Shown here: positions 1-29,278 of the stretch, piece by piece | Numbering within the stretch: position 1 is the first letter of the stretch | How the letters are laid out: each line of letters begins with the position of its first letter | Notes under the pieces: model-generated | The model's input: the letters and a program-made list of their open reading frames with translations, nothing else | Database searches by the model: none | Told to the model about the DNA's origin: nothing | Origin: a virus | Lineage: Duplodnaviria > Heunggongvirae > Uroviricota > Caudoviricetes | Length of the DNA: 29,278 nt | IMG/VR virus record: IMGVR_UViG_2778261180_000001 | Direction: 5' to 3' (one strand) | Program-made: the position numbers and the translations under genes

Positions 1-337
1 GAAAACGGGCGTAAACCTTACGCCGGACCACCGTTCCGCCGACCAGACTCTGCAGGTCTTCCGCCATCCCGGTGACCATGCCGTGCAGGTTAGAAACCGT
101 CAGTGTCGGACGGGCAGCACTGCCCTTGCCATTCAGTTCAAATCCCGTCCCCTGAATGGGGTATGCCTGATACTGCCGCCCCTGCCAGGTAACCGGCTCA
201 CCTTTTTCGTTCTGCTCATTACAGAAAAAATAACGTTCACCACCGACCTCTGTCAGATCGATTTCCCAGAGCACCACCTGGGCTGACTGAGTGAGGCGTG
301 TCGTCTCATGATGTGTTTCCTGTGGAATATCCTGCAT
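1..337 (-). CDS. Minor tail protein L (lambda gpL-like), 5' part only; the gene continues past the window start
   Basis: Minus-strand ATG at 337 gives MQDIPQETHHETTRLTQSAQVVLWEIDLTEVGGERYFFCNEQNEKGEPVTWQGRQYQ..., which I recognise as closely matching the lambda L N-terminus. Sits directly downstream of the M homolog. Truncated by the window edge. Confidence 0.85.
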   Translation of the reverse strand, partial: MQDIPQETHHETTRLTQSAQVVLWEIDLTEVGGERYFFCNEQNEKGEPVTWQGRQYQAYPIQGTGFELNGKGSAARPTLTVSNLHGMVTGMAEDLQSLVGGTVVRRKVYARF

Positions 338-346
338 CAGAGCCTC

Positions 347-676
347 CTATGCCACGACCTGTTCAAAATCTGCCGTTATGGTTATCCACAGCGCCCCCAC
401 GCTTGCCGACCATTTACGACAAACCACCCTGATCGGCTTCCAGTCATAAGGTGGCGTCCACTGAAATGCGCGGACGCCACCGTGCCGTTCCAGAAAGGCT
501 TTTAAAGATGGGTGTTCACATTTACGAACACGTATCGTCACGCTGTAAATCGACAACTGGTTATTCAGTCCCGCCGCACGACGCTGTTCATAACCATCGC
601 CCAGCTTCACTGTCACCACTTTCGGCTCTGATACCACATTCATATCCGGGCGCACTTTCCAGTGAAACGTCTCCAT
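347..676 (-). CDS. Minor tail protein M (lambda gpM-like)
   Basis: 109-aa ORF METFHWKVRPDMNVVSEPKVV...WTPPYDWKPIRVVCRKWSA...DFEQVVA resembles lambda M along its length. Its ATG at 676 overlaps the stop of the tape-measure gene. Confidence 0.85.
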   Translation of the reverse strand: METFHWKVRPDMNVVSEPKVVTVKLGDGYEQRRAAGLNNQLSIYSVTIRVRKCEHPSLKAFLERHGGVRAFQWTPPYDWKPIRVVCRKWSASVGALWITITADFEQVVA

Positions 677-3600
677 TACCGATATGCTCCACTTAACCGA
701 CCACCATCACGGGCCTGCTGTTGCATAAAGTCCGCTGCCGCTTTTTTCCCGAGGTCATAAACCACCTTCAGGGCAGCCGGACCTATCTGCCCGTTCGTGC
801 CATCGTTATTGATCTCGATGTTGTACTGCGGGGCAAACATCGCCATACCTGAACCACCAATATCCGCCACAACCCCCAGCTTACCGTCAGCACCACGACG
901 CAGTGGCAGAATGGCTTCAGGTCCCGCTTCCCCCATCACACCCGCGCCTTTTGCAAAAGCAAAAAACGTCGGACGGTTAACCACCGTGCCACTGTAACGA
1001 CTCAAATCAGCAGACTGATAAATCCCCCCATTGGCATTCAGGGAAAGGCTGCTGAGATCAAATCCCAGTACACTGCCAATCCCTTTTATCGATTTCATCA
1101 TGGTTGCCTGCGCCAGGATTTTCGCCATATCTGACAGCACAGAAGAGGTGAAGGATTTGAAATTGAGTTTGCCGGTAGTGACAAAAGTTGCCAGGCCATT
1201 TCCCATGTTGCTGAAGGCTGACGAGAACACCTGTTCTGCTGTTCCTGCCGTATTATCTGCATCCACGGTAAAATCCTGAAATGCACGCAGGACTCCGTTT
1301 TTCCAGTTACCCTGCACAACTTCAAGCTGTTGCCAGTAACGGCGATTCTCATTCAGTTGTCGGTTCAGGCTCTCCGTCAGCGCCTGCTCGGCCTTTCTGT
1401 AGTCATCCGTGTTATATGTTCCTTTCTGCTCACTATCCCGCCTCAACTGCTCCAGCTGTTGCTGGTATTTCTGGCGAAGACTCAGTTGTACCTGATATCG
1501 CTGCCGCTGCTGATCACCCATACCCACAGTGGCGATATCCAGGTCATGTTGCTGACGCTGAGCGCGCTCTTCTTCAGCCAGTTGACTGGTCAGCTGAATT
1601 GTTTTTTTCTTCAGCTCGTTGAGTGCCGTCTGTTTCTGAAGCTCCTGCTGTTTTACATCCAGCAGCGTCAGTGCCTGAATCAGTTCATCTTTACGGGCCA
1701 GCACACTCTTTTCATCTGCCGTCAGTTTTTTCCCGTCCAGGTCGCTGATGCGCTGCTGCAGAGCCAGAAGCTGTTTATGCGCTTCTGTCATCCTTTCCGT
1801 GGCAATGCCTGCTGACTGTCTGGCAGCAGCAATCTGTCCTTCCACCTGTGCCTGTTGCTGACTGTACTGCAGCAATAACCGGGTGGCCTCATCATTACGG
1901 GGGTCGCGTGTTTTTTTCTTACCGGATGCCAGGGCTTTCTCGTAACGTTCATTTTCACGTTGTATCGCCGCATCCCTGACAGCCTGATCGGCGTACTGCA
2001 TGGAATTAATACGCGCAATTTCACGCTGATGTCGTGCTGCTTCCGTTTCATTCATCCGGTTCAGTGCAGCATTTTCAGCATTACGGCGTTTCTGTTGCTC
2101 CTGATAATTCCGCTCTGCCTGCTCTTTTGCATCCTGCAAATCCTTCTGGCGTTTTTTCTCCTGAAGCTCGTTAAGACGCTGCTGATCGTACTCAACCTGA
2201 GAAGATGATGCCGTCCAGGGGAGTCTTTTCGCCCGCGACACTTTCTCCTGTAAAGCGGAAATCTGTTCATCCAGCGAGTCTTCACGACCAATATTCATGG
2301 CCGCATCCCAGAAACGACTCCATAAATCAGACAGATACTTCAGCGTACTGCCCAGCGCATTGAGGTTATTATCAATATCCGCAGTACGCCGACCGGTTTC
2401 CTCTGCCAGTGCAGACATGGCTATCCGTGCCGCATCACTGGACCGCCCCTGTTCCCCAAGGACGCGTATCTGCTCAAGCTGAGTGGCAGTAAGAAAATGC
2501 AGCTCATTGTCCAGAGCCTTCGCGGCATTTACAGGATCATCCTTCAGCCGCTTAAACTGATTTATGGTATCGCTGACCGACTGGCCAACCGATCGCTCCA
2601 TCTGTGCGGCAGCTCTCGCCACCATACCGATATCGTTTCCACGAAATGCACCACTCCCCACCACCTGAGCCAGCGCACCGGCTGCAGCATGTTGCGTAAT
2701 ACCATTCCCGGAAATAGCACGACTGAGCGTCCACAGCTGCCCGGCAGTGACTCCGGCATAATGCCCCGTCAGCGACAACTGGCGGTTAAATTCTTCCCCC
2801 TCCTTCTGACCATCATACCAGGCTTTACCCAGACCATAGACGGCCGCGGCAATACCGCCAATAACCCCGCCCAGCATCATGCCTTTCGGTGACATCAGTG
2901 TGTCTATCCATCCGGCACGGTTAGCCAGCGTTATCCCGGATCCCCTCAGCGCACCTAAATTGCCGCGAGCCAGTTCACCTATCAGAACGCCTATCTCCTG
3001 GCGGGCCGCTGCACTTTTCAGACCCAGCGAATGCGTGGCTTTTCCTGCCTGCTCCATTTTGCGGATATACACTTCTGCAGCACTGCTTACCCCCAGCTGG
3101 GCAGCCTTAGCACGAAGCAACTCAGAAGAAGAAAGATTCTGGCGGGTTGCCTGCTCTTTAAGCTGACGGATAAACGCCACTTTCTGTCGGGTAGCCTCTG
3201 CCTCAGCCTGCGTAAGAACACCGGTTTTCGCCGTAACCTCAGAAATCAGCGCCAGATAATCCTGCTGACCAATCCCGCCACTGTTTCTGGCCTGTCGGAT
3301 CTGCTGCTGAATACGCTGTAATTCCTGCAGTCCCGCACTGGCCTGTTTCACACTGTCAATCTGACGATAAAACGCGGCAGCCGCTTTATCCTGAGCCTCC
3401 GCCAGAGCCATGGCCTGCGCCTGTTCCTCGCGCATTTTCTGGCTCAGTGCCTCCATACGCTGGCGGGTTTGCTCCACCTCGCGGGCCATGCGTTCATGAG
3501 CCTGTGCGCTCTTCTCCACCGTCTGCGCATGGACGGATGCGGCTGTTGCAGCCGAAGAAGCCGCCTGCATTGTCTGCCGGGCGGCCTGAGTCTGACGCTC

Positions 3601-3741
3601 CATAAAACGCTGCATACGGGCAGAAGACCGTTCTGCATCGCTGGCTGCACCATTCAGAAGGTTTTTGATACGGGGAATTTCATTTTTAAACTCTGCCGCA
3701 TCAATCCCCAAATCAATGACCAGGTTGGCTATCTGGTCCAT
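676..3741 (-). CDS. Tail tape measure protein (lambda gpH-like)
   Basis: About 1021 aa, coiled-coil rich (Q/E/A/R-rich middle section), with a C-terminus ...IEINNDGTNGQIGPAALKVVYDLGKKAAADFMQQQARDGG matching the lambda H C-terminus. Start placed at ATG 3741 (MDQIANLVIDLGIDAAEF, like lambda H MAEPVGDLVVDLSLDAARF) with GGAGGTG 6 nt upstream; the longer ORF-track start at 3771 is probably not used. Confidence 0.9.
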   Translation of the reverse strand: MDQIANLVIDLGIDAAEFKNEIPRIKNLLNGAASDAERSSARMQRFMERQTQAARQTMQAASSAATAASVHAQTVEKSAQAHERMAREVEQTRQRMEALSQKMREEQAQAMALAEAQDKAAAAFYRQIDSVKQASAGLQELQRIQQQIRQARNSGGIGQQDYLALISEVTAKTGVLTQAEAEATRQKVAFIRQLKEQATRQNLSSSELLRAKAAQLGVSSAAEVYIRKMEQAGKATHSLGLKSAAARQEIGVLIGELARGNLGALRGSGITLANRAGWIDTLMSPKGMMLGGVIGGIAAAVYGLGKAWYDGQKEGEEFNRQLSLTGHYAGVTAGQLWTLSRAISGNGITQHAAAGALAQVVGSGAFRGNDIGMVARAAAQMERSVGQSVSDTINQFKRLKDDPVNAAKALDNELHFLTATQLEQIRVLGEQGRSSDAARIAMSALAEETGRRTADIDNNLNALGSTLKYLSDLWSRFWDAAMNIGREDSLDEQISALQEKVSRAKRLPWTASSSQVEYDQQRLNELQEKKRQKDLQDAKEQAERNYQEQQKRRNAENAALNRMNETEAARHQREIARINSMQYADQAVRDAAIQRENERYEKALASGKKKTRDPRNDEATRLLLQYSQQQAQVEGQIAAARQSAGIATERMTEAHKQLLALQQRISDLDGKKLTADEKSVLARKDELIQALTLLDVKQQELQKQTALNELKKKTIQLTSQLAEEERAQRQQHDLDIATVGMGDQQRQRYQVQLSLRQKYQQQLEQLRRDSEQKGTYNTDDYRKAEQALTESLNRQLNENRRYWQQLEVVQGNWKNGVLRAFQDFTVDADNTAGTAEQVFSSAFSNMGNGLATFVTTGKLNFKSFTSSVLSDMAKILAQATMMKSIKGIGSVLGFDLSSLSLNANGGIYQSADLSRYSGTVVNRPTFFAFAKGAGVMGEAGPEAILPLRRGADGKLGVVADIGGSGMAMFAPQYNIEINNDGTNGQIGPAALKVVYDLGKKAAADFMQQQARDGGRLSGAYR

Positions 3742-4042
3742 AACGCACACCTCCGGAAATACCTTCCCCAAGATGCATCAGTTCTTCGTCCGTTCGCTCC
3801 GGTATCCCGTTCTCTTCCGGTAAAAGGCTGAAATCAGCCACCGCAGCATCACTGCTACCGGACACCATTCTCACGATCAATGCCTTCAGCGAGGCAAACT
3901 GCGCATCCATCCACACATCACTGAAGCTATGCATCTGGAAATAATCGCCCCATTCACCAAGCTCAGTGGCCGACATTTCCGACAGCATCCGCCGCCAGTC
4001 TGCCCGCCGGAACTCCCGGGCAAGCCGCATGACAAACTGCAT
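3713..4042 (-). CDS. Tail assembly chaperone T-frame ORF, probably expressed only as a G-T fusion by -1 ribosomal frameshift
   Basis: ORF in the -1 frame relative to the G homolog, lying between G and H as in lambda. The T frame opens only within the last 8 codons of G, so a frameshift must occur in ...CCGGAAAAGTCC... (about 4053-4075). The boundaries of the fused product are inferred. Confidence 0.5.
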   Translation of the reverse strand: MQFVMRLAREFRRADWRRMLSEMSATELGEWGDYFQMHSFSDVWMDAQFASLKALIVRMVSGSSDAAVADFSLLPEENGIPERTDEELMHLGEGISGGVRYGPDSQPGH

Positions 4043-4050
4043 TTCCCGCG

Positions 4051-4437
4051 TCAGGACTTTTCCGGCGTCAGCACCTCATGCTCCAAATCCCCGGCATTCT
4101 CAATGGCTCCCATACCGCTCAGCGACAGAACCATCTCCGCCCCCGCTCCTAGGGCATCATACGACCATGTTGTAATAACGGATGCGCAAAGCGTCTCAAC
4201 ATCCTGAGACTGTTCCGCATTCCACAGTGAGCGGGAAACCAGCCAGGCATTGATATCCATCCCCATCCGCAGAAAAGCAATCTGTCGTTCAGCCTCCGGC
4301 AGTTCTCCCTCTTCGGCATCAAACTTTGCCGTTCGCTGCTGAACAAACGCCAGATATTCAATTCTCTGCAGCCCGGACAGCTCACTGAGCACCACGGACT
4401 GCTTTTCATAATTAAACGAGCCCTGTTTCAGAAACAT
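4051..4437 (-). CDS. Tail assembly chaperone G (lambda gpG-like)
   Basis: MFLKQGSFNYEKQSVVLSELSGLQRIEYLAFVQQ... resembles lambda G (MFLKTESFEHNGVTVTLSELSALQRIEHLAL). ATG at 4437 has a GGTGGAGA Shine-Dalgarno. Position between V and H fits. Confidence 0.8.
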   Translation of the reverse strand: MFLKQGSFNYEKQSVVLSELSGLQRIEYLAFVQQRTAKFDAEEGELPEAERQIAFLRMGMDINAWLVSRSLWNAEQSQDVETLCASVITTWSYDALGAGAEMVLSLSGMGAIENAGDLEHEVLTPEKS

Positions 4438-4497
4438 CATGTTCTCCACCTGCAAAAAAGCCCCGGATAACCGGGGCAAATGATGAGTATCGTCCTG

Positions 4498-5241
4498 TTA
4501 ACCTGCGGCGCTGACAGCCACCGCAGCCACGGCCACAAAATCGCCGTCAGAAGTCATGCCCACAATGCTGACACTGCCCTGCTTCACGCCTTTCACCGTG
4601 GCCACAAGCCCGTTCAGGGTCACCGTGGCAGTCTGTGGATCTGTCGAATGCACACTGATCGCTTTGTCACTGGCTCCGTCAGGTTTTACTGTAAAGGTCA
4701 GCGTGGTGGTTGCTCCCACTTTTACACTGGCAGATGCCGGTGCCACCGTCAGCCCGGTAACGCTCACTGTTTCAGTGCCTTCCTCTGCCAGATGCGGACG
4801 CCCCACACCGCTGATTTTCACTGTGCGGGTCATCACGTCTTTTGAGGCAATGGTTTTACCCAGTGAGCTCAGCCAGCCACGGAAAACATCAACAGTGCCG
4901 TTGGGATATTTGATACGAAACGCGCAGACTTCACCGGAGTCGAACAACTGAACCAGTTTTTTCTGCCCGCTGTCACCCGGACGCCAGGCCAGCGTCGCCG
5001 AAGTATCACCGACGGATTTCTGCCCCTGGGTTGTCGTTTTCCAGTCTGCATCTTCATCATCGAGATAAGTGTCATCTTCTGCATCAGCGGTCATTTCGCC
5101 AGGTTGCAGATCCTTCACCATCGCAAGACGCAGCCAGTCAGTGTCCGATAAAGGGTTCGCAAACGCATCGCCCTTGCCGGTGTACATCCAGAACGTCGTT
5201 CCCGCACCTTTCGTTTTTGCCAGTGGATTTGGTGTGGTCAT
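4498..5241 (-). CDS. Major tail protein V (lambda gpV-like) with C-terminal Ig-like domain
   Basis: MTTPNPLAKTKGAGTTFWMY...DDEDADWKTTTQGQKSVGDTSATLAW...YPNGTVDVFRGW matches lambda V. The ATG at 5241 is preceded by AGGAGGTG; the ORF track starts it two codons earlier at a GTG. Confidence 0.9.
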   Translation of the reverse strand: MTTPNPLAKTKGAGTTFWMYTGKGDAFANPLSDTDWLRLAMVKDLQPGEMTADAEDDTYLDDEDADWKTTTQGQKSVGDTSATLAWRPGDSGQKKLVQLFDSGEVCAFRIKYPNGTVDVFRGWLSSLGKTIASKDVMTRTVKISGVGRPHLAEEGTETVSVTGLTVAPASASVKVGATTTLTFTVKPDGASDKAISVHSTDPQTATVTLNGLVATVKGVKQGSVSIVGMTSDGDFVAVAAVAVSAAG

Positions 5242-5252
5242 TGCCACCTCCT

Positions 5253-5666
5253 TTAATTCGTGTACGTGATCTGGTATGTGATTTCCGCCATCGCCCAGGT
5301 GGCCATCTCATTATCACGTTGATAGTTAAAACCGAGAGGGATCAGGGTGTCGATGAGTCCGGAAAGTGCCGGTATATCATTCAGAGCCGGGAAAATGGTG
5401 CTCTCCATCCACATATCCAGCTCTGAATCCGGTGCCTGTGCCCGGATGAAGACAGCAATATGCAGAACAGCCTGCCAGTCATCTTCATCCGTCATTTTTC
5501 CGGTGTACTGAGCATCACTCAGCCACACCGCCACGGCAGGCAGTTCCTGCGCATCAATAAATGCCGGAAGCCCGTCAAAAAACGTGGCGCTGTCTCCACA
5601 CTGTTCCCGAAGGCGTGCCAGTACGGCCTGGCGGATTTGTGTATGTCGGTTCATCGGGTCAGCCAT
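5253..5666 (-). CDS. Tail terminator protein U (lambda gpU-like)
   Basis: ...ATFFDGLPAFIDAQELPAVAVWLSDAQYTG...DSELDMWMESTIFPALNDIPALSGLI... resembles lambda U. The start may instead be the internal ATG at 5654, which overlaps the Z stop as ATGA. Confidence 0.8.
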   Translation of the reverse strand: MADPMNRHTQIRQAVLARLREQCGDSATFFDGLPAFIDAQELPAVAVWLSDAQYTGKMTDEDDWQAVLHIAVFIRAQAPDSELDMWMESTIFPALNDIPALSGLIDTLIPLGFNYQRDNEMATWAMAEITYQITYTN

Positions 5667-6229
5667 AACCTCAGTTGTTGTTTCAGTGCATACCCCAGCT
5701 GTTTCGGCATTTCCGCAGCAATAATGCGGTCGCGGGCATCTTCAAATGCCTGTGTCAGCGGTCCGGACAGCGGGACTTTCACCACATCAATGGGGTAACG
5801 ATTTTTGCCATCAATACGCCGCATCACATGCCAGCGACCATTCGCCAGTTGCTGAATAAACGCATCCCGGAAAAGATATTTACCCACCTTCAGCACACTG
5901 CCACGGTACTGCAGTTTTCCACCACGCCGGGCCAGTCTGACCCGGGCTGTCCCCAGCTTAATAGCGGGCAGATTGCCCCGGTTAACGCGGATCCTGGCCG
6001 TCATTTTTCCTGACGGACTGGCTTTAAACACCCGGACACGCTGACGTACCAGTTTCAGGGGGATCCCTTTCACCTGGTTATCTCCCGCAACGGTATTCCC
6101 GGCAACCTGCCGGGTGGCGACCGAGACCGCTTTCTGTGCCACACGGTTTATCGCCCATGCGCTGGCCTGTGGCACCATACGGGTATCAAGGCTGTTCAGA
6201 TTACGGATGGCATTCTCAAGCCCCTTCAT
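5651..6229 (-). CDS. Minor tail protein Z (lambda gpZ-like)
   Basis: 192 aa; MKGLENAIRNLNSL...AINRVAQKA...NGRWHVMRRIDGKNRYPIDVVKVPL...LGYALKQQLRLWLTR matches lambda Z, including the same length. Confidence 0.8.
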   Translation of the reverse strand: MKGLENAIRNLNSLDTRMVPQASAWAINRVAQKAVSVATRQVAGNTVAGDNQVKGIPLKLVRQRVRVFKASPSGKMTARIRVNRGNLPAIKLGTARVRLARRGGKLQYRGSVLKVGKYLFRDAFIQQLANGRWHVMRRIDGKNRYPIDVVKVPLSGPLTQAFEDARDRIIAAEMPKQLGYALKQQLRLWLTR

Positions 6230-6240
6230 CCCACACCTCT

Positions 6241-6516
6241 TTACTCAATAAAGATCATTGGCTTACCGTTAAAACGTTCATGCCGTGTGACCGTCCATTG
6301 TTGTCCGTCATAAACAACGCGATCCCCGCGCCGTGGGCGGTATCCCGAAGAAAACACCACCAGAGAGACCGCAGGTCCGGACAGAGCATTCAGCTCTGCC
6401 AGTGTTTCTCCCGGGATCACAGTCATATCGGCATCATTAATCGAGGCTGTCTTTCCCATCTTTCTGACCGTGATCGCATCCATATGCGCTGCCAGCCGGG
6501 AAAAGGGATCAGACAT
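6241..6516 (-). CDS. Head-tail connector protein (lambda gpFII-like)
   Basis: 91 aa; the C-terminal RRGDRVVYDGQQWTVTRH resembles lambda FII RRGDTLTIGEENFWVDRV. Lies immediately upstream of Z as FII does in lambda. Confidence 0.6.
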   Translation of the reverse strand: MSDPFSRLAAHMDAITVRKMGKTASINDADMTVIPGETLAELNALSGPAVSLVVFSSGYRPRRGDRVVYDGQQWTVTRHERFNGKPMIFIE

Positions 6517-6832
6517 TGAGTTTTACCGGCACTTCTTCTGCACTGGTTCCGGCATCTGCCCAGACAACCCCGACCAGCGGATCAGAGCCGCTGTTAGTCA
6601 GCTGAACTTTTCCGGACTTCAGATAAACCTTCTTACCCGTTTTCATGTCATCCGTTTTCAGCTTAGGCAGCATAAACACACCTTCGGTCATGCCGTCGCC
6701 TGTTTCACCCTGTGGAATATCGGTCAGCGCCACCGCAAAAACATCACCCACCTGCACCAGATCTCCGCTGCTGATGGCTGCACTGGCAACAATCGCCACC
6801 GTTTTTCCTTCTTCTACAAAATTCTTTGCCAT
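6509..6832 (-). CDS. Small phage head-region protein (DUF2190-like), between capsid gene and FII-like gene
   Basis: ATG at 6832 with a GGAGA Shine-Dalgarno gives MAKNFVEEGKTVAIVASAAISSGDLVQVGDVFAVALTDIPQGETGDG... The family assignment is from memory of proteins commonly found after HK97-fold capsid genes; function is unknown. Confidence 0.55.
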   Translation of the reverse strand: MAKNFVEEGKTVAIVASAAISSGDLVQVGDVFAVALTDIPQGETGDGMTEGVFMLPKLKTDDMKTGKKVYLKSGKVQLTNSGSDPLVGVVWADAGTSAEEVPVKLNV

Positions 6833-6843
6833 AACTGTCTCCG

Positions 6844-6894
6844 CACAGCCCCGTTCAGGGGCTGATTTCAGGTACAAAAAAAGCCCTTACGGGC
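6844..6894 (-). terminator. Two tandem stem-loops downstream of the capsid gene; the second is followed by a T-run on the minus strand (attenuator or RNA-stabilising hairpins)
   Basis: Seen directly: CAGCCCCgttcaGGGGCTG (7-bp stem) and, on the minus strand, GGCCCgtaaGGGCTTTTTTT. Confidence 0.45.
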
Positions 6895-6918
6895 CATCAG
6901 AGTTGTTGTCTGCGACGT

Positions 6919-8877
6919 TTACGCCGTACATTTCACCAGACCGCGGTGATCAACTGGCGCGACACCGGCGTCAATACGCACTTTCGTTGTCACGCCATCC
7001 ACACTGAAGCCCTCCATCTGATCAATATATGGCGTATCCACACCGTTGAGATAAGCCACTTCAATCGTATCGGAGCCTTTTGACGCAGCCAGGTAGAAGG
7101 TGGTCTGGCTGTTATCATCAAGACGAGGCTCTGCAATAACGGTCGCAAAATCTTTCACCGGGTTAATAATACCGGCGTTAATGTCAGCCCCCTTGACACT
7201 TGAGGAGCGAATGACCTGGTTAGCAACAGACTCCATCGCCGTCGGTACCAGTACGAACGCAGGACGAATATTCAGATGACGCTCCCCCTCTTTCTGAACG
7301 CGCATCAACTGGCGGGCTTTATCCAGCGATGCCACGTCCATTGCAGCGCTCTCCAGTACGTTTGCATGTTTCGCTTTATCGAACAGACTTACATTATCTG
7401 TGGAGATTTTCGGGTTAGACGTCAGAATGGCATAAACCAGATCGGCAATAGTGGATTTCGCCGCACGGCCCAGTTTCATCGGGACATCGGTCAGCATATT
7501 CAGATCATCATTGATAATGGCCTGACGGGTGATACTGAACAGCTCGCCATAGGTCGCCAGTGCAATAGTGGCCTGTTTATCTCCGGTGGTGACGTATTTA
7601 TATTCCGCCCCTTCACGCACCTGACGCAGAGCACTGAAGCCCCCCATACCCACACGATGGGCAATTTTAAAATCAGACAACTGACCTTTCCGCGTCCACT
7701 GTTCATAGGTTTCAGGAGCATCTTCCCAGCCCTGCAGAATGGCTTTGTTCGCAACATCCAGCAGAATATTACCGAAGTCAGACGTACTGTGTGTGAACGC
7801 CGCACCGACCATCTGCATCGGGTTATAACTGGAAACCCCAATACCCCGTTCAGTCAGTGACATACGGGCATATTCACGCAGGGTCATCCCGTTGTAGACA
7901 TTATCACGTTCGGTTTTTTCAAATCCGGCACGCGCCATCAGCGCCTGGCGGATCCCGTCCCCCACAAAATTACCGTTACCGGCATAAATATGAGCCGGTG
8001 TATTTTTATTGGATGGCGTGGACTCGCGCCCCATCTCGTTCAACAGCTTTTCGCGGGCCTGCTCCAGCGAACATTCAGGATCGGCAAGACACTGAGCCTG
8101 CAGCGTCTGATAACGCCCGCCAAACATGGCAAACAGATCATTAATACCGTTTACACGCGCTTTTTGCTCTGCCAGTACCTGCGCACGGATACTGTTTTCA
8201 TCCACCACGGGTGCTGCTGCCTGCACTGGCGTCCGGGAGGCTGCAGGTTCATCATCCTGTACGCGTGGAGCACTGTTGCGTGGCGGAGTAATCATGTTTC
8301 GAATGGATTCCGGCATCTTTTTAAATTCCTCTGTACGTTTTGACTGAATACATGCCATTGCCTTAACGGCTGGCGTCACCTGATCAGCAAATCCATGTGC
8401 CAGACATTCGGCACCGGACATCCAGGTCTCATCCGCCAGCATGGCAGCAATTTCATCGGTGGTTTTCCCGGTTTTCTGTGCATAAGCGGGTAACAGAACC
8501 GCCTCAACCTTATCGAGCAGGTCGGCATAGGTGCGCATGTCCTCCGCATCACCGCCCGTAAAGCCAAATGGTTTATGAATCATCATGAAGGTGTTTTCCG
8601 GCATAATGACCGGGTTTCCCACCATCGCAATGACCGACGCCATTGACGCCGCCACACCGTCGACATAAACGGTAATGGACGCACCATGTGTTTTCAGTGC
8701 ATTAAAAATGGCGATGCCTTCAAAGACATCGCCACCCGGTGAATTGATATGGAGATTAATGTGGGTGATATCGCCCAGTGCATTCAGATCACTGATAAAC
8801 TGCTTCGCTGTAACACCCCAGAAACCAATCTCGTCATAAATATAAATATCCGCGTCACTCTGGTGACCAGCCTGCAT
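6919..8877 (-). CDS. Prohead protease - scaffold - major capsid fusion protein (ClpP-like protease domain, coiled-coil linker, HK97-fold capsid domain)
   Basis: N-terminal part has ClpP-type motifs (HINSPGGDVFEG, GVAASMASVIAMVG). The middle is a predicted coiled coil. The C-terminal roughly 400 aa look like an HK97-type major capsid protein. Start inferred at ATG 8877, overlapping the portal stop; the ORF-track start at 9138 lies inside the portal gene. Confidence 0.75.
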   Translation of the reverse strand: MQAGHQSDADIYIYDEIGFWGVTAKQFISDLNALGDITHINLHINSPGGDVFEGIAIFNALKTHGASITVYVDGVAASMASVIAMVGNPVIMPENTFMMIHKPFGFTGGDAEDMRTYADLLDKVEAVLLPAYAQKTGKTTDEIAAMLADETWMSGAECLAHGFADQVTPAVKAMACIQSKRTEEFKKMPESIRNMITPPRNSAPRVQDDEPAASRTPVQAAAPVVDENSIRAQVLAEQKARVNGINDLFAMFGGRYQTLQAQCLADPECSLEQAREKLLNEMGRESTPSNKNTPAHIYAGNGNFVGDGIRQALMARAGFEKTERDNVYNGMTLREYARMSLTERGIGVSSYNPMQMVGAAFTHSTSDFGNILLDVANKAILQGWEDAPETYEQWTRKGQLSDFKIAHRVGMGGFSALRQVREGAEYKYVTTGDKQATIALATYGELFSITRQAIINDDLNMLTDVPMKLGRAAKSTIADLVYAILTSNPKISTDNVSLFDKAKHANVLESAAMDVASLDKARQLMRVQKEGERHLNIRPAFVLVPTAMESVANQVIRSSSVKGADINAGIINPVKDFATVIAEPRLDDNSQTTFYLAASKGSDTIEVAYLNGVDTPYIDQMEGFSVDGVTTKVRIDAGVAPVDHRGLVKCTA

Positions 8878-8890
8878 CCTGAACCAGGAA

Positions 8891-10399
8891 TTATTCTTCG
8901 GACTGGTCGTCGGTGTGCTGCGGCTCCTGTCGTTTCGTTGCGGCACTGCTGCCTCCTTTATCACTGGCCGGATCGGTATCAAATACCAGATCCAGCGTGC
9001 GGTTTTCATCAATTTCGGCCTTGCGCCGACGTTTGACATCATCCGGATTACGACCACCTGCACGTACCCAGTCTGATTCTGTCGCTGCTCCACCACGAAT
9101 CTGAATTTTCCAGGCCTCAGCCTCCTTAACAGGGTCAATCCACGGCATCACCGGTCCGGAATACACCGCGGTATACAGTGAAGAACGGTCAAGATCGCGG
9201 GGTAGCCTGATAACACCGGATGCCACAGCCTGTTTCAGCCAGGCACGATACATCGGGCGGGTGACGGCACCAATAAACCAGTCCTGCAGGATCAGGTAGC
9301 CATCAGTGGATTCAACCAGCTCCTGACGCTGGGCGCTGTAAGTGCCGTTATAGTTGCGTGCCGTACTGGAAAAACTCAGACGACTGCCCGCCGCCACGGC
9401 ACGCAACTGACCATTACGAAAAGTTTCAAGGTTAGGATTGGGACGATCCGACTTCACCATTCCGATTTCTTCGCCGGGTTTCAGATCGTCGTAAATAATG
9501 CCTGGCTGAATGGTAAGCTCGCGTTCCTTATCCTTGCTGCCATTACCATCCGGTTCATAGCTCTGCCCGTCGCCTTTCCGGATGTACATCCCCAGAGCAG
9601 CGGCGATCCTTGCTGCAGTCAGCTCAGAATCTTCATACTCTTTCAGGGCACTGAGGCGGATCAGCACACCGGACAACAAAGACGTCCCGCGCATCTGGTG
9701 CAGACGGCGAACAAATTTAAGATGCAGCATTCGCTCTGCATCCACTTCTTTGGTTTCCATCTGCCGTCCGGATACGGGACGACTTTTATACACCAGATAT
9801 TTTTCGGGACGCCCCCAGTCATCAACAAACACGCCCTGATTCAGCCTGTTGCTCTCATCACTGGTCATGGGAATAAAGTCCGGCTCGAGTGCCTCCAGCC
9901 AGAAATGAACACCGGCAGAAGGCGTCAGGCTGTTTATGCGCCCGGAAACCATCTGGACAAACACCTCACCATCGCGCAGCCAGGTACGCAGCATCAGACG
10001 TTCCAGCATCGGACGGGTAAACTGCCCGGTGACTTCCGGGCTGACAGACCATTCACTCCATCGGGTGCGAATCTCCGCAGCCAGGTCACGGGCAATGGCC
10101 CCATTGCGTAATACCGGATGTGGCTCGACAATAATCCCGTTTTTCCCCACCACCCGTTCTTCCAGCTTGTCAAATACACCAATGACCAGATCGTGGTTGT
10201 TATCAAGGTAACGGGCCTGCTCACGTAACGACACGGCCCCGTACTGGCTTAACTGGTCGGCAGTTCGGTTTTCCCGCCGGGCTTTGTGTGTCCGCGTCGT
10301 TTTTACGGCCTCATAAGCCTGGATCACCGCACGGGAACGCAGCCTTGCCGCTTTCCATCCTGGTGAAAAAACGCCAATCACATCATCAAGAATTGCCAT
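8891..10399 (-). CDS. Portal protein (lambda gpB-like)
   Basis: About 502 aa, placed between the terminase large subunit / W and the protease. Start inferred at ATG 10399 (MAILDDVIGVF...), which overlaps the W stop as TGATG. Confidence 0.85.
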   Translation of the reverse strand: MAILDDVIGVFSPGWKAARLRSRAVIQAYEAVKTTRTHKARRENRTADQLSQYGAVSLREQARYLDNNHDLVIGVFDKLEERVVGKNGIIVEPHPVLRNGAIARDLAAEIRTRWSEWSVSPEVTGQFTRPMLERLMLRTWLRDGEVFVQMVSGRINSLTPSAGVHFWLEALEPDFIPMTSDESNRLNQGVFVDDWGRPEKYLVYKSRPVSGRQMETKEVDAERMLHLKFVRRLHQMRGTSLLSGVLIRLSALKEYEDSELTAARIAAALGMYIRKGDGQSYEPDGNGSKDKERELTIQPGIIYDDLKPGEEIGMVKSDRPNPNLETFRNGQLRAVAAGSRLSFSSTARNYNGTYSAQRQELVESTDGYLILQDWFIGAVTRPMYRAWLKQAVASGVIRLPRDLDRSSLYTAVYSGPVMPWIDPVKEAEAWKIQIRGGAATESDWVRAGGRNPDDVKRRRKAEIDENRTLDLVFDTDPASDKGGSSAATKRQEPQHTDDQSEE

Positions 10400-10617
10400 C
10401 AGAACCTCGCCAGCCGGTACCCGGGATGCCCCCGTCGTCGTGTAATCAGAGCCGCAAGGCGGCGCTCCCACTCCTGCCGCCCCTGCCGGATCTCAGATAA
10501 GTTTTCCATGGTCATCTGCTGACCATTAAAGGTGACGGATTTTCCGTCCAGCACCGCCATTTCAGCTTCCGTATAACGCTGAATCATGGCTTCGATATCA
10601 TTCTGGTTCATAACCAT
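10399..10617 (-). CDS. Head-tail joining protein W-like
   Basis: 72 aa with C-terminus ...RRLAALITRRRGHPGYRLARF resembling lambda W (...MTQRRRGPAGFYV). Lies between the terminase large subunit and the portal as in lambda. Confidence 0.7.
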   Translation of the reverse strand: MVMNQNDIEAMIQRYTEAEMAVLDGKSVTFNGQQMTMENLSEIRQGRQEWERRLAALITRRRGHPGYRLARF

Positions 10618-12710
10618 CCTCCGGAAGTCAGCCAGGGGTTAACATCGTCAGTTACTGTTTTCTTCCGTTTTTGTTTTTTAACAGGCGTGGATACCGGTTC
10701 CGGTGTGGGTGACGGTTCGGTACTGTCCGGGACACACTCCAGCCAGGTTTCCCGGCTCGCCCACTCCGGTGCATCCGGCCAGCGGATCTTTTCGTATCCA
10801 TGCAGAATGACCAGAGCCTCGGCATACACCATCAGGTCAAAAGCTTCGTTGGCACCGCGACCTGGCTTACTCCATTTCCCGTCACTGCTCCGCTCTTCAT
10901 ACGTCAGTTCGTCGTAAAACCAACTCCCCAGCCAGTCAGGGAAATGCACATAGCCGGGACCTGGCGAGTCACGCCATAACGCGTTATTCACCCGGTCTTT
11001 CAGTGCATCCGTCTGAAGAAGCCAGAGCGGCACATCACCTGCGGCCTGCGCCCGTCGGCCCGTTCGTCCGGTGTTATCAGGGAATGTACGGGTGATCAGT
11101 TTTGCGCGCCGGATGCTGTCGCCCTTAAACAGGTAAATACGTTTACCAAGGCCATCACGACGGCAACGACGCCAGAATTTATAGGCATTATCAGTGACCC
11201 CGTCTTCACCGCCGGAGTCCACCGCCATTGCCATCAGTCGCATTTGTTGAGAAGGATCGGAGGCCAGCGGCCAGCTTTTATGAAAAACATCCGTCAGCAG
11301 GACATCCCAGTCTTCCGGATAGCTGGCCGGATCAATTCGCTGGCTCTCCCCGTCGCTGTCACCGCGCAATGACTGCGTGATGTTGTAACGATCAATAATC
11401 CAGCGTTCGCCACGGCTGCCATAGCCCGTTACCTGAACCACAAAACGGCGATGACGTCCCGCCTGCACATCCACTGTCGCCACAAGGAAATTAACGCCAT
11501 CCGGCACACTGCGGGAAGGAACTGGCTCTGCCCGCTGCTCAAGCAGTTCACTTTTTCGTTGCTCCATGCTGGCGCGGGGAAGATAAGGTAATCCCCAGTC
11601 GGTATTGATAACCGTCTTGAGTGTTTCTTCACTTCCGGTTGTCTCGTATTCCTGTTCTGCAGTAAGCAGTTTGTAAACGAGTTGCGAGAGTGTCTGGTAA
11701 GCAGCTGCCGGACCCTCCATCCAGAATGACGCAATACGTGAGCGTCGGGGATCACCATAACGACTGCCATCCGCATTGATGGATTCACCATCCCGCAACC
11801 AGACCCCACGTCCGTTCAGCTCACGTTTTTGTTCAGGCATAATCCGTCCTGAACAGGAAGGACACTGAATATAAGCCGCCTCACTTGCCAGCACGGGATC
11901 GGCAATATCACGGAAACCAGCAACCACATCGCCGCAGGGCTGAAAATACTCACCACAGTGTGGACAAGGCCAGTACCAGCGACGGCGATCGCCACGGTTA
12001 TAGAGCGACAGTATCCCCGTGGTTGGTGGAGCCTCATGCGGTGAAGTCCGTCGCCATTTCACATCCTTCACATCCCTGCCGGGGGAACTCTCCACAAGCG
12101 TCATACCACTGGACATAAATGTTGTGGTACGTTTTGAGGCAAGAGAGAAAGCATCCCCCTCGCCATCAATATCTTCCGGAAAACGGTCATAATCCGTCAG
12201 CGCGACGCATTTATAATCTGATGAGGACATGATATTGACTGACGGCCAGCCGATTTTCAGGTAGTTACCAGCAAGGAATGTTCTGTCATAAACGTTGTTG
12301 TCATTTTTGTTCGGACTCAGGCGACTGACCACTTCCGGGCTGACGCGAAACGTTCTGGCGAGTCGTTTTTTGGAGTGTTCGCGGGCTTTTTCCTCCGTCA
12401 TCTGTATGATCAGCATATCAGCAGGATCGCAAATCACGTTGTAAATCACCCAGCCGTCAATCAGGCCGATAGTCTTGCCGGTTCGTGCCGGGCCAACAAA
12501 TATCACTGCGTCGTATTCACGCGAGGCCAGGCAGTTCATCGGCTCAATAACATACGGTGCCACCAGCGGATCCCACGGGACTGAGTTCCCTGCCCCCATG
12601 GGCACCCGCATATACTGAGCAACGGCATCAGCAACCCGCATTCGTCTCGGTGCGCGAAGGATATAACCTGAATCGGTTCGTGCTGCCTTTGCGGTTTCCT
12701 GATTCAGCAT
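10608..12710 (-). CDS. Terminase large subunit (lambda gpA-like)
   Basis: 700 aa with a Walker A-like FVGPARTGKT and a Cys cluster (CPHCGEYF...CPSCSG). The ATG at 12710 has a GGGAGGAG Shine-Dalgarno and overlaps the small-subunit stop as TAATG. Confidence 0.9.
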   Translation of the reverse strand: MLNQETAKAARTDSGYILRAPRRMRVADAVAQYMRVPMGAGNSVPWDPLVAPYVIEPMNCLASREYDAVIFVGPARTGKTIGLIDGWVIYNVICDPADMLIIQMTEEKAREHSKKRLARTFRVSPEVVSRLSPNKNDNNVYDRTFLAGNYLKIGWPSVNIMSSSDYKCVALTDYDRFPEDIDGEGDAFSLASKRTTTFMSSGMTLVESSPGRDVKDVKWRRTSPHEAPPTTGILSLYNRGDRRRWYWPCPHCGEYFQPCGDVVAGFRDIADPVLASEAAYIQCPSCSGRIMPEQKRELNGRGVWLRDGESINADGSRYGDPRRSRIASFWMEGPAAAYQTLSQLVYKLLTAEQEYETTGSEETLKTVINTDWGLPYLPRASMEQRKSELLEQRAEPVPSRSVPDGVNFLVATVDVQAGRHRRFVVQVTGYGSRGERWIIDRYNITQSLRGDSDGESQRIDPASYPEDWDVLLTDVFHKSWPLASDPSQQMRLMAMAVDSGGEDGVTDNAYKFWRRCRRDGLGKRIYLFKGDSIRRAKLITRTFPDNTGRTGRRAQAAGDVPLWLLQTDALKDRVNNALWRDSPGPGYVHFPDWLGSWFYDELTYEERSSDGKWSKPGRGANEAFDLMVYAEALVILHGYEKIRWPDAPEWASRETWLECVPDSTEPSPTPEPVSTPVKKQKRKKTVTDDVNPWLTSGGWL

Positions 12711-13204
12711 TACTCCTCCCGCTGTAATTCCTCCTCATCATCCGCACCTGCTTCGGTCACCCGCAGGGCTATCTGATCGCGCAGATCATCAATAATGGAC
12801 TGAACACGGCTCACAGCGGCAGGCTGCAGACCGCAGTCACGTTCAAGAATATCCGGTAATGTCTCCAGCACCTGCACGACCGCTTTTGCCCAGATGGCAA
12901 ACTCCCGTCTGACATCACTGGCCGGAATGAGTTGTGCCGTTTCCTGTTCGAACTTAAGACGCTCACGTTCAGACTGATACCAGGCTTTGCGCTCATGCGC
13001 GTCCATTTCGCCTTCTGCAACCGGCGGTGGTAATGCCAGAAATGCCGACACAATATCAACCACCCGATAAAGCTTGAGGTTGCTTTCATGCCCCCCTGCA
13101 ACGGGTAGATTTTGCAGCCTTGCCGCAGCAGTCTGGCGATGTACACCTGACAGAGCCGCCAGTTGACTGATATTCAGCGTCAGATTTTTTAACTCTCGAT
13201 CCAT
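12710..13204 (-). CDS. Terminase small subunit (Nu1-like)
   Basis: 164 aa with an N-terminal HTH-like segment (LTLNISQLAALSGVHRQTAAARL). First gene downstream of the cos-like site and directly upstream of the large subunit. Confidence 0.7.
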   Translation of the reverse strand: MDRELKNLTLNISQLAALSGVHRQTAAARLQNLPVAGGHESNLKLYRVVDIVSAFLALPPPVAEGEMDAHERKAWYQSERERLKFEQETAQLIPASDVRREFAIWAKAVVQVLETLPDILERDCGLQPAAVSRVQSIIDDLRDQIALRVTEAGADDEEELQREE

Positions 13205-13368
13205 ACCCGCTCCAGAATGTTTTAAACATGCATCTTGCGAACAACTTTAGGCAAACGGTGTTAGTGATGAACAAAAAACAATCAAAATCGACACCACAAA
13301 AATAAAACCACTGTAATATCAATACATTACAGTAGTGGTGATGACGAATGAAATTTCAAAAACTAGCC

Positions 13369-13380
13369 TTTTTCCGCGAC
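13369..13380 (-). other. Putative cos cohesive-end site (cosN core), lambda-like
   Basis: Minus-strand sequence GGGTCCTCCCGGCAGTGTGTCCTGCCACG GGGCGGGAGCGT CGCGGAAAAAGGCTAGTTTTTGAAA aligns by eye with the lambda right-end / cos junction (..GGGTCCTTTCCGG..ACG GGGCGGCGACCT CGCGGGTTTTCGCTATTTATGAAAA). Lies about 170 bp upstream of the Nu1-like start. Confidence 0.55.
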
Positions 13381-13775
13381 GCTCCCGCCCCGTGGCAGGA
13401 CACACTGCCGGGAGGACCCATTAAAAACTGCTAAGCTGGGCTCGTTATGGCAACAATTCCATACGAAGTTTTATAAGTAAGAAGTTGCATGCCATCAGGC
13501 ACCACCGCTGCTGATTACGACCATCAATGTGAACCACAACCAGCGCATCGGGTTACAGATAATTCATATGCTCAACGAGCATAAAGTTCAGAACGTTTAA
13601 CTTCAGGTGCTTTGTTTTAGCCATACCGTCCGTAACAACATGATGGAAGCGGGTACTTAGAGAACACTATGGATAGAAACTTGCATTACTAATCTCACAA
13701 TTTATTCATACAGTTATATGATAAATATATTATTAGTTATAACATGTTGAAAATTCATAAAGGAGAATTACCTGT

Positions 13776-14468
13776 ATGTCTAGAGAAGGCTCGTTGGACT
13801 TATTGCAAGAAGTTGAAGAAAGTCTTGACATAATGAGACAGACACAGCATATCAAGCCTGTAAAAGTCAAAGCTATTTTGGAAAACTTACGAAGTTCCTT
13901 AGAGTATCTCGCTAATGATACCTATGATAAATATATTTCTCCACGCAGTAATGATGAGCGCCCCAAAATATATTTCCCTTACGGAAAAAAAGAGTTTATT
14001 GATAAATTTTTCTCAAAGACGCTAAAAATAAACCCACCATCATCTTCTCCATTATATAAAATTTTTACTTCTATACAGGATTATCACACTGGCGAATCTT
14101 GGTTGGAAATGATGTGTAATCTCACTAATGAAGTAAAGCACAGACAACCAATCCCCTTAAGAGAAGAGAGTTCTGTTAAAGACCTAAGTGTGAGCGTAGA
14201 TGGTTTTGGTTTAATCACAGCAGGAAGCTCAGCAAAAATTCTCTTTAAAAACAACCACATCAATGGCAAAAAATTAGAAGACTTTACTTTCGAAAATGGG
14301 AAATTACAAAGAAGTGGTAATGGTGTACCTTTAAACATAGTCATTACCGAAGAGAAAAAAATAAGATTCCATGGGAATGACCATGAAGTAATTCCTTTCA
14401 TTGAATCATGCCTTATTAAAATCAGAATTTTTATTATCGAAGCCTATAATGAGTTAGATAAGATTTGA
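13776..14468 (+). CDS. Hypothetical 230-aa protein in an AT-rich moron, antisense to the late operon (candidate lysogen-expressed cargo, possibly defence or exclusion)
   Basis: ATG at 13776 preceded by AAAGGAGA. The gene and its flanks (about 13560-14640) are markedly more AT-rich than the phage backbone. I recognise no family. The position between Rz and cos is the slot occupied by bor in lambda. Confidence 0.6.
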   Translation: MSREGSLDLLQEVEESLDIMRQTQHIKPVKVKAILENLRSSLEYLANDTYDKYISPRSNDERPKIYFPYGKKEFIDKFFSKTLKINPPSSSPLYKIFTSIQDYHTGESWLEMMCNLTNEVKHRQPIPLREESSVKDLSVSVDGFGLITAGSSAKILFKNNHINGKKLEDFTFENGKLQRSGNGVPLNIVITEEKKIRFHGNDHEVIPFIESCLIKIRIFIIEAYNELDKI

Positions 14469-14521
14469 ATCACCCCCTAAACACCACAGCAAGTGGGAAT
14501 TAACCACCCTATATTAAATAT

Positions 14522-14559
14522 CCCTTTGTGAATGTGTTAAAGCTTATCGTCACAAAGGG
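14522..14559. terminator. Inverted repeat hairpin between the moron gene and Rz
   Basis: Seen directly: CCCTTTGTGA ... TCACAAAGGG, a 10-bp stem with an 18-nt loop, lying between two convergent genes. No strong U-tract, so terminator function is uncertain. Confidence 0.3.
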
Positions 14560-14636
14560 ATGCCCATTATTAATCTCACTAGGCAATGAATTTCTAATAT
14601 TAAATTTCATCGCCAGATTTTAAATTTCCTGCAACC

Positions 14637-15173
14637 TTACTGGCCATGCTCAGATGGTCTGTAACGCAACTCATCAATTTCACGAATACTCGAAAAATTA
14701 TTATTTCCTTTTTCTATCAACGCCAGTAGCGGCTTAATCCACAAGACAGCTTGGCAGTAGGTCATTGAGCTGGTGGTAGCGGTACGATCATAGGCTTCAT
14801 TAGGTCTGCCGGTATCGGTGTGCATGGCGCTGGCACGTAAACGGTACGTGTATTCGAGCAACCCACCAGCGATATCAGCAGGAACAGGCAGATCACAGGT
14901 TTTTTCACGGCGGAGAATCTCCCGGTATTCGATTACGGTTTTTTCGGTGCTGGTGTCGATCAGGGAGTTAAGACTGTTGGCATGTTCTGCAACCTGATTG
15001 AATCGATTGAAGTTGAATGCCTGGGTGGCGATTACCTGCCCCAGCATAGAGTTGTCACTTCGCAGAACGTCGTTATCGCTCTGAAGATTACTGGCGTGAG
15101 AGCAACTCTTGACGAGAGCGACCGAAAGGCCAGCAATAACGACAACGCCTATAAGATCCGGATTAATTTTCAT
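14637..15173 (-). CDS. Rz i-spanin
   Basis: Start inferred at the internal ATG (MKINPDLIGVVVIAGLSVALV...), which has an N-terminal transmembrane segment and overlaps the endolysin gene end. The rest is coiled-coil like. It is the last gene of the lysis cassette. Confidence 0.7.
   Translation of the reverse strand: MKINPDLIGVVVIAGLSVALVKSCSHASNLQSDNDVLRSDNSMLGQVIATQAFNFNRFNQVAEHANSLNSLIDTSTEKTVIEYREILRREKTCDLPVPADIAGGLLEYTYRLRASAMHTDTGRPNEAYDRTATTSSMTYCQAVLWIKPLLALIEKGNNNFSSIREIDELRYRPSEHGQ
14762..14908 (-). CDS. Rz1 o-spanin lipoprotein, embedded in the +1 frame of Rz
   Basis: My own translation of the +1 frame inside Rz gives (GTG)MKKPVICLFLLISLVGCSNTRTVYVPAPCTPIPADLMKPMIVPLPPAQ: a signal peptide, an LVGC lipobox and a Pro-rich body. 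GGGAGA lies 9 nt upstream of the GTG. Confidence 0.5.
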   Translation of the reverse strand: MKKPVICLFLLISLVGCSNTRTVYVPAPCTPIPADLMKPMIVPLPPAQ

Positions 15174-15712
15174 TGCTCCAGCCCCCAGCACGCCAGTGCG
15201 CTTTCCTGATCGCGCCGCTCGACCTGCCCATAACAGCCATTCTTCTGCCCTTTTGTCAGGCGGCAATCACGCCCACCATCTTTTATCCACCAGCGAATCG
15301 CCTCGCATGCCCCCTTACGATCATCGGCATTCAGCCGCTTATAAAACGTCGACGGGAAACACTTACCGGGGCCAATGTTATAGGGACAAAATGACGCTAT
15401 ACCCGCTTTCTGTGGTTCGGTCAGTGGCACTTTAATATTGCGCTCCACCCATGCCAGCGCCTTATCCCGTTCAATGGCGTTAACCTGGTCGCATTTTTCC
15501 TTCGACAGTTTCATACCGGGAAAAACGGGTTTTCCATCCACCACCGTGGCACCCCGACAGATGGTCCAGATGCCGGAACCATCGCGGTATGCCGTTGTGT
15601 GGTTACCTTCTTTTTCATTCAGAAACTGGTCGAGAATATCAGGCGCAGGCGCACCGACGGCAATCAGTGCCAGAACGGCAGCCGACAGGCCGTATCTGAT
15701 TTTTACGTTCAT
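15170..15712 (-). CDS. Endolysin, T4-lysozyme-like (GH24) with an N-terminal SAR-type hydrophobic segment
   Basis: The catalytic triad spacing E-x8-D-x5-T is present in LNEKEGNHTTAYRDGSGIWTICRG. The N-terminus GLSAAVLALIAVGAPAP is Gly/Ala-rich like a signal-anchor-release domain. Paired with an S21-type pinholin. Confidence 0.85.
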   Translation of the reverse strand: MNVKIRYGLSAAVLALIAVGAPAPDILDQFLNEKEGNHTTAYRDGSGIWTICRGATVVDGKPVFPGMKLSKEKCDQVNAIERDKALAWVERNIKVPLTEPQKAGIASFCPYNIGPGKCFPSTFYKRLNADDRKGACEAIRWWIKDGGRDCRLTKGQKNGCYGQVERRDQESALACWGLEQ

Positions 15713-15817
15713 GGATATTTATCAGGATTTATCGGTTTCTGAACCCTGGATATGTTTATCTGTCCCGGCCTGTTGAATCAGGCAAGGAATAGTTAAATAC
15801 AATAGAGAGGATTGTTT

Positions 15818-16090
15818 ATGGACAATAGCACCATTTCTCTACAGGAGTTGCTCGACTGCATTTCCAAGCTTCGGGATGATGTAAATGCCCTTACTGTCGC
15901 ATTTTCATATCTGGCATTCTCAATTCCCAAGGAACAAATGCAACCAACACTGGCATCGCTCCAGCTTGAATCACTCAACCCCAAATGGTCCCAGCAACAA
16001 CAAAATTCTTTCAAGTGGCTGGCGGTATTACTGGAAGAAAAATATGCTGGTGAAATTACCATTTCGGCGGAGTCTTCAGAGAACCAGTAA
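15818..16090 (+). CDS. Hypothetical 90-aa protein encoded antisense within the lysis cassette
   Basis: ATG at 15818 preceded by AGAGAGGA. It fills the 340-bp gap between the ydfR-like gene and the endolysin gene. No family recognised; coding status unproven. Confidence 0.3.
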   Translation: MDNSTISLQELLDCISKLRDDVNALTVAFSYLAFSIPKEQMQPTLASLQLESLNPKWSQQQQNSFKWLAVLLEEKYAGEITISAESSENQ

Positions 16091-16400
16091 TTCTTCCCGG
16101 TAGCTTTCCTTTGTAGGTTATCCACACATTCTGCGCCTCTAAAATTATGGGGCGCTTTTCCGGCGACAGCTCATCCCCTTCACATAACCCGGCAGCAACA
16201 TCCAGGAAGACCTGTCTGATGCTCCTTCTGGCTGCTGCCTCATAAAACTCCAGCGCGGCACCTTCAACACGGTCCAGCGAGATGTCCAGGTCAAAAATTT
16301 CACCGTCAAAGCGTTCTTTGTCCCGTAACGCTAAAGTTACCGTAACTTTATTCTCAAAATTGCGGATCCCTTTCACAATCAGTTCATATTTTTGAGTCAT
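16056..16400 (-). CDS. YdfR-like protein, sitting between holin and endolysin as in Qin-type lysis cassettes
   Basis: 114-aa ORF with ATG at 16400, a GGAGAG Shine-Dalgarno, starting 5 nt after the holin stop. The YdfR assignment is by position (Qin has essQ-ydfR-rrrQ), not by a sequence match I can verify. Confidence 0.5.
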   Translation of the reverse strand: MTQKYELIVKGIRNFENKVTVTLALRDKERFDGEIFDLDISLDRVEGAALEFYEAAARRSIRQVFLDVAAGLCEGDELSPEKRPIILEAQNVWITYKGKLPGRITGSLKTPPKW

Positions 16401-16404
16401 TGAA

Positions 16405-16620
16405 TTACTCTCCCCGTGCAGCCTTACGCTTGTCTTCTTTAATCTTGAAATAAAGGTTTGTCAGGTACGTCAGCAGGCCAAATACCAGGCTACCCAGCAC
16501 ACCTATTGCTGCCCACTGTGAGGGCGTGACTTTATCGAGCAGCTGTAAAAACCAGTAGCCAGCACTGCCTGCGGAGGTGCCGTAGGCAATGCCTGTTGAA
16601 ATTTTGTCCATGGATTTCAT
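16405..16620 (-). CDS. Pinholin, phage 21 S21-like, with a dual-start motif (antiholin from Met1, holin from Met4)
   Basis: [71 protein letters not shown] is near-identical to phage 21 S21 as I remember it. The MKSM dual start corresponds to the S21-71 / S21-68 pair. Confidence 0.85.
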
Positions 16621-16723
16621 AGCCTCACCTCCGCACGGAACGGATGGCATAGTTATTATGTGTAGGCTTCCAGACACATCAATCAGAGCCTTAATTGATA
16701 TATATGCTGGAGACGATGCAATA

Positions 16724-16748
16724 TAAAAAGCTCGCCGTAGCGAGCTAA
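16724..16748 (-). terminator. Hairpin with flanking A/T runs between the lipoprotein genes and the holin gene
   Basis: Seen directly: AAAAAGCTCGCcgtaGCGAGCTAATAAAA, a 7-bp stem with T-runs on the minus strand. It would need Q-mediated readthrough for holin expression. Confidence 0.35.
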
Positions 16749-16871
16749 TAAAATGTATTTCTCTGATATTATGTTTATTTGTATTAGCTCAGACTTGACA
16801 TCACAGGTTTCGTATATAGAACATCATCAAATCTGTCAGTTTGCTATGAATGAGATATAGTAATTGAAGAG

Positions 16872-17267
16872 CTAACCTCGCATGTCAAAGCCAGATTTCT
16901 GAAAATCTCTGTAGACTTCCGGATTGTTGAAGGCCGGAAATTTGGCTTTATGAGCTGCGGACTTTATCGCTTCGCAATAGGCTTTATCACCGTTACTGGT
17001 AGATATTTTTAACGCCGTGCCATCCTGAGAGAATTCCATATGCAACCTGCATTTTTTCCCTTTCCAGTTATGCGGCTCATCAAGTTTGGCATTAATTGCA
17101 GCTCTGATTCCCCGCGCTTGCGCCCCCCATTCATCCTGATCATCCCAGCGTCCTGAACTGCAACTACCTGTAGCAGTAGTTTTGTGGCAATCTGAAGGGT
17201 GTAAAGGTGTGCATCCCGCAACAAAACTGACCCAAAAAGTCAACATAACGATTTTCTTTAATCCCAC
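16872..17267 (-). CDS. Lipoprotein with a TolA C-terminal (TolA-III)-like domain
   Basis: GTG start with a GAGGAG Shine-Dalgarno; signal peptide and lipobox (MGLKKIVMLTFWVSFVAGC). The C-terminal part (KKCRLHMEFSQDGTALKISTSNGDKAYCEAIKSAAHKAKFPAFNNPEVYRDFQKSGFDM) resembles the E. coli TolA C-terminus as I recall it, and is paralogous to the next gene. Confidence 0.7.
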   Translation of the reverse strand: MGLKKIVMLTFWVSFVAGCTPLHPSDCHKTTATGSCSSGRWDDQDEWGAQARGIRAAINAKLDEPHNWKGKKCRLHMEFSQDGTALKISTSNGDKAYCEAIKSAAHKAKFPAFNNPEVYRDFQKSGFDMRG

Positions 17268-17417
17268 TTCTTGCTCCTCAATCCATTAAAATCTCAGCAA
17301 TAGTAGTTGTTACGTCCGCCACTGGCTCAGAGCTGACTATCCGCTAGATTTAGCTCAGTGCCGTAGTTGTGTCAGAACAAACCTAAGCCGAAACCGTTTA
17401 TTACAAAACAATAAATA

Positions 17418-17846
17418 TCAGGGTTTAAAATCCAGCACCCCATTTTGAAATACTTTATATACTTCCGGCGAAGGGGGGGCAGGTATATCAGCATTCTTTA
17501 TCGCATTCATCGCTTCACGACATAAATCGAGGTCTCCACTTTCTCTTTTAACCTCCAGTAGAAGGCCATTCGGGGCCATATGCATTCTCAGTGTACACTC
17601 TTTTCCTGAATACTTACTCGCATCCCCGAACTGTTTTTCGATGGCGCTCTTGATTTGATGGGCATACAGACGGATATCCTCACTAACATCAGAAGTACGT
17701 TCAGATGAACTCACATACTGTGTCTCTATTGCTTTATCGGAGTAATATGATGTACGGTCATGATAATTTGTCGATACAGCATCAGTGCACCCGATAATAA
17801 TCCCACTAATAATCAACGTAAGAATTGATGCGCTACGAAAACCCAT
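17418..17846 (-). CDS. Lipoprotein with a TolA C-terminal (TolA-III)-like domain, paralog of the previous gene
   Basis: ATG with a GAGGA Shine-Dalgarno; lipobox IIGC. C-terminus YAHQIKSAIEKQFGDASKYSGKECTLRMHMAPNGLLLEVKRESGDLDLCREAMNAIKNADIPAPPSPEVYKVFQNGVLDFKP closely resembles the TolA-III segment ...AGQIKSAIESKFYDASSYAGKTCTLRIKLAPDGMLLDIKPEGGDPALCQAALAAAKLAKIPKPPSQAVYEVFKNAPLDFKP (recalled). Confidence 0.7.
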   Translation of the reverse strand: MGFRSASILTLIISGIIIGCTDAVSTNYHDRTSYYSDKAIETQYVSSSERTSDVSEDIRLYAHQIKSAIEKQFGDASKYSGKECTLRMHMAPNGLLLEVKRESGDLDLCREAMNAIKNADIPAPPSPEVYKVFQNGVLDFKP

Positions 17847-18379
17847 TTTTCCTCACATATGTCATATAGTAAAGGATTATATATACCGTTGTTTTGGACG
17901 CTCAAACAGCGAATCAGATCAAATAAAACGCACATTTGTTAACATTTACACAAAGTCTGCGTGGGATATTCTGAAAGAATATCCATAATGTGGAGAGAAT
18001 CTATTGAAGTGCATGGTGCCGGGTGCCTCCCGGTGAATTCAGTACCAGCACCTGAATCCGCGATTATCCCATATACCTACTCGCTGATTGCCCCTCCGCA
18101 CAGGGGGATTCACCATGCCAGTTTCTTTTAACAAACTCCCCGCAAACCAGAGAACAGTCAACCGCCTGAATTGTGAAGTATTTAAAAATTTCTCCCGCTA
18201 ACTGATACCCGGCTAACAGTCTGGCGTTTTCTTTTTCAGCAACGGGAAAGCAACAACCACCACACCCGCCACCAGCACACCGTCAGCCAGCACTGACATT
18301 ATCCGGCTGCTGCAATGCCATTCACAAAAACAGTAAGCAATCACTTTTTACCGTAACAGGTGATAATCCAGATATGTAT

Positions 18380-18706
18380 CTACCCCAGATGAGTAATCCG
18401 AAGTTCATCCATACCACAGGTCCTGGCTATTCTGTTGTACTCCTGAACAAGAGCAAATAATTCTGAATTAGCAACCATGAACTCATCGCAAACCCTCTGT
18501 ATAGCATCACTATTCAGAATAATAACGTCTCTTCCCGAAAGACGATCAGGAGCACAGAACAAAACTGTCAAACGGCTGAAGGCCTTTGCTCGTGCTGCAT
18601 TGACTATATCAATACGCTGCCTAAGGATGAAACACCCCGACGCCTCATCAATATTCACTCTACCCACACCATATGAATGATAAATATTTAATGCTGAAAA
18701 AACCAT
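18380..18706 (-). CDS. Hypothetical protein (weak call)
   Basis: ORF between the tRNAs and the lipoprotein genes. The internal ATG has no recognisable Shine-Dalgarno and no family is recognised. May be a gene remnant. Confidence 0.2.
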   Translation of the reverse strand: MVFSALNIYHSYGVGRVNIDEASGCFILRQRIDIVNAARAKAFSRLTVLFCAPDRLSGRDVIILNSDAIQRVCDEFMVANSELFALVQEYNRIARTCGMDELRITHLG

Positions 18707-18843
18707 TAGACCGTATAACAAACACTCAATCAATACTTAACAGAACTTTTATTTTTGACAAACATATAATATTTTCAACAATATCCTGAGCCAGGTATAT
18801 TCCAGTATAAGGCTCTGCCGGAAGGAATCTGGAAGAATGAATA

Positions 18844-18920
18844 TGGCGCGCTGTACTGGATTCGAACCAGTGACCGATTGCTTAGAAGGCAATTGCTCTG
18901 TCCGGCTGAGCTAACAACGC
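18844..18920 (-). tRNA. tRNA-Arg (anticodon UCU)
   Basis: Manual fold of the reverse complement GCGTTGTTAGCTCAGCCGGACAGAGCAATTGCCTTCTAAGCAATCGGTCACTGGTTCGAATCCAGTACAGCGCGCCA gives a 7-bp acceptor stem, D-stem GCTC/GAGC, anticodon loop CTTCTAA, T-loop TTCGAAT and a CCA end. Confidence 0.8.
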
Positions 18921-19025
18921 TGAATACCGATAATGGACCGCCATCGGGGACCCGCCCCCCCCCCGCACCAACAACCCTGTTATCGTGTCGTCTGCTCTTC
19001 CTGATAAGCTCATGGCGGTTTGTGA

Positions 19026-19101
19026 TGGTGGCCCTTGCTGGATTTGAACCAGCGACCTGGCGATTATGAGTCGCTCGCTCTCACCACTGAGCTAAAGGAC
19101 C
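19026..19101 (-). tRNA. tRNA with CAU anticodon, most likely tRNA-Ile2 (lysidine) of the ileX/ileZ type; tRNA-Met not excluded
   Basis: Reverse complement GGTCCTTTAGCTCAGTGGTGAGAGCGAGCGACTCATAATCGCCAGGTCGCTGGTTCAAATCCAGCAAGGGCCACCA folds as a cloverleaf with anticodon loop CTCATAA. It is very similar to E. coli ileX as I recall it. Confidence 0.8.
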
Positions 19102-19136
19102 GGGAGCAGAATAATAACGGTCCGTAATTAATTCCG

Positions 19137-19166
19137 CAATAAAAAACCCGCTCGGTGGCGGGTTGT
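19137..19166 (-). terminator. Rho-independent terminator downstream of the Q gene (tR'-like)
   Basis: Minus strand reads AACCCGCCACCGAGCGGGTTTTTTATTGCGG: a GC stem-loop followed by a T6 run, about 50-70 nt downstream of the putative late promoter. Confidence 0.5.
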
Positions 19167-19211
19167 AGAAACTCTTCTAACGTCAGGTATAAAAAGCCCA
19201 TCGTTATGACG

Positions 19212-19239
19212 AATTTACCACAGATTCCGGAAAAATCAA
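19212..19239 (-). promoter_or_regulatory. Putative late promoter (pR'-like) immediately downstream of Q
   Basis: Minus strand TTGATT - 16 nt - TAAATT, just after the Q stop codon. The match is by eye only. Confidence 0.35.
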
Positions 19240-19244
19240 CCTTG

Positions 19245-20066
19245 TTACCTAGTTACCTTTTTTAACTGCCGCTCAGCCCATGCTTCTTCAATATCAAACC
19301 GGGTCACCAGCGCATCATAGAATTTCTTAACTGTTTTTTCCCATGACGCGCGTGTTATCTGGTTTGTCACCTCGCATATAGCATTAAATGCCTCCGTTGA
19401 TGGTAGTCTTTCATAGCCACGACCACCACAACGCTGGCAGTCTCTGATAACAGGCATACCACGTTTTACCGACTCTTCACGGTGAATGGCGACACCACGC
19501 CCACGGCAATCCTTACAGACGGTGGAAACCTCACCCTTTCCGCCACACTCCGGACAGGCAACTTTTACCACCTCCCTGACTTTTTTCCATTCTTCCCAGT
19601 AAGACGGATACACACCTTTCGTACACTTTGCCCATACCGGCGGCTTACCATCCGGATACTGGACCTTGTTTGTAAAAACTACGCTTTCAATAAATTTTTC
19701 CCCATAGCAACAAGGGCACTGCTTTTTACTCGCTGCGCTGCGGGCATAATCCTCAAAAGCGTACGAAGCCATAATGCGCATCACTAACGGTTTTATTTCT
19801 ACCGGAAGTTTTCTCAACGCCGCCACACGATCGCACCGACTGAGTGCATAATCTGCCAGTAATTCTGTTGCCCGCGCCCTGTCATTCATACTGATGCCCA
19901 TTTTCCCCAGGAACGCAGAAAACCCCATCTCAGCCCGATTCTGTGTCATGCCCTGCGCGGCCATCACATCAGTGATACTCAGCGCATCTTTTGACGTTGA
20001 GGCCGATGCATCGGTCAGGCAAGGGGATTTTGGGGAGTAGTATTTCGGTAAATCTTCCAGTTTCAT
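19245..20066 (-). CDS. Putative late-gene antitermination protein Q (long, zinc-finger-rich type)
   Basis: 273 aa with several CxxC pairs (CPCCYG, CPECGG, CKDCRG, CQRCGG). Assigned mainly by position: between rusA and the promoter/terminator/tRNA block upstream of the lysis genes. The start overlaps the rusA stop as ATGA. Confidence 0.55.
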   Translation of the reverse strand: MKLEDLPKYYSPKSPCLTDASASTSKDALSITDVMAAQGMTQNRAEMGFSAFLGKMGISMNDRARATELLADYALSRCDRVAALRKLPVEIKPLVMRIMASYAFEDYARSAASKKQCPCCYGEKFIESVVFTNKVQYPDGKPPVWAKCTKGVYPSYWEEWKKVREVVKVACPECGGKGEVSTVCKDCRGRGVAIHREESVKRGMPVIRDCQRCGGRGYERLPSTEAFNAICEVTNQITRASWEKTVKKFYDALVTRFDIEEAWAERQLKKVTR

Positions 20067-20437
20067 TTTTTGACCTGCTCTTCATGCATTATGGGGTAAA
20101 TCTTCACCCCCAGACGTCCACCAGATACTGGCTGACCACGAACGATATTGATTTCATCAAACTGCTCATCGTCCATTAACACTCCCGCATGCGTCAGCGC
20201 ATCCAGCGGTGCTTTCAGGATATTGTCCAGGTCGCGACGACGCTTATCCGGTGGCTCTGCAATCACCTTTATCGCCAGCCTTCCGGACAGGCTTAATTTC
20301 AGCCGCTGCTGGCGAACAATAAGCGCCACAGCCCGGCGATAACGCTTTCCCTCCTCCGAGATAAAATATGTGCTGCCACGGCGTCGCCAGTAAGTGTTCA
20401 CCGTCGGCGGGTAAGGTAAAACCAAATCTATGAGCAT
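20063..20437 (-). CDS. rusA: Holliday junction resolvase RusA
   Basis: MLIDLVLPYPPTVNTYWRRRG...PPDKRRRDLDNILKAPLDALTHAGVLMDDEQ... matches the RusA signature (RRRDLDN with conserved acidic residues). GAGGTGA Shine-Dalgarno. Confidence 0.85.
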   Translation of the reverse strand: MLIDLVLPYPPTVNTYWRRRGSTYFISEEGKRYRRAVALIVRQQRLKLSLSGRLAIKVIAEPPDKRRRDLDNILKAPLDALTHAGVLMDDEQFDEINIVRGQPVSGGRLGVKIYPIMHEEQVKK

Positions 20438-20449
20438 CACTCACCTCTT

Positions 20450-21499
20450 TTACCCAAGCACGCCAGTTGCAAAGGCGTGATCAAGAAAACGAAAAATTAA
20501 ATCAACCTGAGAACCATGCTTTTCTTCGAACGCCAGAGGATCCGCATGAAGCTCGTTGTGATGCTCCCGACACAGCGGTAGCGTGAAAATATCGTGAGAT
20601 TTTGTCCCCATTCCGCCCTGACCATGACCAATCAGGTGATGGGGATCGTCGGCTGGCTTACCACAACACGCACACGGCTGTGTCTTCACCCAGCGTGTGT
20701 ATTTCTCGTTAACCCAGCGGCGACGTTTAGGTCGTTTCATGAAAGATTCCGGAGACTCAGGATCAACGGCAATGCTGACCACCGTCTTTTCCTGTGGTGG
20801 GTTCTGTTGCTGGTGGGCGTGAGGCAGCGGCGCAAGATTTTTTGTGCGCTGTTTCAGTATGCTGGTGGCGGTCTGCTCTCCCGGTACGATGTCGCTTTCA
20901 CGGTACATTGAGCGGATTTTTTCCGCACGCAACCCCAGCGAACGACGTAATACCGCTTCCGGTAGCGCGTCCGCCACCTGATTGCGGACCGCCCACCAGG
21001 ATAATTCAGCCAGAGATAATTCACGCTCCTGCGTACCGCTTATTGCGTGACCGATGACGTCAATCATCCATGCTGACAGATTTTGATGAGCAAGTTGCTC
21101 GAGTGATTCGGATGTCTGGTCACGCAGCTGGTTGTCGCAGTGCCAGCACAACACCATTGCGCCGGTACCATAACGGTGAATAACGGTTTCGCTGTGATGA
21201 TAATCGCCGTGTGGCCACTGGCAGGATTTAATATGGCGCAACAGCCAGTCAGACAATGCACCAGCACCACCAGCAGCACGAATTACCCGTGCGTTACTAA
21301 AAAACGGCAGCAATGTTTTGTCTTCCGCCAGCGGCTGGCCAACGGCAGGAACGACTCCGGATGGCAGATTACGCATGCTTTTTGGTTCCGGTTCCACCAG
21401 CACTCGAGGATTATGAAATATCTGTATGGATTCACGGCCCGGCTTAAGGACCACCAGCCCAAGCTCAGGCACCAGAACAGGTCTAAGTAATACCCGCAC
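20450..21499 (-). CDS. DUF968-family protein (YdfU-like) with a C-terminal HNH-like Cys/His motif
   Basis: GTG at 21499 with GGAGGT just upstream gives MRVLLRPVLVPELGLVVLKPG... at 349 aa. The C-terminus has CACCGKPADDPHHLIGHGQGG...LCREHHNELH. The family name is recalled from Qin-type nin regions. Confidence 0.7.
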   Translation of the reverse strand: MRVLLRPVLVPELGLVVLKPGRESIQIFHNPRVLVEPEPKSMRNLPSGVVPAVGQPLAEDKTLLPFFSNARVIRAAGGAGALSDWLLRHIKSCQWPHGDYHHSETVIHRYGTGAMVLCWHCDNQLRDQTSESLEQLAHQNLSAWMIDVIGHAISGTQERELSLAELSWWAVRNQVADALPEAVLRRSLGLRAEKIRSMYRESDIVPGEQTATSILKQRTKNLAPLPHAHQQQNPPQEKTVVSIAVDPESPESFMKRPKRRRWVNEKYTRWVKTQPCACCGKPADDPHHLIGHGQGGMGTKSHDIFTLPLCREHHNELHADPLAFEEKHGSQVDLIFRFLDHAFATGVLG

Positions 21500-21500
21500 G

Positions 21501-21779
21501 TTACCTCCAGATCCGTTGCTGGAAAGTGCGGGACGCACGTGGTGGGCGTTCGGAGTAAGGCAATCTGACTGAGATTATCCAGTGACGGTAGTCGAGACTA
21601 AGGGCTTTCTTAACCTCGTATCCGCGCCTGCGGTAACACTGAATTATCCATTCAGCCTGCTCTTCAGTGCATGGAGGGTGTTGGAACCATTCAGACTTGA
21701 ATGCGTGAGAATACCGCTCGTGCGTGCAGGCAAGAACGGGCGAATTATCAGAATTGTAATATTTTACGTTGCGTGCCAT
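21501..21779 (-). CDS. Hypothetical 92-aa protein (nin-region)
   Basis: ATG at 21779 with a GGAGA Shine-Dalgarno; the stop is translationally coupled to the DUF968 gene. No family recognised. Confidence 0.4.
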   Translation of the reverse strand: MARNVKYYNSDNSPVLACTHERYSHAFKSEWFQHPPCTEEQAEWIIQCYRRRGYEVKKALSLDYRHWIISVRLPYSERPPRASRTFQQRIWR

Positions 21780-21845
21780 CGGTTTTCTCCGGTGGCACGG
21801 TGTTACTCAGCGGGAGTTCAGCCCCGCGCAAGATTGTAGATGAGT

Positions 21846-22097
21846 TTATTCTTCTGCAAAAGCTGAAAAGCCTGCTTTTATTCCGATCTCTTTCAGTGCC
21901 TGTAATGAAGTGACAAACTCACCTTCGCGCAAGATAAATCCGTCTGTCACTCGACCATCCACAAAATTAATTAACGCAGCCCCATTCTTTCGCAAACACA
22001 TAATGCGGTAATGACTAACAAGATTTCCATTTTCAACGCACACCGCATAGAGGCCATCTTCACAAAAAATTTTACGCAGTTCTTCGATGTTCATCAT
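21846..22097 (-). CDS. Rem-like small protein (Qin-prophage type)
   Basis: 83 aa, MMNIEELRKIFCEDGLYAVCVENGNL... Assigned from length and position next to hok and the DUF968 gene, as in Qin. The sequence match is from memory and not verified. Confidence 0.45.
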   Translation of the reverse strand: MMNIEELRKIFCEDGLYAVCVENGNLVSHYRIMCLRKNGAALINFVDGRVTDGFILREGEFVTSLQALKEIGIKAGFSAFAEE

Positions 22098-22227
22098 CAG
22101 AATCCTTCCGGATAATTAGCTCTCCCCTTTAAGGGACCATCCCTCTTATCCCTGCGCGCTACTTAAGTATTTTTGATTCTATTCCGGCACCGTCCAGAAC
22201 TTCAAACGCGTTGAAAATAAAAACAAA

Positions 22228-22262
22228 AACCCGCCGAAGCGGGTTAAGTGCGGGTGCGTTGA
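22228..22262 (-). terminator. Rho-independent terminator at the 3' end of the hok transcript
   Basis: Minus strand reads CCCGCTTCGGCGGG followed by TTTTTGTTTTTATTTTC. An additional perfect hairpin GGCGAGGGAtttcTCCCTCGCC lies at 22284-22305. Confidence 0.5.
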
Positions 22263-22313
22263 GGATGCCTGCCACATCAGAGGTGGCGAGGGATTTCTCC
22301 CTCGCCGGGTCTC

Positions 22314-22469
22314 TTACTCCTCAGGTTCGTAAGCTGTGAAGACAGCGACCTCCGTCTGCCCGGTTCGGATTCGTACCTCGCAGAGGTCTTTCCTCGTTAC
22401 CAGTGCCGTCACTATGACGGTTAAACAGATGACGATCAGGGCGATTAACATCGCCTTTTGCTGCTTCAT
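22314..22469 (-). CDS. hokD: Hok/Gef-family type I toxin (membrane-depolarising peptide)
   Basis: MKQQKAMLIALIVICLTVIVTALVTRKDLCEVRIRTGQTEVAVFTAYEPEE is the classical Hok family sequence; AAGGAG lies 9 nt upstream. An in-frame 19-codon upstream extension (MLDTCRLASYVPKGKEKQA) is present. Confidence 0.85.
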   Translation of the reverse strand: MKQQKAMLIALIVICLTVIVTALVTRKDLCEVRIRTGQTEVAVFTAYEPEE

Positions 22470-23540
22470 AGCCTGCTTCTCCTTGCCTTTCGGCACGTAA
22501 GAGGCTAACCTACATGTGTCTAGCATGAAATTGGCCTCAGATTAATGTTAAGCGTCTTGCAGGACGCGTAATGTTAACTGGGGCTTTTCTCTATCTGCCG
22601 TTGGTGTTCATGCCCGAGGCAGATAGCCTCAAGCACCCGCAGCCATTCTACTTAACTACCGTTACCTCGCCAATGTGAAATCAGTCAGAAAGGCGATCCA
22701 TAAGAACAATAGCAAGACAATAAATCGCCATTACAGCCGTAATAGCCAGCGCACATTTGAGAACCAGCACCACAACCTCCTGTATTGGACGTACACCAGT
22801 CCTGATGAATATGAGGCTGTCTCGTCAGTGATTCAATACAACTATTGGGTATAGTTTCTCTGATTTTTTCTGTGGAAATGGGGCTCAACCACTAGTCATT
22901 TAATACGCAAAGTCCGACACAAGCTAACCTTCTAGTCCGCTTTGAGCGATGAGCGGACATCGACTTTAAAAAACACTAGCGTAAACAGGAAGGCAGTTAT
23001 GATCCAGAATGAATACTCACTACCTCTTTGACTAAAATGATGATAAGTGCTCATTTGATGATAATTAACATGTTTTTTAATAATTAAAGCTAACATAATA
23101 ATTTAACGAATATTCTTTGCTTTCTGAATAATAAACCTAGAGCAAACTAAATGACATCACCAGGACTTAACACCATAGGGTTGGTTTCGAATATTCTTGG
23201 CGTGATATTAATTTTTCTTTTGATTACCACAATCCTCTCATAATGAGGGAGTGTCACTGGCATTGGAAGATAATACGCAATTGAATGATGGAACTACTGT
23301 CAAATAAAAGAACTTAAAAACAAAAAAAGAAGTATATTTACAATATCTTTCGTATACTTAGCGTTAGCATTAATGTTCACGGATTCGTATTGCAATTCTT
23401 ATCAATTCTACCTGACTTGCAAATTTAATTGACTCGTAACATCTGCAACCCCACATTTAACAAAAAGCAGATAGAATAATTGAAGGATATAGTCTAGCTA
23501 AGTTAAATGTGGGTGCGTTTTATTTTACATCAATATATTT

Positions 23541-24563
23541 TTAATTTACAAAACCGAAATCCAGACACTTTTTATAGCTGTTAGGGTGAAGATCTTTAAG
23601 GTCTTTTAAAAAACCTTTATCAAGTGTTAAAATCAAAGTGTCTGGCATATTTAGAGAAATAACTATTAGAAAGTCAAATATGTCATTTTTTCGTAATTTA
23701 CGACCATTTTTATATGCATCCTCAACCTTGCTCATTAGAAAGCTCAACGAATTCTTAGTAAGCCCACGAGCGCCAGAAATCCCCTCCTCCATTTCTTTCA
23801 GGTAGTTATCAACTACTGATTCGTGTTTTTTTTTGCAGGCAAGGGATATTGGATTCTCCATATATTTTTTAAACTTTTTATCAAAATTATCATTTTTTAT
23901 ACTATCATACAGATTTTTGAGTCTGTCTTGGCTTCCGGAAATGTTAACTGTGTCAGTTTTAATCATATGATAGTTGACATGAAAAGCATGTAGGAGTCCG
24001 ATAAGCATGGTTTCAAAAGCTTTCAAAGCTGATTGCTGCTCATTTCCATTAATATATCCATTCCGCAACTCATCTTTAAAGAAGTCTAAAATTAATTCCA
24101 TATTAGATTCAAGTAGAGTCTGCACAAGACTAAGTTGACTTTGATTTTGTACATCGTTATCAAACTTGTATCCATCTTCTCTAATAACCTCAAACAAACC
24201 AGAGACAACCAGTATGAGTATGAACCTATAAAACTCAGCCTCTCTAGATATTTTTAGTGCTCTAACATTATCAATAATATCTTTTACTTCGTCTATTTTG
24301 TCTGAAAAATGCAACCTATAAAGAAATTCATTTGAGATTGGAGTATGACCAATGCTAATTAGTTCAATATTTCCGTTTATGATTGGGCTAATGCATTTTT
24401 TTACAGCCCCTAAGTCATTGCAATATTTAGAGATCACTTCTATGAGTGATGGTGTCGTAATGGATAATTTGAATTGATCTATAGGGGAGTTAATTATTTT
24501 TTGGTTTGTCGACAGACCAACTAGTGAGTAAAGAATATTTGTATCAATTATCATCCTGCTCAT
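23541..24563 (-). CDS. Hypothetical 340-aa protein in an AT-rich island; the N-terminus is faintly PIN-like (candidate novel defence or exclusion gene)
   Basis: ATG at 24563 with an AAGGAG Shine-Dalgarno; begins MSRMIIDTNILYSLVG. The whole 22.9-24.7 kb block is much more AT-rich than its flanks. No confident family assignment. Confidence 0.6.
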   Translation of the reverse strand: MSRMIIDTNILYSLVGLSTNQKIINSPIDQFKLSITTPSLIEVISKYCNDLGAVKKCISPIINGNIELISIGHTPISNEFLYRLHFSDKIDEVKDIIDNVRALKISREAEFYRFILILVVSGLFEVIREDGYKFDNDVQNQSQLSLVQTLLESNMELILDFFKDELRNGYINGNEQQSALKAFETMLIGLLHAFHVNYHMIKTDTVNISGSQDRLKNLYDSIKNDNFDKKFKKYMENPISLACKKKHESVVDNYLKEMEEGISGARGLTKNSLSFLMSKVEDAYKNGRKLRKNDIFDFLIVISLNMPDTLILTLDKGFLKDLKDLHPNSYKKCLDFGFVN

Positions 24564-24762
24564 ATAAATGCTCCTTTTTGAACGGTTGATTATTGTTATA
24601 TCACATATCAATGCGCATTAGCATAGTGATTGTATTGTAACGTCCGCTTCTGGCACAAAGCGGACAACCACGCCAGATCTACCCTGTGCCATGAAAAATG
24701 AGAATGTCAATTCACTCCTGAACTAATGCTTTTTAATCTAGTAACGTCTAAAATACCTAACA

Positions 24763-25164
24763 TTATCCCTGATAAAATGCCAGTATGCGCTGCATAACTT
24801 CACTCATCCGGCACTCGCGACAGATTATGTTTAGGCGACTGTCGTAGCGACGTATTTCTCCATCAGGTAACGACCAGATAAGGTCCGGATCAACCACAGC
24901 TGTTTTCTTCACCTTTGCCCTCGATAGTTTTTTGCGGGCGTTTTGCCAGTCCTTACGCGCCTGTTCAGACGGGAATAACCCGTAGCCGGAGTTGTATACA
25001 TCGCCACTGGCTACCAGCTCTCTGGCAAGAACGCTCATCAGATATCTAGTCGCACCTGTTTTAGCTTCCAGTTGCCGTAACGTCTCACGACCGCTCTGGC
25101 GCACGAGTTCCACCACCTGCCCTTTAATTTTTTCCCGCTCTTCTTGTGTAAAAACTTTTGCCAC
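24763..25164 (-). CDS. Hypothetical 133-aa protein
   Basis: GTG start with AGGGGGA upstream. Lies between the replication gene and the AT-rich island. No family recognised. Confidence 0.4.
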   Translation of the reverse strand: MAKVFTQEEREKIKGQVVELVRQSGRETLRQLEAKTGATRYLMSVLARELVASGDVYNSGYGLFPSEQARKDWQNARKKLSRAKVKKTAVVDPDLIWSLPDGEIRRYDSRLNIICRECRMSEVMQRILAFYQG

Positions 25165-25204
25165 AAGTCCCCCTTAAAATTACCTCATGACCTGAAATCA
25201 AAAC

Positions 25205-25768
25205 TTATCCTCTGAAACCAGGCGGAATTTCTGTATCCGGTTCAGAAATATGATTCATACAACGCTGTACAGGTGAACGTCCCAGGCGGATGACCAGTTC
25301 GTCCCATTTTTCGCGGAGTTTTGACGGGCTCATGATGTTTTTTACCCAGAATTGATCTCGCTGTACCCGACCAAACATTTCGCAAATTTGTCTGTGGCTT
25401 CTGCCATCCAGCATCCGCATTGTGCGCACGTCATTGGCCCAGGCTGTCCAGTTAGGCTCTTTTGGTCGCATGATCTCTCCATCGTCGCTGGCAGCCTGTT
25501 CGTAAAGGTTCACGATCCGCCCCCAAATCCACTGCGCACACGCCAAATCCTCCCTGCTACCCCACTGGCGTTTTTTCGCACTAAACACAACCGCGTCGGG
25601 GTTCCGGGTTAAAAAATCCTGTTCAGCGGTCTGCGGGTCCGGTTGCGAAGCTTCCGGACGAAAAGTGTTTTTATTCTCTGTAGTAATCTCTGTTGTATTC
25701 TCTGTAAGATCATCAGGCCATTTTGACCCGATGACATTGGGTCGTTTTGAACCAATGGAGCGTTTCAT
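25205..25768 (-). CDS. C-terminal part of the replication initiator, carrying a DnaT-like C-terminal domain; in a different frame from the N-terminal part
   Basis: The C-terminus ...RCMNHISEPDTEIPPGFRG matches the E. coli DnaT C-terminus (...VSEPDSQIPPGFRG, recalled). The N-terminus of this ORF (MKRSIGSKRPNVIGSKWP) is a translation of the iteron repeats. Confidence 0.5.
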   Translation of the reverse strand: MKRSIGSKRPNVIGSKWPDDLTENTTEITTENKNTFRPEASQPDPQTAEQDFLTRNPDAVVFSAKKRQWGSREDLACAQWIWGRIVNLYEQAASDDGEIMRPKEPNWTAWANDVRTMRMLDGRSHRQICEMFGRVQRDQFWVKNIMSPSKLREKWDELVIRLGRSPVQRCMNHISEPDTEIPPGFRG

Positions 25769-26147
25769 TTTGACCTGATGGAGCGGCGCATTTTAAACCG
25801 ATGGATTCGCTCAATTTGCCACCATCTAAAAGCTCGCTCCCGTAGTTGATCGTGTAGAAATTGGTCATATCGCGCTTTGATTTATTGAGCTTTTCACAAC
25901 GCAAAAGCCCCAGCGTTTTCAGACTTGCAAACGCGCGCTTTAACGTTGACTCTGACCAGAATGGGAACTGTTCCAGCCATTGTTCCGTTGTGTTGTAAAT
26001 CCAGCGAACACCATCACATTCCATGCCGGAATTGGTATCTCTCAACCAGTAATGCAACTGCTGCAACACAATGGCTTCATTTAAGCCAATCTTCATCGCA
26101 AGCTGTGTGTTTATAACCAGTGGGCGTTCAGCAAAAAGAAGGCTCAT
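25713..26147 (-). CDS. N-terminal part of the replication initiator (replisome-organiser, lambda-O-like N-domain)
   Basis: MSLLFAERPLVINTQLAMKIGLNEAIVLQQLHYWL... resembles phage replisome-organiser N-domains. The ORF runs into the iteron block and stops at 25713. Start is uncertain (ATG 26147 or TTG 26201). Confidence 0.5.
   Translation of the reverse strand: MSLLFAERPLVINTQLAMKIGLNEAIVLQQLHYWLRDTNSGMECDGVRWIYNTTEQWLEQFPFWSESTLKRAFASLKTLGLLRCEKLNKSKRDMTNFYTINYGSELLDGGKLSESIGLKCAAPSGQNETLHWFKTTQCHRVKMA
25727..25830. repeat. Iteron-type direct repeats (putative phage origin) inside the replication initiator gene, followed by an AT-rich stretch
   Basis: Seen directly: four to five copies at roughly 20-bp spacing of an ATTTTGACC-GATGGA-like unit (cattttgacccgatga / ttttgaaccaatgga / ttttgacctgatgga / ttttaaaccgatgga). 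An AT-rich segment with repeated ATTCTCTGT follows at about 25660-25720. Confidence 0.6.
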
Positions 26148-26649
26148 AATTCCATCCAGCTTTTTGTTTGTATTGCTGTCGATACGCAAGTTTGAAAGCA
26201 ATTGCTTTTTCTATAAGTTCGTCAGTTTCACGATCCACTACGGCAGGATCAGCAAAAAGCAGTCCGGACTCCACCACATCGCCATATTCTTTGTTTAATC
26301 CGGCGATCATGTACGTGATGCTTTTTCCGTCACTAATTTCACGATACAACCTGAAATCATTAATCCGGATAGCCTCCATAATTGCAGGCACTAGCGCCGT
26401 GAACTTTTCACGCTTATCCCTAGTGTCGATAGCCTTCCAGCGTTCGAATATCTTCACTCGATTAACGCCAAGCGCTCGCTGATCAACCGCGCCACCTTCA
26501 TCTGTGACACGCTGAACATCGATGTTCGGGCGCTCTTTCAAAGCCCAGAATGCTTCAGTGATTAATATCGTCGCCTGCTCCTGTGTCATTCCTGGTCGAC
26601 ATATCCAGGCATCCAGAGCCTCACGAGCCTGTTCAGGAGTGATTTTCAT
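26128..26649 (-). CDS. Hypothetical 173-aa protein in the cII / YdaT position, downstream of the Cro-like gene
   Basis: ATG at 26649, starting 11 nt after the dicC-like stop. The function is suggested by position only. Confidence 0.4.
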   Translation of the reverse strand: MKITPEQAREALDAWICRPGMTQEQATILITEAFWALKERPNIDVQRVTDEGGAVDQRALGVNRVKIFERWKAIDTRDKREKFTALVPAIMEAIRINDFRLYREISDGKSITYMIAGLNKEYGDVVESGLLFADPAVVDRETDELIEKAIAFKLAYRQQYKQKAGWNYEPSFC

Positions 26650-26860
26650 TGTTCAACCGCCCCGCCCGCTTCGTCTTACGATATTCGTCATAAACCTTGG
26701 GATCATACAGAAGCTCGCCGCCAGATGCCTCCTGTAGACGCATCGCGCGACCTTCAGGAACCAGCTCTTGCCATTGAGAAACAGCAGATGGGTCAACGCC
26801 AGCAGCTTTCGCTACTTTGGCTTTCGTACCGTAAAAATTAATTACGTCTGATTTAAACAT
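26633..26860 (-). CDS. dicC: Cro-like HTH regulator (DicC / YdaS-type)
   Basis: ATG at 26860 with a GGAGG Shine-Dalgarno gives MFKSDVINFYGTKAKVAKAAGVDPSAVSQWQELVPEGRAMRLQEASGGELLYDPKVYDEYRK... Divergently transcribed from the DicA homolog. Confidence 0.7.
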   Translation of the reverse strand: MFKSDVINFYGTKAKVAKAAGVDPSAVSQWQELVPEGRAMRLQEASGGELLYDPKVYDEYRKTKRAGRLNNENHS

Positions 26861-26937
26861 CGCACCTCCAATATTGAGTTTTCTCAATGCTAATCACTCA
26901 AGGAATCTCAAGTCAAGGGTTATTAAGATATCTAAAT
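26861..26937. promoter_or_regulatory. Divergent promoter / operator region between the dicC-like and dicA-like genes
   Basis: 77-bp intergenic region containing the palindrome TTGAGttttCTCAA and a repeated TCAAG motif. Function is inferred from the divergent repressor / Cro-like arrangement. Confidence 0.45.
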
Positions 26938-27345
26938 ATGAACGAGAAAACTTTAGGTCAACGCATTAGAGAAAGACGTAAGCAGGTAGGCTTAAGTCAA
27001 AACGGTTTAAGCAAAGCTGCTGGCGTATCTGGCTCATCAATTTCATTATGGGAAAGTGACCATACAGCCCCGCGCGGGCAAAATTTGCATCGCCTCGCCG
27101 AGGTATTGCAATGTTCACCAACCTGGATACTGTTTGGCGACGAGGACAAAACACCAGCTCCCCCTGTTTCACTCGATAGTGCCTTAGACTTATCGGAAGA
27201 TGAGTTAGAGATGCTGCGTTTGTATCGCGCACTTCCTAAATCAGAGCAACAAGCACAACTCAGCGAACTCCGCGCCCGCGTTGAGAATTTTAATCGCCTG
27301 TTCACCGAGCTATTAGAGGCTCGCAAACGCAACAAGCATCAATAA
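26938..27345 (+). CDS. dicA: DicA-type HTH repressor (Qin immunity repressor)
   Basis: MNEKTLGQRIRERRKQVGLSQ...LAEVLQCSPTWILFGDEDK...QLSELRARVENFNRLFTELLEARKRNK matches E. coli DicA (...LSKVLQCSPTWILFGDEDK...MRARVKNFNKLFEELLKAR) as I recall it; same 135-aa length. Confidence 0.85.
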   Translation: MNEKTLGQRIRERRKQVGLSQNGLSKAAGVSGSSISLWESDHTAPRGQNLHRLAEVLQCSPTWILFGDEDKTPAPPVSLDSALDLSEDELEMLRLYRALPKSEQQAQLSELRARVENFNRLFTELLEARKRNKHQ

Positions 27346-27537
27346 TCATCCCTTCACAAAATTTTAAAGCCTTACATTTCAATGTATTGGCTTTATCTTG
27401 CGCCAATACTTGAGTTTTCTCATCAAAAAACCTTGACGAAAAATAATGAGAAAACTAAATTACTTCCATCAAGACACCGCACGGTGTTCTCAGCAAACAG
27501 TTCCGCTACCCCGGCGTTAAGGGGAAATGAGGTCAGC

Positions 27538-27693
27538 ATGGATACTATCGATCTTGGCAACAGCGAATCTCTGGTATGTGGCGTGTTCCCCAACCAGGAC
27601 GGTACGTTCACCGCGATGACGTATACCAAAAGCAAAACGTTTAAAACCGAAAATGGTGCCCGTCGCTGGCTGGAAAGAAACTCAGGTGAGTGA
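27538..27693 (+). CDS. ydfA: YdfA-like small protein
   Basis: MDTIDLGNSESLVCGVFPNQDGTFTAMTYTKSKTFKTENGARRWLERNSGE, 51 aa, directly downstream of dicA as in Qin. Confidence 0.8.
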   Translation: MDTIDLGNSESLVCGVFPNQDGTFTAMTYTKSKTFKTENGARRWLERNSGE

Positions 27694-27694
27694 T

Positions 27695-28270
27695 ATGGAT
27701 TTCGACACAATCATGGAAAAGGCTTACGAAGAATACTTCGAAGGCCTTGCCGAAGGCGAAGAAGCTCTCAGCTTCAGTGAGTTTAAACAGGCACTCAGAA
27801 TAAGAATGTGCTCTCACAATGACGCGGAGCACAAATATGAGAAGCAAAATCAGACCGCAGAAAATTTTGTTCTGGAACCCGGAGAAACGCTTTTCAAAAT
27901 TCCCGTTACGTGCCCCATTTGCGGTTTTACATCAGAAGAACTTGACGACTCCTGTAACAATCAGGAAACAACCAAGTATGTCGAAGATGATACCGAGTGC
28001 GCACGAAGAACGATTATATCCACGAGTCCAAACTCCAGGACCAATAAATCTCACTTTGAGAGGGTGATTAATCCACTCCCCCAAACCAATAAAAAAGATG
28101 CCGGAGGACAAAAAACCCAATGGAACAACGGGATATCTGTCAAAAAAAGACGTTCCATTAAAGACAAACAACGCAGCGCCAACAACTGTAAGCGCTTTAT
28201 ACCAGTAATCAATTTTCATGTTCTTAAGCGGATTTATTGGTGGTTGCGACATTGCTTAATGAATCCTTAA
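27695..28270 (+). CDS. YdfB/YdfC-like protein as one continuous 191-aa ORF (the two are separate small ORFs in K-12 Qin)
   Basis: ATG at 27695 with an AGGTGAG Shine-Dalgarno gives MDFDTIMEKAYEEYFEGLAEGEEALSFSEFKQAL... (YdfB-like N-terminus), continuing through a CPICGF motif to 28270. Confidence 0.6.
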   Translation: MDFDTIMEKAYEEYFEGLAEGEEALSFSEFKQALRIRMCSHNDAEHKYEKQNQTAENFVLEPGETLFKIPVTCPICGFTSEELDDSCNNQETTKYVEDDTECARRTIISTSPNSRTNKSHFERVINPLPQTNKKDAGGQKTQWNNGISVKKRRSIKDKQRSANNCKRFIPVINFHVLKRIYWWLRHCLMNP

Positions 28271-28529
28271 AACTGTGGTGATTTTAAGGATACCACCTCG
28301 CCTGACGTGGTTAAAAGCAGGCACACAACACGAAAGCGCACGGCGAAGTTCGTCTCACTGTACGGTGTCGTTAAATTTAATTCGACCGTGCGCTTCCGGT
28401 TGTGGCAACCCGCGAAATGGCGCGGCGGTAAGTATGGCGGGGTTATTCCTTCCCCGTTGAGGACACCGAGTTGTCAGGTTGACCATACGCTTAAGTGACA
28501 ACCCCGCTGCAACGCCCTCTGTTATCAAT

Positions 28530-28587
28530 TTTCTGGTGACGTTTGGCGGTATCAGTTTTACTCCGTGACTGCTCTGCCGCCGTTTTT
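28530..28587 (+). ncRNA. dicF: DicF small RNA (antisense regulator of ftsZ and other mRNAs)
   Basis: TTTCTGGTGACGTTTGGCGGTATCAGTTTTACTCCGTGACTGCTCTGCCGCC followed by TTTTT is essentially the E. coli DicF sequence as I recall it. It lies between the ydfB/C-like ORF and dicB. Confidence 0.7.
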
Positions 28588-28756
28588 AAAGTGAATTTTG
28601 TGATGCGGTGAATGCGGCTAAGCGCACGCGGAACAGTTAAAACCAAAAACAGTGTTATGGGTGGATTCTCTGTATCCGGCGTTAATTGTTAACTGGTTAA
28701 CGTCACCTGGAGGCACCAGGCACTGCATCACAAAATTCATTGTTGAGGACGCGATA

Positions 28757-28945
28757 ATGAAAACGTTATTACCAAACGTTAATACGTCTGAAGGTTGTTT
28801 TGAAATTGGTGTCACTATCAGTAACCCTGTATTTACTGAAGATGCCATTAACAAGAGAAAACAAGAACGGGAGCTATTAAATAAAATATGCATTGTTTCA
28901 ATGCTGGCTCGTTTACGTCTGATGCCAAAAGGATGTGCACAATGA
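28757..28945 (+). CDS. dicB: Cell division inhibitor DicB
   Basis: MKTLLPNVNTSEGCFEIGVTISNPVFTEDAINKRKQERELLNKICIVSMLARLRLMPKGCAQ, 62 aa, GAGGA Shine-Dalgarno, downstream of dicF. Confidence 0.85.
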   Translation: MKTLLPNVNTSEGCFEIGVTISNPVFTEDAINKRKQERELLNKICIVSMLARLRLMPKGCAQ

Positions 28946-29133
28946 ATTCAGCATTTGCGCTTGTTCTGACAGTTTTTCTTGTTTCCGGAGAGCCAGTTGA
29001 TATTGCAGTCAGTGTTCACAGGACAATGCAGGAGTGTATGACTGCAGCAACCGAACAGAAAATTCCCGGTAACTGTTACCCGGTCGATAAAGTTATTCAC
29101 CAGTATAATATCGAAATCCCGGCAGGTCTTTAA
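28942..29133 (+). CDS. ydfD: YdfD-like protein (Qin lysis-inducing protein)
   Basis: MNSAFALVLTVFLVSGEPVDIAVSVHRTMQECMTAATEQKIPGNCYPVDKVIHQYNIEIPAGL, 63 aa. Its ATG overlaps the dicB stop as ATGA. Confidence 0.8.
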   Translation: MNSAFALVLTVFLVSGEPVDIAVSVHRTMQECMTAATEQKIPGNCYPVDKVIHQYNIEIPAGL

Positions 29134-29278
29134 AACAGTTCCGTAATAAATATCCGGTTTCATTCTTATATGCCAGCAATGGCAGGGATTTGTTCATCCT
29201 TAAATCTGTCATGAGGTTAAAACGTAACCGGCTCATTTAAACCGTCTGGTCTGTTTCCTCCGGCTCTACAAAAATAAT

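Follow-up and report, generated by a model that had tools for sequence, protein, structure and literature searches.

A fused protease-capsid gene of Gifsy-2/mEp460-type lambdoid prophages with a conserved internal start that may give a second, protease-less product

INTRODUCTION

In phage lambda, gene C contains an in-frame internal start for the scaffold protein Nu3, and a protease-scaffold fusion and free scaffold are thus both produced. In HK97, the capsid protein gp5 is made as a precursor whose N-terminal helical delta domain, 102 aa long, does the scaffolding and is then cut off by the prohead protease. A comparable concept is found in the herpesvirus pair UL26/UL26.5, in which a tethered protease is accompanied by a shorter, in-frame, co-terminal product of the same open reading frame (ORF). 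A "tripartite capsid gene" homologous to the gene described here is present in the Salmonella phage Gifsy-2 and was reportedly the subject of a cryo-EM study (Effantin et al. 2010, Virology 402:355). A passage of one report, citing that study, describes the protease and coat genes of Gifsy-2 as fused (PMC12315714). The Gifsy-2 capsid has T=7 geometry (PMC8814770, Table 1) and carries cement protein trimers at its 3-fold axes (PMC8538268). One capsid-finding pipeline missed the HK97-fold capsid protein of Gifsy-2 (PMC8814770), and automatic capsid-protein finders can overlook a fusion gene of this kind.

Here, we analyzed a fused head gene in a 29,278-nucleotide stretch of viral DNA (IMG/VR record IMGVR_UViG_2778261180_000001), referred to below as the window. 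The gene is the head gene of Gifsy-2/mEp460-type lambdoid prophages. The fusion itself is already known because it has a curated family (NF045540), is widely distributed in Escherichia coli and in phages, and has a studied relative in Gifsy-2; the remark in the initial annotation that the arrangement occurs in some prophages was thus correct. The sole new item would be that comparison among relatives points to a second start, conserved and internal to the frame, from which a protease-less copy of the protein would be made.

RESULTS

One reading frame encodes a ClpP-like protease and an HK97-fold capsid protein

The gene is a single, uninterrupted ORF on the minus strand, with its TAA stop codon at 6921-6919 and the frame open up to 9138 (Table 1). 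The initial annotation had read positions 6919-8877, which translate into 652 aa with no internal stop, as a ClpP-like prohead protease, a coiled-coil scaffold and an HK97-fold capsid protein in one ORF. Domain searches, named in the initial annotation as a check that could overturn its reading, located both the protease and the capsid protein in the same frame, as matches to Pfam CLP_protease (aa 23-168, E=4e-36) and Phage_capsid_4 (PF25209; aa 352-649, E=7e-55). The NCBIfam model NF045540, [quoted passage not shown] scored 985.2 bits (cutoff, 475), aligning end to end (residues 9-651 with model positions 2-651 of 652) and having a name that fits the fusion exactly, and the match to PHROG 133 likewise spans the full length. 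In the full-length coding sequence (CDS), the order of domains is ClpP-like protease, linker, helical domain and major capsid protein.

Table 1. Features of the fused head gene and its surroundings (window coordinates; aa positions in the full-length protein)
Feature	Position	Strand	Remarks
Lambda-family portal gene, upstream	8891..10399	-	Phage_portal_2, 4e-82
Shine-Dalgarno AAGGAGG for GTG 8946	8952..8958	-	within portal gene 3' end
Full-length CDS (probable start)	6919..8946	-	675 aa + stop, 73.5 kDa; PGAP, Shine-Dalgarno energies, upstream-start conservation
ClpP-fold (peptidase S14-like) head-maturation protease domain	8374..8880	-	aa 23-191
Catalytic Ser101	codon 8646-8644	-	alignment to ClpP 1y7o
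Catalytic His124	codon 8577-8575	-	alignment to ClpP 1y7o
Glu173	codon 8430-8428	-	aligns with catalytic Asp of ClpP
Internal Shine-Dalgarno-like GAGGA	8327..8331	-	10 nt upstream of ATG 8316
Proposed nested in-frame CDS, start ATG 8316 (Met211)	6919..8316	-	465 aa, 50.7 kDa
Hypervariable Pro/Ala/Thr/Gln-rich disordered linker	8212..8280	-	aa 223-245, pLDDT <50
Conserved three-helix central domain, putative scaffold	8026..8202	-	aa 249-307, AlphaFold model
Disordered segment	7969..8025	-	aa 308-326, pLDDT ~54; 317-324 <50
HK97-fold major capsid protein domain	6922..7968	-	aa 327-675, ~38-40 kDa after predicted cleavage
Terminator-like hairpin GGCCC-GTAA-GGGCT, then T7	6872..6895	-	23 nt past stop codon
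Head decoration (cement) protein gene, DUF2190, downstream	6509..6832	-	107 aa; Phage_cement_2, 9e-21

The N-terminal domain exceeded the cutoff of NCBIfam NF045542, "head maturation protease, ClpP-related" (216 bits versus 120), and fell below those of the cellular ClpP models TIGR00493 (59.7 versus 308.6 bits) and NF001368 (79.6 versus 249); the SppA_dom model gave only 22 bits (cutoff, 155), the best match being ClpP-type. Judged by these profile scores, the domain is of the ClpP fold and is not a ClpP orthologue. Among 131 representatives, S101 is conserved in 100%, H124 in 99% and E173 in 85%, and S101 and H124 are invariant among 104 sequences. From its place in the alignment, Glu173 is probably the third catalytic residue beside Ser101 and His124.

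The central region consists of three short helices between two disordered linkers

The structure was modeled with AlphaFold from 104 diverse sequences (mean pLDDT of 87.9), this model being used instead of one from 27 close homologues, which was unusable (mean pLDDT of 44). The central region contains helices at aa 250-273, 280-288 and 294-307 (675-aa numbering; pLDDT of 91 to 97), and its best heptad register places hydrophobic residues at 4 of 7 a/d positions. The three-helix model and the weak heptad pattern do not support a long coiled coil. Of the three-part fusion proposed initially, the protease, a scaffold-like center and the HK97-fold capsid protein stand, whereas a coiled-coil nature of the center is unsupported. 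By analogy to the delta domain, the three-helix domain, of roughly 60 residues, is a putative scaffold. The linker that precedes it shows no conservation among relatives, with indels and length polymorphism. The segment that follows it is, because of its disorder in the model, the most likely zone for the cut that would release the capsid protein during maturation.

Translation of the full-length protein probably starts at GTG 8946

The PGAP CDS at 6995-9022 of locus L001 corresponds to 8946-6919 of the window, i.e., to a start at GTG 8946, 69 nt upstream of the ATG at 8877 that the initial annotation had chosen and that is also the equivalent start in GenBank phage records. The GTG is preceded 5 nt upstream by AAGGAGG, with a duplex energy of -11.6 kcal/mol, whereas ATG 8877 is practically without a Shine-Dalgarno sequence (-2.2 kcal/mol). 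AAAGGAGG at the upstream start is kept in most enterobacterial loci. Among 77 loci, 39 have GTG as the start codon of the full-length protein. Trp21, which lies upstream of Met24 (the ATG 8877 codon), is kept in all 76 aligned relatives, while 28 loci have I, L or F in place of Met24. Because of the Shine-Dalgarno strength, the PGAP start and the conservation of Trp21 versus Met24, GTG 8946 is probably the true start; ATG 8877 is less likely, given its weak Shine-Dalgarno, the variability of Met24 and the mRNA structure.

The fusion is widespread and embedded in a lambdoid head module

Many E. coli chromosomes carry the fusion gene at 100% DNA identity, and matches occur in 2,125 of 5,426 complete E. 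coli genomes (about 40%), with query coverage of at least 80% in 2,017 of them. The isolated, viable phages mEp460, cdtI, Ayreon, Tritos and PhiR55_1 carry the same single ORF, at 99 to 100% nucleotide identity over both the gene and the whole 13-kb structural module, and differ from the window in nothing of substance. The fusion architecture is kept in 80 genomes of many genera. Of the best 150 cluster representatives, more than 120 share it, at 35 to 60% identity.

The gene lies between the portal and decoration genes of a lambdoid head module, in the order terminase, gpW-like gene, portal, fusion gene and decoration gene, which is common to Gifsy-2, MD8, mEp460 and E. coli ECC-1470. It overlaps the portal gene by 56 nt, and the hairpin downstream of its stop codon coincides in position with a rho-independent terminator annotated in the mEp460 record. 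The Gifsy-2 "tripartite capsid gene" (CDS 22471-24561, NC_010393) likewise encodes the protease first, then the central domain and the capsid domain, its product being 70% identical over the whole length, and has the same neighbors, namely a lambda-type terminase, a gpW-like gene, a portal gene and a gene for a decoration protein of the DUF2190 type (61% identical). It differs in host and in the sequence of the variable linker, with no functional distinction.

An internal Shine-Dalgarno sequence and ATG are conserved upstream of the scaffold-like domain

Within the frame, ATG 8316 (Met211) opens a shorter CDS for the scaffold-like domain and the capsid protein, without the protease. In 80 related loci of 51 to 99% identity, covering Enterobacterales, Pseudomonas, Shewanella, Psychromonas, Photobacterium and Ferrimonas, Met211 is invariant and the start codon is ATG every time; it is also invariant in the 27-sequence alignment. 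About 7 to 10 nt before it is an AGGA-type motif, read as xAG-GAx in 78 of the 80 loci, the remaining 2 (L055 and L060) having GGAG from AUG-GAG. The residues encoded at this motif vary (EE, ED, QE, KD or KE), and the wobble position of codon 206 is nevertheless G in 80 of 80 loci, the sole column at 100% among 25 E/K/Q columns; third-position G ranges from 13 to 89% in the other 24, with a gene-wide median of 51%. A naive probability of 1e-26 for codon 206 overstates the significance because the 80 loci share phylogeny. The stretch around Met211 is otherwise variable, and nearby synonymous sites vary freely.

The mRNA near ATG 8316 is weakly structured (-4.6 kcal/mol) compared to that at the other two candidate starts (-12.1 and -16.7 kcal/mol). 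The internal Shine-Dalgarno is moderate, at about -6 kcal/mol and with a long, 10-nt spacer, and the upstream start is stronger (-11.6 kcal/mol). Met211 is not a family-wide feature, as it is present in 5% of the 131 wider-family representatives of 35 to 60% identity, with the next residue, Pro212, 93% conserved; a nested start would therefore be clade-specific. The Gifsy-2 gene has the same conserved internal Shine-Dalgarno and ATG.

Altogether, the retention of the motif and the ATG by synonymous codon choice suggests a nested 465-aa scaffold-capsid product, and on this comparative evidence we regard use of ATG 8316 as reasonably probable. None of the database records examined, including those of Gifsy-2, MD8, mEp460 and E. 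coli ECC-1470, annotates a nested CDS, and a literature search on processing or internal starts, the primary Gifsy-2 capsid study lying outside its coverage, found nothing. That the start is both used and previously undescribed, such that the Gifsy-2/mEp460 clade would have two nested genes here, is a more tentative proposition.

DISCUSSION

The explanation that we somewhat favor for these data is a head gene with two products, a full-length and a nested protein, that would co-assemble and then be cleaved; the picture of one self-cutting polyprotein may be incomplete if, as the conserved internal Shine-Dalgarno and ATG suggest, a second, protease-less product is also made. The main competitor, to which we give distinctly less weight, is that only the full-length polyprotein is made, so that a protease and a scaffold come with each capsid subunit and trimming after assembly involves all 415 copies, with AGGA-N(7-10)-ATG reflecting a protein-level constraint or some other nucleotide-level function. 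The ORF is continuous, its strongest Shine-Dalgarno is at the upstream start, every database record annotates one CDS, and most of the wider family lacks Met211, so that the fusion evidently can work without it. A 1:1 ratio is also possible in terms of space, since 415 copies of 34 kDa amount to ~14 MDa, by a rough estimate ~40% of the T=7 procapsid cavity. What speaks against a single product is the pattern around the internal ATG: the codon 206 wobble G is fixed across all loci while the residue switches among E, Q and K, neighboring synonymous sites are free to vary, and Met211 stays invariant within an otherwise variable stretch. A protein-level constraint does not account for synonymous codon choice.

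Two further readings concern the fusion and its protease. The fusion could be artificial, two genes for protease and capsid having been run together through a sequencing error, a frameshift or pseudogenization, and some database entries are indeed chimeric (proteins of 1027-1135 aa that also have terminase or portal domains), while some PHROGs span the protein only in part. The initial annotation had named a frameshift between separate genes as what would overturn its fusion; none was found, and the identity of the continuous ORF in many independent complete genomes, its presence in viable phages and the persistence of the architecture in distant representatives and across the 80 genomes refute an artifact, to which we assign practically no probability. 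It is also very improbable that the N-terminal domain is a housekeeping-type ClpP carried as cargo, as a partner of host ClpX or ClpA. Such a role would fit its sequence and fold similarity to cellular ClpP and the many database names reading "Clp protease ClpP," but the domain scores far under the cutoffs of every true ClpP model and above that of NF045542, is covalently fused to the capsid protein, and is encoded between portal and decoration genes.

In the two-product pathway that we infer, the 73.5-kDa full-length protein from GTG 8946 and the 50.7-kDa protease-less scaffold-capsid protein from ATG 8316 would co-assemble via their capsid domains on a lambda-type portal into a T=7 procapsid, which would put the tethered proteases and the helical domains inside the shell. 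Full-length, protease-carrying subunits would be a minority among nested subunits, and the protease-to-capsid ratio would be set by translation rather than fixed at 1:1. The protease would cut the disordered segment at about aa 308-326, probably along with other places, after which the N-terminal pieces would leave and the shell would expand during DNA packaging, to be stabilized by trimers of the downstream DUF2190 cement protein. For the fused gene, the T=7 geometry and the cement trimers, this scheme draws by analogy on the literature on Gifsy-2, whose protein is 70% identical. If real, the nested start would explain how 415 proteases per procapsid are avoided despite the covalent fusion, and would represent a further independent case of a protease-scaffold plus a nested scaffold, beside lambda and the herpesviruses.

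The locus resembles lambda C/Nu3/E/D in its lambda-family portal and terminase and in a T=7 head decorated by protein trimers, and the nested start proposed here would follow the C/Nu3 strategy. It differs in that lambda gpC belongs to the S49/SppA family whereas the present protease is ClpP (S14)-like, in that the lambda capsid protein gpE is encoded by a separate gene whereas the capsid domain here is fused, and in the decoration protein, which is of the gpD family in lambda and of DUF2190/Phage_cement_2 here. With ~105 residues ahead of the capsid domain, the proposed nested product would resemble HK97 gp5. The HK97-type delta domain is a helical coiled coil of ~100 aa fused directly to the capsid protein, and in the present protein a helical domain (aa 249-307) with a weak heptad signal precedes the capsid domain. 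The HK97 protease gp4 is the product of a separate gene with a herpesvirus-assemblin-like fold, unlike the fused ClpP-fold domain; and the HK97 shell is cross-linked and without a decoration protein, whereas the phage studied here has a cement protein gene. In herpesviruses, the protease fold is unrelated, the capsid protein lies outside the ORF, and the more abundant nested scaffold UL26.5 is made from a separate promoter rather than from an internal ribosome-binding site as proposed here.

The fusion gene is named "protease/scaffold," "Nu3," "C" or "major head protein" in GenBank phage records, and the same gene is elsewhere labeled "protease C," "scaffold" or "ClpP," which gives the present analysis a value for annotation. 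The frame also contains further in-frame internal starts with Shine-Dalgarno-like sequences, at 8538, 7341/7335 and 7002, all of which lie within folded domains.

Architecture of the fusion gene

In a Pfam search of the gene initially annotated as a fusion of ClpP-like protease, coiled-coil scaffold and HK97-fold capsid protein, CLP_protease was found at the N-terminus (4e-36) and Phage_capsid_4 at the C-terminus (7e-55) of the single ORF, as had been predicted. The NCBIfam model NF045540 aligned end to end with the product at 985 bits (cutoff, 475), and PHROG 133 likewise spans the entire protein. The protein also scored above the cutoff of NF045542, a phage-specific protease model, and far below the cutoff of every genuine ClpP model in NCBIfam.

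An AlphaFold model based on 27 close homologues was useless (pLDDT of 44); a second, based on 104 sequences at 34-96% identity, reached a pLDDT of 87.9 and was used for the domain division listed in the table. A Foldseek search against viral models returned a "Major capsid protein" match (TM 0.81, 3.0 Å) and an HK97-family match. The proposed coiled-coil middle was not borne out: no central helix exceeds 24 residues, and in the best heptad register only 4 of 7 core positions are hydrophobic. In the protease domain, Ser101 and His124 are invariant in the aligned sequences (His124, 99% among wider representatives). The ClpP catalytic Asp aligns with Glu173, 85% conserved across the family, and the neighboring Asp172 is poorly conserved, a pattern that suggests a Ser-His-Glu triad in this phage protease class.

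Features of the fusion gene and its surroundings (residues numbered from GTG 8946)
Feature	Position	Basis or remark
Fusion gene, probable extent	8946-6919 (-)	675 aa, 73.5 kDa
ClpP-like domain	residues 23-191	AlphaFold, 104-sequence model
Moderately confident stretch	residues 192-222	AlphaFold, 104-sequence model
Disordered, hypervariable, indel-rich linker	residues 223-245	AlphaFold model and alignment
Three short helices, high confidence	residues 250-307	AlphaFold, 104-sequence model
Second disordered stretch	residues 308-326	AlphaFold, 104-sequence model
Capsid domain	residues 327-675	AlphaFold, 104-sequence model
Glu173 codon	8428-8430 (-)	alignment with ClpP
Terminator-like hairpin with T7 tail	6872-6895 (-)	
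DUF1441 protein gene	12710-13204 (-)	
230-aa ORF	13776-14468 (+)	
TolA-domain ORF	16872-17267 (-)	E=1e-14
TolA-domain ORF	17418-17846 (-)	E=2e-23
Q antiterminator gene	19245-20066	
356-aa ORF	23541-24611 (-)	
Low-GC island	13-15 kb	GC 0.39-0.41
Low-GC island	23-25 kb	GC 0.32-0.37

Choice of start codon

The open frame extends from 9138 to TAA 6921-6919, and 652 uninterrupted residues are obtained by translating 8877-6919. The upstream portal gene, of the lambda family (Phage_portal_2, 4e-82), ends at 8891, and the fusion gene must therefore start nearby. Of the two candidates, ATG 8877 (Met24) is the equivalent of the start in the mEp460 GenBank record, but its Shine-Dalgarno sequence is essentially absent (-2.2 kcal/mol), whereas GTG 8946, the choice of the NCBI pipeline PGAP, is preceded by AAGGAGG (-11.6 kcal/mol). 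Relatives also favor GTG 8946, since Trp21, N-terminal to Met24, is found in all 76 relatives aligned at its column, 28 loci have Ile, Leu or Phe in place of Met24, and a AAAGGAGG-type site recurs across Enterobacterales about 20 codons ahead of Trp21. Thus, the uninterrupted frame of the initial annotation stands, while its start at 8877 is probably to be moved to GTG 8946, which gives an overlap of 56 nt with the portal gene.

Distribution of the fusion

The fusion gene is already known. Many E. coli chromosomes carry it at 100% DNA identity, where PGAP assigns it the NF045540 name, and a match is present in 2,125 of 5,426 complete E. coli genomes. The isolated phages PhiR55_1, mEp460, cdtI, Ayreon and Tritos have it at 99-100% identity, and across the whole structural module (1-13229) identity to Ayreon and mEp460 is about 99%. 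Pseudomonas phage MD8 encodes a homologue at 57% identity in shared synteny, and hundreds of Pseudomonas proteins bear the curated NF045540 name. Among the best 150 representatives at the 50% clustering level, more than 120 have the complete fusion, with identities of 35-60%. Because the same architecture recurs in E. coli chromosomes, isolated phages and distant representatives, an artefactual fusion was excluded. The initial annotation is correct in placing protease and capsid protein in one ORF.

Several database proteins of 750-1135 aa, P0006, P0033, P0061 and P0080 among them, carry terminase, portal or tail-protein domains in addition to the fusion protein; these are more probably chimeras created by assembly or gene calling in draft genomes than true larger fusions. 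The gene also occurs in metagenome-assembled 'Bacillota bacterium' (L005, 99%), 'Proteobacteria bacterium (soil)' (L007, 99%) and 'Geobacteraceae bacterium' (L012, 73%), likely mis-binned or contaminating Enterobacteriaceae contigs.

A candidate internal start

When every in-frame start codon was scored for Shine-Dalgarno complementarity, ATG 8316 (Met211) stood out, lying directly past the protease domain behind GAGGA and a 10-nt A/U-rich spacer; mRNA structure around it is weak, and the putative ribosome-binding site is moderate in strength. Gifsy-2 and MD8 share this arrangement of Shine-Dalgarno-like motif and internal ATG. We compared 80 related loci with identities of 51-99%; each species contributed a single genome, and many gamma-proteobacterial genera were represented. 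Met211 is kept in all 80, and xAG-GAx lies in the two codons about 7-10 nt ahead of its ATG in 78; the other two (L055 and L060) form a GGAG core from AUG-GAG at unchanged spacing. The residues encoded by the motif codons differ (Glu-Glu, Glu-Asp, Gln-Glu, Lys-Asp or Lys-Glu). As a control, the share of G-ending codons was determined in each of the 25 alignment columns where Glu, Lys or Gln predominates: codon 206 was the sole column with a G-ending codon in all 80 loci, the remainder ranging from 13% to 89% (gene-wide median, 51%), and nearby synonymous sites vary freely. This conservation suggests selection on the nucleotides for a ribosome-binding site, the 80 loci not being independent, and because of this signature we propose a nested protease-less product of 465 aa (50.7 kDa). 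Its approximately 105 residues before the capsid domain are near the HK97 delta domain in size. In the wider family Met211 is not conserved and Pro212 is 93% conserved. The nested CDS is annotated in none of the E. coli, mEp460, MD8 and Gifsy-2 records compared.

Proposed head assembly

The Salmonella phage Gifsy-2 product is 70% identical to the fusion protein over its full length, and the DUF2190/Phage_cement_2 protein encoded downstream shares 61% identity with its Gifsy-2 counterpart. For Gifsy-2, PMC12315714 describes fused prohead-protease and coat genes, PMC8538268 cement-protein trimers on the 3-fold axes and PMC8814770 a T=7 capsid; all three cite Effantin et al. 2010. For the fusion gene itself, the analysis established domain identity, folds, synteny and conservation, and head geometry and decoration are carried over from the Gifsy-2 work. 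In the most likely mechanism, the full-length product, and probably the nested one as well, would assemble through its capsid domain into a portal-based T=7 procapsid, with the tethered protease and helical domain inside the shell. A cut in the second disordered stretch would free the capsid protein (about 38-40 kDa), and the DUF2190 cement protein would stabilize the expanded shell; what we infer here is internal start use, stoichiometry and cleavage position.

Other features of the window

Directly past the capsid gene end and ahead of the decoration gene lies a terminator-like hairpin, annotated as a rho-independent terminator at the equivalent site in the mEp460 record; under Q antitermination it could tune expression of the downstream genes relative to that of the capsid. 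Two adjacent small ORFs between the Q gene and the lysis genes each encode a TolA C-terminal domain; such phage-encoded proteins could hinder the entry of colicins or filamentous phages. The low-GC islands hold the 230- and 356-aa ORFs, neither with a Pfam match. The former, on the strand opposite all late genes, with the terminase small-subunit gene on one side and the lysis genes on the other, has a position typical of a moron (cargo gene). The DUF1441 gene lies directly upstream of the large terminase gene, and since its counterpart in the mEp460 and Gifsy-2 records is the terminase small subunit, the Pfam label 'unknown function' is outdated here.

What the first reader, a model, noticed from the sequence alone, without database searches (positions are those of the whole stretch)
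13560..14640. AT-rich moron between Rz and cos carrying a 230-aa orphan gene antisense to the late operon
A plus-strand gene (13776-14468) with a strong Shine-Dalgarno sits in a low-GC block at the extreme end of the late region, in the slot lambda uses for bor. Its orientation implies expression from its own promoter, likely in the lysogen. A hairpin (14522-14559) separates it from Rz. I recognise no family for the product. Morons at this site commonly encode lysogenic-conversion, exclusion or defence functions.
Basis: partly seen in the sequence, partly recalled or inferred. Interest (0 to 1): 0.65.

Follow-up and report, generated by a model that had tools for sequence, protein, structure and literature searches.

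The report
HEPN-like solo gene at prophage end
A real, conserved 230-residue gene sits backwards between the lysis genes and the DNA-packaging site of an E. coli lambda-like prophage; it belongs to a large unstudied protein family whose predicted fold resembles HEPN RNA-cutting toxins, so it is a plausible but untested single-gene anti-phage defence.

Summary
A 230-aa ORF (13776-14468, +) with an AAGGAG ribosome site lies in a 34% GC block between cos (about 13390-13395) and Rz/Rz1 (14637-15173, -), antisense to the late operon, and is followed by a 12-bp-stem hairpin (14520-14561).

It is not an orphan. It matches PHROG 13652 (function unknown) and has 74 homologue clusters. A profile search finds 1053 representatives across many phyla. 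None matches Pfam, NCBIfam, PADLOC or any PDB sequence.

Enterobacterial homologues (46-100% identity) always occupy the same slot, between the spanin and the packaging genes. They are always antisense, and they sit next to at least four or five unrelated terminase types. A 32% homologue sits in the cos-adjacent gpQ-gpA defence hotspot of a P2-like prophage. No partner gene is conserved.

Best reading (about 0.4): a lysogen-expressed, solo HEPN-like abortive-infection RNase, analogous to HepS. Expression, RNase activity and defence are all untested.

The parts
13776..14468 (+). 230-aa gene (WP_023567552.1, annotated hypothetical), with a HEPN-like helical core and a variable beta insert
14124..14141 (+). 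Codons 117-122 (T-N-E-V-K-H): the HEPN-position motif. H122 is invariant, N118 and K121 exceed 93%, and the arginine position is T/N/V/S
   Evidence: 146 members; the motif lies at the end of helix 109-119; HEPN topology from PMC3710099
13760..13765 (+). Shine-Dalgarno AAGGAG, 10 nt before the ATG
13735..13744 (+). Conserved TAGnTATAAn element (TATAAC at 13738-13743), the best candidate -10 of the gene's own promoter
   Evidence: Conserved in 7 loci of 63-100% protein identity while neighbouring bases vary. No good -35 was found. Function is inferred only.
13687..13775 (.). 89-bp divergent intergenic region between the glycosyltransferase remnant and the focal gene
   Evidence: DNA shared with Enterobacter locus L038 starts at 13650
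13419..13686 (-). Frameshifted 5' remnant of a 485-aa phage glycosyltransferase moron (phrog_1579)
   Evidence: tblastn HSPs at 13627-13520 and 13511-13419 in different frames. PHROG assignment of the intact Enterobacter gene. The intact gene lies next to the focal gene in about 10 IMG/VR contigs.
14520..14561 (.). Inverted repeat (12-bp stem, 18-nt loop) between the gene and Rz; a possible bidirectional terminator
   Evidence: not called as an intrinsic terminator; not conserved in other loci
13420..14636 (.). AT-rich accessory block (GC 0.351) between the cos flank and the Rz stop codon
   Evidence: Homology to relatives with an empty slot ends at 13419 and resumes at 15170; composition
13350..13419 (.). 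cos region; the ends of related phage genomes map at about 13390-13395
   Evidence: hits H6, H13-H15
14637..15173 (-). Rz-like i-spanin with embedded Rz1 o-spanin (14762-14908), the last genes of the late lysis cassette
12710..13204 (-). Small terminase subunit (DUF1441, phrog_141), the first packaging gene

Best explanation
The gene is an autonomous accessory cassette (a moron) parked at the right end of a lambdoid prophage genome, between Rz/Rz1 and cos.

Shown here: it is a real gene under purifying selection. It moves between unrelated lambdoid prophages but always lands in the slot between the lysis cassette and the packaging genes, and always antisense. It needs no conserved partner gene. 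It belongs to a large, uncharacterised, cross-phylum family.

Inferred from the predicted structure: the protein is a divergent HEPN-type four-helix bundle. Its conserved site is built from helix 2 (K32, R39, acidic 43, Y44, D48), the FPYG loop, Q101 and an N118-x-x-K121-H122 motif at the end of helix 3. A variable beta domain of 60-106 residues is inserted directly after the catalytic-position histidine.

Inferred by analogy with HepS, Tha, AbiV and AbiD/F: the protein is made in the lysogen from its own promoter and is held inactive. A component of a superinfecting phage, probably sensed through the variable beta insert, switches it on. It then cleaves tRNA or mRNA and aborts the infection.

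A further inference: after induction, Q-antiterminated late transcription runs head-on through the gene. That would silence it and spare the prophage's own lytic cycle.
For: The gene is real and conserved.

Moron character. The GC is low. Related prophages show presence/absence polymorphism and carry other contents in the same slot. 126 bp of upstream DNA is co-inherited with the gene.

Slot fidelity. All 8 sampled loci from Enterobacter, Citrobacter, Raoultella, Superficieibacter and E. coli place it there. So do most of the 31 enterobacterial IMG/VR contigs: both flanks were recognised in about 24, only one in 6, and 1 was ambiguous, with none clearly elsewhere. The gene is always antisense. 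The neighbouring packaging genes are DUF1441/GpA-like, Nu1/GpA, HNH+Terminase_4, Terminase_3 or another type.

A 32% homologue lies between P2-type gpQ and gpA. That is the cos-adjacent defence hotspot described in PMC9122126.

No neighbour is conserved across 30 loci. Some neighbours are defence genes: AriAB, MzaA, DRT UG29, mads and methyltransferases.

Topology matches the HEPN description in PMC3710099. The motif sits at the end of helix 3, a polar N occupies the position after the R site, helix 2 carries acidic residues, and there is an insert between helices 2 and 3. Conservation is concentrated in helix 2 and helix 3, while the beta insert is the most variable region.

Precedent: HepS is a solo prophage HEPN abortive-infection protein with no partner, inactive by default (PMC13043305).
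Against: The canonical arginine of Rx4-6H is absent in all 146 members checked.

No sequence or profile link to any HEPN family was found. Pfam was negative for all 146 members. PDB profile searches were negative. hhalign against the RnlA HEPN domain was negative.

No PADLOC model matches any family member.

The promoter evidence is weak. Expression, RNase activity and phage resistance are all untested.

Many distant homologues sit among housekeeping genes.
Confidence: 0.4

Rival explanations
1. The protein has a HEPN-like fold but is not an RNase. It would be a nucleotide- or RNA-binding sensor or regulator, or an enzyme with a different chemistry. It could still act in defence, or in prophage-host regulation.
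For: The catalytic arginine is missing in the whole family. PMC3710099 notes HEPN families that lost the motif and probably act without catalysis, such as MtlR and NT-fused HEPN. No toxicity-neutralising partner is present.
Against: H122 is invariant. K121, N118 and R39 are nearly invariant, which looks like a catalytic constellation. The Parep1/8 HEPNs also lack R but keep H, with other basic residues proposed to compensate.
Confidence: 0.2
2. The gene serves the phage's own lytic or establishment programme, for example as a counter-defence or host-takeover factor, rather than protecting the lysogen.
For: It is phage-borne and sits next to late genes. Many unknown phage accessory genes are anti-defence genes. 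It has no PADLOC match.
Against: It is antisense to the late operon, so it cannot be part of the late transcript. It is absent from all 50,697 isolated phage records and is found only in prophages, chromosomes and plasmids. It occurs widely in non-phage chromosomal contexts in Bacteroidota, Deinococcales, Planctomycetota and an archaeon.
Confidence: 0.12
3. The gene is a selfish toxin or addiction element, with an unannotated RNA or small-peptide antitoxin. It would stabilise the prophage rather than sense phages.
Against: No conserved adjacent ORF was found. There are no tandem repeats of the ToxI type and no Rfam match. The downstream hairpin is not conserved: in Citrobacter loci the gene ends 5 bp from the spanin gene.
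Confidence: 0.1
4. It is a Bor-like lysogenic-conversion or virulence factor acting at the cell surface (serum resistance or receptor masking).
For: It occupies the same slot and orientation as lambda bor (textbook knowledge). The host strain is an avian pathogenic E. coli.
Against: The N-terminus is acidic and hydrophilic, with no signal peptide or lipobox. GRAVY is -0.46. The only hydrophobic stretch (KD 1.66, centred on residue 214) falls in the stretch modelled as the C-terminal helix 205-229. There is no Bor Pfam hit. The family spans environmental phyla.
Confidence: 0.04

Closest known systems
HepS (STM14_3211) of Salmonella prophage Gifsy-1: a solo HEPN abortive-infection anticodon nuclease (PMC13043305; PDB 9OIJ, 9OIK)
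HEPN superfamily RNase toxins: HepT of MNT-HEPN systems (4nqf, 8xdj, 7ae2, 5yep), HI0074, RnlA/LsoA
   Different: There is no MNT or RnlB-type antitoxin neighbour. The R of Rx4-6H is absent. There is no HMM or profile similarity. A beta domain is inserted between helices 3 and 4.
Parep1/8 clade of HEPN-T (R-less HEPN variants)
   Same: This is a precedent for a HEPN family that keeps the H but lacks the R. Other conserved basic residues are proposed to take over (PMC3710099). Here R39, K32 and K121 are candidates.
   Different: Parep1/8 is archaeal and belongs to MNT-associated operons. No sequence relationship was tested or seen.
Lambda bor and the Rz-cos accessory slot
   Same: The position (after Rz, before cos) and the orientation antisense to the late operon are the same. 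This is textbook knowledge of lambda; the positions in this window come.
   Different: Bor is a small outer-membrane lipoprotein. This product has no signal peptide or lipobox and looks cytoplasmic and enzyme-like.
The cos-adjacent defence hotspot of P2-like phages (old/tin locus between gpA and gpQ; PMC9122126)
   Same: A 32%-identical family member in Rouxiella silvae lies exactly between the P2-type portal gene and gpA. Both slots abut the packaging site.
   Different: The phage lineage is different. Whether this family was among the systems catalogued or tested in that study was not checked.
Tha, the tail-activated HEPN defence of S. aureus prophages (PMC11087260)
   Same: It is a prophage-encoded HEPN RNase. 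Antisense transcription is used there to balance immunity against autoimmunity.
   Different: Tha has a dedicated inhibitor (Ith) and lies in the lysogeny module. No inhibitor gene is seen here.

Membership tests
HEPN superfamily | [quoted passage not shown] | tested here: met
HEPN superfamily | Rx4-6H motif at the end of helix 3, with a polar residue after the R | tested here: not met
   The position and spacing fit (T117-N118-E-V-K121-H122 at the end of helix 109-119). H is invariant in 146 of 146 members and N is present in 136 of 146. The R position is T, N, V or S in the 138 tallied members and is never the common residue. R-less HEPN families exist, so this lowers the membership claim but does not exclude it.
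HEPN superfamily | Conserved acidic residue in helix 2 (often Ex3[KR]) | tested here: inconclusive
   Helix 2 carries E36 (127 of 146), D/E43 (146 of 146) and D48 (126 of 146), together with R39 and K32. No Ex3[KR] spacing is present.
HEPN superfamily | Detectable profile similarity to an established HEPN family | tested here: not met
   No Pfam HEPN model is hit by any of 146 members. PDB profile searches were negative. hhalign against the RnlA HEPN domain gave probability 0.1. HHpred against full libraries could not be run.
HEPN superfamily | Metal-independent RNase activity | not testable with these tools
   This needs biochemistry.
Phage moron (autonomous accessory transcription unit) | Present or absent between conserved genes in related phages, with atypical base composition | tested here: met
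Phage moron (autonomous accessory transcription unit) | Own promoter and terminator, expressed from the prophage | tested here: inconclusive
   The gene is antisense to the late operon. 126 bp of upstream DNA is co-inherited. A TAGnTATAAn element is conserved and a hairpin lies downstream. However, the sigma-70 scan is at chance level and no canonical terminator was called. No expression data are available.
HEPN-MNT / RnlAB type II toxin-antitoxin systems | Adjacent cognate antitoxin gene | tested here: not met
   No neighbour is conserved across 30 loci except within the closely related Neisseria loci.
Bor/Iss lipoprotein family | Signal peptide with lipobox; Bor Pfam domain | tested here: not met
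   No Pfam hit. The N-terminus is hydrophilic and acidic, and GRAVY is -0.46.
Known or candidate anti-phage systems (PADLOC-DB v2.0.0) | Match to a curated defence-protein HMM | tested here: not met
   No hit for the window protein. Only stray weak hits among the 146 family members.

The most novel reading that the evidence does not exclude
The gene founds a previously unrecognised, arginine-less branch of the HEPN superfamily. In this branch a hypervariable beta domain, inserted right after the catalytic histidine, acts as the phage sensor. The result is a one-protein abortive-infection system that has colonised the packaging-site-adjacent accessory slots of both lambdoid and P2-like prophages. 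It would be silenced during the prophage's own lytic cycle by head-on late transcription.
Probability: 0.35. Interest if true: 0.65.

Novelty: new variant of a known kind. Interest (0 to 1): 0.5.

Why it matters
If the reading is right, a family of more than a thousand sequence clusters, absent from Pfam, NCBIfam and PADLOC, gains a function. The catalogue of single-protein HEPN defences would gain a member with unusual active-site chemistry (no arginine) and a built-in variable sensor domain.

It would also define the lysis-to-packaging junction of lambdoid prophages as a predictable place to find defence genes, in parallel with the cos-adjacent hotspots of P2 and P4.

The gene is in about 2% of complete E. 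coli genomes, including APEC and ETEC strains, so it could affect phage-therapy host range. If the reading is wrong, this remains an ordinary moron of unknown function.

Tried and rejected
Direct family scans gave only PHROG 13652 (function unknown). Pfam, NCBIfam and PADLOC gave nothing.

Scanning all members of two family alignments against Pfam and PADLOC gave only stray weak hits.

PDB sequence and profile searches found only apolipoprotein noise.

Foldseek against the PDB was not significant. Foldseek against BFVD found one unnamed viral protein. The AFDB50 library was unavailable.

hhalign of the family profile against the RnlA HEPN domain was negative. A homologue search meant to deepen the RnlA profile returned only 3 sequences, so a proper profile-profile test was not possible.

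The search for a conserved partner gene found none. The Neisseria-specific overlap with a double ABC ATPase was judged to be lineage synteny.

The search for an RNA antitoxin or repeats found nothing. There was only a sub-threshold miRNA hit in Rfam and no tandem repeats.

The sigma-70 scan gave site numbers at chance level.

The literature look-up of the accession found nothing. WP_023567552 is not in the DefensePredictor supplements as held, though some of those files were cut when stored.

The gene is absent from all isolated phage records in the collection, by DNA and by protein search.

A Bor-like function was rejected because of the lack of a signal peptide.

Full report
**What is in the sequence**

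The window is a lambdoid prophage whose late operon runs on the minus strand. The order is: large terminase subunit 10608-12710, small terminase subunit (DUF1441, phrog_141) 12710-13204, then the region in question, then the Rz-like spanin 14637-15173 with embedded Rz1 at 14762-14908, endolysin 15170-15712, and the holin near 16405-16620.

The window is 100% identical over the finding to E. coli O78:H51 APEC E19025, where the focal ORF is WP_023567552.1, annotated as a hypothetical protein.

The ORF is 13776-14468 (+), 230 aa, with AAGGAG 10 nt upstream of the ATG. Its GC is 0.338 and its GC3 is 0.309, against about 0.54 for the terminase and lysozyme genes.

The physical ends of related phage genomes (cdtI, Tritos, mEp460_4F5) map to window 13390-13395. 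So cos lies about 380 nt to the left of the gene.

A perfect 12-bp inverted repeat (14520-14531 and 14550-14561, 18-nt loop) lies between the stop codon and Rz.

**Boundaries and history of the block**

Related E. coli prophages with the same terS-cos flank lose homology at window 13419 and regain it at 15170. In those relatives the slot holds either about 675 bp with only a 50-aa ORF, or a different pair of small genes. The slot is therefore variable.

Window 13419-13686 (minus strand) is a frameshifted remnant of the first 90 or so codons of a 485-aa phage glycosyltransferase (phrog_1579). That gene is intact and divergently oriented next to the homologue in Enterobacter and in about ten IMG/VR contigs.

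DNA similarity between the E. coli and Enterobacter blocks runs from 13650 to 14461. The gene therefore travels with its 89-bp divergent intergenic region.

Within that region a TAGnTATAAn element (13735-13744) is conserved in seven loci whose proteins are 63-100% identical. It is the best -10 candidate. The generic sigma-70 scan is no better than chance, so a private promoter is plausible but not shown.

**The gene is real and not an orphan**

dN/dS against the Enterobacter and Raoultella homologues is 0.06 and 0.15, with saturated dS.

The protein matches PHROG 13652 (function unknown) over its full length. It has 74 homologue clusters, all named hypothetical.

A profile search of 1.84 billion representatives finds 1053 proteins at E <= 1e-3. 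Nearly all of those listed are stand-alone proteins of 220-250 aa.

Homologues occur in Gammaproteobacteria, Neisseria, Bacteroidota, Deinococcales, Planctomycetota, Bacillus plasmids and a Nitrosotalea MAG.

The block is in 98 of 5426 complete E. coli genomes, always on the chromosome. It is in none of 50,697 isolated phage records.

**Slot survey**

Eight loci of enterobacterial homologues (46-70% identity) carry the gene between the last lysis gene and the first packaging gene, antisense to both. They come from Enterobacter, Citrobacter, Raoultella, Superficieibacter, E. coli and a metagenome.

The flanking modules differ between these loci. The endolysins are GH19 or lysozyme types. The terminases are HNH+Terminase_4+TerL, Nu1+GpA, Terminase_3, or an unclassified type with an adjacent integrase.

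Among 31 enterobacterial IMG/VR contigs with recognisable flanks, none clearly departs from that arrangement. Both flanks were recognised in about 24 contigs and only one flank in 6. One contig (L082) is ambiguous.

A 32%-identical member in Rouxiella silvae lies between a P2-type portal gene and gpA. That is the cos-adjacent defence hotspot described for P2-like phages (PMC9122126).

In 30 loci compared, no neighbouring gene is conserved except within the closely related Neisseria loci. Among 98 neighbours of distant homologues there are defence proteins (AriAB, MzaA, DRT UG29, mads, methyltransferases) and antitoxins, alongside phage and housekeeping genes.

**What the protein looks like**

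There is no match in Pfam, NCBIfam, PADLOC or PDB sequences, either for this protein or for 146 diverse relatives.

The AlphaFold model built with a 31-sequence alignment is confident (pLDDT 89, pTM 0.73). It has:
- helices at 3-23 and 28-53;
- a loop with the conserved YFPYG;
- short helices over 72-105;
- a helix at 109-119;
- a beta-rich segment at 128-198;
- a final helix at 205-229.

A 30%-identical member gives the same helical core at pLDDT above 90. In that model the distal part of the beta segment is poorly defined.

**Conserved residues**

Across 146 members, P68 and H122 are invariant. K32, R39, S40, L42, Y44, F67, F79, Q101, W109, N118 and K121 exceed 90%. Conservation is concentrated in helix 2 and in helix 3 plus its motif. 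The beta insert is the most variable part, at 3.06 bits mean entropy and 60-106 residues in length.

[quoted passage not shown] It also states that the residue after R is usually N, D or H, that helix 2 often carries a conserved acidic residue, and that inserts between helices 2 and 3 are typical (PMC3710099).

The segment T117-N118-E-V-K121-H122 fits that position and spacing. The arginine position, however, is T, N, V or S throughout the family. The same paper documents a HEPN clade (Parep1/8) that keeps H, lacks R and has other conserved basic residues. Here R39, K32 and K121 could play that part. This last point is inference.

**Most likely mechanism**

The protein has no signal peptide and looks soluble. 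It needs no partner. It sits in accessory slots of two unrelated temperate phage types, faces away from the late operon, and resembles HEPN toxins.

The closest functional precedent is HepS of Gifsy-1. HepS is a solo HEPN protein that is constitutively expressed, inactive by default, triggered by tail-tip proteins of infecting siphophages, and cleaves tRNA anticodon loops (PMC13043305).

I therefore favour a lysogen-expressed, trigger-activated RNase that aborts superinfection, with the variable beta insert as the sensor (confidence about 0.4).

The antisense placement suggests that Q-antiterminated late transcription silences the gene after induction. This is comparable in spirit to the antisense control described for Tha/Ith (PMC11087260). 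It is inference only.

**Rivals**

The alternatives are:
- a non-catalytic HEPN-like binder or a different enzyme activity (0.2);
- a factor serving the lytic cycle, or a counter-defence factor (0.12);
- an addiction toxin with a hidden antitoxin (0.1);
- a Bor-like surface factor (0.04).

Evidence for and against each is given in the rival-explanations section.

**Verdict**

This is a slot-specific prophage moron that encodes a member of a large uncharacterised family with a HEPN-like predicted fold and an arginine-less motif. It is a good candidate for a new variant of single-gene HEPN defence, but its function is untested.

Noticed in passing
window 13419-13686 (-): A frameshifted 5' remnant of a 485-aa phage glycosyltransferase (phrog_1579). 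The intact gene lies divergent from the focal gene in Enterobacter (L038) and in about 10 IMG/VR contigs, so the two morons often travel together. Here only the HEPN-like gene survived.
   Followed up: partly
window 13684-13698 and 14565-14579: A 15-nt direct repeat (CATTACTAATCTCAC / CATTATTAATCTCAC, 14 of 15 identical) brackets the promoter, ORF and hairpin. It may be chance in AT-rich DNA. The upstream copy overlaps the start and ribosome-binding region of the glycosyltransferase remnant.
   Followed up: partly
window 22800-24800; ORF 23541-24611 (-): A second AT-rich island (GC about 0.31). It carries a 341-356-aa ORF (WP_022645725.1, hypothetical) with no Pfam or PHROG match, between the replication-region genes and hokD. 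It is another candidate moron.
   Followed up: partly
window 16872-17267 (-) and 17418-17846 (-): Two small ORFs with TolA C-terminal domains lie between the Q/tRNA region and the holin. They may mimic TolA (exclusion of Tol-dependent phages or colicins?).
   Followed up: no
window 13307-13336 (-): A strong terminator-like hairpin (13-bp stem followed by a T-run) lies on the late-operon strand between cos and the small terminase gene.
   Followed up: no
NZ_CP138399.1 (hit H17), region matching window 13560-14640: In E. coli strain 64EVA the block is interrupted by an IS1 element: the match spans 1857 bp instead of 1081. Whether the ORF itself is disrupted was not checked.
   Followed up: no
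L002, L016, L018, L025 (Neisseria loci), about 8001-10264: In Neisseria the homologue overlaps by 4 nt a 515-aa protein with two ABC_tran/AAA_21 domains. This could be a lineage-specific operon partner or simple synteny.
   Followed up: partly
L050 3465-4469 (-): In an Enterobacter cloacae prophage a tyrosine-integrase gene sits between the focal gene and the packaging genes. That is an unusual place for an integrase and hints at a nested mobile element in this slot.
   Followed up: no
window 18844-19103 (from L001 21285-21544): tRNA-Arg and tRNA-Ile genes lie downstream of the Q antiterminator, as in many Stx-like lambdoid prophages.
   Followed up: no

Follow-up and report, generated by a model that had tools for sequence, protein, structure and literature searches.

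An optional small gene, oriented against the late operon, in the ydfR-endolysin gap of an Escherichia coli prophage lysis cassette

What occupies the gap between the ydfR-like gene and the endolysin gene in the lysis cassette of this prophage, and does it have anything to do with lysis? The window (the whole stretch of DNA analysed, 29,278 nt, IMG/VR record IMGVR_UViG_2778261180_000001) belongs to a lambdoid prophage of E. coli whose late genes lie on the minus strand. An earlier reading made from the sequence only had pointed to an interruption of some 340 bp at this place, to a 90-aa plus-strand ORF with a good Shine-Dalgarno sequence lying within it, and to the convergence of that ORF with the ydfR-like gene, the two overlapping at their 3' ends; as explanations it had offered either a moron expressed in the lysogen or an antisense regulator of lysis timing. 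The gap, the ORF and the overlap are all as described: the gap measures 343 bp, AGAGAGGA stands 6 nt before the ATG, and the two genes have 35 bp in common. The explanation favoured here, which we consider quite probable, is that the gap holds an accessory gene able to move independently (a moron), which entered the S21-holin/YdfR/endolysin cassette at a slot prone to recombination, and whose protein is the selected product.

The cassette and the gene in its gap

The features of the region are as follows, by position in the window.

14637-15173, minus strand: Rz-like gene
15170-15712, minus strand: lysozyme-family endolysin gene (rrrQ-like, 180 aa; PF00959, E 1e-23)
15713-15760, minus strand: conserved endolysin leader (...ACATATCCAGGGTTCAGAAACCGATAAATCCTGATAAATATCC-ATG), about 45 nt, without a canonical Shine-Dalgarno sequence
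15713-16055: gap between ydfR and the endolysin gene, in late-gene (minus) order, 343 bp
about 15779-16059: insert, about 280 bp, G+C 42%, its extent taken relative to phage 611R1-type cassettes (alignment with locus L002, and junction sequences)
15793-16125, minus strand: 110-aa ORF with a GTG start, a non-coding shadow ORF antisense to the 90-aa gene in wobble-to-wobble register
15798-15803, plus strand: TACAAT, a hexamer resembling a -10 element, conserved in most copies
15804-15811, plus strand: Shine-Dalgarno sequence AGAGAGGA, separated by 6 nt from the ATG at 15818
15818-16090, plus strand: protein-coding ORF of 90 aa with its ATG at 15818 and a TAA whose last base is 16090 (WP_000370545.1, phrog_2411)
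16056-16090: convergent overlap of the 3' ends of the ORF and ydfR, 35 bp, encoding the C-terminal tail of the ORF
16056-16400, minus strand: ydfR/DUF1327 gene, 114 aa (PF07041, E 8e-43; phrog_406)
16405-16620, minus strand: S21-type class II holin gene (phage 21 S-type, essD-like, 71 aa; PF04971, E 9e-36)
16872-17267 and 17418-17846, both minus strand: ORFs with TolA C-terminal domains (PF06519, E 1e-14 and 2e-23)

The segment from 15600 to 16500 has a 100%-identical copy in E. coli CFSAN061769 and in many other strains. Outside that segment the CFSAN061769 record departs from the window in places; one example is a helix-turn-helix gene replacing the two TolA-domain ORFs, which are lipoprotein-like and lie in tandem just upstream of the holin gene. 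Also upstream of the holin gene on the late strand is a strong hairpin resembling an intrinsic terminator (16729-16746, minus strand; 7 pairs and a T-run), in the position expected for a Q-antiterminated late terminator.

Databases already contain the 90-aa gene. The RefSeq/PGAP annotation has precisely this ORF, as a hypothetical protein; the exact protein sequence is UniProt A0A135Y1U0 (uncharacterised protein) and is found on at least 1000 contigs; and the protein matches the phrog_2411 HMM with an E-value of 2.2e-59, its residues 1-90 aligning with profile positions 1-90 of 90. The phrog_2411 family is without an assigned function. Sequence searches of Pfam, NCBIfam, PADLOC and PDB gave no match for the protein, the PADLOC-DB defence HMMs, taken to E-values of up to 0.1, matched neither the ORF nor its Serratia homologue nor the alternative ORFs described below, and a literature search turned up no paper on the protein or its phrog_2411 family and no transcript or proteome record of the locus. 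An ATG-initiated ORF of at least 90 aa arose in 17 of 2000 shuffles of 15713-16125.

The absence of an obvious Shine-Dalgarno sequence before the endolysin gene, also remarked on earlier, is real: in ...GATAAATCCTGATAAATATCC, the sequence just before the endolysin ATG, there is no GGAG-like element. The leader of about 45 nt is the same whether a cassette has this insert, a different one or none, and the weak Shine-Dalgarno is thus not due to the insert; comparison across these cassettes indicates that it is a property of the cassette family.

The coding strand

The region singled out by the sequence-only reading ended at 16125, which is the start of the minus-strand ORF 15793-16125, and the first matter to settle is therefore which of the two strands carries the gene. 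Measures of selection are of limited help. Pairwise dN/dS values for the plus frame against six diverged copies range from 0.27 to 0.60, with the single pairwise tests mostly non-significant and purifying selection only moderate, while those for the minus frame range from 0.13 to 0.29, below the true coding frame. The third codon positions of the two frames coincide, and dN/dS is therefore unable to choose between the strands. There is a practical warning in this: an antisense frame whose third positions coincide with those of the true gene can show the lower dN/dS of the two.

Stop codons do distinguish the frames. The plus frame has none in any divergent homologue examined, whereas 2-4 stops break the minus frame in L004 (the copy on the IncF plasmid), in L089 and in two distant homologues, L096 and L098. 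Failure of the plus-strand frame to be conserved had been named beforehand as the outcome that would count against the gene; the frame proved to be open in prophage, plasmid and chromosomal homologues, among them prophage copies at 84-100% DNA identity, and it persists at a nucleotide divergence of 33% and in other genera. Of 93 loci, 90 have an intact ORF, and the holin, ydfR and endolysin genes beside it are intact just as often. The start core, [G/A]AGGATT[A/G]TTTATGG, is invariant in ten prophage copies, with the sequence upstream of it otherwise variable. Translation of the minus-strand ORF gave no family match in Pfam, PHROG or NCBIfam searches and is rich in Cys and Ser, as is typical of antisense translation. 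That the real gene is nevertheless the minus-strand ORF, read with the lysis operon in a cassette that would be tightly packed after all, has next to no chance of being right: its 110 codons open in the operon direction and its low dN/dS speak for it, but a low value is expected in this register, and the stops in the divergent homologues rule it out as a coding gene. Judged by this comparison, the plus strand codes and the minus-strand ORF is a non-coding shadow frame; the ORF at 15818-16090 is thus a genuine, conserved and uncharacterised protein-coding gene.

A few copies of the ORF carry nonsense or +1 frameshift mutations. Decay variants, counting the truncated ydfR of some loci, were noted at L056, L072, L081 and L087-L089 and in proteins P0044, P0046, P0049, P0051 and P0058. 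The nonsense and frameshift mutations, together with dN/dS values reaching 0.6 in some comparisons, the lack of a detected promoter and the cryptic state of many of the host prophages, are what could be said for a non-functional leftover, either a remnant in decay or an artefact of gene calling, without a present role in E. coli prophages. This we regard as very improbable, given the number of intact loci, a strictly conserved Shine-Dalgarno sequence, a frame held over so much divergence and into other genera, and a confident AF2 model of the product.

An optional insert and its relatives elsewhere

The insert is not a fixed part of the cassette. The Qin prophage of K-12 lacks it, ydfR there overlapping rrrQ by 4 bp, as does phage vB_EcoS-611R1, where the gap is 63 bp. 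Homology with the insert-free cassette resumes in the endolysin leader on one side and inside the last ydfR codons on the other; the insert contributes the Shine-Dalgarno sequence, the first 81 or so codons of the ORF, and the two final codons and stop of ydfR. The YdfR tail consequently reads ...GSLKTPP-KW here as against ...GSLKTPP-ESQP in 611R1 (a stop following in each case), the two differing after PP. The G+C content of the insert is 42%, versus 54% for the lysozyme gene, 48% for ydfR and 50% for the holin gene. Of 5426 complete E. coli genomes, about 1053 contain the gap sequence in full, and 5153 have a match to some part of the 901-bp cassette query. Otherwise homologous genomes, then, may have or lack the gene at one and the same site, and its base composition is unlike that of the flanking phage genes, both of which are marks of a moron; since it is also found outside lysis cassettes (below), the moron reading stands as far as an optional insert is concerned.

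Other cassettes have something else at the same place.

L101 1042-1356, plus in locus orientation: orf6 of Stx2 phage 86, 104 aa (phrog_1853)
L102 1021-1287, plus in locus orientation: ORF of phage 2H10, 88 aa, unannotated in the record (phrog_2572)
L103 1048-1287, plus in locus orientation: ORF of phage Perceval, 79 aa, unannotated in the record (phrog_21218)

Like the ORF of the window, all three follow the '...GSLK[T/M]PP' core of YdfR and precede the conserved endolysin leader, and all lie on the same antisense strand and are of similar size (79-104 aa). Profile comparison of the 90-aa family with these three ORFs detected no homology. The adjoining YdfR variants differ as well: those of phage 86 (orf5, YdfR-like, 268 aa), 2H10 (183-190 aa) and Perceval (104 aa) fall in phrog_1085, phrog_2091 and phrog_2735, that of the window in phrog_406. 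The YdfR-like genes of phage 86 and 2H10 have a long C-terminal extension, whereas the YdfR of the window has only 'KW' after the conserved core; the Perceval protein has no extension and diverges earlier from the core. Because related cassettes either lack the insert or carry unrelated small antisense ORFs in its stead, the gene is best seen as a moron-type accessory gene in a variable slot, and the YdfR-endolysin junction, from the cassettes compared, appears to be a slot that has repeatedly held small antisense genes. An accessory gene in a cassette gap is ordinary for lambdoid phages, and the surrounding parts of the cassette are standard.

Homologues are found away from lysis genes, too. 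IncF plasmid p4422IncF (L004 2507-2785; NZ_CP076283.1 56925-57203) encodes a 92-aa homologue with 57% amino acid identity and about 74% DNA identity over the core, situated beside IS remnants and some 300 bp downstream of an autotransporter gene, with no ydfR or lysis gene nearby. Similarity between plasmid and prophage, in DNA and in protein, ends exactly where the prophage ORF enters ydfR antisense, the tails in the prophage/plasmid comparison being ...ITISAESSENQ against ...IAMPEVRKEQ. In L087-L089 (about 3273-3449) the ORF is intact and ydfR is down to a 3' remnant.

A profile search of 1.8 billion representative proteins gave only 18 matches, including relatives of 81-97 aa; these have in common the motifs ELL..I..LR..VN.L..AFSYLAFS and FES. 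A genome scan and tblastn placed homologues of about 38% identity at the chromosomal locus pyrC-dinI-X-bssS-solA of six Serratia species and one Enterobacterales MAG (loci L105-L111; the homologue, about 92 aa, is at about 3971-4252 in L106). The Serratia gene resembles the prophage gene in length, in the AFSYLAFS and FES motifs and in this degree of identity, but differs in occupying a fixed, non-prophage locus conserved across species, with no overlap with a neighbour; it has its own Shine-Dalgarno sequence and is monocistronic, following the dinI terminator. No LexA box was seen by eye upstream of it; dinI alone has one. Further relatives, from Gibbsiella, Chania, Sodalis, Acerihabitans, Chimaeribacter and Erwinia, are without exception annotated as 'hypothetical' and lack any Pfam domain. 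This ties the prophage gene to a family of uncharacterised small proteins whose genes lie on the chromosome, beside dinI and bssS, in Serratia, Erwinia and Sodalis.

The product of the gene is a 10.2-kDa acidic protein (pI 4.3) without a hydrophobic segment, its maximum 19-residue Kyte-Doolittle hydropathy being 0.88. AF2, given a diverse alignment, models three amphipathic helices (residues 8-35, 38-51 and 59-76) with a mean pLDDT of 82, and the protein is predicted to be soluble. The tail at the ydfR overlap has a pLDDT below 50 (residues 80-90 in a first model, 83-90 in a second). This low-confidence tail and the point at which the plasmid homologue diverges both fit the idea that the original 3' end was replaced on insertion and that the frame now reads on to the first stop it meets. 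No informative match came from structural or family comparison of the protein, and none of the traits of a lysis protein (a transmembrane segment, signal-anchor or lipoprotein signal) was found in it. The lack of enzyme-like features, membrane segment and signal peptide suggests that it acts by binding another cytoplasmic protein, which is most likely its role, though this is a guess from size and composition.

Expression and possible roles

Since the gene opposes the late operon, it could not be produced from the late (Q-antiterminated) transcript, and we infer from this orientation that it is expressed from the lysogen strand, by a separate transcript. Simple consensus scans, which miss non-consensus promoters, revealed no plus-strand sigma-70 promoter or terminator around 15713-16400, and no consensus promoter upstream of the phage 86, 2H10 and Perceval ORFs. 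The conserved TACAAT has no acceptable -35 element (TTGAAT lies 19 nt upstream), and its function as a promoter is doubtful because a start 7 nt downstream would remove the conserved Shine-Dalgarno sequence. A promoter and a terminator of its own belong to the classical signature of a moron; with neither recognised by the scans, the gene does not show it.

A useful comparison is bor of phage lambda, a moron adjoining the lysis genes and transcribed in opposition to the late operon. The gene of the window is like bor in being optional at the same position in otherwise homologous phages, in having a base composition unlike its flanks and in lying against late transcription in the lysis region. 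It is unlike bor in having no recognisable promoter or terminator of its own, in encoding a predicted soluble, helical cytoplasmic protein rather than a lipoprotein, and in its location, inside the cassette between ydfR and the endolysin gene instead of after Rz, with its 3' end overlapping a cassette gene. It behaves as an unstudied gene of a well-known kind of element, moron-like in the variable S21/YdfR/endolysin slot.

On the moron explanation, the insert would have brought in both a ribosome-binding site and the ORF for the 10-kDa acidic, soluble, three-helix protein; the gene would be read from a separate transcript of the lysogen strand; selection would act on the protein and not on the RNA; and the protein would bind some other protein of the cytoplasm. 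What is seen in the cassette would then be by-products of insertion: the replacement of the last ydfR codons, the running of the ORF tail 35 bp into ydfR antisense until a stop is reached, and the distance of 343 nt that now separates the end of ydfR from the start of the endolysin gene. As it stands, such a gene has little bearing on phage lysis biology.

There are several ways in which a role in lysis could be imagined. The broadest is that the stretch separating the YdfR core from the endolysin leader is a dedicated cargo slot, whose small lysogen-strand genes (the ORF of the window, orf6 of phage 86, and those of 2H10 and Perceval) are functionally tied to the cassette. This is unlikely; were it true, the genes could be cognate modulators of RNase E-binding YdfR variants or, jointly with their unterminated antisense transcript, a lock against accidental holin expression in lysogens, and the cellular ancestor of one of these modulators would be the gene found between dinI and bssS in Serratia.

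The narrower proposal of the sequence-only reading, an antisense regulator of lysis timing, found no positive evidence, and the protein is conserved even where no lysis genes lie opposite. In its strongest form it would be a safety lock, in which unterminated plus-strand transcription into ydfR and the holin gene damps leaky late expression or tunes lysis, by transcriptional interference or RNA pairing, with the ORF being secondary. The convergent orientation with its 35-bp overlap is consistent with this, as are the lack of a plus-strand terminator between the ORF and the holin gene and the presence of a small antisense-strand ORF in all four of the slot variants examined; if the gene is transcribed, the RNA would indeed run antisense into ydfR and the holin gene and may affect the lysis genes. 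We nevertheless think such a lock quite unlikely, in that it is the amino acid sequence that is conserved on the plasmid and on the Serratia, Erwinia and Sodalis chromosomes, with no lysis gene opposite, and many functional cassettes have no insert at all. Neither RNA-level conservation nor an antisense promoter, by which a cis-antisense RNA regulator would be known, was found, and a search of Rfam at E-values up to 1 gave nothing relevant.

It is also conceivable that the small protein is a functional partner of YdfR, a cognate, antidote-like inhibitor or modulator of the adjacent variant, each C-terminal variant of YdfR travelling with its own small antisense gene. The tail variants phrog_406, phrog_1085, phrog_2091 and phrog_2735 do each lie beside a different small ORF (phrog_2411, phrog_1853, phrog_2572 and phrog_21218, respectively). 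K-12 YdfR is reported, in a paper of 2026, to bind RNase E's N-terminal catalytic domain and to co-purify with RNA; a protein of this kind could plausibly need control, and a functional link between YdfR variants and the small genes is conceivable on that account (PMC13232886). Still, the pairing may merely reflect physical linkage in one variable segment, the YdfR of the window has no extra C-terminal domain to be neutralised, and insert-free ydfR genes exist without any partner. Nor do the ORF and ydfR strictly co-occur, as a toxin/antidote-type pair would: the ORF is intact without ydfR on plasmid L004 and at the Serratia locus, and with a truncated ydfR in L087-L089, a distribution that argues against an obligate pair among the loci compared. 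A partnership with YdfR is therefore decidedly unlikely.

The function of the gene could be tested in a standard laboratory strain, since in the E. coli B lineage the 343-bp gap sequence is identical to that of the window. In E. coli B95.deltaA the holin-ydfR-ORF-endolysin block (L112; NZ_CP085842.1 1402464-1404363) lies in the Rac prophage remnant, between sieB/ydaF and trkG, and the annotation there gives the ORF at 1402991-1403263, with protein WP_000370546.1.

A further plus-strand ORF in the window (13776-14468; 230 aa, G+C very low at 34%) is flanked by the Rz-like gene and the terminase region and oriented against the late genes. It has no Pfam or PADLOC match, and it looks like a second moron.

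Follow-up and report, generated by a model that had tools for sequence, protein, structure and literature searches.

Why should a lambdoid prophage carry, between its antiterminator and its lysis genes, two small lipoprotein genes whose products both end like the host protein TolA? The question is raised by a stretch of DNA of 29,278 nucleotides (the window; IMG/VR record IMGVR_UViG_2778261180_000001), in which the two genes, ORF A and ORF B, follow one another on the minus strand. [quoted passage not shown] The features of the region are as follows.

Q antiterminator, 20066..19245, minus strand: PF03589, E = 2e-54; upstream boundary of the moron slot
Two phage tRNA genes, 19101..18844, minus strand: anticodons CAT and TCT, the CAT one named tRNA-Ile by PGAP
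Sigma-70 promoter-like site, 17876..17905, minus strand: TTGAGC, 18 nt spacer, TATAAT; about 30 nt 5' of the ORF A start
ORF A, 17846..17418, minus strand: 142 aa; lipoprotein signal peptide, disordered linker and TolA-III domain
A-B spacer, 17268..17417, minus strand: its last 30 nt (17268..17297) are part of the B cassette common to plasmids
ORF B, 17267..16872, minus strand: 131 aa, GTG start; lipoprotein signal peptide, Cys-X8-Cys linker and divergent TolA-III domain
Intrinsic terminator, 16719..16746, minus strand: hairpin 16746..16729 with a 7-bp stem (AGCUCGC, loop UACG, GCGAGCU), followed by a U-run
Lysis cassette, complete, 14637..16677, minus strand: downstream of A-B
S21-type holin, 16677..16405, minus strand: lysis cassette
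DUF1327/YdfR, 16400..16056, minus strand: lysis cassette
SAR-type endolysin, 15712..15170, minus strand: lysis cassette
Rz-like spanin, 15173..14637, minus strand: lysis cassette

The original prediction had placed the pair between Q with the tRNAs and the lysis genes, in the late region and with a terminator of its own, and this arrangement is what we find: the terminator hairpin lies 125 nt 3' of the B stop codon and upstream of the holin. The promoter-like site agrees with the consensus at 10 of 12 positions, the top match in the 5.3 kb scanned. The count of such sites in that region is no higher than in shuffled sequences, and the site stands as a consensus match only; at divergent A-type loci no conservation of it was seen. 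Upstream of the B GTG, about 45 nt are conserved in Enterobacter and Serratia loci. Situated in the Q-to-holin slot, the A-B segment of this lambdoid E. coli prophage looks like a moron, its promoter being a candidate only. A role in the lytic cycle would fit its location equally, with the lysis genes next in line in the late transcript. Known late-region morons of lambdoid phages (stx, nanS-p, bor, lom) resemble it as cargo genes inserted in or near the stretch from Q to the lysis genes. They have transcription signals of their own, whereas independent transcription of A and B is a prediction, and they differ from A and B in protein family.

Both ORFs had been predicted to begin with a signal peptide and a lipobox, which close inspection of the two N-termini supports. 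Up to the lipobox cysteine, A reads MGFRSASILTLIISGIIIG and B reads MGLKKIVMLTFWVSFVAG, each with a positively charged n-region, a hydrophobic core and a lipobox that follows the lipoprotein pattern [LVI][ASTVI][GAS]C. The parts of the two proteins are:

A signal peptide and lipobox, 17787..17846, minus strand: residues 1-20, read from the sequence; IIGC, Cys20 predicted to be lipidated, Thr at +2
A TolA-III domain, 17421..17684, minus strand: residues 55-142; 52 of 88 positions identical to E. coli TolA 334-421; ends LDFKP
B signal peptide and lipobox, 17211..17267, minus strand: residues 1-19, read from the sequence; VAGC, Cys19, Thr at +2
B TolA-III domain, 16875..17135, minus strand: residues 45-131; 27 of 88 positions identical to E. 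coli TolA-III; ends FDMRG

A and B are accordingly predicted to be lipoproteins, cleaved at Cys20 and Cys19, respectively. Lipoprotein sorting by the Lol system in E. coli is governed by the residue at +2, and the threonine found there in both proteins predicts an anchor in the outer membrane. Between signal peptide and domain lies a linker of 20-35 residues, which in B includes an invariant Cys-X8-Cys loop and the motif RWDDQDEW.

The likeness of the C-terminal regions to TolA-III, likewise part of the original prediction, is confirmed at the levels of profile, alignment and model. Against the Pfam profile of the TolA C-terminus (PF06519, cut-off 25 bits), A scored 82.6 bits (E = 2.4e-23) and B 54.6 bits (E = 1.3e-14), both above the cut-off. 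A search of PDB sequences with A returned an ungapped alignment to E. coli TolA 334-421 through the last residue (E = 5e-28), and B likewise matched E. coli TolA (E = 5e-9). The AF2 models have pLDDT values above 90 across the domain, and Foldseek superimposed the A model on 2x9a_B (TMt = 0.96, r.m.s.d. = 0.6 Å) and the B model on 3qdp (TMt = 0.92, r.m.s.d. = 1.1 Å). As in the known structures of E. coli TolA domain III (1TOL, 2X9A, 3QDP/3QDR, 1S62), both cysteines of the C363-C388 disulfide pair and the C-terminal β3 edge strand are present in A and in B. Each protein contains a complete TolA-III domain with a genuine TolA-III fold.

The remainder of TolA is missing. In E. coli TolA, domain I and the helical domain II link the tip to the TolQR motor; the N-terminal 40-50 residues of A and B consist instead of the lipoprotein signal peptide and a disordered linker, without transmembrane domain I and without domain II, so that no coupling to TolQR is expected. 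With 142 and 131 residues as against about 400, and encoded outside the tolQRA-tolB-pal operon, they are not TolA proper. The scores in the TolA equivalog profile NF007065 (107.8 for A and 53.7 for B) are both below its cut-off of 213, the matches spanning only model positions 293-386 of 387. In TIGR02794, A exceeds the cut-off on its C-terminal quarter alone (75.6 against 59.45), which is probably why PGAP labels it 'tolA'.

Where, then, did the pair come from? It had been described as tandem paralogues that arose by duplication into two diverged copies. The shared domain justifies 'paralogous' in a loose sense, but the two proteins are only 28-29% identical and differ in origin, and the duplication itself is contradicted by sequence comparison. 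Duplication within the phage, followed by divergence into two specificities, would account for two adjacent genes on the same strand with the same architecture, found together in 155 of 159 IMG/VR loci at a constant gap of 154 nt. Yet A is closer to E. coli TolA-III (59%) than to B, and B is about as close to TolA-III (31%) as to A. In addition, the B DNA is 88% identical to plasmid copies over window positions 16869..17297, exactly the ORF plus 30 nt, relatives of B with 80-90% identity occur in many genera outside phages, and A-type genes are found without B in other prophages. We therefore regard in-phage duplication as very improbable. A and B are not each other's closest relatives, and each has closer kin elsewhere; with A twice as near to TolA-III as to B, a B clade outside phages and A-type genes standing alone, the comparisons indicate two independent acquisitions that came to lie side by side. 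A recent capture of E. coli's own tolA was rejected as the source of A, since blastn with the A domain gave no match to the host tolA in any of 5426 genomes. That both genes are decaying, functionless fragments of a captured tolA might be thought from the plain 'tolA' label of A and from the truncated and frameshifted variants (e.g. P0130, P0140) in the protein collection. This reading, to which we give hardly any credence, is contradicted by the selection data: dN/dS is 0.08-0.36 over dS values of 0.5-1.0 across comparisons, at 0.08-0.10 for B, indicating strong purifying selection, and 0.24 for the A domain. The ORFs are moreover intact, have Shine-Dalgarno sites (in A, GAGGA 5 nt 5' of the ATG) and have gained a lipoprotein signal; both disulfide cysteines are conserved, and some 780 E. 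coli genomes contain the A-B segment with a conservation of 99% or more.

The two genes travel differently. A was found only in lambdoid prophages of E. coli and Shigella, its domain occurring in 897 of 5426 complete E. coli genomes (16.5%); the A-B segment is matched in 25% of complete E. coli genomes. About 600 plasmids carry B, among them I-complex (IncI) resistance plasmids, in which the relaxase gene nikB immediately precedes it; B is also present on pO157. Phage If1 has as its receptor the I pilus that I-complex plasmids produce (PMC3102678). Elsewhere, at least 13 other genera of enterobacteria have relatives of B as solitary genes, whose chromosomal sites vary, with GmrSD and HEPN genes as neighbours in one case and integrases in some; the genome scan behind these loci used a narrower alignment that reached the B clade only. 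Cargo genes that protect their host typically show such a spread over plasmids and chromosomal sites. A Klebsiella plasmid has a B-like gene next to, and downstream of, a gene for a secreted protein that consists of TonB_C only.

A profile search with the A and B alignment returned, among the matches listed, B-family proteins only and no real TolAs. An exhaustive search, however, yielded many other proteins of 120-150 residues that combine a lipoprotein signal with TolA-III, and this architecture is a large, widespread, existing family. A lipobox is present in 38 of 42 of these other short proteins, and Asp at +2 in none. No feature persists across the family as well as the β3 edge strand at the very C-terminus, the β3 motif forming the C-terminal end in 27 of the 46 short TolA-III proteins fetched, a set that includes four TolA fragments. 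Three further members (P0305, P0248, P0292) had no match on the viral contigs scanned, and the phage link is so far specific to A and B.

What the two domains could bind can be judged from their ligand faces. TolB, g3p-N1 and ColN all bind β3 of TolA-III via backbone hydrogen bonds, single prolines at TolA D418 or K420 abolish binding, and the TolA-TolB affinity is weak, at about 40 µM (PMC4339652). The complex of If1 g3p with TolA-III has also been solved (2x9a). In both A and B, the β3 edge strand is free of proline; the C-terminal LDFKP of A is identical to that of E. coli TolA, and B has FDMRG there. At the g3p/ColN/TolB face, made up of helix and β3 positions, A is identical to E. coli TolA at 15 of 21 positions, and this retained face suggests that A should show TolA-like specificity. 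B is identical at 5 of 21 of these positions and at 2 of 9 in the ColA site. With its surface remodelled and its linker carrying an extra conserved disulfide loop, B probably recognises a different partner, and since most side chains of both known faces are lost, this partner may be no known TolA ligand. A reading of the segment SSGRWDDQDEWG of B as TolB-box-like was rejected: its second Trp aligns to Tyr340, where TolA helix 1 begins, and in the model the segment lies in this helix.

We propose, with a probability of roughly 45%, that A and B are separately acquired morons that carry the TolA-III tip on a lipid tether and act as a powerless decoy. Domain III would have been cut from the inner-membrane anchor and helical domain II of TolA and joined by a flexible linker to a lipoprotein signal peptide. 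Tethered under the outer membrane, A and B would display a TolA-III that TolQR cannot energise, and this domain would bind the ligands of the real TolA by β-strand addition to its exposed β3 edge. Candidate ligands are, in group A colicins, their TolA-binding epitopes, in filamentous phages the N1 domain of g3p, and in the cell itself the TolB N-terminus. Held on a dead-end tether under the outer membrane, they would not be pulled inward, and a lysogen might in consequence be tolerant to Tol-dependent colicins, to pilus-specific filamentous phages, or to both. Such a decoy plausibly fits the anatomy of the proteins, namely the absence of domains I and II, the outer-membrane anchor predicted from +2, the proline-free β3 strand and the ligand face of A, and it plausibly fits the presence of B on pilus-encoding IncI plasmids. 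A decoy that binds TolB should also perturb Tol-Pal and carry a cost.

Several known systems come close to what is proposed. Small lipoproteins such as Llp of phage T5 and Cor of ϕ80/N15-type phages are described as sitting in the inner leaflet of the outer membrane, where they block FhuA and stop later invaders. The ecological logic would be the same for A and B, to which they have no relation in sequence or fold; Llp and Cor bind and plug a receptor, whereas A and B would imitate a periplasmic co-receptor. A free TolA-III domain without connection to the motor has also been made recombinantly, and its reported behaviour, leakiness and tolerance, is what would be predicted for A and B. It was an over-expressed, soluble laboratory construct, whereas A and B are natural, predicted to be lipid-anchored, and found on phages, plasmids and chromosomes. 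The periplasmic domain, in the work of Levengood-Freyermuth, reportedly also led to colicin tolerance. Leakiness was put to use in a signal-sequence fusion of TolA-III that makes E. coli release periplasmic protein, in a study which cites Levengood-Freyermuth 1993 and Wan & Baneyx 1998 for periplasmic TolA-III fusions (PMC6195910). The mirror image is given by Boeke et al. 1982, as cited in PMC3102678, where periplasmic N-terminal domains of g3p brought about resistance to Ff: interference falls on the same TolA-III/g3p contact, but there the ligand saturates the receptor, while A and B would be a receptor copy soaking up the ligand.

The main rival to a decoy is modulation of Tol-Pal via TolB. 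Here the tethered TolA-III would compete with TolA for the TolB N-terminus in TolB-Pal complexes at the outer membrane and damp the mobilisation of Pal, loosening the outer membrane; vesicle production would rise in the lysogen, or rupture would become easier when the proteins are made in bulk from the Q-dependent late transcript. Much of what is known would suit such a role. The genes lie immediately 5' of the holin in the late transcript and are linked to the same holin module in 63 of 64 IMG/VR loci, and A keeps the TolB-binding β3 strand exactly. A block of the TolA-TolB interaction produces a full tol phenotype (PMC4339652), cells with periplasmic TolA-III are leaky (PMC6195910), and a Tol-Pal review notes that vesicle production could be regulated through changes in the interactions of TolB (PMC7391070). 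We nevertheless consider this account unlikely, although well short of negligible. The help with lysis is weakened by the complete holin, endolysin and Rz-like spanin set that the phage already has; the terminator and the promoter-like site suggest that the unit is not tied to the timing of lysis; and strong purifying selection maintains B-type genes on plasmids and at chromosomal sites outside phages, where a role in lysis would be meaningless and a chronic tol phenotype costly. Slightly more doubtful is a use of the fold, especially in B, as a scaffold for some other partner, which could be peptidoglycan, a protein of the outer membrane, or a phage protein or bacteriocin with no link to TolA known so far, in which case the resemblance to TolA would say little about function. 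The low identity of B to TolA-III and the replacement of most of both known ligand faces point this way, as does its linker, where dN/dS is no higher than in the B domain, since a passive tether would not be so conserved in its Cys-X8-Cys loop and RWDDQDEW motif. The TonB_C-only neighbour on the Klebsiella plasmid hints at a wider use of such domains. Against it stand the persistence of the β3 edge strand, used by all known β3-face ligands, and A, whose closeness to TolA-III on this very face makes a new partner something other than the simplest explanation.

If the decoy reading is right, resistance or exclusion could be conferred in a simple, new way, by a natural, widespread and mobile TolA-III on a lipid tether. 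Some of the tolerance to colicins and phages that natural isolates show without an explanation could be due to it, and it could influence host ranges in phage display and phage therapy. Should the proteins act on TolB instead, they would be the first regulator of Tol-Pal and of vesicle production encoded by a mobile element. A broader idea, which we hold only tentatively, is that A and B represent an unrecognised class of envelope defence in Enterobacteria and their mobile elements. Motor-less, lipid-anchored TolA tips, and perhaps TonB tips, would wait beneath the outer membrane and intercept colicins and filamentous phages by their import epitopes, ahead of any contact with energised TolA. 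Clades would be tuned to different invaders, and the family would spread one gene at a time, carried by lambdoid prophages, IncI-complex plasmids, pO157 and chromosomal islands.

Existing resources say little about such proteins. PADLOC gave no match, a full-text literature search found no study of these lipoproteins, and a 2025 paper on TolA/TonB evolution does not mention stand-alone lipoprotein forms. PHROG 5772 is annotated as 'unknown function', and the RefSeq name of the 142-residue lipoprotein is 'tolA', an annotation problem in its own right. PGAP annotates ORF B as a shorter form of 124 aa with an internal ATG start; the GTG start is kept across genera and is preceded by a conserved Shine-Dalgarno sequence, GAGGAG, within 17268..17297.

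The two genes studied here, ORF A (142 aa) and ORF B (131 aa), lie in a lambdoid E. coli prophage, and over this segment the window is 99.8% identical to Escherichia phage mEp460_ev081. The coordinates originally predicted for the pair (16872-17846) are exact, and the gene order agrees with their proposed placement between Q and the tRNAs on one side and the lysis genes on the other. In minus-strand order, the features are:

20066..19245, minus strand: Q antiterminator
19101..18844, minus strand: tRNA(CAT) and tRNA-Arg(TCT)
within 18213-18733, minus strand: 117-aa ORF (phrog_2873) and 43-aa DUF3927 mini-ORF
17846..17418, minus strand: ORF A
17267..16872, minus strand: ORF B
16746..16729, minus strand: intrinsic terminator, 3' of B
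downstream of the terminator, minus strand: S21-type holin, then DUF1327/YdfR, SAR-type endolysin and Rz-like spanin

The 117-aa ORF has no Pfam match, and phrog_2873 is of unknown function in PHROGs; with the DUF3927 mini-ORF it constitutes further uncharacterised cargo in the slot used by A and B. The tRNA gene at 19026-19101 (minus strand) is called tRNA-Met (anticodon CAT) by ARAGORN and tRNA-Ile by PGAP, a label that would suit an ileZ-type tRNA as in Stx phages, with lysidine in its CAT anticodon. The DUF1327/YdfR-family ORF (114 aa, 16056-16400, minus strand) fills the gap between holin and endolysin, an odd spot inside a lysis cassette, and in strain ECC-1470 an IS3-family element separates it from the endolysin gene (rrrQ). 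A 230-aa ORF (13776-14468, plus strand) runs opposite to the surrounding late genes, with the spanin on one side and the DUF1441 and terminase genes on the other; it lacks a Pfam match, is annotated as hypothetical in RefSeq, and is a candidate for another cargo gene.

Typical lipoprotein signals open both proteins (MGFRSASILTLIISGIIIG/C in A, MGLKKIVMLTFWVSFVAG/C in B), as expected from the predicted signal peptides and lipoboxes, and the proposed likeness of their C-terminal regions to domain III of E. coli TolA (TolA-III, residues 334-421) is no chance resemblance. Pfam family PF06519 is matched with E-values of 2.4e-23 (A) and 1.3e-14 (B), both far over the cut-off. Against PDB sequences, A aligns to TolA 334-421 without a gap through the terminal LDFKP, and B over 79-80 residues; both cysteines of the TolA-III disulfide align in each protein. 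AF2 models have pLDDT values above 90 in the domain and a disordered stretch over the first 40-50 residues, and the top Foldseek matches of both are crystal structures of E. coli TolA-III (A with 2x9a_B, TMt = 0.96, r.m.s.d. = 0.6 Å; B with 3qdp, TMt = 0.92, r.m.s.d. = 1.1 Å). Over 88 aligned positions, A is 59% and B 31% identical to TolA-III, and the two domains are 28% identical to each other.

Compared with E. coli TolA, A and B lack domains I and II and have the TolA tip joined to a lipoprotein signal instead. In PGAP annotation they appear as 'TolA C-terminal domain-containing protein' or, in error, as 'tolA', the latter for A likely because its C-terminal quarter alone exceeds the TIGR02794 cut-off (75.6 versus 59.45 bits). 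The 'tolA' naming of A is a systematic mis-annotation that extends over hundreds of genomes. In RefSeq genomes such as NZ_CP010344.1, the 142-aa A is listed under the symbol tolA, with 'cell envelope integrity protein TolA' as its product. Both proteins fall into phrog_5772, of unknown function, and PADLOC returned no match for either.

The original prediction that the pair arose by duplication into diverged copies is contradicted by these identities and by the separate families to which the genes belong. The A family (46 clusters) is confined to E. coli and Shigella, and a blastn search located the A domain in 897 of 5426 complete genomes of E. coli; in 782 of these the identity is at least 99%. 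The search did not match host tolA at the DNA level, and A is hence no recent copy of that gene. Other lambdoid prophages have, in the equivalent slot between Q and holin, a 66%-identical variant of A with no accompanying B, next to nanS-p-type genes. At these loci (L011-L014), genes for a TfpB-family protein and an AraC-type regulator also lie between Q and the lipoprotein gene, ~1.2-2.4 kb upstream of the latter, and one locus has a nanS-p-like esterase downstream.

The B family (370 clusters) extends at 80-90% identity to Citrobacter, Enterobacter, Serratia, Klebsiella and Raoultella, and B-type genes are present in representatives of 35 species; besides Shigella, these include at least 13 further genera of enterobacteria. 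Chromosomal flanks vary by genus and at times include integrases: in non-phage surroundings, the solitary gene sits between glutathione peroxidase and RidA genes in Enterobacter, and between nrdDG and a GmrSD/HEPN pair in Serratia. B is also found on ~600 plasmids at 88% DNA identity, in a match that spans precisely the ORF and 30 nt more. In plasmids of the I-complex (IncI1/B/O, IncK/Z) it lies 67 nt downstream of the relaxase gene in the same orientation, and on pO157 it is flanked by toxB and the hok/psiAB region. Two ~8 kb contigs labelled as Lachnospiraceae and Treponemataceae metagenome bins (L175/L176), with a B gene 89% identical to that of the window, are most likely pieces of enterobacterial plasmids that were binned wrongly.

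The two genes travel together in 155 of 159 IMG/VR loci, 152 of these with a 154-nt gap. Downstream, the holin is the same in 63 of 64 loci. Of the 70 loci with enough upstream sequence, only 32 showed the Q type of the window there. Given their differing relationships and joint travel, the two are cargo genes in a fixed pairing that is tied to a lysis module. Exceptions include a locus (L170:1392-1562) in which A is truncated to its last 57 residues upstream of an intact B, two loci with a 1353-nt gap, which fits an insertion, and a RefSeq genome with IS1 inside the A-B segment.

Selection data show that both are working genes, contradicting a pseudogene reading. B is under strong constraint (dN/dS 0.08-0.10 against plasmid, Enterobacter and Serratia copies, dS 0.5-1.1), and A is constrained less (0.36 overall, 0.24 in the domain, 0.59 in the linker). 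The B linker (residues 20-44; 17136-17210, minus strand) contains an invariant Cys27-X8-Cys36 and an RWDDQDEW motif, elements that persist in relatives of ~40% identity. Its dN/dS of 0.015-0.10 equals that of the domain or is lower, which points to a second functional element, more than a tether. The GTG start of B and its GAGGAG ribosome-binding site are kept across genera, which argues against the shorter start chosen by PGAP.

About 30 nt 5' of A is a promoter-like site (TTGAGC, 18 nt spacer, TATAAT; 10/12 matches), a consensus match only, which divergent A loci do not share. With the textbook intrinsic terminator 3' of B, which bears out the terminator proposed for the pair, this would give a moron-like layout within the Q-dependent late transcript.

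Structures and mutagenesis define two ligand faces on TolA-III (PMC4339652, PMC3365938). One face, contacted by the g3p N1 domain, colicin N and the TolB N-terminus, comprises helix 334-349 and the C-terminal edge strand beta3 (417-420), alongside which these ligands add a strand; D418P or K420P alone abolishes all three interactions and gives a full tol phenotype (PMC4339652). The strand added by colicin A pairs with 375-380, across the domain from the first face, and K368, K379 and K396 take part in its binding (PMC3365938). Identity to TolA is 15 (A) and 5 (B) of the 21 positions of the first face, 4 and 2 of the 9 at the colicin A site, and 33 and 20 of the remaining 58. LDFK is intact in A, and beta3 is free of proline in both proteins. 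Judged by sequence, A should therefore bind the beta3-face ligands of E. coli TolA-III. B keeps a generic edge strand only, and its specificity probably differs.

By the +2 rule, the outer membrane would hold both anchors, in its inner leaflet. Coupling of TolA-III to the TolQR motor is needed for the entry of colicins and filamentous phages and for Pal mobilisation alike (PMC7391070). Tethered without that coupling, a copy would be a dead-end sink for colicin translocation domains and g3p at the point where these first appear. We regard a role as decoys for colicins and filamentous phages as the most likely reading, reasonable but unproven, with a probability of roughly 0.45. Periplasmic TolA-III is a laboratory precedent, and a 1993 paper reportedly found that it makes cells colicin-tolerant. 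Cells that contain it also become leaky (PMC6195910). The presence of B on I-pilus-building plasmids fits a decoy, as phage If1 uses the I pilus for its receptor (PMC3102678), and its g3p complex with TolA-III has been solved (2x9a); so does the scatter of B as single-gene cargo.

The same binding could instead be aimed at TolB, loosening the envelope or producing vesicles, possibly in the late phase. This is less likely; against it stand the complete lysis set, spanin included, and the non-phage homes of B. Slightly less likely still is that the fold serves a new partner, chiefly in B.

An exhaustive HMMER search with B returned 132 cluster representatives (E up to 1e-3), mostly of 120-150 aa, unlike real TolA. 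Of 46 fetched, four are real TolA fragments; in the remaining 42, a lipobox is present in 38, three have an ordinary signal peptide and one (P0188), read by eye, has neither, and none has Asp at +2. The beta3 motif [LIVMF][DN][FIM][KRQ]x ends 27 of the 46, TolA fragments included. Several short members are 61-66% identical to E. coli TolA-III, so the fusion of a lipoprotein signal to the TolA tip has either occurred repeatedly or is old and was kept TolA-like. The domain is known and A and B are annotated by name; the architecture, breadth and function appear undescribed in the literature searched. On the Klebsiella sp. WOUb02 plasmid unnamed4 (L206), a 125-aa protein (5574-5951, plus strand) consists of a signal peptide and a TonB C-terminal domain only (PF03544, E = 2.7e-12). 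A B-like TolA-III lipoprotein gene (53% identical) lies immediately 3' of it, so that this plasmid would carry a pair of tip domains, one Ton and one Tol, both without their motor.

What the first reader, a model, noticed from the sequence alone, without database searches (positions are those of the whole stretch)
25205..26201. Replication initiator split across two reading frames at its internal iteron origin, with a DnaT-like C-terminal domain
The replisome-organiser-like N-domain ORF (ending at 25713) and the DnaT-like C-domain ORF (starting at 25768) overlap within the iteron block and are in different frames; the C-domain frame has a stop just upstream. In lambda, the ori lies inside a single O gene. 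So this looks like one initiator gene interrupted by a frameshift inside the repeats, either a real inactivating mutation (a replication-defective, cryptic prophage) or a repeat-associated sequencing or assembly error. Separately, an O-like N-domain fused to a DnaT-like C-domain would suggest host primosome (PriA/DnaT pathway) recruitment instead of a P-type helicase loader, consistent with no P or DnaC homolog being visible nearby.
Basis: partly seen in the sequence, partly recalled or inferred. Interest (0 to 1): 0.5.

Follow-up and report, generated by a model that had tools for sequence, protein, structure and literature searches.

The report
Prophage replication initiator broken by iteron deletion
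A prophage's lambda-O-like replication initiator gene, which carries its own replication origin inside it, has lost exactly one 23-bp origin repeat; this splits the gene into two frames and most likely stops the prophage replicating, which is an ordinary and apparently recurrent kind of gene decay.

Summary
Two overlapping minus-strand ORFs (26147-25713 and 25768-25205) are the halves of one 321-aa initiator gene. Intact copies in E. coli genomes and in sequenced phages (HannyBb, mEp460_ev081, PhiR42_1) match the window base for base except for 23 bp. That 23 bp is one of five origin iterons and is flanked by a 12-bp direct repeat. The same junction occurs in three further assemblies beyond the window's own, on at least two sequence backgrounds. 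Each background has an otherwise identical intact counterpart. None of 1,630 complete genomes that carry the region has the junction. So the deletion is real, rare and probably recurrent, not an assembly error. The rest of the prophage in the window looks intact.

The "DnaT-like C-domain" reading is only partly right. The folded C-domain is a lambda O C-domain homolog (34% identity, E 1e-27). Only the last 13-16 residues (SEPDTEIPPGFRG) match DnaT. No P, DnaC or DnaB gene lies nearby, and the same is true in the sequenced phages.

In a survey of viral contigs, initiators with this tail are often followed directly by a DnaC homolog and never by lambda P, the same layout as the host dnaT-dnaC operon. 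This suggests a testable role for the tail but does not prove one.

The parts
25205..26147 (-). Whole initiator pseudogene. The intact form is 966 bp and encodes 321 aa; here it is 943 bp because one 23-bp iteron is missing.
   Evidence: intact single CDS in phage mEp460_ev081 and E. coli CFSAN061769; the only difference is a 23-bp gap. PHROG 391 'replication initiation O-like', full-length match, E 1e-92.
25713..26147 (-). N-terminal fragment ORF of 144 aa: native residues 1-127, then 17 out-of-frame residues (ETLHWFKTTQCHRVKMA), then TGA.
   Evidence: The exact protein is on record as WP_122990096.1.
25833..26135 (-). Winged-helix DNA-binding domain (residues about 5-105), left intact by the lesion.
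25714..25806 (-). Origin iteron array with four copies: 25806-25784, 25783-25761, 25760-25738 and 25736-25714. Consensus TCCATCRGKTYAAAAYG. Intact alleles have five copies spaced 23, 23, 23 and 24 bp.
25765..25776 (-). Deletion junction. A single remaining copy of the 12-bp direct repeat AGGTCAAAATGA, which flanks the lost 23 bp (CACGATGGAAGAGGTCAAAATGA) in intact alleles.
   Evidence: alignment; this junction is found in L003-L006, and the intact version in L001 and L002.
25675..25706 (-). A+T-rich 12-bp tandem repeat (ACAGAGAATACA x2.7) next to the iterons. It encodes TENTTEITTEN. It is the presumed DNA-unwinding arm of the origin.
   Evidence: A+T 0.67 here, the highest in the gene. Its role is inferred by analogy with the A+T-rich arm of ori-lambda (PMC4488673).
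25205..25768 (-). C-terminal fragment ORF of 187 aa, equal to residues 135-321 of the intact protein. It starts at an internal Met with only a weak AGG Shine-Dalgarno sequence 5 nt upstream.
25277..25639 (-). Helical C-terminal domain (intact residues about 178-298), homologous to the lambda O C-terminal domain.
25208..25246 (-). DnaT-type C-terminal tail SEPDTEIPPGFRG, predicted to be disordered.
   Evidence: E. coli DnaT ends SEPDSQIPPGFRG; low pLDDT.
26128..26649 (-). Upstream gene, cII-like / YdaT family. It overlaps the initiator start by 20 nt.
24763..25164 (-). Downstream gene, DUF977 / Ren-like. It sits where lambda has P followed by ren.

Best explanation
The region is a single lambdoid replication initiator gene that contains its own origin.

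Architecture:
- N-terminal winged-helix DNA-binding domain.
- A disordered linker whose coding DNA carries the origin: five 23-bp iterons plus an A+T-rich 12-mer repeat.
- A lambda-O-type helical C-domain.
- A short tail identical in type to the C-terminus of host DnaT.

The lesion: in this strain one iteron unit (23 bp) was lost between two 12-bp direct repeats (AGGTCAAAATGA). Replication slippage or microhomology-mediated deletion is the most likely cause. Because 23 is not a multiple of 3, the frame shifts. Translation ends after 127 native and 17 foreign residues. The linker remainder, C-domain and tail are left in a separate frame behind a weak start.

Shown: the deletion, its exact ends, its presence in four assemblies counting the window's own, on different backgrounds, and the domain architecture.

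Inferred:
- The DNA-binding half is uncoupled from the partner-recruiting half, so the prophage cannot fire its own origin. It is replication-defective unless complemented in trans.
- The other genes in the window appear intact.
- The intact module has no P, DnaC or DnaB of its own, so it presumably loads host DnaB through host factors, and the DnaT-type tail is the candidate contact.
For: Deletion:
- Intact 966-bp/321-aa genes at the same position in a phage and in E. coli.
- The window differs from them only by a 23-bp gap. The best genome hits are 1111/1134 = 98.0% identical.
- Five iterons in intact alleles versus four here.
- Relatives at 68-71% identity from E. coli, Citrobacter and Salmonella keep the long linker in frame, so five iterons is the ancestral state.

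Not an artefact:
- The exact truncated protein is on record as WP_122990096.1.
- The junction is present in GCA_012490305.1, GCA_013048205.1, Logan SRR3157078 and the window's own GCA_002230935.1.
- These copies differ in SNPs, repressor allele and an IS insertion.
- Each background has intact counterparts that are identical apart from the 23 bp.

Architecture:
- PHROG 391 match, E 1e-92.
- AF2 model with a disordered 110-177 linker that coincides with the iterons.
- Winged-helix hits to plasmid and primosome initiators.
- C-domain homology to lambda O.

Initiator-only module:
- Phage HannyBb and a full 45-kb prophage carry the intact gene with no P, DnaC or DnaB.
Against: - No read data were available, so the assemblies are the only support for the deletion.
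- Loss of function is inferred, not measured. The two fragments could in principle be co-expressed and associate, and another resident lambdoid prophage could complement in trans.
- The junction is absent from all 1,630 complete E. coli genomes that carry the region, so the allele is rare and short-lived.
- Recurrence could instead reflect transfer of a small recombination patch between prophages.
Confidence: 0.88

Rival explanations
1. Sequencing or assembly artefact: the assembler collapsed one repeat unit, and the real genome has five iterons and an intact gene.
For: The lesion lies in a tandem repeat, the source is a draft assembly, and no complete genome has the junction.
Against: - The identical junction is in four assemblies from different samples, including a Logan assembly of run SRR3157078, listed as a separate source from the NCBI records.
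- The repeats share only 12 identical bases. This is shorter than the k-mers used by short-read assemblers (my own reasoning), so collapse is not expected.
- The flanking sequence differs among the carriers.
Confidence: 0.04
2. Two separate functional genes, or a programmed frameshift that restores the full-length protein.
For: Both ORFs are long. The second starts with ATG and has an AGG 5 nt upstream.
Against: - All close and distant homologs examined are single ORFs, in more than 1,600 genomes and in sequenced phages.
- Moving from the N frame to the C frame needs a +1 shift, and I saw no known +1 site in the 56-nt overlap.
- The split allele is rare, found on 5 contigs against at least 1,000 for one intact sequence.
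Confidence: 0.04
3. The truncated allele is retained because it is useful. The free winged-helix fragment together with four iterons in the chromosome could bind or titrate the initiator of incoming phages of the same origin type, excluding them, while the host avoids lethal prophage replication.
For: - The same deletion appears on at least two backgrounds.
- Other lesions hit the same gene: a 22-bp deletion in L055 and an in-frame 93-bp iteron deletion in P0062.
- Ectopic ori-lambda copies arrest lambda growth by lowering the O protein available to the incoming phage (PMC4488673). Plasmids carrying part of the lambda replication region exclude phages with the lambda-type replication module (PMC3349717).
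Against: - The allele is rare and absent from 1,630 complete genomes, which argues against strong positive selection.
- Recurrence is equally explained by a mutational hotspot.
- There are no expression or exclusion data.
Confidence: 0.1
4. The DnaT-type tail is an oligomerisation element that helps the initiator assemble on the iterons, not a partner-recruitment motif.
For: As summarised in PMC5314882, Szymanski et al. 2013 found that removing the last 18 residues of DnaT changes the trimer to a dimer.
Against: The tail follows the type of helicase-loading partner. Among initiators that share the same C-domain, it never occurs with lambda P and is often next to a DnaC homolog. The two roles are not exclusive.
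Confidence: 0.25

Closest known systems
Bacteriophage lambda O protein and ori-lambda
   Same: - The origin iterons lie inside the initiator gene, in the stretch between an N-terminal iteron-binding domain and a C-terminal partner-binding domain.
- The C-domain is homologous: 34% identity, E 1e-27.
- The gene order is the same: cro, cII-like, initiator, then a ren-like gene.
   Different: - The N-domain does not match Pfam Phage_rep_O.
- There are five 23-bp iterons rather than four 18-19-bp ones.
- There is no P gene.
- The C-terminus is the DnaT-type IPPGFRG tail rather than lambda's ...TDWIYGVDL.
Lambda ori- deletion mutants such as r99
   Same: Small spontaneous deletions in the repeated or A+T-rich part of an origin that lies within the initiator gene (PMC4488673).
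   Different: r99 is a 12-bp deletion that impairs the origin but leaves O protein active (PMC4488673). Here 23 bp are lost, so the protein is broken by a frameshift while four iterons remain.
E. coli DnaT (primosomal protein I) and the dnaT-dnaC operon
   Same: - The C-terminal tail is the same: SEPD(S/T)(Q/E)IPPGFRG at the very end of the protein.
- In many phage modules the initiator's stop codon is followed 3-7 nt later by a DnaC homolog that is 48% identical to E. coli DnaC. In the host, dnaC starts 2 nt after dnaT.
   Different: There is no detectable similarity to the DnaT N-domain or to its three-helix ssDNA-binding domain, by sequence profile or by fold. The RAST label 'Primosomal protein I' on the phage gene is probably explained by the tail alone.
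Winged-helix plasmid and primosome initiators (staphylococcal RepA, DnaD / Gram-positive DnaB family)

Membership tests
Lambda-O-type phage replication initiators (PHROG 391 'replication initiation O-like') | Full-length profile match to the family | tested here: met
   intact homolog residues 17-321 match profile positions 11-298 of 298, E 1e-92.
Lambda-O-type phage replication initiators | C-terminal domain homologous to the lambda O C-domain | tested here: met
   BLASTP E 1e-27, 34% identity over 148 columns.
Lambda-O-type phage replication initiators | Origin iterons and an A+T-rich arm inside the gene, between the two domains | tested here: met
   (iterons and 12-mer repeat). (they coincide with the disordered linker, residues 110-177).
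Lambda-O-type phage replication initiators | N-terminal domain of the Pfam Phage_rep_O type | tested here: not met
   no Pfam hit even at E up to 10. The fold is a DnaD/RepA-like winged helix.
Lambda-O-type phage replication initiators | A cognate P-type helicase loader encoded directly downstream | tested here: not met
   the next gene is DUF977/Ren-like. A close relative with a lambda-like tail does have P.
Lambda-O-type phage replication initiators | An intact, single open reading frame | tested here: not met
   a 23-bp deletion splits the gene in this window.
Lambda-O-type phage replication initiators | The protein binds its own iterons and supports replication | not testable with these tools
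   Needs footprinting or EMSA and a replication assay.
DnaT (primosomal protein I) | N-terminal oligomerisation domain and acidic PriB-binding linker | tested here: not met
   no alignment outside the last 16-21 residues.
DnaT (primosomal protein I) | Three-helix-bundle ssDNA-binding C-terminal domain | tested here: not met
DnaT (primosomal protein I) | Conserved extreme C-terminal tail SEPDxxIPPGFRG | tested here: met
Programmed ribosomal frameshift genes | The two-frame arrangement is conserved among homologs, and a shift site lies in the overlap | tested here: not met
   homologs are single-frame; a +1 shift would be needed and I saw no known site by eye.

The most novel reading that the evidence does not exclude
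The 13-residue tail shared by host DnaT and by many lambdoid initiators may be a portable docking peptide for the DnaC (or DnaC-DnaB) helicase-loading complex.

On this reading, phages with this tail either bring their own DnaC or, like this prophage and phage HannyBb, take over host DnaC-DnaB directly and need no P protein. The host dnaT-dnaC operon would share ancestry, or exchange, with a phage initiator-dnaC module. It would also point to the element by which the PriA-PriB-DnaT preprimosome recruits DnaB/DnaC, a step described as unknown in 2026 (PMC13377028).

Support here is only comparative:
- Of 118 viral-contig proteins ending D..IP.GFRG, 60 have a DnaC homolog starting within 7 nt of the stop, and none has lambda P within the next three genes.
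- After clustering at 80% identity, 14 of 24 clusters containing tail-bearing proteins include DnaC-adjacent members.
- Lambda P follows only initiators with the W-type (lambda-like) tail: 4 of 6 such loci, or 3 of 5 under stricter filters.
Probability: 0.3. Interest if true: 0.65.

Novelty: new member of a known kind. Interest (0 to 1): 0.35.

Why it matters
On its own, this is a defective allele of a common prophage gene. It is useful mainly for annotation: the two "hypothetical proteins" should be merged into one pseudogene. It is also a clean natural example of origin repeats acting as a deletion hotspot inside a coding sequence.

The wider point is the module itself. A very common E. coli prophage and phage family replicates with an O-like initiator and no helicase loader of its own. 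That initiator ends in the same peptide as host DnaT.

If that tail proves to be the contact for DnaC-DnaB, it would explain how these phages do without P. It would also give a concrete, testable candidate for the unresolved step of helicase recruitment in PriA-dependent replication restart.

Tried and rejected
- Pfam on both fragments and on the intact protein gave nothing meaningful. Slx4 and YLR146W-A fell below their cut-offs.
- The NCBIfam scan failed because of a coordinate error and was not repeated.
- A sequence search of the PDB found only the DnaT tail. A C-domain profile against the PDB found nothing.
- A full-text search for the tail motif 'PGFRG' returned only collagen papers.
- Searches for a known function of the DnaT tail, or for phage initiators with it, found only the oligomerisation report. 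The DciA/DnaC domestication paper does not mention dnaT.
- A scan with P0183 gave only 3 loci, so the lambda-like-tail control group stayed small, at 5-6 loci.
- The promoter and terminator scan gave counts no higher than shuffled controls.
- Programmed frameshifting was considered and rejected, as set out under the rival explanations.

Full report
**What is in the window**

The window is the whole 29,278-bp contig NLPT01000047.1 of the E. coli draft assembly GCA_002230935.1. The early-right operon lies on the minus strand. In order it contains:
- a CI-like repressor (26887-27345, plus strand)
- a Cro/DicC-like gene (26633-26887)
- a cII-like/YdaT-family gene (26128-26649)
- the two ORFs of the finding
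- a DUF977/Ren-like gene (24763-25164)

The first ORF of the finding starts at ATG 26147 and stops at 25715-25713 (144 aa). The second runs from ATG 25768 to 25205 (187 aa). They overlap by 56 nt and are in different frames. The second frame has a TAA at 25795-25793, just upstream of its ATG.

**The two ORFs are one gene with a 23-bp deletion**

A megablast search against 5,426 complete E. coli genomes found the region in 2,797 of them. The best hits cover the 1,111-base query with 1,134 bases at 98.0% identity, that is 1111/1134. Three phage records gave the same result: mEp460_ev081, HannyBb and PhiR42_1.

In these records a single 966-bp CDS of 321 aa occupies the position. It is annotated variously as hypothetical protein, replication protein O, O-like initiator, or 'Primosomal protein I'.

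The alignment shows that the only difference in the compared stretch is a clean 23-bp gap in the window. The missing bases are CACGATGGAAGAGGTCAAAATGA. In intact alleles the deleted segment is bounded by two copies of the 12-bp direct repeat AGGTCAAAATGA, and the window keeps one copy at 25776-25765.

**The lost segment is one origin iteron**

Intact alleles carry five repeats of consensus TCCATCRGKTYAAAAYG, spaced 23, 23, 23 and 24 bp. The window carries four, at 25806-25714. TRF detects the 23-bp period. The four copies stand out clearly against shuffled sequence.

Directly downstream lies an A+T-rich 12-bp tandem repeat at 25675-25706. The layout matches ori-lambda, which has four iterons inside the O gene followed by an A+T-rich arm (PMC4488673).

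Because 23 is not a multiple of 3, the loss shifts the frame. Translation from the native start gives residues 1-127 followed by 17 foreign residues. Residues 135-321 are left in the other frame.

Relatives at 68-71% identity from E. coli, Citrobacter and Salmonella keep the full-length linker in frame. The five-iteron state is therefore ancestral, and the window carries a deletion rather than the others carrying a duplication.

**Real mutation or artefact**

A 60-base probe was designed so that only the deleted junction could be covered to more than 80%. It matched 1,630 complete genomes, and none of them had the junction.

The exact 144-aa truncated protein is nevertheless on record as WP_122990096.1. 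The contigs that encode it come from three further samples besides the window's own: GCA_012490305.1, GCA_013048205.1 and a Logan assembly of run SRR3157078. All four carry the identical junction.

The carriers are not copies of one sequence:
- L003 has SNPs in the upstream gene, a divergent DUF977 gene and an IS element.
- L005 has a different repressor allele.
- L006 has its own SNPs.

These differences are shown. Both the window-type and the L003-type background have intact counterparts that are identical apart from the 23 bp.

A 12-bp repeat is shorter than typical assembler k-mers (my own reasoning), so repeat collapse is not expected. I conclude that the deletion is real, rare and recent, and has most likely arisen more than once at a slippage hotspot. 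Transfer of a short recombination patch between prophages cannot be excluded.

Other independent lesions hit the same gene:
- a 22-bp deletion just upstream of the iterons in an IMG/VR contig (L055)
- a 290-aa allele with an in-frame 93-bp deletion running from iteron 1 to iteron 5 (P0062)

**Architecture of the intact protein**

PHROGs places the protein full length in family 391, 'replication initiation O-like' (E 1e-92). Pfam has no model for either half.

An AlphaFold2 model gives four parts:
- a winged-helix domain at residues 5-105
- a disordered stretch at residues 110-177, which is exactly the part encoded by the iterons and the 12-mer repeat
- a helical domain at residues 178-298
- a disordered tail

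**How DnaT-like it is**

Similarity to DnaT is confined to the extreme C-terminus. The window protein ends SEPDTEIPPGFRG and E. coli DnaT ends SEPDSQIPPGFRG. A profile of the C-domain aligned to DnaT covers only DnaT residues 164-179. No DnaT chain appears among the 60 listed fold matches.

**Helicase loading**

The window contains no P, DnaC or DnaB homolog near the initiator. The same is true of phage HannyBb, which was isolated and sequenced as a phage. It is also true of a full 45-kb prophage at the rspB-ydfJ locus that is 99.9% identical to the window's late region. This initiator-only arrangement therefore occurs in a phage recovered as a virion, which suggests it is functional.

A close relative (71% identical) ends in a lambda-like tail (...DWNSADGWEDVL) and is followed at once by a lambda P homolog.

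I then surveyed viral contigs.
- Among 118 proteins ending D..IP.GFRG, 60 are followed within 3-7 nt by an AAA+ protein of the IstB/DnaC family. One of these is 48% identical to E. coli DnaC over its full length.
- Another 38 are followed by DUF977.
- None has lambda P within the next three genes.
- Among proteins with the O-type C-domain, lambda P follows only those with W-type (lambda-like) tails: 4 of 6 loci.
- After clustering at 80% identity, 14 of 24 clusters containing tail-bearing proteins have DnaC-adjacent members, and P is confined to W-type tails.

In E. coli itself, dnaC starts 2 nt after the dnaT stop codon. The host operon therefore has the same 'tail, stop codon, DnaC' layout.

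Caveats:
- Many loci are near-duplicates.
- The control group is small.
- The FRG codons (TTC AGR GGN) also act as the Shine-Dalgarno sequence for the downstream gene. A few tails do use CGN arginine codons, and the conservation extends 13 residues, so protein-level constraint is also present.
- The only published role I found for the DnaT tail is in DnaT oligomerisation (Szymanski et al. 2013, as summarised in PMC5314882).

The idea that the tail docks DnaC-DnaB is therefore a hypothesis raised by these data, not a result.

**Consequences for this prophage**

Every late gene I compared is full length and 100% identical to the ECC-1470 prophage, which has the intact initiator. These include the terminase, portal, protease-capsid fusion and tape-measure genes. 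'Cryptic' is therefore too strong.

The evidence supports a recently acquired, probably replication-disabling lesion in an otherwise intact-looking lambdoid prophage.

The winged-helix fragment and four iterons remain. By analogy with lambda, where ectopic ori copies or replication-region plasmids exclude phages with the lambda-type replication module (PMC4488673, PMC3349717), they could interfere with related phages. This is speculation.

**Verdict**

The frameshift interpretation is supported and now defined precisely. An assembly error is unlikely. The DnaT-domain claim is reduced to a short tail. The main finding is ordinary prophage decay, a new defective member of a known family. The tail-DnaC association is the one lead worth following.

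Noticed in passing
L055 3501-4441 (IMGVR_UViG_2778261316_000001): The same initiator gene carries a different frameshifting lesion. A 22-bp deletion (CACGATCAACTATGGGAGCGAG) lies just upstream of the iterons, and all five iterons are retained.
   Followed up: partly
P0062 and similar 290-aa proteins (P0059, P0061, P0065, P0066): These alleles have an in-frame 93-bp (31-aa) deletion running from iteron 1 to iteron 5. One iteron and an open frame remain, so they are probably origin-defective but protein-intact.
   Followed up: partly
P0047 (448 aa, 56 contigs) and P0046, P0048: In these proteins the upstream YdaT/cII-like gene is fused in frame to the initiator (the Pfam YdaT domain plus 98% identity to the whole initiator). 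This is presumably a frameshift in the 20-nt gene overlap. One example is on a 4.86-Mb contig.
   Followed up: no
P0033 (243 aa, 11 contigs): A non-partial 243-aa version of the initiator is cut off within the C-domain. This is another apparent truncation allele.
   Followed up: no
window 25208-25216 and the corresponding position in L093-L212; L296 1977-1990: The last three codons of the tail (TTC AGR GGN) form a Shine-Dalgarno-like AGGGGG/AGAGGA sequence for the next gene, which starts 2-7 nt after the stop when that gene is dnaC-like. Arg is almost always AGA/AGG, with a few CGN exceptions.
   Followed up: partly
window 28531-28582 (+): A DicF antisense sRNA gives a full-length Rfam match at 72.5 bits. 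It lies next to dicB and ydfD, as in the Qin prophage.
   Followed up: no
window 22464-22638 (-) and 17957-18147 (-): A sok antitoxin RNA of the hok/sok (hokD) locus scores 115 bits. A full-length STnc100 sRNA match scores 114 bits.
   Followed up: no
window 18844-18920 and 19026-19101 (-): Two phage tRNA genes lie downstream of the Q antiterminator. One is tRNA-Arg(UCU), which reads AGA, the rare Arg codon used in the tail. The other has a CAU anticodon; ARAGORN calls it Met, and RefSeq annotates it as Ile in a near-identical prophage.
   Followed up: no
window 23541-24611 (-): A 340-356-aa ORF lies between the DUF977 gene and hokD. It has no Pfam or PHROG match and sits in a moron-like position.
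   Followed up: no
L213-L292 and L042-L054: A second large group of prophages carries the same C-domain and an IPAGFRG tail on a different N-domain. The next genes are a 162-aa PerC-like protein and then a Dam methylase. Again there is no P or DnaC.
   Followed up: partly

Follow-up and report, generated by a model that had tools for sequence, protein, structure and literature searches.

In the Qin prophage of Escherichia coli K-12, the dicBp promoter lies upstream of ydfA and is governed by a regulatory logic involving the repressor DicA and Rem, an antirepressor that derepresses dicBp (PMC10448788). The exclusion proteins known from prophages are small and reside in the inner membrane; P22 SieA is predicted to have three transmembrane domains, HK97 gp15 is likewise a predicted inner-membrane protein, and SieB has an abortive-infection phenotype (PMC10461980). 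In Rac, lambda and P22, sieB encodes a membrane protein and lies close to the repressor, in antisense orientation within the early-left operon: the order in K-12 Rac is racR-ydaG-ydaF(DUF1391)-sieB(antisense)-kilS-kilR, and in lambda sieB is antisense and adjoins N. We compared these systems with a 29,278-nucleotide stretch of viral DNA (IMGVR_UViG_2778261180_000001; the whole stretch is referred to here as the window), which carries a Qin-like division-control module with, antisense inside it, a conserved gene of an uncharacterised family that we term X.

The region is almost certainly the immunity and early-left (PL-equivalent) module of a Qin-like lambdoid prophage. As originally predicted, dicC, a dicA-family repressor gene, ydfA, DicF, dicB and ydfD are all present, in the order and orientation of dicBF/dicAC in K-12 Qin and at the positions first assigned to them. 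The dicC-type Cro-like regulator (26633-26860, minus strand; 75 aa) matched Pfam P22_Cro (4.5e-16) and NCBIfam DicC (165 bits, cutoff 130), and the gene is annotated as DicC or Cro/CI in relatives. Divergent from it lies the DicA-family repressor (26938-27345, plus strand; 135 aa), a short, non-cleavable HTH protein which matched NCBIfam DicA over its full length (239 bits, cutoff 101) and Pfam HTH_3, and in which Pfam found no Peptidase_S24 match, i.e. no S24 cleavage domain. On the plus strand follow ydfA (27538-27693; 51 aa, DUF1391, 96% identical to K-12), the DicF sRNA with its terminator stem and T-run (28531-28587) and, downstream of DicF on the same strand, dicB (28757-28945; 62 aa, Pfam DicB 1.9e-40, 100% identical to K-12) and ydfD (28942-29133; 63 aa, DUF1482, 96.8% identical to K-12). 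DicF itself (28531-28582) matched the full Rfam model RF00039 (positions 1-52; 72.5 bits against a gathering threshold of 48, E 2.2e-14) and differs from that of K-12 by one base. This cell-division-control operon is real and ordinary.

The sameness with K-12 that had been claimed for the whole module does not hold for the immunity genes. The DNA of 26762-27463 is diverged from K-12 (blastn), the repressor is a different allele with 57.5% identity to K-12 DicA (blastp), and DicC is 69.7% identical overall, with an identical C-terminal half and a different N-terminal HTH (blastp). The low identity of both regulators, together with the diverged operator region, suggests that immunity specificity probably differs from that of K-12 Qin. 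An inverted pair of TGAGAAAACT (26877-26886, minus strand, and 26943-26952, plus strand) occupies the divergent dicC-dicA control region (26877-26952), and is a candidate operator by analogy with the DicA operators (PMC10448788). A second inverted pair of the same sequence (27413-27422 and 27447-27456) brackets a -35 TTGACG at 27433 and a -10 TAAATT at 27456, and we infer that the PL-equivalent promoter dicBp lies here (27413-27461, plus strand), in a position that agrees with that of the K-12 promoter (PMC10448788), although a consensus scan for it is at chance level on its own. There are six matches to TGAGAAAACT in the window against 2.0 expected (at least six in 2 of 100 shuffles), and four of the six fall in the immunity region.

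In this arrangement the non-cleavable repressor and DicC would be transcribed divergently, and the repressor would presumably also shut dicBp upstream of ydfA. Derepression, which in K-12 occurs via Rem, would then yield a transcript of ydfA, the ydfB-derived ORF, DicF, dicB and ydfD, and the operon products would, as has been demonstrated for K-12, halt division, change metabolism and lyse the cell. Rem is also encoded here (21846-22097, minus strand), by a gene annotated rem in relatives and lying in a region 92.5% identical to K-12. Both rem and hokD lie upstream of the module, a likeness to K-12 Qin, and hok/sok-type modules were found on the same prophage.

The joining of the dicBF division-control module to a full late region, another element of the original prediction, is supported by a prophage of APEC E19025 that matches positions 1-29223 of the window at 99.86% identity, and that also has J, the tail fibre, exonuclease, xis and int. 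The Qin-like assignment is supported by chromosomal position: the corresponding prophage of the close relatives inspected adjoins rspB, as Qin does in K-12. K-12 Qin has remnants where the window has complete flanking phage genes, among them the late genes and a YdaT-family, CII-like gene (26128-26649, minus strand; 173 aa, Pfam YdaT_toxin, PHROG 163). K-12 YdfX is 97.8% identical to the product of this gene over 93 aa, and ydfX indeed corresponds to the truncated N-terminal 93 residues of a gene that is complete here. Full-length relatives of the prophage are common, and one of them, HannyBb, is a deposited 45-kb phage genome (PP925841). The whole module (26600-29223) is found in HannyBb at 99.5% identity, so it is plausible that functional phages of this type exist and that they are not a rarity. 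HannyBb covers 20.2 of the 29.3 kb of the window, with late genes that are 95-96% identical, and in mEp460_ev081 77% of the module is covered at 98.2% identity.

The proposal that the prophage is apparently intact stands for the late region, which equals that of intact relatives, but not for the replication gene or for operon continuity. Late genes are complete from terminase to tail, the tail tip lying outside the window, and differ from those of APEC E19025, which carry no pseudogene flag, by 15 substitutions and no indel. The O-like replication initiator (25205-26147, minus strand; PHROG replication initiation O-like) is an intact CDS of 321 aa in relatives (L001, L003), and HannyBb has a single O-like gene, whereas in the window a 23-bp deletion at 25765, possibly a sequencing error, takes out one iteron-like repeat and splits the gene by frameshift into ORFs of 162 and 187 aa. 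HannyBb also has an unbroken run of ydfD, exonuclease, xis and int, whereas the window exits phage sequence at 29224, so that the early-left operon is not continuous through these genes. The end of a multi-copy repeat (29224-29278) stands in place of the exonuclease start, which follows ydfD in relatives. None of the 5426 complete E. coli genomes contains a match to these bases. A 40-mer of the repeat occurs in 33 stretches, 31 of them from Escherichia sp. MOD1-EC7003, and in almost every one it is terminal or close to terminal. The repeat end is probably an IS, which from our reading of the sequence adjoining the repeat in one stretch (L034) we take to be IS21-like. Judged from its sequence, the present copy of the prophage appears already damaged, with its replication gene frameshifted and its operon interrupted right after ydfD.

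A 517-bp cassette (27796-28312) with no DNA match in K-12 (blastn) stands in for a 396-bp K-12 segment comprising the end of ydfB and ydfC, the swap running from ydfB codon 34 to the leader upstream of dicF. Among 5426 complete E. coli genomes, 2942 have the K-12-type cassette and 796 the window type; the two arrangements are alternative cassettes. K-12 Qin has ydfC; in the window ydfC is absent, ydfB is cut after codon 34, and the antisense gene X lies there. K-12 YdfC found no match in the whole window in six frames (tblastn; best E = 0.88), and the promoter-proximal set of ydfA, ydfB and ydfC is represented by ydfA and by YdfB residues 1-34. In one relative (P0239) a window-type cassette is followed by a separate ydfC, and the two are therefore different units.

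The continuous 191-aa ORF that had been noticed in this interval does exist (27695-28270, plus strand), and is a three-part composite. Codons 1-34 (27695-27796) are 100% identical to the YdfB N-terminus, where the match ends, and the match to PHROG 2061 is limited to the same residues. Codons 35-79 are specific to the cassette and contain a conserved core, Y, ending in CPICGF (27869-27931), and codons 80-191 are in codon-on-codon register with gene X on the opposite strand. The equation of this ORF with ydfB plus ydfC failed, since only residues 1-34 match YdfB and nothing matches YdfC, and with it the idea that the K-12 genes are frameshift fragments of the longer ORF, for which alignment to K-12 gave no ydfC correspondence. 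The C-terminal two thirds of the ORF is under no purifying selection in its own frame, and the dN/dS of its tail is 1.3-1.7 in close pairs. The ORF would be a by-product plus a small real piece, made up of the YdfB N-terminus, a CPxCGF core and a stop-free mirror of X.

Gene X (27932-28252, minus strand; 106 aa) is, in contrast to the ORF that mirrors it, a real, conserved coding gene under purifying selection. Its dN/dS is 0.12-0.19, with substitutions piling up at its third codon position, and natural alleles retain an intact X with the frame of the 191-aa ORF broken. There are 60 full-length homologues, down to 34% identity, among them relatives in Yersinia, Herminiimonas and Reinekea, and a cluster search gave 489 representatives at E<=1e-3; the motifs DYWYKA and GLGEWINHPL are conserved and invariant. 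A confident AlphaFold2 model (pLDDT 86) has three predicted transmembrane helices and a beta-hairpin. X has no match in Pfam, NCBIfam, PADLOC, PHROG or PDB, no PADLOC model was matched by X or by three distant relatives, and fold searches with X returned only generic helical bundles. The gene is unannotated in the five close genomes inspected, and the HannyBb annotation calls a 205-aa mirror ORF and not X. Taken together, that X is a real gene and that the 191-aa ORF is not ydfBC is in our judgement very likely.

Upstream of X, a block of about 85 bp (28253-28336, minus strand) is kept in all enterobacterial lineages in an alignment of six lineages including Yersinia. It contains an SD, AAGGA, and a candidate promoter with a -35 TTTAAC (28315 to 28310) and an extended -10 TGgTATCCT (28295 to 28287), which fits the consensus poorly (7/12 plus TGn) and was not listed by a consensus promoter scan. 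A perfect palindrome, ATCCTTAAAA-N9-TTTTAAGGAT, lies at 28263-28291, and the hairpin is kept with compensated changes. These features suggest that the block may serve as a promoter for X.

The position of X resembles that of sieB. In Yersinia prophages, in four other lambdoid prophages and in two Rac-like prophages, X is found immediately beyond the repressor, to which it is convergent, and on the strand opposite the early-left genes; in Rac and lambda, sieB also lies immediately beyond the repressor and antisense to the early-left operon. Rac sieB is placed between a DUF1391 gene and an sRNA with a division inhibitor, which mirrors the ydfA / X / DicF-dicB arrangement, and the flanks of Rac ydaF and kilS align to those of ydfA and dicF in the window at 80-87% DNA identity. 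However, Rac SieB has 162 aa against 106 for X, alignment of the X family with Rac SieB gave an hhalign probability of 0.4%, and X has no Pfam match (SieB is PF14163). X is also like P22 SieA in being small with three predicted helices, and like both SieA and HK97 gp15 in being encoded on a temperate phage, apparently with its own control region, but searches of Pfam, PADLOC and PHROG gave no sequence relation to either.

A possible but rather unlikely alternative is that the plus-strand ORF is also genuine, with a small protein Y translated from the early-left transcript and X and Y forming a nested antisense pair. Y would have the core ...IPxxCP(I/V)CGF, fused here to the YdfB N-terminus and, in Rac-like phages, forming the first cistron at the ydfA start site; selection would keep the frame open across the whole antisense of X, and the tail could matter as protein or could just hold ribosomes on the transcript across the cassette. 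Consistent with this, the Y core has synonymous third-position changes in four lineages and its lowest pN/pS in the ORF frame (0.49, against 0.63-1.2 in the other five frames), an in-frame Met precedes the overlap by 34-42 codons in every lineage, a distant viral contig (L135) has the same layout with CPRCG at the junction, and in L016 the Y ORF begins in the leader shared with ydfA. In the E. coli, P0013 and Yersinia lineages no stop interrupts the Y frame for 107 codons, an outcome whose probability given local codon usage is about 0.05 per lineage and jointly about 2e-4; a stop-free antisense frame in three deep lineages, at about 0.05 each, is unexpected for a pure by-product, and counts against our overall reading. 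However, the core is only about 20 codons long and its statistics are weak, the tail has dN/dS >1 in close pairs and is conserved only as far as X requires, and L017 has a stop directly after the CPVC of the core. Two E. coli alleles have a stop in the Y tail with X intact, low-GC X relatives have 5-12 stops in the Y frame, and Y-frame homologues comprise 24 proteins from close relatives only, against 489 clusters for X.

It is improbable, though worth weighing, that X acts as a holin-like effector or a toxin of the membrane, possibly one half of a toxin-antitoxin-like pair kept in check by Y or by the convergent transcript, or that its transcription serves mainly as an antisense brake, limiting leakage from dicBp into the toxic DicF, dicB and ydfD. 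Class I holins are small proteins with three helices, which X resembles in size and helix number. Transcription of X is convergent with the early-left operon and fully overlaps it, the conserved palindrome overlaps the SD and putative -10 of X, in Reinekea X sits among small-ORF runs with ParD-like genes, and the same prophage has hok/sok-type modules. Against this reading, strong purifying selection on X argues that the product matters, and not only the act of transcription; X also stands alone beside unrelated genes in non-phage genomes. Membership of X in the class I holins was rejected: X has the three predicted helices but ends in ...VVKFF with no charged C-terminal tail, lies in the immunity region and outside the lysis cassette (relatives annotate the holin essD at the equivalent place), has no family match in Pfam, NCBIfam or PHROG, and its best viral holin fold match (E 0.5) is not significant. 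Finally, the 191-aa ORF can hardly be an ancestral, unbroken ydfBC: it is continuous, shares its first 34 residues with YdfB, is called once by PGAP as a 191-aa hypothetical protein and belongs to the kind of ORF on whose calls PHROG 35040 is built, but this reading is refuted by the lack of any YdfC match or cassette DNA match to K-12, and has against it the commoner K-12-type cassette, the separate ydfC of P0239 and the unconstrained tail.

We consider moderately probable, and prefer, the overall reading of a Qin-like module with a cassette swap and with X as a prophage-expressed exclusion or defence protein. Members of the X family are not confined to prophages: they are present in Herminiimonas (by DUF5677), in Reinekea (in small-ORF runs) and beside an AAA_14 ATPase, which sets the family apart from the phage-borne SieA and gp15, and a phage-specific role is therefore not required. 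X would be expressed from the repressed prophage, independent of dicBp, and would act at the inner membrane. Because X fills the sieB slot of Rac and lambda in the same antisense orientation, it may have a lysogen-benefit function; by this analogy we tentatively propose, with somewhat less than even confidence, that X serves in exclusion or defence, most likely superinfection exclusion or abortive defence.

The original prediction described an intact dic immunity and division-control operon, and most of the genes it listed were recovered in place by ORF lists, inspection of the sequence and family scans. These were the Cro-like dicC (26633-26860, minus strand; Pfam P22_Cro, and NCBIfam DicC at 165 bits, cut-off 130), a 135-aa DicA-family repressor (26938-27345, plus strand; NCBIfam DicA at 239 bits, cut-off 101), ydfA (27538-27693; DUF1391), the DicF sRNA (28531-28582; Rfam 72.5 bits, gathering score 48), dicB (28757-28945; Pfam DicB, 1.9e-40) and ydfD (28942-29133; DUF1482). 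Alignment by blastn to the K-12 Qin region indicated a mosaic pattern. The ydfX region and DicC C-terminus (26370-26761) are 97.7% identical to K-12, the interval holding the dicC N-terminus, control region and dicA (26762-27463) has essentially diverged, ydfA and most of ydfB (27464-27795) match at 96.4%, and the leader, DicF, dicB and ydfD (28313-29223) match at 96.9%. The 517-bp segment at 27796-28312 has no K-12 match and stands in for 396 bp of K-12. At the protein level, DicB is identical to its K-12 counterpart, followed by YdfD (96.8%), YdfA (96%), DicC (69.7%) and DicA (57.5%); DicF differs from K-12 by one base, with near identity on to the start of dicB.

A 191-aa plus-strand ORF (27695-28270) spanning most of the unmatched segment had been read as ydfB and ydfC united, with alignment to K-12 proposed as the check. 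That alignment found no YdfC counterpart. The match to K-12 YdfB extended over residues 1-34 only, and a search of all six window frames with K-12 YdfC at permissive settings gave only chance matches (best E 0.88), so the proposed union fails. By this comparison, ydfB and ydfC are not pieces of one longer gene, and the K-12 and window segments are alternative cassettes. Among 5426 complete E. coli genomes, the K-12 segment was present in 2942 and the window segment in 796. Some relatives carry the window cassette followed by a ydfC homologue as a unit of its own, fused in frame (protein P0239).

The minus strand of the window cassette carries a 106-aa ORF (27932-28252), here called X. It runs antisense to the last 112 codons of the plus-strand ORF, in codon-on-codon register. 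Database searches returned 60 relatives of X. Yersinia enterocolitica, Herminiimonas and Reinekea contribute full-length members of this set (100-110 aa, 34-58% identity), and the motifs DYWYKA and GLGEWINHPL show little or no variation. A profile search at E<=1e-3 extended the family to 489 cluster representatives, some of its members being found outside phages. Substitutions between lineages gather at the third codon position of X, and dN/dS is 0.12-0.19 in the X frame; over the same region the plus-strand frame gives 1.3-1.7 in close pairs. Some natural alleles carry a stop in the opposite frame and keep X intact. X is a real and conserved gene for an uncharacterised membrane protein, which annotation usually misses. 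It was without annotation in all five close genomes inspected and was itself called in one IS1-truncated copy; in three close relatives PGAP annotated 'ydfB, incomplete' and left the remainder blank, and the 191-aa ORF was called as a gene in one genome. Cluster sizes in the protein collection were 1798 sequences for this mirror ORF and 141 for X. Scanning IMG/VR twice for diverse X loci yielded almost nothing but identical E. coli copies and three distant contigs.

An AlphaFold2 model of X (pLDDT 86) has three long helices and a beta-hairpin. From our reading of the Lys/Arg distribution, we infer an N-in, C-out topology that would place both conserved motifs at the cytoplasmic face. No match to X was found in Pfam, NCBIfam, PHROGs, PADLOC or PDB sequences, and fold searches with the model were uninformative. 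A holin assignment was rejected on the grounds of the C-terminal tail, location and family.

In every prophage context recovered (three Yersinia contigs, four lambdoid prophages with cI-S24 repressors and two Rac-like Escherichia prophages with KilR), the repressor gene is followed directly by X, which is oriented convergently to it and runs antisense to the early-left genes. This arrangement parallels K-12 Rac, where the order is racR, ydaG, ydaF (DUF1391), antisense sieB, the kilS sRNA and kilR; in the window it is dicA, ydfA (DUF1391), a partial ydfB, antisense X, the DicF sRNA and dicB. The Rac and window flanks share 80-87% DNA identity, and lambda, like Rac, has sieB antisense, adjoining N. 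Profile comparison of X with Rac SieB gave an hhalign probability of 0.4%, indicating no relation. X thus fills the sieB slot without being homologous to SieB. Known prophage exclusion proteins are small inner-membrane proteins, and P22 SieA has three predicted transmembrane domains (PMC10461980). X resembles SieA in its three predicted helices and small size, and by its position in the sieB slot and its likeness to such proteins it may be a prophage exclusion or defence protein.

The slot has been shuffled among Qin-like and Rac-like phages, since the X cassette recurs both with the ydfC homologue of P0239 and in Rac-like prophages. In the latter, X is accompanied by sequence 85-87% identical to the window dicF region (28253-28739), upstream of pRha/ASH and KilR. 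In addition, positions 7250-7503 of the K-12 Rac locus (L018), just downstream of kilS, align at 80% to window 28577-28741, immediately after DicF, so kilS seems to take the place that dicF has in the window.

Every enterobacterial lineage conserves a block of approximately 85 bp upstream of X, within which lie a Shine-Dalgarno sequence and a candidate extended -10 promoter. Such conservation fits a model in which X would be an autonomous unit, transcribed from the repressed prophage via the putative promoter. A consensus promoter and terminator scan of the region performed at chance level, missing this block and finding no convincing terminator for X. Overlapping the X Shine-Dalgarno sequence and putative -10 is a perfect 10-bp palindrome, ATCCTTAAAA-N9-TTTTAAGGAT (28263-28291), which also holds the stop codon of the plus-strand ORF and is kept with compensated changes in five lineages. 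The palindrome was visible in single-sequence folds of five lineages, but RNAalifold of the X leader did not recover it, owing to register shifts of one base and to a distant sequence without the palindrome. It may be an RNA hairpin or a DNA operator.

Just before the overlap with X, the plus-strand frame contains a conserved core (27869-27931) of the form ...GE..l..IPxxCP(I/V)CGF, found in four lineages with synonymous third-position changes. The core has a pN/pS of 0.49 in the plus frame versus 0.63-1.2 in the other five frames, an in-frame Met is found in each lineage 34-42 codons ahead of the overlap, and in Rac-like phages the plus ORF starts in the leader common to ydfA. The core is likely translated. 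It is a possibility that the tail opposite X is functional too: in three lineages that diverged deeply, none of the 107 plus-frame codons facing X is a stop, and the chance of this, from local codon usage, is about 0.05 per lineage. A fuller reading would have X and the plus ORF as a genuine nested antisense pair, the plus frame being kept open by selection on the codons that X uses and X founding a new exclusion or defence family in the sieB slot; we regard this joint proposal as improbable. Under it, the conserved three-helix X would lie wholly inside and opposite a translated early-left ORF with a CPxCGF core. Against a functional tail, the plus frame of one relative with the X cassette (L017) stops right after CPVC, two alleles have a stop in the tail with X intact, plus-frame relatives are limited to close kin (24 proteins), and the plus frame of low-GC X relatives is riddled with stops.

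Inverted pairs of TGAGAAAACT occur at two places, in the dicC-dicA intergenic region and around a predicted promoter upstream of ydfA. These candidate operators match the operator layout described for DicA (PMC10448788), but their sequence context differs from that of K-12, which fits an immunity specificity different from K-12. The same study describes DicA and Rem as regulators of dicBF, and rem is present in the window (21846-22097).

The dicBF module on a full-length Qin-like prophage is an ordinary arrangement. Hundreds of E. coli genome sequences carry it, as does at least one deposited phage genome; at least 80% of a 3.3-kb query was present in 392 genomes, and dicBF has already been described in varied prophages (PMC5069750). 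A prophage of APEC E19025 matches window 1-29223 at 99.86% identity; beyond this stretch it continues into tail-tip J and a tail fibre at one end, and into exonuclease, xis, int and rspB at the other. The deposited 45-kb phage genome HannyBb carries the module at 99.5% identity and late genes at 95-96%, and mEp460_ev081 covers 77% of the module, making functional phages with dicBF plausible. Compared with its relatives, the window copy is damaged at two points. A deletion of 23 bp at 25765 splits a 321-aa O-like replication gene (25205-26147); this gene holds an array of iteron-like repeats (CATTTTGACC variants) of which the window lacks one 23-bp unit, and the 187-aa downstream ORF has a Met restart right after the deletion. 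The second lesion lies at 29224, where the phage sequence gives way, a few bases short of the exonuclease start codon, to a 55-bp segment (29224-29278) found in none of the 5426 complete E. coli genomes. Of the 33 stretches that contain it, nearly all have it at a contig end, and 31 come from the draft Escherichia sp. MOD1-EC7003; two MAG contigs labelled Segatella copri and Clostridiales also carry it. The segment is the end of a repeat, presumably of an IS21-like element, as the sequence beside it in one stretch (L034) looks like the N-terminus of an IS21-family transposase. Overall, most of the predicted dic gene list stands, the evolutionary claim for ydfBC is refuted, and 'intact' overstates the condition of this copy.

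Several other genes were observed on the prophage. A sok antisense RNA (22464-22638, minus strand; Rfam, 115 bits) adjoins hokD, and the two make up a type I toxin-antitoxin module located as in K-12 Qin; K-12 relBE had no match in the window, and K-12 homology ends at 22483. An STnc100 sRNA family match (17957-18147, minus strand; Rfam, 114 bits) lies between the Q antiterminator region and the lysis genes. Two minus-strand phage tRNA genes (18844-18920 and 19026-19101) follow the Q-type antiterminator on its downstream side, a tRNA-Arg(TCT) and a CAT-anticodon tRNA, assigned to Met by ARAGORN and to Ile by PGAP in relatives, with a 2-bp indel between them at 18955 versus APEC E19025. Two minus-strand ORFs between the tRNAs and the holin (16872-17267 and 17418-17846), annotated in relatives as TolA or TolA C-terminal-domain proteins, are possible morons. 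Hypothetical proteins of 230 aa (13776-14468, plus strand, between terminase and the lysis cassette; no match in PADLOC) and 356 aa (23541-24611, minus strand, between hokD and a DUF977/Ren-like gene; no match in PADLOC or PHROG) were also present. Beside the replication genes, a Ren-like exclusion protein (24763-25164, minus strand; PHROG 142, 1.9e-44) is a further candidate lysogen-protecting function on the same prophage.

The novelty is modest but concrete, consisting of X in the sieB slot of the dicBF operon and the unusual stop-free antisense partner frame. The useful outcome lies in the corrections, that ydfB and ydfC do not derive from a longer gene and that the mirror ORF, not X, fills most database entries for this site. 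The X family, with some 490 clusters and no assigned function, sits where lambdoid phages keep lysogen-protecting genes, and this makes X an inexpensive and specific candidate for a novel role in exclusion or defence. It lies within an operon under active study for DicF and DicB biology, and convergent transcription of X could alter DicF and DicB expression in the approximately 15% of E. coli genomes that carry the cassette.
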